NCBI RefSeq assembly: GCF_003704095.1
Contig: NW_020847620.1
Coordinates: 1 to 64,000, forward strand
DNA length: 64,000 nucleotides
Direction of reading: 5' to 3'
DNA from: Pocillopora damicornis
Taxonomy: Eukaryota
This document shows, one piece after another, positions 1-64,000 of the stretch. How positions within the stretch are numbered: the first letter of the stretch is position 1; each line of letters opens with the position of its first letter. The notes below the pieces were generated by a model. It did no database searches. It saw nothing but the letters and a program-made list of their open reading frames with translations, and had not been told where the DNA came from. Made by a program: the position numbers and the translations under genes.

Positions 1-15501: not shown

Positions 15502-16622
15502 CAGCAATCTGTTCTTCTGTCAGTTGATCAGCCTGAAATTATTACCACAGAATGTTAAAAGAGGAAGAAAATAGAGAAACATTATAAAATGGATCTCTTG
15601 GAACGAACAATTTTTATTCACAAGGTCTATAAACCAAGGAATACTAATTAGGGGAATTTTTGTTAGCCAGCTATATTAGACAACATTTTGAAGTGAATGC
15701 ACAGCATAAGACATTTTCAATTGAAATATGTAAAGTAAATCCAGAGGCTTGAAAACTACTCTCCATCCCTTCTGTTACAACAAGGGCCCTGCATTATTAA
15801 TAGTTACCATTTACATCTATGTTTTGAGAATGCAAACATACATTTTTTTTTCCATTTGTGAAGTTTTCTTCTAATTAGATTAGTTGTCAACCAATCAATC
15901 AATCAATCAATTTAGTAATGTCATGATGTGGCTTGTAGTTGCCCTTACATCTCATACAGTGGCTCATGTATAAAATCCATGTCATAGTCAAAATTATTAC
16001 CTTTTCCCCTCAATTTCAGTAACTCTTTCACAATTCCCCCTATGTTTTCAACTCGACGCCCCTTCATCAATCCCTTCTAGCCAGCAGGAAATCAATATGG
16101 GTTGCGATAGCAACAAAATGTGCAAGTTTTCACACTACGTGCGCCATTAGCATGTTCGGAAATGAAATAAACTTGTACAGAATATCTTAAAAAATTCCCC
16201 ACAAAAACTATTAAACAAATCAAGGTAACCGTGTTACAAACAGTTTTGTTTCACTGAACTACGCGTGGGTAAATTCAGCACGCACACTTGTCAAATTATT
16301 TCGAATTCGAAGGCATGATCGGTCACGCATGGAATCACCTCTAAAACGAAACTCGCTGAGTTTTCTTCTTGCAAGTAATCAATCCGTCTCAATTTGCTTC
16401 AACGCTAGATAGGCTATTACAATACCCGAACTCTAGACGTGCCCAAAGATCAAAAAGTTCAAAAAATATGGCATCCAATTCGAAAATCAAAAGCGAACCA
16501 ATATTAAATATTTATAATGTACAGAAGGCAAGTTAACTTCATCTTCCACTTTAGCAAATGATCAGTGCTACCTAAATGAGTATGATTGATAAAATGTTAC
16601 GTGAATAGTTGAATCTTACCAT
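15502..16622 (-). CDS. CaM: Second calmodulin 5' end (CaM-2): ATG exon plus exon 2 only; exons 3-5 absent from the assembled sequence
   Basis: ATG|gtaag at 16622-16620; exon 15532-15502 encodes ADQLTEEQIA with intact splice sites and one synonymous difference from CaM-1 exon 2. Confidence 0.85.
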
Positions 16623-16760
16623 ATTTCTAAGGTTTCAGTTGATTTTCCAAAAGTACTCAGGCTTTCTAAGAAACTTCAAACGTCGATGTAATTAAACTTC
16701 TTGAATTATAAAGTATTTTATCGGGATTCGGAAAGGCTCGTTATAGGCGTAACAGTCTTT

Positions 16761-16820
16761 GATTGGTTAACCTGTCACTCCAAATTTGGATCGTGCGCTC
16801 CGGGACTGCGTCGACTGCGG
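16761..16820 (-). promoter_or_regulatory. CaM-2 promoter: CCAAT, CArG box, CCGCA-N3-GACGCA motif
   Basis: GATTGG 16761-16766, CCAAATTTGG 16780-16789, TGCGTCGACTGCGG 16807-16820. Confidence 0.7.
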
Positions 16821-17582
16821 GATGTAAATTTCTTTTGTCACGCAAACTTTAATTTTCTTTAAATAAAGGGAATCTTAAATTTTTTTTTTTCCTTCTCCCT
16901 AAAAAAAGCTGAGATATGAACTTTAACAAATAAAGCTTCTCTCTTTTTCTTAGAATTTGACAACGTCTGCCCAGAGAATCCTTTTTTAATCAACATGACA
17001 ATAAATCAGCAATGATGGAGACTAGAAAGTACGAGAAGTCAAATAAATTAATACTGAGACAATTTTTATGAAATAAACTGATAAAAGTCCTGGAGAAATA
17101 AGGTAATACGGTATGGTTACCCTCCGGGTGGTCACGTGTTGAATTACCGACCCGCTGTCATGAAATCTAAAATCGATACTGATCAAGAAACAGGAGGCTA
17201 GTGTCGTTGGATGCTATGCGATCTGAGGCTCACTCGGTTTTAAAATGAAGGAAAATGGAAATCTTGGCTTTTTTGCATTCAAGTTCTAAAGTTCATGATC
17301 TATCCTTTGATAGCGAGTTCTTGGTCTCTTTGATTCTCACGATTAGACGCAGGGTACACGTGACTGTGGCAAAGAGTCACGCGAACATTTCGTTCAGCAA
17401 TTCGGTAACGTAATAGCAAACTCATTTATGTTTAGAAGAAATTGAATAAACGCGAATAAAAAAATTGAATTTTAAACAAAAACATCTGGCTGGTGTTTCA
17501 GGAAAATTGCAAATTTAATTCAAAGATAAAAAAGGAAATACAGATAGATAAAAGGAAACAAACAAAGAAACAGCCGCACTAT

Positions 17583-17624
17583 CCGCAACCCGACGCACTT
17601 TTGGTAATGTTTAACCTAATAAGG
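17583..17624 (+). promoter_or_regulatory. CaM-3 promoter: CCGCA-N4-GACGCA motif plus CArG box
   Basis: CCGCAACCCGACGCA 17583-17597, CCTAATAAGG 17615-17624. Confidence 0.7.
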
Positions 17625-17755
17625 ATATCTATTGTTTCAAAAAAGCGAATAGGGATCCTTATGTCACTAATTGGGATGTACAAAAATTAGGGTTTTCCTT
17701 TTCTTGAGAATTTAATTTGGGGAATCAAACATTTGACAGCGGAACTTTACAAAAA

Positions 17756-20454
<2,699 letters not shown>

Positions 20455-22401
20455 AGTTTTGACCATTCTTCATTGTTTTTTCCTAAAAGCAATGAAAGAA
20501 AATGGATTAAACAATTGTCTGGAAGTGTTTGGTCAGTCAAGCAACTATCTGTATCAGCTACATTACATTTTTGCTTCTTTACTGCATTGGGAGGACATTT
20601 AATTGTGATTTAATTTATTATCACTGTGAGCTGTAAGTTTTATTCCATTAAATTATTTAAGAATTTTTATCCCATAATATTACTGACCAGGAAAATTTAT
20701 TTAAAAAGTGGTCCTTAGAACTTGGTGTTAAAGTGAGTAAGCAATATTACACCATAGCACTGAAAAAAATTTGTAGGTTTTTTATGGGTATTTGATTATT
20801 CAAAAGATTCACAAACACAAGTTCCTTCAAGAGGGGAAAAGAAACTTACAAGAACAACAAAAACAAAAACAAAAACAAAAAAAAATGCACAAATTCTCCT
20901 TTTTTTCAGTCCAGTTAAAAACTCCTGTTTATTCACTTGTGTTACCAGGGTGAAGAAAAATGTCATTATCATGGTTATTTATTCCAAACTGCTTTTGTCA
21001 CAATAAATATTACACACCTTATTGAAAAGGAGTTGTGAACTTAATACAGTAATAATGATATTGAATGAGGGAACCCAATTAACAAAGGTGGTTTTCAGTG
21101 AGAGCCTCAGGCATAAGGTTGCTTTCTGTGGGTTCTATGTTTGTTCAAGTACACTGGCACACATTCAATTTTTCAGTGGATTTCAGTGACACTAATGTTT
21201 CACCAAGATGAGAAATTATGTGCAAATTCTTTCTATTTCACAAAAAATTATATTCCTTGAGGCTTTGTAAAACTCATTTTATCTCTGGAAACACATACAC
21301 CTCATTAACTCAAGTGACTTGTTTTGTTGTTGTAATTGAGGGCACTTGAGCTAACTTCCATGACCAGACATTTTATTCCTTTTTTGTAATCAGAAACAGC
21401 ACAACTGTTGGCTGTATATTTCCATATCAGATTATTCTCGGTTATGTTTATGAGATTTAACTTTATTTTGACCTTCCAATGAATGAATAATCTATATGTC
21501 AAATGTTGCTGTCAGACAAAAAGTTTTTGTCCATTCTTTGGCAATGGGCCATTTCTGAAGGGGTGCAATCAAACCTCTGTTTGAAAGCTTCTAAAGGGAA
21601 TTTGTAAAGCCTTTGATTTTAAAATGATTTTTTTTGTTTATATCTAGTTCCACAAGATATGTTTTGCAATTTGCCTCATTTTCAAAGTGAGGATTGTTAT
21701 AATTTGAAAATGATCCATCGGACCCAAGCCCCTCATTTGCAAAATTGTGAAACCCTTCTTCTGAGAAAGTCCTCCACATGTGGAAAAGATATTGACATCC
21801 TCGAGTAAACTCCTTGAGGTAATTTTTTTATTCCTGGCACTGCTAAAAGTGTACAATGAAGAGCTCGTACAAAAACTTGTAATTTTCAAGTTCGCTCAAA
21901 GAATTCTCCGGAAAAGTCCAATTTCTGAATATCCAGACAGATATTAAAAGGCATGAATCAACAATCGTGTCTAACGCACCGTATCTCGACTTATCTTCGA
22001 TGTTGAAATCGAAGGTTTCGTATAATGTGCTTTCCTTCGGGAGGTCACCGCCCAAGTCAGAAGCGAGGACAACATGTCTCACGAAAGGCGTCTAAATTTT
22101 TAACAACTATCGACTAAGTTTTCATCCTTTTTACAGAACTACATTGGGCAAATTGTTCTTTATTGTCTTAAACCATAATTATCTGTAGAAGAGAGTATAA
22201 CAGCTGCAGTGCACTGTGACCAGCCATTAATTAGAAGACAAGAAGAGAGGGTAAAAGCACCTCCTTCCGCTCCACCCCCCTGCATACACACATACACGTG
22301 AAAACACAAACGAGAACACCCAAACAAAAGACACACACACACATATATATATATGAGGCAAACATTAGAAATTTGACAAGAAAAGAATTTATCATCTGTT
22401 T

Positions 22402-25400
22402 CTATTTGTTGACATTGCTCATCATCTTCACAAACTCTGAAATGAAAAGAAACAACGTAACAAATTAAACGCTTTGCCTTAAAGCTAAGTTAAAATAACC
22501 TACAGTTAAGCAGTCAATTACCTCAAGATAAGAAAGACCTTGGATTTAACGACCTGCAGAGCGTACCTAATGAGACTCATTTCTTTTCTTTTAAGGTGGT
22601 ACTTTGCAGCAGCAATTCTGAGTTTCTCCCAAATTTGATTGTGCCAAGATAGAGAACCTTGGGTAAATATCAAATGAGGGTCGCGAGTAATCGATGATTG
22701 CATCGAATATGTTTTATTTCGCTATGTGATTGGTTCGAGAAAACTCACGCCACCATGTCTCTTAACCAATCAGATGCAAAACTGAAACCCATCGGCATCT
22801 GGGTCACGTACGTTTTCCCGCGTTTCTTGTGGTTTGCTTGATTATTGATCGAGTTTGCGTTACCTTCTTGAAATATTTTGGCTAATTCTGATTGGCCATT
22901 TTAACGCCGGACTTTTGGGTGTTGGTTTTAACTTTAGACTGGAGCTTGAAATGTATTTCTGAGTTCGATTTCAGTGAGTGAGCTCATAAGAGTAGAGTTG
23001 ACATAATTCAAACACATTTGCAGTACACAATACTCACGTATTTGTGTAACCAATGGTAAACCAAGCTAAAATGATTTGCGCATGACCGACAGACATGACT
23101 GCTTAATAGTTGATATTTTCACCGTACGCTCCTGTCTAAAGGAAGTCCTTCTTACCGTCAAAGCTGACTTGTCCGTCGCAGTCCAGGTCGGCTTCCTTCA
23201 TCATCTCGTCAACCTCCTCATAAGTCAGTGACTCGCCGAGATTCTCTAAGACCTAAAAATCGTTTTGAAGATGTGCAAATGAATGCTGCGAGAGTAACCC
23301 AACCTATTGATGTAATTCGGTCTAACAGGATATCCTTAAAAACAGTCAGGCTAATATAAGTAACACTAAGCCAGAGGAATTAGAACTAATAGAATTAGAA
23401 AAGAAAAATTGATTGGACTGACGTATTCAATAGCAACGTACGAGAAGGCGTACGTACACTAGTTTCCCTTGTCATTTGCTGAGTCAGAGGAGATGACTCA
23501 GCAAGTGACTAGATTAATTGTTGACAATAAATTGTAAACTATGATAATCTCCTGCTGCAAAAGTTTTTTTTTTCTGTTGATGGCTGAAAAGAAAGTAAAG
23601 AAAATACAATTTCCGGTAACTCATGGATAGAAAGAGGCTGGCTCTTCGCTGACCTGTTTAAGCTCCTGTGATGAGATGTATCCACTTCCATCTCTATCAA
23701 AGACACTGAATGCACCTCTTAGTTCATCTTCCATTGTCATGTTTGCTTGCTTGGCTGCCATTAATTTTAGAAACTCTTCAAAATCTATTTCGCCACTTCC
23801 TGGAGGATAGAAAGGAATACTTAGACAAATGTACAAGTACATAGCATATAATTAAGTTCTACTTCAACTATACATTGTTACTAGGCAACCATTCTTGAAA
23901 TGTATTTGATTCTTTAGCGTGCCCGTCGCAATTTAGAGCACGCTTCGATGAATTTTGTCTGGGCAAACGAACGCAGTGAAAAAAACAAAAAACAATGGTA
24001 CGTTAAGAACAAAAAAGTAAAAAAGAAAGAAAGAAAACGAAATGGATAAAAGGCAACTATTTTCTTAACCAATTAAAGGGTCTAGTAAAGCAAAACCCGA
24101 TTGGTTAAAAGCGTGAAGTGTTTTGAATACTAATCACAAAACCTAAGCAAAACCAAAGCAATCATAGATTACTTTGGACTCTCAACTAGAAATTGATCCT
24201 GCCGATTAAACCCTAATCGACTAAATCTAGACTAAATCAAAAGAGTTACGCTTCACATCGAAGACAAAACTGTCATGTTCCGGATAACTTTCATATGAGC
24301 CAAGTACTAAGGAAAAGCGCTCCACAGTCGCGTGATTGTAAGTGTCAACTGAATCAACTCCCAACCCTCTCCCCAATCCTCTCGGTAATATATGTACGTC
24401 ACTTAACCTCACCATCCTCATCGACCTCCGAGATCATATTCTGCACTTCTTCTTCAGAAGGATGTTGACCCAACGCATCGAACACTTGCTTCAATTCCTT
24501 GATGCTAATGGTACCACCGCCATCTTTATCAAACAGCTGAAATGCTTCTTTATACTCTAGTCAAACAAAAAAATGAATTTATTTAAATAGGCAAAAAGAT
24601 AAGTTGAAAGACAGACAGGTAGACATGCAGACAGATGGATGTACAGACATACTTTTAGACGGCCGGACAGACTGGTGGATACATGCAGACATATTGATAC
24701 ATGAATGGATGGATGGATAGATGAATGGATCGTGAATGAACACTTGGCGAACTTACCTTGGACCTCCTCCTCGGTAAAATTTTCAGCCTACCAGAGAAAA
24801 ATCAAAACGTTTGTTTACACTTCTATGGAAACAAATTCTGTGAAGTTCAGCTTTCGTCTCCCTTACAACCATAGAGTTTCATGGCAAAATGAAAAATAAA
24901 GACTGAGTTGATTTATAAAAAAAAAATAAAAGATATTCTCTCTTCTGCGTCGCGAAAAATAACGAATGAAAAGAAGGGGAAAAATGAGAAAAGAAAAGAA
25001 AATTTAACAAACCACAATAAAAACAACAACAACAACAACAAATCAAACAGAAGAACAAAGAGGGATTAAAACAAATGAACTAAATAATTCATTTCATTGG
25101 ACTCCTGCTGTATGGGCCATTGGATTCGAATTCGCCCTGTGGCTGGAAAAAGAGTTCTAAAATTTTCATTGTGATCGCATGCTAATTACAGTATTTTACC
25201 AACAGCCGGCTAACAGCATGGTTACTATTTCGATAAACAGATAACGTGACTCGCTGATGAGATAACCGGTTAAAATTTCTAACAAACTCGCAATTAGTGT
25301 CACAACCTGGAGATAAGGCAGAGCCAAAATATTGTGGCTGAATAATCCAACTAAATTTACGTTTCACAGCTAGTGTTGTTATAAGTGTGGACATGTAAAA

Positions 25401-26317
25401 CGAGGGACTGTAAGTTACAAGTTACATGTGATGGAATTGTCCTTTGAGATCGATTTTTTTGTTTAATTTCACGCTTTTTAAAGTTAAACTGATGCCCAGA
25501 ACATCTTATAAAGTTCTCTTTGTGTCACGGACATACAATGAGACAATACAGCCACAGCAACAATTATAATTGATAAACATCGCATAATTTTTTTCCTAAG
25601 ACGGCTTGATGATTGTTGCTAAATAATTTAAAGTGAGTGTTTAGCAGAATTGTTGTAATAGTTGTCAGAGGCAAAAAGCGTTAATTTGCGTCTTTAATAT
25701 AAAGTCAAAGTATGAAAATATGGTTGAGAGCGGCGCTTTTCGAGAATCTTTCTAATTAAAGCATATAGCGAAAGGGGCTATTTGACGTTATTGAAAACAA
25801 CTTATCAATCAAACGAGTATCCACTTTAACACTAAAAAACATCGTCCGTCTCAAGTTAACATAAAATCATATTTAAACATACATAAAACGAGAAATGCAG
25901 ATTTTAAGGATGTCTTAATCCTTTAAAAACGACCCATGTAAAGTTTGAAACACGGCAACAGATTCTTTAGAAAAAAATGACATTATTTTCATTCTGCTGC
26001 AAAGCAGTAAGGTTTTCATCACGCGTCCATTTCCGCTAACACAGCACTTCTGTTACTCAATTCTAAACGTGAAGGGGAAAATGGTGTTGTCTTCGTTTCG
26101 CGTCAGTGAAAGAGAAAAAAAAAGTTCTTAGAGACCCTCAACGTTTATGGAAGTAGCTCTGAAAAAATTCTATAGTGCTAGCCGCCAGCCATATCAGTTA
26201 CAAAACGCAAGGAGGAACGTAATGCTCACGCCAAAAATATTCCTCTTGTCTGGCCTCCACAATTGTGCACTAAATAATAAATCTAACTCGGCATGTTACA
26301 ATTCAGCAACTCACCAT
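22402..26317 (-). CDS. Calmodulin-like protein, 4 EF-hands, 151 aa (CaML-4)
   Basis: Exons 26317-26315 (ATG|gtgagt), 24787-24757, 24556-24413, 23799-23654, 23252-23156, 22436-22402 = 456 nt. Loops [48 protein letters not shown]. The ATG exon is placed by analogy with the paralogues. Confidence 0.92.
24605..24730. repeat. Degenerate GACA/GATG microsatellite in a CaML-4 intron
   Basis: Visible (gaca)/(gatg)n runs. Confidence 0.8.
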
Positions 26318-27859
26318 TATGTTGCAATAAAATTGTCCGGGAAGAGGTAGGTTCCGTACAACAGATTGTGGTCAGTAACTGTTGGGTGCAGGTGTCAAAA
26401 TGGAAATCGAGCTGATATCTGTCTTATTGATAATCACAAAAACAGACATTATAAATATATTAATGAGCACACGTCCATATGACAAAAAGTTTATTTGCAT
26501 GCTTAGTTAGATGGTTCGCTGCCAAAATTTTCTAAGTCATCATTACGGTGCAATGATCTCTTGAAAAAATCGTTGTTCTTTTCTTTCTATCCATATCTTT
26601 TTTACGGTAATTTGCGGTTCTAGAAACGTCGACAGAAGGGACCATTCTGGTTGTCTCGAACATGTTTCAAGTTGCAATGAAATTCCGGAAATTTACTGAT
26701 ACACGTCTATTGCATTCATAGGTTTGCCAAATTTTTCACTGCATGCATGCTTGGATAATTATAAAACTTAATTTTTTTCCTTTTCTCGAAAAGCCAGCTC
26801 GGATAATCTGCTGTTTTGCAAAGACAATACTCTTTCGCTTACATCAATTTCTTTTTTTCGTTCTTTTTCCTTTTTTTTTTTTTTTTTGTAACTCAACAAT
26901 ATCATGTTGAATAATTAATGTTGTTTTGACAGAATGTAAGTCAAACTAAGAAAAAATATGTTCTTTAAATTTTCGTGTTGGGCATTGTGTCTGTAAAACA
27001 CATTTAATTTTCTTTACAAATTCGGTGTAAGGTTTTCCTACTAAAAAAATTACGTGGAATAATGCAGATTCAAGACTTCTCAGCTAGTCTGCTTAGGAAA
27101 CGCAGCTGCCATTCACGTAAGTAGTAATCAGTCAAAGTGTTATCTCAATTTTTACTAGCTCGCTATCTGACGAGTAACTCTCCCTTAAATTTTTTCTTTT
27201 CCTCGAAAAACCAGCTCGGAAAATTTTCTGTTTTGCCAAGACAACACTCTTTCGCTAATAAGTTTCATCACTTTCTTTTTTTTTTTTCTTTGTTTTTTTT
27301 AAATTCTTGTGCATCATGTATTTGATGGATAATTTGTCTCGTCCTCAGACCTCTCTGGGGCTTCGATCGGGAGACTAGGACTAGAACTACCAAGGCGACG
27401 GAGAAGCTCTTCCCATCTTCCACTGTGCGCCTGTCGCACACTTAATTACCACCTTGATATCTTAAAATAGAGCGAAGAAGGGAGAGGAGAACAATGTATC
27501 GAAATTGTAAGGAGAATTCAAATATCCATCTCGATTGGGAGTTAGGGGTCATTAACTTAAGCATCGAACCGCCACTAGGACTGAACATACAAGTCCGATT
27601 AATCTATTTAAGATAAAAGAAACCAGAATGGGAACACAAAGCAGTATTTTATTTTTAACATCGCTAACATCAAGCCTTTATAATATTTCATCTAACCCCG
27701 GCTTTCTAAACAGGCAAAGCCTGATTGATTACAAAACAAAAGGTGCGTATGCATTCAAACGAATGTTAAACCTTAGCAATATTTGAACTCGGCAGTTTGG
27801 CAAGACAAAAACTGCAAATCATTCACTGGCTTATTCAAATTTATGGCACAGAAGTCCAT

Positions 27860-30800
27860 TTATTCGTTGCTCACAATCCTGGTGAACTCTGCAGAAAGAT
27901 AGGAAAAATAATAAAATGAAAATAAATAAAAACTATGATGAAAAACATTGCTAAGCAACGACGTTGTTGTGCTTCGCTATATCGATCTCGCGCAAGGGGG
28001 AAGTGATTTGGAATGCGTTACGCACCATGTATAGCTGGCCTGATCGAAGCTCAAACGTCGAGGAGGGCTCATCTACAGATACATGAAGCATACAGTTACA
28101 GAAGTGGTCTCGATAAAGGAAATGATATACATTTATTTCTGGTGATCTACGCCTTACTCTATCGTTCTGGCGTTGAGCGAGATAGCAAAATTAGCATGGT
28201 AAGGTTGTAAGATACACGAGAGACAATACCGCCTAACTGGCCTTAGCCTGAGAGGAGACCCCCATTATTGGCGCTTCAGCATGAACATTTCTCAGCCCGC
28301 GGGAAATTATGAGACTTAAAGCAACGCAAACAGTTGACAGGTCTGCGAGGGGTCTAGCACTTACTCCTTAGTTCCAGACTTCCGGCAAAACCTCTTCCCG
28401 ACTCGACTCAAACCTTCCCACAGGCGGTGAAACGTGCAGCCTGCTACGCTTATAATGACGGCCTGTTCACAAGCTAAAGTGACCAAATACTACCTTCCTA
28501 TTTCTGAACCCTATCTGTGTATACCTTTTTCAGAAATTGCAAACTTTACCTTTCATATCAACAAGGCTATCCTTGTTAATATCTGCCTTTGTGAACATGT
28601 CTTTCAATTCTTTTTCCGACAAACTTTCTCCAGTGACACGCATAACTCTCTTCAGATCCTCGAACGTGATGAAACCATCATCGTCTGCATCAAAGAGCCT
28701 GAAGGCCTGGCGCAATTCCGCCTGCTGGCCTTTCTCTTTTGTCTGAGACATCATGACTAGAAACTCGTTGAAGTCAATGTGGCCACTGTCTATAATAATG
28801 AATGAGAAGACTCGTTAAGTTATACATTGATTGGTTGATAATGAATTCATAAATAGGAACTAGGTAGGTTAATCTTTTAAAATGCAAGTTTACTGGTCAC
28901 AATCACAGTTCCTGAATTTCAATAAGTAATTCCAGAACATTTCTGAGTCCGCTGAGAAGCGATTTGAGGAACATGCCCTCTCGAGGAAAATCAAGAACAA
29001 TAGAAAAGGGTTTCAGCCGACAGGAGTTTCTTTGAAAGAAATCAAATCAAATATTTATATATTTAAACACACTTTCTAAAAACTATGACGGATGAATTAG
29101 GGTATTAGTAATGCTAGGATCAGCCATATCGACAGCGTCGAGACTGAACGGATTAATAAAGATGGTAAGCTTTGAGCGTTGAAAATGGAAATATGTTCTT
29201 TTTTTACATGACTGTTCTTTTGTCTTTATTTCTGTATCATGTCACTGGTTTTGCAAATGTGTTAGACAGAGCTAGAGTATCAAAATTTTCACTTACTATC
29301 GGCATCCACATCCCTGATCAAGTCTTCCAATTCCGATGGGGACGGATTCTGTCCCAGTCTCCTCATGACAACTCCAATCTCGTCAGTGGTGATGAAACCG
29401 CTGCCATCGTGATCAAAGAGTTCAAAGGCCTCACGGAAATCTGGTTGTGATTGAAAAAATACACAAAATGAGTCAAATAAAACTTTTTTTGTTGAACAGA
29501 TAAGCCAAGAAGTGTTATCTAAAGAAAGTGAATTTAAATTACTGTTTTGCGATAGAAATGACTGTAAAAGTAACTTTGCAGTTTGCGCTTACACTGTCTA
29601 AAACATGTTTTTTACTTTACTTACGTTTCTTTTCCCTCTCGCTAAACTTGGCCTGAGAGATGATACAAAAGGAAACACCAGTTACTTTCAAAATTCATAC
29701 TTTGACGACTATTTCAATACAAAAAAACGTTTTTAGGCGTTAAAGTAATAAAAATCCCATTTTATTAAACAATGGATTTAATTGCTGTCACCGTACAAAC
29801 TTTATAAATAGTTTTTCAGATTTTCAACTGCAGATTTAATGAAATCCCAACATCCATGAGGAATTAACATCAATGACTATAGCACGTTTTGCCGCAGTGT
29901 AAGGAAACACTTGAGTAATAGTTAATGATTTTATGAATACCTTAAGTGTGCATGAAAATCAATGAAGTCAAGTATTCAGGAACATTTTACTTATTTCAAT
30001 AATTTGATTTTCTTCTATTACTGCTCTAAGCATTAGAATCTCCACTTAAAGTATTATAACAGTAACTTATATTCAATATTTACAGGTTAATAGGTATTAT
30101 TATCATTATCATTATTAAAATTATTATTATTATAGCATTATTATTAATATCATTAGTATTATTAAAAGTACAAAAATAACTGCAGAAGTATTCCCTGCCT
30201 TTCCGCATTTTGGATTTTAGGTAGATGTAAATACATCCACATTATATATTTTAATGTCGGCGAGGCCAGAATGGAAAGTGCCACTTTGCTAATATTCGTC
30301 ATTACCCGACAGTCTATTTGATTCTACTATGTGAATGGCTTTTAAGAATGCGACATCGATTTGTCAGAGTCGTACACTCTTGCCCCGCCTTGTTTTGCAC
30401 GACTCATGTGCTATCAAGTGGAAATTTTGTTTTGTTTTTTAAATATTGGAAAGCCGAAATCATTCAGCAGAGAAATAAATGCCTGATTGAACAAGACTTT
30501 TTAACCGCAATGGGTGTGTTTGTAAATTTTGCATAAACTGCAAGCAGTATTGAAGTTGTCTCGAAGTTTCTTCATCTTGAAGTGATAAGCAGAAAATATG
30601 AGGTGCGAATCGACGAGGCGTGAATAGAATATATATAGGAGTTTTTTTCGGGGTTCTGTTTTGAAAAACCAATTTTAACTGCATTGAAAAGCACTGTTGC
30701 GTGACGAACGATGCCGACTTATGCAAATATTTTGTGTAGTTAGTGGACAAACTCACTTCGCTAAACAAACTTTATCCATCTAAATTGTACAAATTTAACT

Positions 30801-31407
30801 ATTTTTGCGGATTCGTCCTGCAATTTGCTTAAGATTAATTAATGAAACAAGTAGAAACAAAAATAATTAAAGCTAATATTGGTAAATATTCAAGGGATTT
30901 TTCTGATTGTTTACAAGCGTCTGAACGCCCTTTCCTCTCGAAGATTCTGGCGAACTTTCATTCACGAATTTAAAGGAAATTTAAATTGTAGGACTCTAAA
31001 GATTCAAAACCATTTGCTTCTAGTTATATATTTTCAGAAGCAAAATTTACGCCGTTAACTGTCTTTTCATCTGCTGCTTCTAGCTGCATATTACTCCAAT
31101 GGTGGATAAAAATTCTGCAGCAACCACTGAAGCACATAAAGATGTAGGAGGCAAAATTTTCACGAAAGAAGCGTTAACTTTTTGTGAAATGCTCTCGATT
31201 AAGTCAGCTTTGTGTCGCCTTTTTTTGAAACAGGGAAAGATTAATATAATTCTTAAATTTTGCTGCAAGAATTCGATGGGCTGCGTTTCGAAATGATTGC
31301 TGTTTGTGTCTCGTTTTAATGTACGAAATGTTATTGAAATATAATTTCACTTCACAAGAACACCTGAATGCTACAAGGAAAGCATTTGATCATCTTTAAC
31401 TCACCAT
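27860..31407 (-). CDS. Divergent calmodulin-like protein, 147 aa (CaML-5)
   Basis: Exons 31407-31405 (ATG|gtgagt), 29652-29625, 29440-29297, 28789-28550, 27888-27860 = 444 nt, with the same intron positions as CaM. Loops [48 protein letters not shown]. Confidence 0.9.
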
Positions 31408-31573
31408 TTTCTTCAACTGGACTGATCGAGTTCGGTACTTCTTTGACAAAGTGACGTGCTCCTTTGATCTAACGCTTGTAACTACAGCGTCGCTTCGCGA
31501 ATGATAATTTGTACGATGCTCTAGAAAATATATTTGCAATGCAGAGCAGCATCAAAGAAATCCGTGACAATTG

Positions 31574-31590
31574 TGACGTCATATGCAAAT
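31574..31590. promoter_or_regulatory. Adjacent CRE and octamer upstream of CaML-5
   Basis: TGACGTCA 31574-31581 and ATGCAAAT 31583-31590, about 170 bp upstream of the ATG exon. Confidence 0.45.
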
Positions 31591-34500
31591 AGGTCCTCTA
31601 AAAGCCGATGAGGACACAAAAAGATACGAGCCCAGCACATTCCCTATAGAACCTAAAGTACAAATGCTAACGGAGCTAAAATTGATCGAGAAAAAGAAAT
31701 TTCAGGTTGCAGCGATCAACATATGTGAAAACAGTAAAATTGTAGCGGAAATCACACTCACTTTTTTTAAAATTCCCTAACGGTATTTTGTAGTCTTCAA
31801 AAATGATTCTTTGAATCTGCGAAATTTCCAGCACTTTCCCTCGATCTCTGATGCAATGAGTTCTCTTAATATAGATTATATGCCTCTAATAAAATAAATA
31901 GAGTAGTAAAGTGATTATCTCTTAATTAATCGATTGCTTGCGCTGTTTTAAAAATGTTAGCCGGGCTGCCATACTCGATCTTGTCACAGAGAAGTGGCCC
32001 GTGGCATTGAGAGGATTAGTTTCAGAACTTAAAGACTGCAATGTGCATTAGTTTGCGAAAAAAAAAGAAAAAAAAAAGAAAAAGAAAGAAAAAGAAACCT
32101 TGATGGATCGAACTTATTCGTTCTTAAAAGTACTTATTAGTAAAGTATGTTGTAACCTCTATTTTTAAATAACGTATGCCGCTGTTTTACTTTATCCTCG
32201 GTTCAAAAATATTTCCCTTTGTTCCTGCATTCATGCGAATTGTTGTAATGAGTAGGAAGTGAGTTAAATCAAAAAGTAGTACAATAACGATGAAAAACTT
32301 CGAGGACACTTGTCCACGATTGCAACTTTCCTTTGAAATTTTAAAATGTTCTGCTTGATGGTTATTTTTGTTGTGTTACTCACTAGACAAGGGGTGTAGT
32401 CTGGGAGAGTAATATTTCCTAAATAGTATCCCGGCACTTGCACTACAGAAAGTAGAGTTACTCAAGAATAATTGTTATAGCTTTTCCGCATTTAAAAATG
32501 CGGTGTGAAGCAAGACAGCGTTGACATGTGATGCCAAGTTGAGATAGGATGTCACACAGGTCACGCTTTGCCGACAATCGACTGAACACTCAAGGATACG
32601 AAGTAAATATGCAAATTGACGGAAAGAGGGGAAACGAAAGGACACCGAAAACAGCTAAACAGGCGGGTAATTCAAAGGAAAGCTAATTTATGTGACAGGA
32701 CATCCAGTCCTCTAATTATTTATTGAGCCGAGGTCACGTCCCTAAACGTTTTAGAGTTTATCATGACAAAGTCGCTGTGCAATGTCACAGAGCAAGAGAA
32801 GGACATTAATAATTGACATTTTAAGTAGACTTTTATCGATATCTGTGATGTTATTTCTTAGTCAGAGCACTATTTTTGACAATCCTACAAGTAAATTGTT
32901 TAAACCAAATTGCTATTGCTAGTTTGGGAATAATCTAGCTGGTTAAAGCTCACAGTCTCTGATACAGAAAAGTCAATATCTAAAAGGAATTATTACGACA
33001 TCAAGCTTACCAGATTGGTTTTGACTTGCACCGATAGAGCTGCCATTTCACTGCCGTTTCATAGGTATTCGACCGTACGTGTTAAAATTGACGGTTCTTG
33101 TGCAAGGGAGTGACGGGCAAGATAAGTCGAATGTTTACAGCGGAAGGCCTTAACACGTCACAAATCCATCCTAAGAATAGCATGCCACCGAAGTATTTTC
33201 GCGCGTCTCAAGGGAGAGTAATTAAATCCTTTGATATCGCGTATTTTTGGACAGTACGTAGTTAAGGGCCTGGGTCGAGTATATTTATGCGAGTCTTGCC
33301 TCCAGGTAAGACTAACCAACGAAAATCGCAGAAGAGAAAAAGCGTTTTTTCTGGCAGTTTGGCTACTTTTGTCTAGCTTTCTTTTCTTACAAAAAAAGAA
33401 AAAAAAATCCTTAGAAATACCATTAGTTGTACGATGGAGCTTCGTCAGAACAACACTTCAGAAAATGTCGAGAGTTGTGTGACTAAACAGAACCGTTGAT
33501 CGCGAGACTGAGAAAATAGAGTTTTAGTCTAAACTAAAAGAGGGAGACCTCTTTTGGAAATTATAAGCAATTAATTCCACGAAAAGGAATTTTTAAAGGT
33601 ACATTCTTAACTATGTCAATTAAAAAAATTAACAACAACAACAACAACAAACCGGAAAACGAGCGAACATGCGTACATACATGCAAAAACGCATCGAATG
33701 CGTTTGCGCCATGGAAACCTTTGACCCAAACATGTGGTTTTTATTTTCTATGTCCCTTAACGATCCATCGCTTTAGTCCACCCAACTACAAAAAATTCAA
33801 CATGTCTTGATTTTACCCTATCGAAAGAGAAAAGAAAAGAGAACATTTTTTTCATATCTCTTTGCAAGTAGGAAAGTTGTGCATCGTAAACAACCGCCTT
33901 TTCCCAAAATTTCTATTACGTTTGAACCCTGCCTATTGTATTTCTTTCTGTATAAAGATAATTACCCGCCTAATTCAAAACTATATTTAGCGAATTTCTG
34001 CATTCTAACTCAGGTAAACAAGTTGACTAATATAGTTTTTAAGTCGGTCAGTGCTATCGTTTATGTATGACGTTTATACTTTTGCCAAAAACTTAGGGAT
34101 TTTCGTTTGCCTTTGAATTGTTCAAAACTATAAAAACCTAGCTTGTGTTTGCTCCAAATTCACAGCAGCACTGATTGCTTCAATGCCTCGAGGTATGTTT
34201 TGGTAATGCTTGTACTGATTAATGTTTAGCTTATTATTACTATACACAATGATTCGCGATCAATTAATAAATTCCAATCATTTTTTTCTGTTCCTTTATT
34301 GGATGTTTCCGTGAACGCATTTGCTGTAGTAATCTTATATTCGCGGAAGACAGACTTTCTAAGGTGGCCTACGTGTATCCTGATATTAGATGTCAAGGGT
34401 AACGGAACAAACAAAGTCAAACATGAACTTCCAGCTGGACTTTTAATGAAGGGTTCTGCTTGGATAATGATATCATTGAACTTTGAAGTCCGCCAGTGCT

Positions 34501-35038
34501 AATTTCCAATTGTTTTGTTTTCCTAAACAAGCTCTATTCATTGGTGGTAAGCCACAGAATCTTGTTACAAGCTCTCACGCAACTACTCGTATACTCTTAC
34601 AATTAAGGTGCCTATTCTGAAAACAGGTCGTCGACATTTGCAAACAAGAAGGTACGTTTCAATGGTATTTCGGAATTTTCCGGCTGTGTTACAAAGCAAT
34701 TATCGATGTCATGTAGTGATAGCAATCTCGAGAAAAACAAATCTTGAGGGAATCTATTTTGGTAAAACCTAAAAAGCTCCTTTTCTTTGACAGGGGTCAA
34801 GATCAAATCTTCAGCTCTGTCAAGATGCAACGTATGATGATCTGCACGAGATGAGTGGACAGAGACAGAGACAGAAAAAAATGCACGCATAGCTTTCAAA
34901 TTTGGCAAAGGAAAGACGTCGAAGCAAACGACTAGAGTGAACGATTCAAGCAGAGCAAAATCTCAAGGACAAGGACGTTTTCACCGTCAATTCTGAGAAA
35001 CAGAAGGTCTGTTTTTTTTTTATATGTAATCGGCAAGG

Positions 35039-35338
35039 ATGCCCTCTTCGAACTTAAAGACCAGCTTAGAAAATGCGGCTTTCTTTCTGCGATTATCAAA
35101 GATCGGCTCTTCAAGACAAAGCAGGGAACAGCAATTTGCCAAATTATCCAGCTCAAGATTCAACGAATTGACAGAACTGTACAACGAACACGCTCCGCGA
35201 CACAACAAGGCAAAAATTGACAAAGTAGCCCATTTATTAGTGCAGATATTACAAGTTCAAGAAGTCCAAACTGTTAAGGAGTATACCATGAACGGATATA
35301 CATTTAAGGTTCACGTTCTGGAGGACACGGAACTATGA
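35039..35338 (+). CDS. Uncharacterised 99-aa intronless protein, paralogue of 39213-39518
   Basis: ATG-to-stop ORF; the last 34 aa are 20/34 identical to the 39213 ORF with aligned stop codons. Confidence 0.75.
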   Translation: MPSSNLKTSLENAAFFLRLSKIGSSRQSREQQFAKLSSSRFNELTELYNEHAPRHNKAKIDKVAHLLVQILQVQEVQTVKEYTMNGYTFKVHVLEDTEL

Positions 35339-38300
35339 CATGCGGAGAATTGGGACATCATCTTGCAATAAGGAATTTACGGCATAGTTGTATATACGTT
35401 CAGGACAACAATGGCGATTTGAAATTAGGACATTGCACCGATATCGGCGACATTGATAACAAAAGAAATGGGGGAGGATAAAGTTTGCAGACAAGAAATG
35501 ATAGTTGTTTGCGGTTTACAATAAGAAGAGTATCATAAGGCCTTTTAACCCTGCAGACTGAGTGATTGATATCAAATGGAACCCTGAATTTTTCTCGCAT
35601 TAATACTCTCTGGAAATATACTGATGTAACCACTTTGTCACGCCACTTCTGGTTATCATCAGTCAAAAAAAAAGACCCCCCCCGAAAAAACTGTAACCTT
35701 CAATTGTTACATATCTACTCCATGTAAATGTGGTAAAACGTTTCTTTAATTCAAGTGAACCTGTCATCTACAACACAACGGTGTTGCTTCAGGAAACAAA
35801 ACATACGGCAGCGCTTAAGTCAAGGAAAATACAAGGTCGAGTGGATTTTGACTGTGGTATGCGAATGTACACGCTACAGATGGTTTATGTTTCAACTTTG
35901 ACCTTCTCAAACAAGCTCTGTTTAAGCTGTCATTAGTAAGAAATGTAGCTCATTCTCGTATTTGTTTGTGCGTGTGTGTGCGGGAAGAGACGAAACTTTT
36001 TGCATCAATCTGTTAAAGAACCTATGCTTAACAGATTAAGCCTATAAGATAATGGTGAGTTTCAATTATATGATAACTTGTGCATCTCGTTTCCACAGCT
36101 CGATTCTCTTTAATATTTTCCAAAACGATTTTTGAGAAAAAGTTAAAAGGTGCTGCTCGTGTCAGCATTCCCTCTTGAGTAAAGATATCTCCCCAACGCA
36201 AGCCTTTCTCCGACGAGAAAACTCGGTTAAATAAAAAACGTTGAGACCTTGATTGAAAAGTTTGCGGCAACCCTTGGTTCCAAACTGAAATTTGTCTGTT
36301 ATCAAACGTTATGCTTAATACGGTATTTCAAAGATGCAAGTCATCCTATCCAGAGACTTGGAGACTTATCGGTCACTTTTGATAAACTTTCCAAAGGCTT
36401 AAGGGTCCTTAAAGCAATCTAAAAATCCATATGGTGGATCTTAAAAGTTGTGTTATCATTGCGATATGACATGACGTAAAGCGTGACCTGTTTTTCGTTT
36501 CAGTCCTTCACGCGATGTACCGTAAACTGCCTTTCGTCAGCTGACTCGCCCCAGTCGACTTGAGTTGAGTCAGATTCATAAGAACTGACTGAACAGATCA
36601 GTTATTTTAAAACGGAACTCTCATTTGCCACGACCGGTGTGATTGGCCCAAACTCCTGCAGGAAGCCCTAAACATTATGAGTTGCCATTAATGCTCGTTT
36701 TTCTTAAGATGCGCGTGAATACAAATTTCTTCTTGGACCAGCCAGAAACAGACCAGAGCTATAATTAAAGTGTATATCGTGCTAACGTCGAAAAAGATGT
36801 TTTGAGAGTATGGGATAACTTGCTCCCGCTCATTGTGAAAAGGTTTTAATAATGGATTAACCAGAAATGGAGAAGCAAATCTTAACTTAATGATGTCCAT
36901 TTTCAAGAAAATTTAACAGAGAAGAGAAAAGGTCATAATCTCTTGTTATTTTAAATAATAGCTGAATAATTCTCTTCTGGCTGAATGTGACGGCACTCAG
37001 TTCCAATGGAGACGTTTTTAGGATTTGATAGATAGCAAGAGATTTATATTCTCTTGTAAATAGTTATGTTTAACCGATGCCTTGCACTGTCATAATGAAA
37101 AATAACACAATGAGATTTCGTTAATATGCATGCCAAATAGGGATTATTATTTACTATTAAATTCTTCTAACTAACATCCTGAGAATTATGTGGTAGACAG
37201 TTAGAAGAATAAGCAATAAGATCTGAAAGAGTGAAATGGTAAAATAGCCAGACATAATAAGACGAAGGCGGAATGTCTGAAATTGCAATTGCCAGTAGGT
37301 CTTCTACAAAACATTACCGAGAATCGAAGGATGTTATATCATTGAGCGAAAACATACTTTCTGGAAGAAGGCCGAGCACTCGCTCTTTCACTAGGGAACT
37401 ATAGTAATATTATTTACCTTTCACAACGAACGAGGAAGAAAAAATATGTCGTAGAGTAGGGATTCAGTAAATAAAACCTAGCAAACATTAAAGTGGATTG
37501 AGTTCAAAATCAAGGGCTTTACGCAAGAGATTTATTCTTGTCAGGGATTCCCACCGTGAACCGTAATCCTTAATCGGGTAGATGGGCGATATTTGACGTC
37601 AATAACATCACATCCGTCATAGTTAAACTCCTTCTAACCTCTTCGAAATTCTTAGACATCTTCTCCTTTTTTTTTTTTTTTCCCTCTTGTTAATTTAGTG
37701 GGAGGGGCGTTCAATATATCTATACAGTGCACCCCTCTCGCCCCCCCCCCCCCCCCCCAACTGTCTTAAACATACAAACGTCCTTCTGTAAACTTTAAAT
37801 TTAGAGCCAAAGTTTCCCGAATGAAATGCCTGATCAGATGAAACTTCCTGAAACCACCAAGATTAAGGGTGGGTATGCATGAAACTTAAATTTCCTGTTC
37901 AGTTTAAAATTAGTGATTTCAAGAATGGTTGGGAATTCAAATTTTGGATAAGGGTCCCAGTGTTAGAATGCTCTGCTGTGCGATCTCCGTGTACGACTTT
38001 TAGTGTCAAGGTTTTTCTTTCCTTCTTTCTTTTGAAATCGTTTCATTATTCTTTCCCGGCACAAAGAACAGAGCTCCTCGGGAGAGGGAGAATTTTTCAG
38101 ATTCTTGATAGGGGTGCAACACCAATTTTTTTTTAAATCCTGACTCCGTTTTCGATCGACAAATGCCATCTTCAACACAAAAGATCAAGAACAAACCACA
38201 AACAACGCACGGTGTTCCTTGATCATCGTCTTCATTACTTCTGCAAAGTACTTTCTTGAACTTTTTATACGGAGAAGTATACCTCCACCCCTCCCTTGAA

Positions 38301-39212
38301 ACATCGTAAGACGTGTCCGACTGCATGGCCGGTCTGTTTATTTCACTTTTAACCTTTCCTCCCTCCCCTTACCCCCCTATAATGAGGCGCAAAGTGATAT
38401 TTGCATTTAGATTCTTATCATCATAATCCAGCAAGGAAAAGGACTCATATTGGGTCAGCTACTTTGAGTTTGCCCGGCTGCGACACGTACATGTTTTGAA
38501 ACAAACACGATTTCGTATGAATCAAATTTAGACACAGAAAAGAAATTCTAAATTTGATACCTATAAGACGCGTACACCTTAATCCGGTTAAAGTCATTTA
38601 TTTGGGTATTTTTAGAATAAATGCAATAACAATAAGGCTTATCTCTTTCATATTTCTATCCCTTAAATATATTTCCCTTGTCTGATAAGCTTTTTCATAT
38701 TTGCCGATAAGCGAAAAAAAAAATTTGCATTCATCTCGAAGCGTTGCGAGTTAACACAGCTTCATTGCATTGTTCGCGCTTGCGGTATTTCGAAAGCTCT
38801 GTAGCCAGTTTGGTTAAATTGCGGCTTCTAATCTACAGCCTGGTGTGGTCGGCAAAAAATTCCCTTCAACCCTTAGCTGTCACTCGTGGAATGCTGATTG
38901 ATCGGAGAAAACTTTTTAAGACCTAAAAATATTCAAGGGTGTAGTATATGATCATTATAATGATGTGATTACATGGCGATCGTAGATAAAATTTCCGTGA
39001 AAGTCGCTTATGCAAGCAGCAAGGGTAGAATTATTCTTCAAGTGAATCTTTGTTCTCTCGTGGAACGAATCTAGCCCGATACAGAACAGTAGACAAAGAC
39101 GTTGGGAAAAAAGGAGAAAAGAGACATCTTTCAACGACGAGGACTCGATTACCAAACAATTACAGCAATTAGATCTCGTTCAATTGAGTAACAGTTAATC
39201 CTGAAGGTTGCT

Positions 39213-39518
39213 ATGGAAAATTCAAAGGCCCAACACGATGCTATATCAAGAGTCCAAACAAATCTGGATAAAATCCTTCAAGAAACAGAGTGTGCCCTGA
39301 GAAAGAGCAAAACAAATTACCTGGACAGTGAAGAGGAACAAAAACTCAAGGAGAAAAAGGCTTTGGCGGAAGCCGGACTGAGGCGAACTACATCGAAATT
39401 CGAAATGGTCAACGTTTTGTTGCAAATTCTTCACAAACAAGAAGAATTAACGGTAGAGGAGTATACGATCGACAATAGCACGTTTAAGGTTCTTGTTATC
39501 GAAGACACAGAATTTTAA
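39213..39518 (+). CDS. Uncharacterised 101-aa intronless protein, paralogue of 35039-35338
   Basis: ATG-to-stop ORF; helical charged N-part and a shared C-terminal LQIL..QE..TV.EYT....TFKV.V.EDTE(L/F). Confidence 0.78.
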   Translation: MENSKAQHDAISRVQTNLDKILQETECALRKSKTNYLDSEEEQKLKEKKALAEAGLRRTTSKFEMVNVLLQILHKQEELTVEEYTIDNSTFKVLVIEDTEF

Positions 39519-41592
39519 CTCTTGGACTGAAGAATTATTTTTAACAACCGCCGTTTCTACATTGGAATGACGAACAGCATCGCTGGGGAGTTTTAATTGT
39601 TAAAAGAGTCTTTCACAGCGGTTTACGAACGTTAAAAATTGAGGCAGAGTCCAAAATTTCCTCAGTAAAACATAAAGATGGTTGTAAAACGGAGAATCTC
39701 ATAGGACAAATTCAATGATTTAGAAACTAAAGATATTTTTCTGACGGACAGCATTCTTATTTGGTGGCCCAGGTATGAATATTACCCATTAGCAGATCAG
39801 ACATGACAGCCGGCGTGATATTTATCTTTACGGATTTGCCGGAATTATACATAAGCTGTTACTCCTACGGTAATGTCAAAATGTGCATTGAAAAAGACCG
39901 ATGATTAATCTTGACTGAAACTAGTCTAATAATGACATATCCTTTAGAGGAATATATAGGCAATATTGATCAACTTTGTAATTTTATAAGTCAGAGGTAT
40001 TATAAGCTTATCGATGGACGCACAGAAAACTCTTTATCAACGGGGAGCCAGTTTTTTTCCTAAGTTATGGAGGAAAAGCTCTTTATGGGGTTTGAGCATA
40101 CATTCATAATCCTTCTGATTACTACTATCAAATAATTTTGTCTGAAAGTCAAAATAATCCTCACTTTGTTGTTAATTTCTTGGTATGATAGATAAAAGAC
40201 TTCACTGGAAATATTTAAAGTTGTCGACTAAGAGACCCATGAACGGTTCTTGGAGTCTCACAAGCTCTAAGCAACATTTCTCTACCTGCTAATGCCTCAA
40301 TGAATCGTTTTTGTTAATTCATCTAAAGTGAGAACTCAGAAAATTCACTGAAAAACTGCTAAGTTTCATGACCGATGGAACGACTCTCCAACGGAATCCA
40401 TCGACCATAACCGATTTTCCTACCATCGTGCCCAAGAAAAGGTATACAGAATTTTTTCCAACGAAGCCTTACCAAGAGGGGTGAAATCAGCAGTCAGTTG
40501 CTTGTCACTGGATCTGCTCAAAAAAGAAAAGAAAATACTCGTATTGCGAAGTTTTGCAAACAATTAAGCGGATTCGCAGATGTAAAAGATACCATTGACA
40601 GCCGGGTGGGCTAAAACTTCTAATTGGGGATTAGAACTCTTGTCTTCGTTGGGCCTTGGTGGTATGTCAGTGTTTTTCGAAGAGCTTGTCCGGTTTTCTA
40701 GTTAGAAAATTTGAAGTCTGGATAAGGTAAAAGAAAGACAATACATGCTTAGATACCGCGGAAGGTTTGAGAGAATCAGCAAATTTGCATACTCCAATTC
40801 ATGCTACAAAAACGAAATCCCTAGGTATCCCCTGAATTCGAGAAACGCGAAGCCTGATCGAATACTCCCCACCTAAAACTTGGGAATAAAGATGATATTC
40901 ACTGAGAGATATTCCTTAACTTTCTGCTGACACGCTTTTCGTGATTTTGATATTTCTGATTTAATTTGTTTTAGCCGGACTATATCTCTCAAATTAAAGA
41001 AACAAAAGATTATGAGATGAAATTCATTGTCGAAAGAGCTGTGTGAAAGAAATTAAATTGCTCTAAGATATGCCCAAATGAGATTGAACGAGATTCAAAG
41101 GGATTCGGTATAAGGGTGCGTCATTATGTGTGGTGTTTTTGAGTTGACAGCTCAACTGAATGTTGTCACATTGATAATTCATAGGGAGAAGAACAGCAGT
41201 CAACTCCAAAGCGGATTGAGGCTAAGTTCTAGCAGATGTTCAAACAAAAGTCATATCATTAACGCAAACGAAAAAAAATAAATAAATAAAAAGGAGAGTT
41301 TTTAAGTAGTATTCAATTGAAAGGACGTCCTATACGTATACAAATGAGCAATTTCGCTAGAAGTAATAAATTATTGATAGCTTAGTTTTGATTGCTATCC
41401 AATAGCCATAGTAACTAATGATGTAATTATAGCATTCATTATGACTCTGGCCCCATCAAAACTCCTTTCATCTTCGCTGTAACACTGAAATAGAAATTGT
41501 CAAAATTCTGCCATGAAAGGTGTCACTACCCGGTTAATGGTAACAGCTATGATATAGTTTCTCTTAAGACTCTTAACGACAATTCTTTCCTG

Positions 41593-44135
41593 ATGGCGTT
41601 GAAAGAGGTCTTTCTGGTATCACTACTTCTTTGGTTATTGCCAAAATATGGTTTCGTGAGTGGTATGTCACTTTATACACTTATGTAGCTCTTGCGATGA
41701 TGTCCAAATGTAAGAGAAGTGATCAGAACACTAGTTGAGTGGCGATGCGATAGGCGAAATAGCCTCCTAGAAACTACTGTTGCATCAAATAATTATAAGT
41801 ATTTGAGAAAATTTTGAACTTCTAAAATTATGATTTATATTCATTTTAATGAGTTTGTGCAAATTTTTGGTTTGTTTTATGGTATTTGTTTGTTTGAAGG
41901 CAAACCAAGTAAAAGGTCCAGAGACAGTTCTCTCTCATGTCCGTCTTTAAGGAGTTTAGGGCTTATTTAGTCTAAAAGTTTCTTTAAAATATACGGCATT
42001 TGTGTATAGCCACACGAATTGCAACGACCAGCAATCAACCTTGACAAATTAAAATCCCTCAATGGGAAATTAAGAAGAAACAAATTAAGATACACTTGTA
42101 GTTAGTGACAGTAAAGATCCTCATCAAATATGTTAATTAGGAATTGAATTCCTTTGACGTTGTCGTGGCAACTCGACTGTTCGTGTTGTCACTTGGTCAC
42201 GTGAACTTCATTTACATTTTTCTTTTCTGCATTTTCTTTCATTTTTACAATTTTTTGCTTTCCCACGGGATAACATCACACAGACTGCAGTATTTGTGGG
42301 AAACTTACCCTTAAAGCATCAGTTTTCCAATGATAATTGCATTCTTTCATTTTTCAAGATATTTGCAGAAGTCTCCGATTTACAAATGCTAAATCTGGTG
42401 TTGCACTTTCAAACCACGTGATTGTGGATTTCAAAGTTGAAGACGAGGAGCATTGCCAGCTGAAATGTTACATGGAGAAGACTTGCTTCTCTTACAACTA
42501 TGGTCCCTCCTTGGCCAGAGTACATGGCTTCACTTGTGAACTGAACGACGTAGATGCATCATCCCACCCAGACGATTTACAACCTCGAGACGGGTTCGTG
42601 TATCAAACAGCTCAGGTAAATATTATCATTTCTTCAAATCAATTTTGAGAATAGAGGACGAGGGCGGAAGAGTAAAGTTTGGAACTGTGTTTGTCAGGAA
42701 TGAAATCTAACATTGTATTTTATCTCAGTGGGCTTTATATTGTATAGTCTGCTTTTGCTCAACGTAGCTGTCCTTAAGACTAAGAAATAAAAATAGAGCG
42801 CAGTGAGACAGAAAGTAAGAACAGAGGACGAACTCTTTTCCTCGTGTGGTTTTGACAGGAAATGTGTGGTGATGTTTTCTGCCCTTCATATGCTGTTTGC
42901 CAACGGGACAGTTCCAATAGACAAAGATGCTTTTGTAAGCCTGGAGTAACTCAAGAGAATTGTGAAGGTTTGATTACACTTGTTACAATTTTTTCAAACA
43001 AACAAACAAAAAAATAATGAAATACCCAATCATTTAAACGGTATATCGATAGATCACCAAATATCGAACGCGTGATCGCGTTAGACCTCATCAATCGATC
43101 GATCGATCAATCAGCCCCCATCAGCAAATCTCTTAACCCGTTGACCCCCAAGAAGGATTTTCATCCAATTTACCCTTACGATATTACCGCTTAATCACAC
43201 ATTTAGGTTATAATAATAAATGAAATGATCACCAGATAAAGAAGCTCTTGATCGGTAAAAAATTCTTTACGTCAGCACCTTAGCTAATGTACAGAGTTTT
43301 AAGTAAGCCCTGAGATGCGATCCCTTTAAGAGACACAGTGATCTAACTATTGAATGAAAGTTTACTTTAGGATGTGAAAAGTATGCTTATGAAGCAATGT
43401 ACCAAACGCCAAGCCACAAACAAGCAGTCAGTAAATAAAACAAAATCGCACTAACATATGCTGCATTCTCCTGTTTCAGCTGTAGGCATGAAAAACACTA
43501 CCGTCGTTAAATCTTGCAAGGAGGTTAAGCGCCTAATACCTAGTTATCCAACAGATGTTTACTGGATTAACCCAGATGAGGATAACCCAAATGCTTTCCA
43601 AGCGTATTGTGATATGGAAACTGATGGCGGCGGCTGGACTCTTGTTTACAGCTATACTTTCACTGATTACAACAATTTCCTGAGTGACACCAATGCCGTA
43701 ACTCCAATCCCCAACTGGCCTTTCGTGTCGCAAACCTCGTCTTTGACGAAGGTGCCTCTAAGTGAGACAGATTTTGGAGCTATGAATTTCAGTCTTTGGA
43801 AATTATTGGGAAGTGAATTTCTTATCAAATCCAACATCAATAACTGGATTGCGTGCATGCCGGCTGAAGGTAGTTTGGTTGAAAGACTTAAAGGAGATAT
43901 TACCTGCAGAATGATAAACGGTTGGACTCAAAAATGTGCTGATGTTGTGCCAGCTATAATTGGAATTAACGAATGTGGTGTAAAGCTGAGAGCTGACAGG
44001 GATGTACGGAGTTTGGTTTATTTCTTCGATATCTGTACAGGTTCCATGGCACCCATCCACGATCCATGTGGAACTTCTAAAGCTAATCAGATCGAAGGAG
44101 TAAAAAACCCTTATGGAACTATTTTCGTGCGTTGA
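41593..44135 (+). CDS. Secreted PAN/apple + EGF-like + fibrinogen-related (intelectin-like N-terminus) protein, ~363 aa
   Basis: Exons 41593-41662 (signal peptide MALKEVFLVSLLLWLL), 42359-42615 (CQLKC..CFSYNY..CELN PAN pattern), 42859-42967 (6-Cys EGF-like), 43480-44135 (KSCKE..YWINP..AYCDMETDGGGWTLV); 1092 nt in phase. Confidence 0.9.
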
Positions 44136-44164
44136 CTGGTAAACGCATCAGTTTTTAGTTTCTT

Positions 44165-44575
44165 AAGACAAAATAAAACAAAACAAAACAACAACTAATT
44201 GAAAATAAACATTTAACAACAAAGCCAAAACACTAAAAAAAAGCGAGTGTACAAATATAAAAAGCAAAAAATGAACACACACAAGAAGCAAAACGAAGTT
44301 ACGAGGTGAACTAGTGCGAAAGGAAAGAAAACAGGAAACAAAACCAAAAACAAAACAAAACAAAACAAACGAAAGAACAAAAAATAACCAAAACAAAATA
44401 ATATAAACTAACAGACAAAAAGGAGGGGAGAAAAAACGGAAAAGAGAGCCAAGAAGACTTAACACAAGTAAGAAAAAAAATACAAAAACAAAAAAAAAAG
44501 AAACATTGTAGAAAATTAAAAAAACCACAAACAAACAGACCAAAAGAATACAACAACGATAACATACACCGAAAA
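44165..44575. repeat. A-rich low-complexity tract
   Basis: (CAAAA)n-like composition. Confidence 0.85.
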
Positions 44576-45914
44576 AAGTTGTCAGTGTCCCTGCTCTGTT
44601 GTTCGTAAATGATTTGAGTCATCTTTGTGTCAAGAATATGCTTCAGGCAAAGAGTTTTAAGAAGATGCCAGAGCAAGCTCTTTGTCAGAGCAGGCTCTTT
44701 GCCAGAACAGGCACTTTGCAAAACAGGCTCTTTGCCAGAACAAGCTGTTTAGAAACACACACAAAAGAAGTCGTTAATGAAAATGTTCTGAAAATTTGCA
44801 TGTGAAAAATTTTGGGTTACTGCTGTCATTCTTCCATAATTATTCATATGTCTCCTTGAGAAATGTGCTCTTGCGTTATATTTTCATTCATCTCAAGAGG
44901 AATAGCTATCCCGACGAGTTAAGACAAAGAGACTCAAAGTTTGTTCCAGCATCACATAAAATCCGGTCTATAGGAAGAACAGGTAGTTATTGAAATTAAT
45001 TAGACGTGAGAAATATTACAGCTGAAGTATATATAAGTCATCGCACAGCATAACCTTCAAAACTAGTATTTCTAACCCTCGTGGAGATTGACTTAAGTAA
45101 ATGTTGTTTCTTTGTATATTAAAGTTTTTGTATTGGCAGCGAGAATAATTATAAATCATGTCTTCCCCGAAAATATCCACCTTCAACAAATTTCTCTCGA
45201 TCAAAAACTCTTTTCGGCTCTTGACAGAATCAGTAGTTTGTATTTTAACTCAGCGTGTGAAATTTAATTTGTTGCTTTCCCTTTCAGAAATCCTAGAAAG
45301 CACATTAAAACTGAGCAAGTTGGGATTAAATTTATTTTAACTTCCCAAGAAAAAAATTTTTATGCATTTGAAGTTCTTCAATAACGTGTAATTTAATGTG
45401 GATAAAAGAAAATGTCATCAATGTTTGATTACTGGTTTGTTTGTGGCCAATCTCCAGGAATTGCATCATGTCATCATTGCTAATTTTAATTTCTTCGCTT
45501 TTTTATATCTGTATAATTTTACATTGTTTAAACTAATCCTTCTTCGTTTCCTTCTTATCCTGTGGACAGTATGTCGTCATTTTCATTGCTTAATATAAAT
45601 AAAGGTAAATTCATTTATCAAAGTAAGCGCTGTTAAAGAGCGGTTTTTCCGCGATTCTGCGTCATCACTGGCCTTCATCACTGTTTATCGGTGCAGTAAC
45701 AGCCCGCTGTTCGTCGTTTGCGGCCCGCTGTGCGCGTGCTCGAAAATTGCACTTTCCCATTCGGCTGTGTTTACTAATGCATTTGAAATAACAACCTTTT
45801 ATTCAACAAACAGAACATAGTAGACGCACTGGGGATTGTTATTGGATCCACCACCAAAAACTCCAGACAAACTGCATTATATTTTGGACGGAACTCCCTT
45901 GAAATCACAGGCAT

Positions 45915-47585
45915 ATGTCCTCTCAAGTATCACCTAGAAACATGGCGTCTGAGTCGCTCCATTCTCGCCAAAACAAAGCAGATACGTTCGTCGTTTCAAT
46001 CCCTGACGACGCAAATGGCAACCAGCTGTTTTTAAAGAGATTGAACGAAATATACAGCCCTGCGCTAAAGTTGTTGAAGCTTTTCGGGGCGTACTATGGA
46101 CAAACTAATTTAAAACATTTGGAATGCAGGCCAACCAGTCGGCGTGGAAAACAAATATTTTCGAAGATATATTGTGGTCTGATGATTTCCCTTTTATGCC
46201 TTGACTGCGTTATGGCTGTCTCTGGGATTTTTACCTCAGGGGCAGAATTTGTCTTTTTGATGTTTGCTCTTATAAAACTTATGATAGTTATCTGTGGAAT
46301 AACCTCATTAGCTTTCCTTCCTTTAACTACTCCCAGAAGATGTCGATTCGAACAATATCTTCGTAGCTTAATCACAAACAGCAAAGGTATCAATTTTAAT
46401 TTTGTGAGGAAAAAGTCGAGAAAAGGCTTCATAGTTATCTGTTTACTTTATGTACCAATTGTTACGTTTGCCGTTATCGGTGATCAAAAGTTGGACCTTG
46501 GCCTTACTTGTTGTAAGCCTTGGAGTGAGTGGTTTGGCTTTCGAGTGATTGCGCAGTTGTCTACAATTATTGGCAGTGCAGTGTGGTTGCTTTCGATGTA
46601 TTTCTTCTATCTAACCTGTAGAATCCTAGTAGAATGTTTCGATGGGCTTTATAAGAGAATGTCATCATTATCTCCGCTCTCAGCGGACTTTCCATCTTTG
46701 AAAATGGAACATCACAAGTTATGCGAAGTAGTCGAACTTGCCGACAAGATGCTCGCTCCACTCCTTCTCGGGGTTGTGGCGTTATACATCCCAATGCTGT
46801 GCATCAGTTTTTACAACTCTGTCATTTTCCAAGAGGATTTGAAGTTGATGGCCCTTGCTGCTAATATTTCCTGGTGCTTTATTGCAGCAGGCGTCTTAGC
46901 AATTGTCCTGTTCTTTGGATCTAAAGTCAGCGAAAAGGTGTGTCGGGGAAATTTCATATCAGTTCATTGATCGATCTGCCTTTTAAACGTTTTTGATTTA
47001 CCAGTTTGCATTTTTGTTGTTGTACCGTCGGTTGGTGTAGTATATTTATTATGTTCCTATTTATATACACTTAGTATTCCTCAGATTCTTTTTTTTAGAT
47101 TCACAGTTTTCAAAAGATTTTGCAAACGCTTCCCGTCTCGACAGCAGAGGAAGCAAAGGTAACTCCTATTTTCTCTATCTATGTATTTATTACCTTATTC
47201 CAACCCCATTTCCTGTTTCGCAAAATGCTTCACGCAAATCAAAGGCAACAAATTTTATCGAAAGCCTTTCCCACGCTTTTAGTAATTCCTAAAGCCTTCT
47301 TCCTTTCTGACCATTTCCAGGTATTGCTATTTTTACTCGACCTTCAAGGAGAACCGAAAGGTTTATCAATTGGAGGATTGCTGGTCATATCCAAGTCCAC
47401 ATCCTTGGCGGTAAGACCTGTGATCTTCATCTTGTTTAGTTTCTTCTCGCTTAAGGTTGAATTGAGTTTGAACTTAATGAAACCCCTACACATTTTGCGA
47501 AATTTCACTGTCTGATAATGTTCTATTTCAGATTGCTGGAATGATTGTCTCCTACTTCACAGTTCTTCTATCTTTGCCGCGTTGA
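45915..47585 (+). CDS. Gustatory receptor-like 7TM protein GRL-1, 408 aa
   Basis: Exons 45915-46937, 47099-47158, 47321-47410, 47532-47585. Three phase-0 C-terminal introns; H..LCE.V...D..L.PLL motif, GLSIGGLLVI, and terminal helix IVSYFTVLLSL, typical of the GR/GRL (7tm_7) family. Confidence 0.9.
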
Positions 47586-49594
47586 CGTTTGAAAGATATA
47601 ACATCGTTTAGTTATGTCAATTAGATGGTTCTCAGATTTCAATCGAGGGCTAGTCTCTATCACTGAAATTGTTGGTTTTCTCGAGGTAAAAATTGATGTC
47701 AAGGAGAAGCCTTGTGACATTTTATCCTTTTTGGTAGCAATGCAGCCTTCAGTAGACTTGCCATTTTAAAGGTTGTTGTAAAGTTCTGACTTGTGCTCTG
47801 GAGCATGCTTTTCATTTATACGAAAATATTGTGATATAGAAATGAAATATGTAAAAATTTAATAATAAGTCTTATTTAGTGACTGATGCAAATCCTTATA
47901 ATTATGCTCAGATAGCCCTTGATAGGTTTATTGTAAGCCATGATAATAGTTTTGTAGGTTGTACTGACAAAGGATTGTAAAAATTTGTAATATTATGGCG
48001 CCATAATAAGAACCGGTTTTTGGTAGTAATATTACTAGGCTTATAACAAATGATACAATTTCTTTAGAGATTGTTTAGTGTTTAATTTTTTTATCAGTTC
48101 ACATTGATATTTGTAAAAGTTGCTTAAAAACCATGTTGATTAAGAAAATTCACGTCTTAATCGATAAAATTCTCTCAAAAACTGGGAAAATGTGATGTAT
48201 TTTTCTTTAGTTAACTACAATTCATTATTTTTTATCCTTTCGTTTTTTTGCTTTCTAAGCACGATATACATTTAACAAAGTGTGTTACGACATTGTGCAA
48301 TGAACTGTTGTGTCTTTGCAAAAAGCTGATATCAATTCTTTTTCATAGTTTGTTTTACTTTGTTTAAAGTTTGGCAGTTCCCTATCTTTCTCGTGGTAGT
48401 TGTTCTGTCATGCGCATTTGTGTCAACCGCAATATTTCTCTTGATTAAATACTGAGTTCGAGCGCGTTTAAAACGAAACATTTATCTATCGTTCATTAAA
48501 GAATTGCCACTTAACCGCGCATGCATCATGACAATTCCCTCCTCATTTCGGAAGCTAACGGTACGATATTCGTAGGGAAATGTTTAAATCAAGAACGATA
48601 TGGAAATTTGATTAAATTAATTTTTCTGGAACAATTCTGCCTGAAATATATTGCCCATTGTCGAAAACTCTTCTACGCTGAAACTATTATTTGGTCAAAT
48701 ATCGCCGAAAACACATGAGCCCTTAACAGGCTGGGATTAATTTCCTTTGAACAACACACAAGAGAGCTACGCACTTTAATTTTGTTTGTTACGCGTAAAT
48801 AAACGTGCAAAGAGCAAACGGCACCGATGTTTAATATTCAGAGCAAGAGCTATTAAATTATAGATCACTTTACTTCCAAATATCTTTTAGGAGGAAGAAG
48901 AAAATAATTAGAAAAAATTATTTCCCCTCTATGTTAAAAGCCGATGCCTTTCGATATGACGTTAAAAGTTCTGACACGAAACATTCCTGGAGAAGAAATA
49001 CAGAGTACATCATGACTTAGTCTCAAAGGAACAAATTCACGCCAGAAAAATGCAAATAAGCAACATGCCTGACTGAAGTAATTTTAACATCATTTTTATA
49101 AACAAACAAGGCCAACTACTATCAATAAAGCGAGCAACCAGTTATAATGAAATAGTGGGCAGTGAATTCAAACGCATTTCCAATTATTCTAGAATTGTCG
49201 AGTCAACAGTTCGTTTCGACTTGGTTAACGCGGCCCTAGTAACAAGTAAGAGAATTTAGGCAATAATGAGTCGTTTTTTCGTGTAGAATTTCTGCCGTAT
49301 TTAGCCCGGTTCAACCGTGACTACGTATACACAGCTGAAGTGAACTTCAGCCTCGGTGGCGCCATTTCGGGAACTGAACCTCCTTGTTTTGCTTTCAAAT
49401 TTTCCAATTCTGGGCGTCGATCAATAATTTCTTCCGTTTCTTCTATAATGCGATTGAAAACACTGCAGCTTGCTCAAGGCATGTTGGGACATTGCATTAG
49501 CTGTGTATTCTGATGCGTTTTGGAAAGCAACAGTGGTTATCTTAGTTTGGAATGGACCGCATTTTAGACCGAAATTCCTTCAAATAACAAAAAT

Positions 49595-51242
49595 ATGCTG
49601 TCTCAAGTATCAATAACAAAGGAGATGTCGGGGTCCCTCCATTCTCGTCAAAAGAGTGTATCATCGTTCGTCGTTTCAATCCCTGAAGACGCAACTGGCA
49701 ACGAGCAGATTTTAAAGTCATTAAACGAATTATACAGCCCTGTGCTGAAGTTGTTGAAGCTTTTCGGAGCGTACTATGGACAAACTAATTTAAAACACTT
49801 GGAATGCACGCCGACCAGTCGACAAGGAAGGAATATATGCTCGAAAATGTATTGTGGTCTGATGATATCCCTTTTATGTTTAAACTTCGTTATGGCTGTC
49901 TCCGGGATTTTTGCTTCAGGGGCAGTATTCGTGTTTTTGATGTTTACTCTTGGCAACCTTTTAATAGTTATCTGTGGAATAACCTCATTGATTGTTCTTC
50001 CTCTGGCTATTGGCAAAAAGTCACGATTCCAACAATATCTTCTGAGCTTATTAGAAAACAGCAGAGGTATTAATTTAAATTCAGTGAAGAAAAAGTCGAG
50101 AAAAGGCTTCATAGTTCTCTGTTTACTTTATGTGGAAACTGTTACGTTTTCTATTGTTAGTGATCAGAAATTGAACTTTGGCCTTGCTTGTTGTAAGCCT
50201 TGGAATGAGTGGTATGGCTTTCGAGTGATTGCGCAGTTCTCTTTATTTACTGGGAGTGCTGTTTGGTTACTTTCGATGTATTTCTTCTATCTAACCTGTA
50301 GAATCCTTCTAAAATGTTTTGATGGGCTTTATAAGAGAATGTCATCACTACCTCCGCTCTCAGCGAACTTTACATCTTTAAAAATGGAACATCACAGGTT
50401 ATGCGAGGTGGTCGAACTTGCCGACAAGATGCTCGCTTCACTCCTTCTCGGGGTTGTGGCGTTATACATCCCAATGTTGTGCATCAGTTTCTACAACTCC
50501 GTCATTTTCCGAGAGGATATGAAGTTAATGGCCCTTGCTACCACTCTTTCCTGGTGTTTTGTTGCGGCAGGAATCTTAGCAACTGTCCTGTTCTTTGGAT
50601 CTAAAGTCAACGAAAAGGTTTGTCAGGGGAAACATGTCTTTTATTGATTATCCTATTTGTGCAACATTTTGGATTTGAAGTTTTATCCTAATAGAGATGG
50701 TGGGTGTAGACCTTTCGTTTTTTGTGTTTTTTTTATTATGCTCTTGTGCATGTACTTAAATTTCATAATTTAACATTTGTCTTTCAGATTCACAGTTTTC
50801 AGAGCATTTTGCAAACTATGCCCGTCTCTACAGCGGAGGAAGCTAAGGTAACTTCTATTTTTTTAACGCTTTTTTTCCAAAATACTTGCGCGAAACAAAG
50901 GCAACACTCTTGTGTACAGCCTTTCCAATCCTTTTCAAAACTCTCATCCTTCCTCTCCCATCTTTTCCAGGTACTGTTGTTTTTACTCGACCTTCAAGGA
51001 GAACCGAAGGGTTTATCAATTGGAGGACTGCTTGTCATAACCAAGTCCACATCCTTAGCGGTAAGCTAATGCATTGTCTTCATCATATCCAATTTCCATT
51101 AGCTTATGATTGAATTGTGATTTAATTTAACTGAACGCCTAAACATTCTGCAAAAAATTTTACTGTACTAATCTACTTCTCATTTCAGATTGCTGGGGTA
51201 ATAGTGTCCTACTTTGCAGTTCTCTTATCTTTACCGCGTTGA
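49595..51242 (+). CDS. Gustatory receptor-like 7TM protein GRL-2, 408 aa (recent duplicate of GRL-1)
   Basis: Exons 49595-50617, 50788-50847, 50971-51060, 51189-51242; ends IVSYFAVLLSLPR. Confidence 0.9.
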
Positions 51243-53251
51243 CGTTTAAAAGATATGACACTGTTTAGTTCTTTAGAAATGCAAAATGCATTAAAAGATG
51301 TGTCGATTCTTAGACTTCCATCGAAAATTAATCACAAGTACTGAAAATTTTGATCATGTTGAAGTAAAATCTAATTATTGTTTTGTTCCATGTTGGTTGA
51401 ACCTATAACCTCCAGTGTACTTGCTATTTTGGAGCTCGTCCTTAAGTTATAATTTTTTCTGAAGAGGCACTTTTCCAATAACCGAAGGAAATTGTGACTA
51501 AAGAAAAAAGAACATACTTCCAAATTTAATAACTCTTACATTGTTTAGCAAATGATGTAAATATTTTAGATGTCCCATGATAGGTTTAGTGAACACCATG
51601 TAGATAGTATTTCTGTTAGTAGAGAAAAAGTATTTTCAACACATTTAGCATTTTGGCGCTGTAATGAAAAGTTTTTATTTTGCGTGATATTAGTAGCTGT
51701 GTCTCTAAAGTAATGATATCAGTACTTTTTTCATAGGGGGCCAAGTAAGTCTTACTTGATAGATGGCATTTCGTGAGAGAATTATTATAATCATTACGTT
51801 TTCATTAGTTTAACATTGTAAACCTGCTAACTAAAAACCCATCTTGATTGAAACAGCTAATAAAATATCAATAAAATTCATTAAAAACTAGGGAAATGTG
51901 ATGGGATTTTAATTTTTAGTTTGATTTTAAGTTCATAATTTTATTGTTTTGGTTGTGAGATACTATGTCATACAAATAACAATTCTATCACAGTGGGACA
52001 TAAAAAAATTCATAGATAATGTCAGGTTTTCCTTATTGATTTTTTTCTTGGCTCGTTTTCCGTGGAAATGAAGTTTACAAACCAGTATGTTTTCAGTGTC
52101 AAGATGTCCTTTGTCCAAAAATTGACTCACTTTACTAATAGCCTTTAAGTTAAAGCCTTGGGAGGGGAATTTTTTCACGAAAAGAGTTTAGGCACTGTTA
52201 CTGTGGCTGCAAAAAAAAAAAAAATCAAAATTTAATTGTCATGACCACACTTTAGGATTACTTTCTCTCTACTGATCGCGTAAATCATTTACATACTAGA
52301 AGAGAGGAAACAATATCGATATGAATATAGAAAATTAATTACGAAATTGTAAAAGTTCAAAATCATACCCGAGCAAAAAGAGGAAACAAAAAACAAAAAG
52401 CAAAAAACAAAAATAAAGAGTCATACCATGCAGAGTTGGTACGAAATTTTAATTATCAACTTCATCATTTTCCTGAGAACTCATCAAACAAGTGCTTCAC
52501 ACCTCGTTAATTTCTGCTAATGCCCTTTCTTAATTGCATCCCAAAAGATCGAGGAGATCACAATAAACCTGATTGCTTCATTTGTTTGTCGGTCTATTTG
52601 TTATAATCAAAATGTTGTTACTATAAACCGTTAGACGAGCATGAAATTTCAGTCTTACAGGTTAAAGGATAATGTATTGAAGTTTTAAAGCAACGTTACA
52701 CAGACTAGAACTATGATAACCCTACTTTGCTTCACACTGCTTGAAGGGTTTTCGTCTATCTGTCGTTAACTCTTTTTGTGCCTCGCGCTTAATATTCAAA
52801 CAAATTTTCTCTTGCTTCATCTGAATTTGAAATAAGGTAGCGAAACGGGAAAAAAAGCTAAGTAAATGTTTGGAGAGAAAATACATTATTTATTTGCCTG
52901 CTAAAATTATTAGTTATGAGTCTCACTCCAAGCTTGAACAACTGGTAGCTTCTCAAACTCCATTATTTTGACAATGAATTACCAACATCTAGGCGTGGTT
53001 TTTTGTCTAGCTTCTCTCACCTTCTCATGATTAGAAATGTAATTAGTTTTTTTGTTTGATTTAAGACTGTTTTTTAATTAAAAAGAAATGTCATTTTGAT
53101 CACAGTGGGTATTTTCCGATTTGAATATGAATACGGATCTCCCCAAATTCAAATTGAGCGACATCACTGGAAACAAATTTAAAAGACCATAGCTGAGAAC
53201 TAAAGGTAATAATCAAGTTTCCTTGTAAACTACTTGAGAATCAATCTTCTG

Positions 53252-55853
53252 ATGATTATGCCAGCTAGAGTATCTCCAAACGAATGTACAGTGCCTTTAG
53301 ATAACGGAATGTCCTATTCCAATTCTGAGCAACAAGCTACCGTGAACGAAGTTTCAAACTTGACTGGTTCGCCTCCCGAGGCAAAAAATGTGAACGAACA
53401 TCTGTTTAAGGCAATCAGTGACATCTTCAGGCCTATACTCAAGCTGATGAAATTGTTTGGAATATACTACGGGGATAACACTCTGAAATCTTTGACAGAT
53501 GATTCTGGTCGTTTGTCGAGGAGAGCGTATGTTTCACTCATGTATTGTGGTCTGGTAGCTACTGGCCTTTGGTTCAATTTCTTTTTGGCTTTTCTCAGTT
53601 GCTTTTTTGTCCCTGAGAGGATCTATGTTTCTTTAATGTTCTGCTTATGGTGTCTTATGGGAGCACTGAATGCAACAATTACCCTGATTGTGTCACCAGT
53701 AACAAGAACAAGAAAATCACGTTTTCAGCACTTCGTTCGTGGTTTAATCGACAATAAGAGTCATGCTACGTTGGAAAAGGTAACAGTCAAATCAAGAAAT
53801 GGCATAATTGCGTTTTTCCTTGTATTTGCTAGTGCTACTGTGGGATCTTTGATGACAAAGCTAAAGCTTGATATGAATCTTGCCAACTTTAAGCCTTTAA
53901 GTGAGTCACCTGTCTTTGCCATAGTTTCCGTCATCTTTCTGATAATAGCTGTTGGTTCGTGGTTGCTTCCAGTACTCCTTTTCTGTATTACGTGTCTCAT
54001 ACTGGCGGAACTGTTTGATGATTTGAGTAAGCGGATGAAACAGCAGTCATTGCACTCAACAACAGTGCAACTAGCTTCTTTTAAGGTGGAGCATCACCAA
54101 CTGTGCGAGGTTGTGGAACTGGCCGCTGCCATGTTTTCTCCTCTACTTCTCGGAATGGTGTCTCTATACATTCCTTTGATTTGCTTCAATTTGTACCTCG
54201 CTGTTCATTCACCTGGGAAAACTGAGGAAACGAAATATTTGTTCATGGGAAATAACTTTTTCTGGCTCATTGCGTCAGTTTGTGTTTTAACAATTATCAT
54301 GCTGTTTGGATCCAAAGTGAGCGAAGGGGTACGTGTACATTTTGAATCATTATTTGTTTTTTTGATCCTATTTTCCTAGGATAATTTTATTATTCTTTTA
54401 CATCCATCTCTTATTAAATGCAAAACATATCTTCCACTTAAAGTGCTTCCACCTTTTGAATTGATTACAATGTAGGGCCTGTTGACTTTGTTATTGTCTT
54501 GTATAGTTCTTATTTGTTTTTCTTTAATTTCAATATTTGATAATGTTATTTTTATTCCAATATGCTTCAGATTCACAGTTTTCAAAAGATTTTGCGAACA
54601 GTTCCTGTTTCAAAAGAAGACGAAGGAAAGGTAATTGCATATTTGCGCGATTAAGAGAAACTTTTCCTTTTCTTAACTTAGATTAATCTCCTCATATATT
54701 TTAATTGAAATAAATATTCGCAATGAAAGCCGCCCAGGAAAAATAAGCTGTAAAATAAATTTAAGAAATCTTTTTAAAGCTGGTGTCACAATGTGTTGTG
54801 CTCATGTAGAAGGCTTTTCGATCTACAAGAGAGCAAATTATTAGCTGCCATTTAGATAAAGTAAGTTTGGGAGTAGAAGCAGTTGTAAATACAGGTGACA
54901 GGCTGATTCAACATGGCCCCCTATCTCTTCACGGTATTATTATGTTTTCTAGCTCCTCTTCTCAGTCTAAAAACGATTAATTCTCCCTATAAATTTCGTC
55001 ATCCACTTTTACTCCAGAGAGGGTGAACTGAAATGTTTTATTTCTCTTTCTATTATCTTTAAAATAATTATAATAGAAATAATAATTACAATAATAATAA
55101 TGAAGAATTTCTATAGCGCCAAATTGATCGGCTCATAGCGCTTTACAACACTTTGCGGGGGACCTTGGCCAGACTGCATTGAGCAGTTCACAATTTTTGA
55201 AGGAAATTTTTTGGAGATGCCTCCATTTTCAGAATTAAGGCCAGACCACAATACGAGGAGATGCGTTCCCTAATCTTTGCGAGAAATGCACGGGTTCTTA
55301 AATATGCCCTTCTAACCAGTGCGTATAAAATGCAGGAGACGGGGCCTACGGTTTTTCGTCCATCTTCGAGAAGACTAAAATAACTAACCATAGCGAAGAC
55401 AGCACATTCTCCTTAGTCATTTTAGGACACTGAGTCGTTTGGCCTTAGGCTTGAGCCTTCGAACTCCCATACGGCAGTCCGGTGCTCCCTACGACATGAG
55501 CTAACCAGGCGGCGGTTTAAATAACAATAATAATAATAAAAAATGGTGACTTAGTTTTTCCTATGGATTCAAAAATTGATATTTATCGATTCTTATCTAT
55601 TTTCAGTTGGTGATGTTTATGCTTGATCTTCAGGGAGACCCACAGGGTTTTTCAATTGGTGGTCTTGTGGTCATCACCAAGTCCTTGTCTTTGACGGTAG
55701 GTCTATTCCGCGAAAGGCAGCTTGATTTACGCGAAGAATTACAATTTTGGTTAAAATCTGCTAATTTTGCAATTTATTACTATTTTAATTTTTTGACAGA
55801 TCGCCGGAGTGATTATTTCTTACTTCGCTGTTATGTTGTCTCTGCCGAATTAA
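53252..55853 (+). CDS. Gustatory receptor-like 7TM protein GRL-3, ~426 aa
   Basis: Exons 53252-54328, 54571-54630, 55607-55696, 55800-55853; ends IISYFAVMLSLPN. The ORF-track start at 53234 is TTG; the first ATG is at 53252. Confidence 0.9.
55075..55518 (-). mobile_element. Near full-length tRNA-derived SINE in GRL-3 intron 2
   Basis: Minus-strand head 'accgccgcctggttagctca...gagcaccggactgccg..ggagttcgaaggctcaagcc' (Pol III A/B-box-like), (ATT)n tail, and 'acaataataataat' on both flanks. Confidence 0.75.
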
Positions 55854-57367
55854 CAGCAATCATGGAGCTACGTCAGTAATACCACTGGTTTATCAGTCTG
55901 TAGACGGTTATGCGACTTAAGTTACTGTTTTTTAGAGATAGATTGATATCCTCAGCTGTAGCTTATTATGTTAGGTAGTGTGTAGATGACTTATAGAACG
56001 AGACAGTACTCGGAAAATCAACGACACATTATTCGTCCTTGTCGAAGCTCTAAGGCTGAAACTGAGGGACAGCGCCCTAGATTGGACCAGTTGGATAAAC
56101 AAAAAATCAGCAGCACTGTCAAAAATTTTGAGCCATAATTTCCTAAACTGGGCAGAAAAAAAAGTAAAGAAAGAAAGAAAGATGAAAAATGGAATTACCT
56201 GGTTTTATATTTAGTGGTTTAAAGATGTACGCCATAGACTATATAGGCGCATATTTTAATGGTTAATTGCCTGAAGGTATAGATAGGATAGAGCAACCAG
56301 CAAGTGCTCAATATAGACGGAGCGGAAAGGAGAGAGTCCAGATTGTAAATTTGTGTAATTCGAATTGAAAGGAAGAAAGTCGTAACCGAAACTTTTATTC
56401 TAGTGGTCATATTACTCGTTTAAAATATTTCCAAGTATGATTAGCTTTCCCGTTGTAAGCGTAGTCTTTCTACTGAAAGGAGCAGTTATTCAGCTCTTCA
56501 AGGATTAGAGTATCTCGTAAAACAGTTTTTGGTACAGAAAGGCTTTTTTTGACATGAGTTTAAGATATTAACTTTTCCTTTTATCCAAATTTTTTGAGGT
56601 GGCCAGTTTGTATTTAATGTAAATGCAAGAAGGGTTTGCAAGTATGCATATCTGATATCGAGAGTTATGCAAATAAATGCTGGTTCAATTGACATGCGCC
56701 TTTTCCTAATGCAAAAAATGTTGCTTCAACTTGACAAAAGTGCAGATAAGTTCAGAACTCTTTTGTCCAATAAAGCCAGTCATTCGACTGATATTGCTAA
56801 AGAAGAGACTGTTCCTTTAACGATAACCAGTAAGATCGACTTAAGCTAGATTAATAATTCTAACATTAATATAGCATGGAATGATGTTTATGCAACCTGT
56901 CTAAGAACACAAAACTTCCTGTTTGGACATTTTAAAGAAATCGATAAATCTAATGCGAAAAAGGCTAAATTATTGAAAGGAATTTTGAACAAAGTAATAA
57001 GTAAGTTAGTGGCGTTTAGGAAAAGGAAAACCTAATTTGTGAGGGAAGTATGTACAATAACATACAAGCAAAGGAAATAAAAGCGGACAGCGTATTGACA
57101 TTTAATTAAAACTTAAGTAAATAGTTGTGTTTTTTTCCCAGAGGAATAAAGTGTATTGGGTATTAAGGGAAATATAAGTATGGAACAGTGCTTCTTCATC
57201 GTTCATTGCATTTTATTCTACCTTTAATTTTATTTTTTCTTATCATTTATCATTGCTATTTGGTGTCCACAAGAGAAAGGATTTTAAAGAAAGTTCGTCT
57301 TTATTAATACACTCATTTTCTGAACCAGGTGACTAAACATAAATGCTAATCCAGGTTTCTCGGGCAA

Positions 57368-58363
57368 ATGAGTGATAGGTTTACTAGTTATTGTCGGATA
57401 TTGCTGCTCCTCAAAGCTGCTCCTCAAAGAAGTCAGAGTATTCTGAAAACAGCAATGGTTAATTTTGAGTATAACTCTTACCTCCTTGCTTTGACAATTG
57501 GCGACTTCATTTTAGCGACTCTTACCGTTCTTGGAAATCTTCTTCTTCTCACCACCATTAAATTAGATCCTGTGAGATGTCTTCGAACACCCGCCACCTA
57601 TTTAATCGCAAACTTATCTCTAAGTGACTTATTTGTCGGACTTATTATTGGTTATGGCCGTGGCTTGGTTGGATGTTTCATGTATAAAGACGAGACCCAA
57701 CCTTCTTGGATTAACTTAGCTATAAACGTCGCAGGAGGGGCATCCATTATCAACGGCATATGGACAGTTATTGCGATGGCGCTTGACCGTTACATAGCAG
57801 TTACCGATCCTTTCCATTACAACGAGCGAATAACAGGACGAAAAGTCCACACATACATCTTTGTTAGCTGGGTAATGGCCACGACGTTGACTGCGTTCTA
57901 TCCTTTGGCAGGACAAATCTGGGCAGTCATTTTATTGGTGTTCTCCCACACACATTTCACAATTCCCGTGTTTGTCTTGCTGTTTGTTTATTGTCGAATT
58001 TTTTGCTCACTCTCCGCAAGAAGATACGAACTTCAACGTTTAACAACATCGCTCTCCACAATAACTCTACGGCATGCCCTTGAGAGAGAGCGGAAAATGG
58101 CGCTGACTTCGTTTGTCATTTTGAAGTTGTTCTGTGCTTCTTTTTTGCCCTTTTATATTAAGATTCAGCTGTTAAATTTCTGTAGTTGTCAGGATACTAT
58201 GGCTTTCCGAAGGTTTGACTTAATAAGTCATACTTTCCTTTACTTATCTTCGTTTGCGAACCCTTTTATGTATGCTTGGCGGGTGCCAAAATTTCGACGA
58301 TCGTTACAAGAGTGCCTTCACATTAAGAAAAGAAATAGTGTACGCCCCATAAACATCAACTAA
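57368..58363 (+). CDS. Intronless rhodopsin-class (class A) orphan GPCR; alternative start at 57455
   Basis: TM1 GN, TM2 LSLSDL, TM3 DRY, TM4 W, TM6 FLPF, TM7 NPFMY, helix 8 FR. Confidence 0.93.
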   Translation: MSDRFTSYCRILLLLKAAPQRSQSILKTAMVNFEYNSYLLALTIGDFILATLTVLGNLLLLTTIKLDPVRCLRTPATYLIANLSLSDLFVGLIIGYGRGLVGCFMYKDETQPSWINLAINVAGGASIINGIWTVIAMALDRYIAVTDPFHYNERITGRKVHTYIFVSWVMATTLTAFYPLAGQIWAVILLVFSHTHFTIPVFVLLFVYCRIFCSLSARRYELQRLTTSLSTITLRHALERERKMALTSFVILKLFCASFLPFYIKIQLLNFCSCQDTMAFRRFDLISHTFLYLSSFANPFMYAWRVPKFRRSLQECLHIKKRNSVRPININ

Positions 58364-59550
58364 GATGGCGAAGGGTAAAATAGTAAACAAAGGTACAAGG
58401 ATATCAATTTCAGCGATTCCGCCACCATTGTGTCGAAAAGCACGAGCATTGACAACCTAACTCAGTCAATAAGCATTTTAAAATATAAAAGTTTCCATTA
58501 AAGAGCTATTTCAGCCCGCATCTCAGGGACCATGCAGCTCCTTCGGGCCTTTTTCACTTCCATCGCGTGCGGCTCTCAGCCAGGTATTTGGATAGAAAAA
58601 ATTTCAATAAAAGTGCGTTATTCGCTAAAAGGGTTATGCGATAAAACTTTCTTTTATTCTTTTTCAAAGAGTTGAAAGTTTAAGCTTTTAACTTTTGTAA
58701 CTGTTGCTCGTAATAGTTGCTCATAATGATATGATCTGTGACTTTTAAAACTCTCCACGACTCACCAACAGCATTGAATAAATTAGCTTGGCTTTCATCA
58801 ATATTACGATAAAACAAATTGGGACTAAAAGGAAAAAGAATTTGCATTTTCACGTAGTTTACATTTTTCTTAGCTCTAAAAAGATGATTTTTCTTACCAT
58901 AGTTATAGAGAAAGTAGTTATATACATGTCTTCACTTATCGGCAAGTATGAAATAAGTCAGTTTAACTGCAGATTATAAATGGAAACGACTATATAAATA
59001 TCCTGGAATAAGAGGAGTCTTATAATGTAAGGCTTAGAAAAAGCTATCTACAGTTTCTTTATTTACAGTTGGCATTTGAGGATCTATCTGTGACATAATA
59101 ATTAAGGTTTACTAGGGATTCCATTGTTGGAGGTTAAAAAAATTGAATTATATACGGAACAAGCGTACATTTGCATACACCAAAACTGTTATTCTCCTTA
59201 AAGGGTGATAGATTAGAGCGATAGCATACATCTCCATCATCTGCTTACAGCAGAATCAACAAAGTTTCCGACATAAGTCATTTAACTATTACAAGGAAGT
59301 TTTCACCAATAAATAACTTGAGCTATGCAGCAAGGGTATATATACGACTAGGCTCTTTAATTACTTCAAGGTATGGGAACTACTGGTAAAGACATCACTG
59401 GTATAGCTTGATTAAATGTTCCTTTGATAATTCATAAGTGTTGACTCAAAACTCTTTAGAATTCCATGAATGATATGAAAACTAAAGCAAAAGAAACAGT
59501 AAGAGCAGAAAATGCATCCGCTTCATGTCTGGTCATGTCCTTCCTCTTCT

Positions 59551-61979
59551 TCAACTTGGCAATGTTATCAATACAGCGAAGTAGGAGATGATTATTCCTA
59601 CGAGCTGCAAGGAGATGAGAGAAGGTGACTTTGGGTTAGATTTCAAGTAATTAGATGGATAAAAATAAAATCAAAAGCAAAGAAATAACAACAACCGAGG
59701 TAAAATCGATGGCATAACCGTGAAGAGAAACCAAGAGAAATACCGAGATAACCAGGGACTTGTCGATCACCACAAATCCACCAATGGACAATCCAATGGG
59801 CTCTCCCCGAAGATGCATCATGAAATGTAAAAGCTAAAAATAATAAATGGTAAAAAAAAAAAAAAAAAGATAAATAAAATACCAATGAATCAAGAAGAAA
59901 ATACCTCTCAGATTTTGCAATAAAATCTGGAGAACGTGATCACAGCCCTTCAAGCCAAAGTAAACGGGCTAAATTTAAATATTTCGCAGTGTTCATTTGC
60001 GAAGGGTAGCAAGGATTCTACCAATTTTACAGCGCACGTCTACACGAGTTTGTCAGCTATCGGTTTTTTTTTGTTCACAACTTAGTTGGCCTCTATCGGT
60101 TTGGTGACTCAAATGGCTCTCCTAAACATCAAATTTCTCCAAAACACTAAGAACTTCTTACCTCTAAGTGACCCTTGTTGTCAGGAACAGTGAAACTTTG
60201 TAAGATGTCATAAAAGCTGTGAATCTGAAGGGAAGAAGAAAGGATGAAGGTAGGTAATTATGATACTTTTTCGACAGTGTTGAAATTAGGCCTTAAATAA
60301 ATTCTTGTTTCCTTAGTTTACCTTCTTCACAATCCTCTCTATGGTGGCCTGTAATTTTCATTATAAACTACAGGTTCAAAGTTGAAACTACTCTTCCAAA
60401 GTTACAGATACGTTTAACATTTGACAGAAACGCACAAAAAAGAATAATTTGCATGTAAATATGATAGATTAGTTCACTCCTTCGACGTTTCCTGCTAGGA
60501 TTTTTACAAAAGGAACATTTCTCGTATAGATTTAAGCTAGAATCAATTAATTTTAAGACATGCTGTGTCGTCTAGATTGACTGTTTTTACATGAAGCAAT
60601 GTTAAATTTCTAGGAATCGTTTGTAAAGTTGTTTAACCTAGACATATGTATATATATATATATATTTTTTTTTTATTTTTATTTTTATTTTTATTTTTTT
60701 ATCAAGGAGGCAGAAATCTACGAAATTTTGCCATGAAATCCCTTGCGATACAGATTCAGCCTAGATGAAGCATTTTAATAGGCTCTTTTGTAAACAAACT
60801 GAGCACATTAGAAATTGCCACCGGACAGATGTCGAAATCTTGACACGGACAAAAAACTCTGTCGCAAAGCTGTTTTAAGGTTGGAGCCCTGCTTAGTTTA
60901 CTTGATAAGGATAAAAAAAAAAGTGTTGAAAACCAACGATGCAACAGGAAAAATCTTACCTTTTCGTTGACTCTAACTCCCGCCAAAAGGATAAAAGCTA
61001 ACTTAACAACCACACAAACAGACCAGTACAAAAGTGAGACAAGATACGTAAAGTCTGAACTCGTAGATGCGTTCGATTTCACCAGCTGGTGATAGTTGAA
61101 ACACATCAAAGGAACATCTAAGCCCACTGCCGCCAAAAGAAGATGAGAAAAAACTTTATTTGCGAGATCAACCCGCACACAAAGTTTTCGATGTTCCTGC
61201 CGAATCCATCTGATATCGGAGGCATCAGGATCGCCTGCTTTTACTTTGGTCTCCAAATCCTCAAAAATTCCAAGCAGCAGATCGCAAGATACGTAAAACA
61301 ACGAAAATGGCAGTGCCCATGAAAAGCAACTGCAGAAGATAAACGCAAAGAAGTTCAAGCGATAAACCAGAAATCCGTTCCAAGGACGAAAAGAGATTAT
61401 CGAGCCATACATGAGGTCTAAAGAAATAACGAAGAGGGTGTTGAAAATAGCAAAGAAAGTGACGGAAGCCAATATCAAGTTCACCTTACATTTCTTTGAC
61501 CTTCTTTCATTACTTTCTGCACTGCACAAGCTGCTTAAGAATTGCGAAAAACGGGATGACTCTGCTTGCCTGTTTGGGAAAACGTATAGACATATTGTTG
61601 CAACTACTGCACATTGTAGAGCCCAGATGGAGAAGATCAACACAAAATAAAATCTCTTCAAATCTGCAAAACCTTCAAAGAAAACAGTTGTAACGCACTG
61701 CACCACGACACCCCACTGACCAAGAGTTACAATTCCGCGGTACAGACGAGAAAAGAGGCGCGAACTAGTTGCAGGTACCTCGTTTAGCACCAAAACATCC
61801 TGAGAGCACTCTCCGGTTAATTTCATCAAATATATAATGGGTCGAAGCCTTGAAGCTATTTCTTTACGGCGAGGATGGTGATCTCCGGACGCATTTCTAG
61901 ACTCGCTCAATGCAGTTTCGTTTTCTTGTGATTGTTCGGAAGGTACATCTTGAAGGTGAGAGTTATTTACATGCAGCAT
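59551..61979 (-). CDS. Gustatory receptor-like 7TM protein GRL-4, 408 aa
   Basis: Exons 61979-60960, 60224-60162, 59833-59744, 59604-59551; same three phase-0 introns; EHRKLC, GEPIGLSIGG, IISYFAVLITLPS. Confidence 0.9.
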
Positions 61980-64000
61980 TGTTCGAGACGACAGAAAACG
62001 ATGAGCCTATTTTTCAATAAAGTCGACGAACTAGTTGACTTTATACTAAAAGAAATGTAAGCTAGATGACTATTCTCAAAAAAGCTTGGACATCTAAGAA
62101 TGCTTTCCTTTTTCTCCCTTTCTCTCACAAAAACACGACAATTTTAGTTTCATGTAGCAGTTTGTTTAACTTATTTTTTTTTTCAAATCCAACAGCTGCA
62201 AATCTACATTACTCATGTTTACATTAAAGCAGTGAGTCAATAGTGATTCAAAGGTTCTGTGTCTTGATTCACTCGGAATGAGCAGTATGATCCATTTCTT
62301 CTGTCAATTAAACCAGCTATTTATTCTGCAACTTTTCTTTAAGTACTAATTACGGAGCACCAATCAACCATTCAGAGCTATCTTCTTTCAAACGTCCACC
62401 ACATCTCCTCACAACAAGACGTTCATTTCGCAAAGGACAAATTGCATTTCAGAAGCACCATTAAATAATGCTATCTTCCACGGGAGATAATTCATGAAAA
62501 TTTTAAGAAGGCAATGTGCTTGGGCGCCTTATTGATTTCGCATCATATGAGGCCTTAACAAACCTCCGGGTGAAGTGATTTACTAAAGGCAAAACATTTC
62601 AAAAATTTTAATAATCTTTGTGGCGTGGTAAATCCCATTAATTTTGGTTACTATCTTAAAGTTAAGGTCATGCTGAGACCTCCAGTTCAAGTTGATTTCA
62701 TTTTCACAAAAATTTACATTTTATTCTAAATGAGACTTCTGGTTCAGATGATAATACCGTTGTAACTGAGAATTGAAAGCTAACTGTGGGGCACCCAGGT
62801 TGGGCTCATAAGTAAGAAAAAAACTAAAGTGGATAAAGGTGAAAAATCGGTCGTTTTGAGATGAATCATCAAGCTATCCCTTAGAAGCTGGTCTAAGCCG
62901 ACATTTTGTTTATTTGTTAGTTATTGAACGTAAGACCTTTTTTCTTTGTATCTGTCAATTTTACATGACTTTCACTTTTTGATTATTTACTCTTCACGTA
63001 ACTAAACGCTTTTTGCATGTGTCTTTGGAAATTGCTTGGAAACATTTTTGCTGCATTTTTGCATGTTGCATTTAGTGGCAATTGAGCCAAACTGTGATAT
63101 TATAATGAGGTCTTGAATCACTGTTGAGAAGAACCCAAGCATTTCAGGGAATGATCAACCCACTAAAAATAGCTTCGATTCTCGCATGTCAAGCTCTTGG
63201 CTTAGCTGGTAGTAACTAACAGGCACAGGTAAAAAAAAAGGAATGATATCTGTTTCATCGACTTCCCTAGAGTAACATGGCAGCCGCAGCACACTTATTT
63301 TTTTAGTATCTTACGGTATACGCTGAATTGAATATATGTAAACTAAATAAATATAGTCAACACAATGTAAAGGAGTGAAAGCTTGATGATATGGCTGTTG
63401 TACCTAAAAATCGTTCTCATTTGCTTCAAGTGAACCAGGGATAGCATCAAAGTTTCTAAATGCAATTGCAGTATTCTGATATTGCAAGATTTCAATGGAT
63501 ATCATTGCCAGTTGCGGCAAGTGTAAAAAGATAGTTCGAAGCAGTGTGATTGTTGCTATCATGGTGCTTAAAAAATCAGTATCAGGGAAGGATATTGGCG
63601 TTGCTACTCTTCAGTATGTTTATTCTTTGGTTATGCAGTCGAAAGAGAAGGCATTTAGGAAGCAATAGAAATTGTGAGCTATTTGTGTTATTGTAAATGA
63701 ATTAAACAACCAACAGCTGAAAGAAAGCTGAGCCACAATAATCCGATGAAGTAAAATTTCACGATGAAAGTACGTTTTTTTTCTCTCTAATCTTAAATAT
63801 TAAAAAAATTACCTCGATTGTGATTGGTTAAAAAAACTGCTCTTTTCAAGCAATTCACCTGCCAAGTTGTACTCGTACAGTTTTTTTATCAATTTTTTAT
63901 AAATTATCACTTTCATTATCATTATCATTATTAAAATAATAATTATTATTATTACCTCAGGGTAAGATCATTACAAAAGAAAGCCAGTCTAGCACAATGT

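What the first reader, a model, noticed from the sequence alone, without database searches (positions are those of the whole stretch)
45915..61979. Tandem array of four intact gustatory-receptor-like genes in a probable coral
Seen: four 408-426-aa genes, each with one long exon plus three phase-0 3' introns (60/63, 90 and 54-nt exons), of different ages, with one inverted. Known: these introns mark the GR/OR/GRL superfamily of tetrameric ligand-gated channels, and few GRLs were reported in Nematostella, where a developmental role was proposed. Inference: birth-and-death clustering like insect chemoreceptors points to an uncharacterised cnidarian chemosensory channel repertoire (feeding, settlement or spawning cues).
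Basis: partly seen in the sequence, partly recalled or inferred. Interest (0 to 1): 0.75.

Follow-up and report, generated by a model that had tools for sequence, protein, structure and literature searches.

The report
Four expressed coral gustatory-receptor-like genes
This stretch of the stony coral Pocillopora damicornis carries four intact, transcribed genes of the insect-type gustatory-receptor channel family, which was already known in cnidarians; what these coral copies sense is untested.

Summary
Four paralogous genes (408, 408, 426 and 408 aa) lie at 45915-61979, three on + and one on -. Each has one long exon and three short 3' exons (60 or 63, 90 and 54 nt), with GT..AG phase-0 introns.

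The genome is Pocillopora damicornis. Gene 3 equals a 426-aa RefSeq protein that hits Pfam 7tm_7 at E 7.4e-19. A partial GenBank model of gene 4 hits it at 4.6e-13.

RNA contigs from four studies carry spliced joints at all six predicted introns of genes 1 and 2. The protein search returned no correct model for either.

Genome-wide I count about nine intact copies, two uncertain ones and at least six broken ones on four contigs.

In my tree the coral copies form a clade of their own, sister to an anemone clade that holds Nematostella Grl2.

All coral-clade copies seen have Ser or Thr where the family's pore motif has the gating Gln.

This is a new member of a known kind.

The scan has one unchecked first-reader note of another candidate GRL elsewhere in this genome.

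The parts
45915..46937 (+). G1 exon 1 (341 codons from the ATG; six hydrophobic segments)
   Evidence: ORF and GT donor; hydropathy; RNA contigs cover it and the joint 46937>47099 is seen in run X2
47099..47158 (+). G1 exon 2 (60 nt)
   Evidence: AG/GT borders, phase 0; joint 47158>47321 in X9, X11 and X12
47321..47410 (+). G1 exon 3 (90 nt)
   Evidence: joint 47410>47532 in X2, X11 and X12
47532..47585 (+). G1 exon 4 (54 nt with stop; carries the TM7 motif, read SY-5 hydrophobic-SL)
   Evidence: RNA contigs run on to about 48438 as 3' UTR
49595..50617 (+). G2 exon 1 (341 codons)
   Evidence: joint 50617>50788 in all four runs
50788..50847 (+). G2 exon 2 (60 nt)
   Evidence: joint 50847>50971 in X9, X11 and X12
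50971..51060 (+). G2 exon 3 (90 nt)
   Evidence: joint 51060>51189 in all four runs
51189..51242 (+). G2 exon 4 (54 nt with stop)
   Evidence: record 29 of run X9 (1888 nt) lies on exon 1 from 49578, on exon 3 and on exon 4 to the end of the laid stretch; joints at all three G2 introns are listed for X9
53252..54328 (+). G3 exon 1 (359 codons from the first ATG)
   Evidence: identical to residues 1-359 of P0001; Pfam 7tm_7 E 1.4e-9 on this exon alone
54571..54630 (+). G3 exon 2 (60 nt)
   Evidence: matches P0001
55607..55696 (+). G3 exon 3 (90 nt)
   Evidence: matches P0001
55800..55853 (+). G3 exon 4 (54 nt with stop)
   Evidence: matches P0001
60960..61979 (-). G4 exon 1 (340 codons; inverted gene)
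   Evidence: its C-terminal part equals the start of P0054
60162..60224 (-). G4 exon 2 (63 nt)
   Evidence: the tail of P0054 reads through exactly this exon
59744..59833 (-). G4 exon 3 (90 nt)
59551..59604 (-). G4 exon 4 (54 nt with stop; motif read SY-5 hydrophobic-TL)
45881..47613 (+). Tandem duplication unit of G1, alignable to 49561-51270 (G2) at 78.4% over 1756 nt, introns included
   Evidence: blastn of the two units

Best explanation
The four genes are genuine, intact members of the gustatory-receptor-like (GRL) branch of the insect GR/OR family of seven-transmembrane ion channels (Pfam 7tm_7), in the stony coral Pocillopora damicornis. At least G1 and G2 are transcribed.

Shown:
- family membership by profile;
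- seven hydrophobic segments;
- three phase-0 3' introns;
- the pore-helix motif, kept at three of four positions;
- correct splicing of G1 and G2 in poly(A) RNA;
- purifying selection on the youngest pair;
- origin by tandem duplication inside a clade that, among the named rows, holds only stony corals.

Inferred from solved insect receptors (BmGr9, Orco, MhOr5, as described in PMC11100771): each protein is a subunit of a tetrameric ligand-gated cation channel. The variable N-terminal two thirds (exon 1) would form the ligand pocket. The last exon would form the pore helix.

Inferred only from the evolutionary pattern: the ligands are small molecules, from the environment or internal.

My odds are about 0.95 for identity, about 0.7 for channel subunit and about 0.35-0.4 for an external chemosensory role.
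For: Pfam 7tm_7:
- G3 as protein P0001: E 7.4e-19, 68.7 bits, residues 60-421 on profile positions 2-363 of 370.
- G4 as partial model P0054: E 4.6e-13, plus Trehalose_recp 8.6e-11.
- P0067, 98% identical to G2: 28.9 bits against a cut-off of 26.6.
- 33 of 67 homologues hit 7tm_7 and 26 of 67 hit Trehalose_recp.

A profile of the coral family finds Nematostella 'Gustatory receptor-like 2' at E 3.5e-28, and GRLs of echinoderms, hemichordates and molluscs. It also ranks Drosophila Gr64a first among solved chains, weakly (E 0.018).

Language-model features of P0001 match arthropod GR clusters at 0.96.

Hydropathy gives six segments in exon 1 of G1, G2 and G4 and a seventh across exons 3-4. The loop between segments 2 and 3 has K+R 7-10 against D+E 1-3, which fits an N-terminus inside the cell.

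All 12 introns are phase 0 and GT..AG.

RNA joints are seen at 6 of 6 introns of G1 and G2, in runs of four studies.

For G1 against G2, dS is 0.30, dN 0.14 and omega 0.46. The last third is the most constrained, at 0.30.

Against: Exon 1 of G1, G2 and G4 gives no Pfam hit on its own. A profile of nine full-length proteins found nothing among solved chains.

The gating Gln of the TM7 motif is Ser or Thr in every coral-clade copy seen. In MhOr5 its mutation abolished agonist responses, by a passage of PMC11100771.

The RNA runs are coded, assembled contigs, 95-99% alike. Stage, tissue and level are therefore unknown, and some runs may be sister species. Some contigs keep intron 1.

The only functional datum for a cnidarian GRL that I saw cited is developmental, not sensory.
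Confidence: 0.6

Rival explanations
1. The genes are GRLs, but they work in development or internal signalling, as proposed for Nematostella Grl1. They would not sense environmental chemicals.
For: By passages of PMC7746228 and PMC5850775, the only functional study of a cnidarian GRL found early developmental expression and a role in apical patterning. The family here is small, about nine intact copies, far below insect repertoires. Family members elsewhere act in light sensing and egg-laying control.
Against: The window's genes are not shown to be orthologues of Grl1. They are sister to the clade holding Grl2, and Grl1 was not among the 30 proteins I could name. Lineage-specific tandem duplication, several pseudogenes and faster change in the N-terminal two thirds fit receptors facing changing ligands better than a patterning gene. 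RNA is present in coral and marine-metagenome poly(A) libraries of four studies, stage unknown.
Confidence: 0.3
2. The coral-clade proteins cannot gate a pore alone, because they lack the gating Gln. They would act as ligand-tuning subunits that need a partner with the canonical motif, as insect ORs need Orco.
For: All coral-clade C-termini seen read S-Y-5 hydrophobic-(S/T)-(L/S): 13 of 13 spliced database proteins, plus G1, G2 and the paralogues C3382a, C3382d, C280i and C280j. Anemone and bilaterian relatives keep Q. The divergent paralogue on contig C3714 keeps T-Y...E-L. PMC11100771 says the motif is less conserved in ORs that form heteromers with Orco.
Against: Ser and Thr are still polar and could line an open pore. 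There is no co-expression or interaction evidence. The C3714 genes are very divergent, and exons 2 and 4 of one and exon 2 of the other were not found.
Confidence: 0.15
3. Some or all of the four are recent pseudogenes or annotation artefacts without function.
For: The same family has at least six broken copies elsewhere in the genome. G1 has no exact protein on record, and G2 appears only inside a chimeric model. Intron-retaining RNA contigs exist.
Against: All four frames are open with 12 of 12 canonical splice sites. Spliced poly(A) RNA is seen for G1 and G2. Omega is 0.46, below 1. Each gene has a 96-98% identical counterpart in other data sets.
Confidence: 0.03

Closest known systems
Nematostella vectensis Gustatory receptor-like 2 (NvecGrl2; P0169) and its sea-anemone relatives
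   Same: Same family and same phylum. The coral profile finds it at E 3.5e-28. In the tree the anemone clade is sister to the coral clade (99/97). Length is similar (417 aa) and the C-terminal pore helix has the conserved Tyr.
   Different: The anemone proteins keep the Q-F/Q-L end of the motif, where the coral clade has S/T-L. Duplications are independent in the two lineages. Coral copies are more numerous: about nine intact here against four reported for Nematostella (PMC5850775).
Insect gustatory receptors with solved structures (BmGr9, Drosophila Gr43a and Gr64a) and Orco/MhOr5
   Same: Pfam 7tm_7 and Trehalose_recp membership. Seven hydrophobic segments with long loops on the presumed cytoplasmic side. 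The motif's first two positions (hydroxyl residue, Tyr), a hydrophobic middle residue (Val) and the terminal hydrophobic plug position (Leu, as in Orco) are kept.
   Different: Only remote sequence similarity (E 0.018 to Gr64a with one profile, none with another). The gating Gln is replaced. The fold was not tested here. No ligand is known.
Insect-style chemoreceptor gene clusters evolving by birth and death
   Same: Tandem arrays, one inverted member, paralogues of very different ages side by side, pseudogenes in sister clusters, and weaker constraint on the N-terminal part.
   Different: The scale is an order of magnitude smaller, and an unrelated rhodopsin-type GPCR gene sits inside the array.

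Membership tests
GR/GRL family (Pfam 7tm_7, PF08395) | Significant match to the family profile above the curated cut-off | tested here: met
   G3 (P0001) 68.7 bits, E 7.4e-19. G4 (P0054) 49.7 bits. G2's 98% counterpart P0067 28.9 bits against a cut-off of 26.6. G1 exon 1 alone gives no hit, but it is 76% identical to G2 and matches G3 at E 2e-60.
GR/GRL family (Pfam 7tm_7, PF08395) | A reciprocal search returns known GRLs (criterion i of PMC7746228) | tested here: met
   The profile of 67 coral proteins finds Nematostella 'Gustatory receptor-like 2' (E 3.5e-28), a mollusc protein named 'Trehalose receptor', and echinoderm and hemichordate proteins. Only 30 of the 150 listed hits were looked up for names.
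GR/GRL family (Pfam 7tm_7, PF08395) | Length about 350-500 aa (criterion ii) | tested here: met
   408, 408, 426 and 408 aa.
GR/GRL family (Pfam 7tm_7, PF08395) | Seven transmembrane segments (criterion iii) | tested here: met
   Kyte-Doolittle peaks: six in exon 1 of G1, G2 and G4, and a seventh at the C-terminus of P0054 and P0001. P0001 gives eight peaks because one long segment (221-259) is counted twice. This is a rough method, not a trained predictor.
GR/GRL family (Pfam 7tm_7, PF08395) | Intracellular N-terminus and longer intracellular than extracellular loops (criteria iv and v) | tested here: inconclusive
   The loop between segments 2 and 3 is long (30-40 aa) and basic (K+R 7-10, D+E 1-3). 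The stretch between segments 1 and 2 is short (4-11 aa). This fits N-in by the positive-inside rule, but no topology predictor or experiment was used.
GR/GRL family (Pfam 7tm_7, PF08395) | TM7 motif (T/S)Y-hhhhh-(Q/K/E)(F/L/M): first, second and last positions | tested here: met
   S-Y at the start and L at the end in G1-G4. Motif as given in PMC7746228.
GR/GRL family (Pfam 7tm_7, PF08395) | TM7 motif: the Q/K/E position | tested here: not met
   Ser in G1-G3 and Thr in G4. PMC7746228 calls the motif 'diagnostic, but not definitive', with some GRs and GRLs divergent at some or all positions. I therefore treat this as a variant feature, not an exclusion.
GR/GRL family (Pfam 7tm_7, PF08395) | Conserved phase-0 introns near the 3' end | tested here: met
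   Three phase-0 introns in each of the four genes and in the paralogues C3382d and C280j.
7TM ion-channel fold (Orco/GR type) | Predicted or solved fold superposes on Orco or GR chains | not testable with these tools
7TM ion-channel fold (Orco/GR type) | Tetrameric ligand-gated cation channel | not testable with these tools
   Needs expression and electrophysiology or cryo-EM.

The most novel reading that the evidence does not exclude
Stony corals evolved their own expanded GRL clade in which the pore's gating glutamine is replaced by Ser or Thr. These subunits would be the ligand-tuning parts of heteromeric channels that pair with a partner carrying the canonical motif. They would serve as receptors for settlement, feeding or symbiont cues. 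That would make them an Orco-like division of labour that arose independently of insects.
Probability: 0.12. Interest if true: 0.75.

Novelty: new member of a known kind. Interest (0 to 1): 0.33.

Why it matters
Corals choose where to settle, what to eat and when to spawn by chemical cues, and the receptors are largely unknown. The GR/GRL channels are one candidate family.

This locus offers four intact genes, two of them with RNA-checked models. It also offers a genome-wide inventory and a clear placement: a coral-only clade beside the Nematostella Grl2 clade.

The Ser/Thr-for-Gln change in the pore helix predicts altered gating or a need for a partner subunit, and that can be tested directly.

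It does not open a new kind of system. The family, its presence in cnidarians and its gene structure are already in print.

Tried and rejected
The Atlas did not hold exon-1 translations of G4 and G1, nor P0050. For P0001 it gave feature matches only and no structure.

Sequence search of solved chains. The 67-row profile gave Gr64a at only E 0.018. The nine-row full-length profile gave nothing.

Placing Nematostella Grl1. It was not among the 30 representatives I could name, so its relation to the window's genes stays open.

Papers.
- Saina et al. 2015 and Robertson 2015 are not held. What I say of them comes from passages of papers that cite them.
- My memory that Robertson 2015 listed GRLs of Acropora digitifera is recall only.
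- 'gustatory receptor' with 'scleractinia' found 1 paper, irrelevant.
- 'gustatory receptor' with 'Acropora' found 6 papers, of which only PMC5850775 bears on this.
- Two broader searches were swamped by unrelated coral papers.
- Supplements were closed. Supplementary figure S2 of PMC5850775 and Figure 2B of PMC7746228, which show intron positions, could bear on intron homology and were not seen.

Rejected readings.
- GPCR-type receptors: the Pfam family is 7tm_7, not 7tm_1. Only the interloper ORF at 57368-58363 is 7tm_1.
- Pseudogenes: see the rival explanations.
- Extra copies in the window: none.

Full report
WHAT IS THERE

Five long open frames lie in 45000-63000. Four resemble each other and the fifth is a rhodopsin-type receptor.

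I read the DNA downstream of the first frame. I then searched each small exon separately against the window and checked every border. The gene models are:
- G1 (+): 45915-46937 | 47099-47158 | 47321-47410 | 47532-47585.
- G2 (+): 49595-50617 | 50788-50847 | 50971-51060 | 51189-51242.
- G3 (+): 53252-54328 | 54571-54630 | 55607-55696 | 55800-55853.
- G4 (-): 61979-60960 | 60224-60162 | 59833-59744 | 59604-59551.

The products are 408, 408, 426 and 408 aa. All 12 introns are GT..AG and phase 0. The small exons are 60 nt (63 in G4), 90 and 54 nt.

Exon-1 identity to G1 is 76% (G2), 38% (G3) and 26% (G4).

The window holds no other copy or fragment of the family. It has three 100-base N runs far upstream, which I left alone.

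WHOSE GENOME, AND WHAT IS ANNOTATED

A word-based protein search with G3's exon 1 returned a 426-aa RefSeq protein of Pocillopora damicornis, 100% identical (P0001). Its sequence equals my four G3 exons in order.

A 527-aa GenBank model (P0007) is a chimera of the tail of G2 and most of G3. UniRef names it 'Gustatory receptor'.

A 219-aa GenBank model (P0054, also 'Gustatory receptor' in UniRef) is the C-terminal half of G4. It ends with exactly my G4 exons 2-4.

For G1 the best protein on record within the searchable length range is 96% identical, from another data set. For G2 the best is 98%. So G1 and G2 have no correct model among the proteins returned.

Whole-protein statements rest on the database proteins P0001 and P0054.

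FAMILY

P0001 hits Pfam 7tm_7 at E 7.4e-19 (68.7 bits; cut-off 26.6) over residues 60-421, on profile positions 2-363 of 370.

P0054 hits 7tm_7 at 4.6e-13 and Trehalose_recp at 8.6e-11. P0067, the 98% counterpart of G2, scores 28.9 bits. A Stylophora co-orthologue of G1/G2 (P0072) scores 40.3 bits.

On exon 1 alone only G3 passes (1.4e-9). G1, G2 and G4 give nothing.

Of 67 aligned homologues, 33 hit 7tm_7 and 26 hit Trehalose_recp at E 0.001 or better.

A search of the 1.84 billion representatives with the 67-row profile found 758 proteins at E 0.001 or better, 318 at 1e-10 and 79 at 1e-30. I looked up names for 30 of the 150 listed. They include:
- Nematostella 'Gustatory receptor-like 2' (E 3.5e-28) and a second Nematostella protein;
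- Actinia and Actinostola proteins;
- proteins of a sea star, a sea urchin, two acorn worms, limpet, abalone and an annelid;
- a clam protein named 'Trehalose receptor'.

Language-model features of P0001 match arthropod GR clusters at 0.96.

Against solved chains the signal is weak. Drosophila Gr64a ranks first at E 0.018 with the 67-row profile, and there is no hit with a nine-row full-length profile.

ARCHITECTURE

Hydropathy gives six hydrophobic segments in exon 1 of G1, G2 and G4, and a seventh at the C-terminus, across exons 3 and 4, seen in P0001 and P0054.

Only 4-11 residues separate segments 1 and 2. The loop between segments 2 and 3 is 30-40 residues with K+R 7-10 against D+E 1-3. 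That fits an N-terminus inside the cell and long cytoplasmic loops, which are the criteria listed in PMC7746228 (passages). I used no trained topology predictor.

THE PORE MOTIF

PMC7746228 gives the only primary-sequence hallmark of animal GRLs as (T/S)Y-hhhhh-(Q/K/E)(F/L/M) in TM7, and calls it diagnostic but not definitive.

The last exon of all four genes carries S-Y, five hydrophobic residues, then S (G1-G3) or T (G4), then L.

The same is true of all 13 database proteins whose tails reach the motif, and of the paralogues C3382a, C3382d, C280i and C280j.

Anemone relatives end Q-F or Q-L. Of the nine bilaterian proteins I printed, eight have Q or E at that position, and most of those end Q-F. 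The Owenia tail shows no recognisable motif. The divergent Pocillopora paralogue C3714m has T-Y...E-L.

Passages of the BmGr9 paper (PMC11100771) assign roles as follows:
- The first residue forms a hydroxyl ring in the pore.
- The Tyr contacts a pore-penetrating lipid.
- The middle hydrophobic residue and the last residue form the closed gates.
- The Gln swings into the pore on opening. In MhOr5 its mutation to Ala or Arg abolished agonist-evoked calcium influx.
- The motif is less conserved in ORs that pair with Orco.

So the coral clade keeps the ring, the lipid contact and both hydrophobic gates, but has changed the gate-switch residue. What that does is unknown.

EXPRESSION

Twelve runs on record as RNA, among 21 holders from seven studies, hold 0.22-0.36 of the sampled words of 45900-55860.

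I laid contigs of four poly(A) or oligo-dT RNA runs from four studies on 45700-51600. Joints with GT..AG ends, placed at my exon borders once the stated shift of one or two places is applied, were found at all six introns:
- G1 intron 1 in 1 run, intron 2 in 3 runs, intron 3 in 3 runs.
- G2 intron 1 in 4 runs, intron 2 in 3 runs, intron 3 in 4 runs.

One 1888-nt contig of run X9 lies on G2 exon 1 from 49578, on exon 3 and on exon 4 to the end of the laid stretch. Joints at all three G2 introns are listed for that run.

Results that cut the other way:
- Two contigs keep intron 1 (one in G1, one in G2).
- One contig shows an odd 92-nt skip with GT..TA ends inside G2 exon 1.
- Contigs are 95-99% alike, so some runs may be sister species.
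- Contigs cannot give level, stage or cell type.
- An RNA library can hold DNA, and I laid no silent control stretch.

FAMILY SIZE AND HISTORY

Searches of the whole 234-Mb assembly with exon 1 of G1 and of G4 and with the Pfam profile, then exon-by-exon searches of the fetched clusters, give this inventory:
- Complete four-exon genes: G1-G4, two on contig C3382 and one on C280.
- Two very divergent genes on C3714. For one, exons 2 and 4 were not found. For the other, exon 2 was not found.
- Two uncertain copies. One has an open exon 1 but no recognisable 3' exons. The other is interrupted by N runs and a frame change.
- At least six broken copies or fragments.

These counts are lower bounds, as the tool warns.

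G1 and G2 are a tandem duplicate. The units align at 78.4% over 1756 nt, introns included. dS is 0.30, dN 0.14 and omega 0.46; by thirds of exon 1, omega is 0.45, 0.59 and 0.30.

In a 35-row tree:
- G1 and G2 are sisters (100/100), each with its own 96-98% counterpart in other data sets, beside a separately duplicated Stylophora pair.
- G3 has a one-to-one Stylophora orthologue.
- G4 sits in a different deep branch, with two C3382 copies and an Oculina protein.

In a 30-row tree with anemone and bilaterian proteins:
- The 17 coral rows form one clade (100/99).
- The four anemone rows, with Nematostella Grl2, form another (100/99).
- The two clades are sisters (99/97).
- The C3714 pair falls with the bilaterian rows.

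Three bilaterian rows have long branches and the root is not inferred. I chose the rows: named NCBI proteins plus a few unnamed ones, so the sample is not exhaustive.

WHAT IS KNOWN

From passages read:
- GRLs occur across animals, including Cnidaria and Placozoa. Functional data outside insects are sparse. Nematostella GRLs are expressed early, and one may act in apical patterning (PMC7746228).
- Nematostella has four GRLs and Acropora millepora ESTs two. None was found in Hydra. Two intron positions and their phases are shared among arthropod, cnidarian and placozoan genes (PMC5850775).

I found no open paper on GRLs of stony corals beyond PMC5850775. Subscription papers are not covered. Robertson 2015, which I recall as including Acropora digitifera, is not held.

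VERDICT

New here are RNA-backed models for G1 and G2, the exposure of a chimeric public model, a genome inventory, the coral-only clade beside the Grl2 clade, and the clade-wide Ser/Thr at the gating position.

The chemosensory reading remains an inference. It is a new member of a known kind and of moderate interest.

An unchecked first-reader note (s1-770032) reports another candidate GRL with a zinc-knuckle-like insert elsewhere in this genome. I did not test it.

Noticed in passing
window 57368-58363 (+): A single-exon 331-aa rhodopsin-type GPCR ORF (Pfam 7tm_1, E 7.9e-26) sits inside the GRL array, between G3 and G4.
   Followed up: partly
window 49595-55853; protein P0007: The public GenBank model pdam_00011435 (527 aa) fuses the tail of G2 (from mid exon 1 through exon 3) to most of G3. 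No exact protein for G1 was returned by the search.
   Followed up: yes
window 46938-47098 and 50618-50787: Some RNA contigs keep intron 1 of G1 (run X11, record 1) and of G2 (run X2, record 22). This could be unspliced RNA or DNA carried into the library.
   Followed up: no
window 50208-50301: One contig of run X11 skips 92 nt inside G2 exon 1, with GT..TA ends and two other letters in between. It is seen in a single contig only, so it may be an assembly error or a variant.
   Followed up: no
G000 contig C3382, about 21650-60800 (loci L031-L033, L037, L038): A second, larger GRL cluster: two complete genes, one copy with an open exon 1 but no 3' exons found, three broken copies, and a lone last-exon relic whose peptide is identical to that of one broken copy about 10 kb away.
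   Followed up: partly
G000 contig C3714, 394766-401088 (loci L036, L040): Two very divergent GRL genes that group with bilaterian GRLs rather than with the coral clade. In the one whose last exon was found, the canonical acidic residue of the TM7 motif is kept.
   Followed up: partly
window 42337-42648 and 43458-44135 (+): Just upstream of G1 there are a cysteine-rich ORF and a 225-aa ORF. From memory the latter looks like a fibrinogen-related domain; it was not scanned against any library.
   Followed up: no
same genome, another piece (note s1-770032): An earlier first-reader note reports a candidate GRL channel with a CxxC-x18-CxxC insert. My exon-1 searches did not single out such a copy, and I did not look for it.
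   Followed up: no
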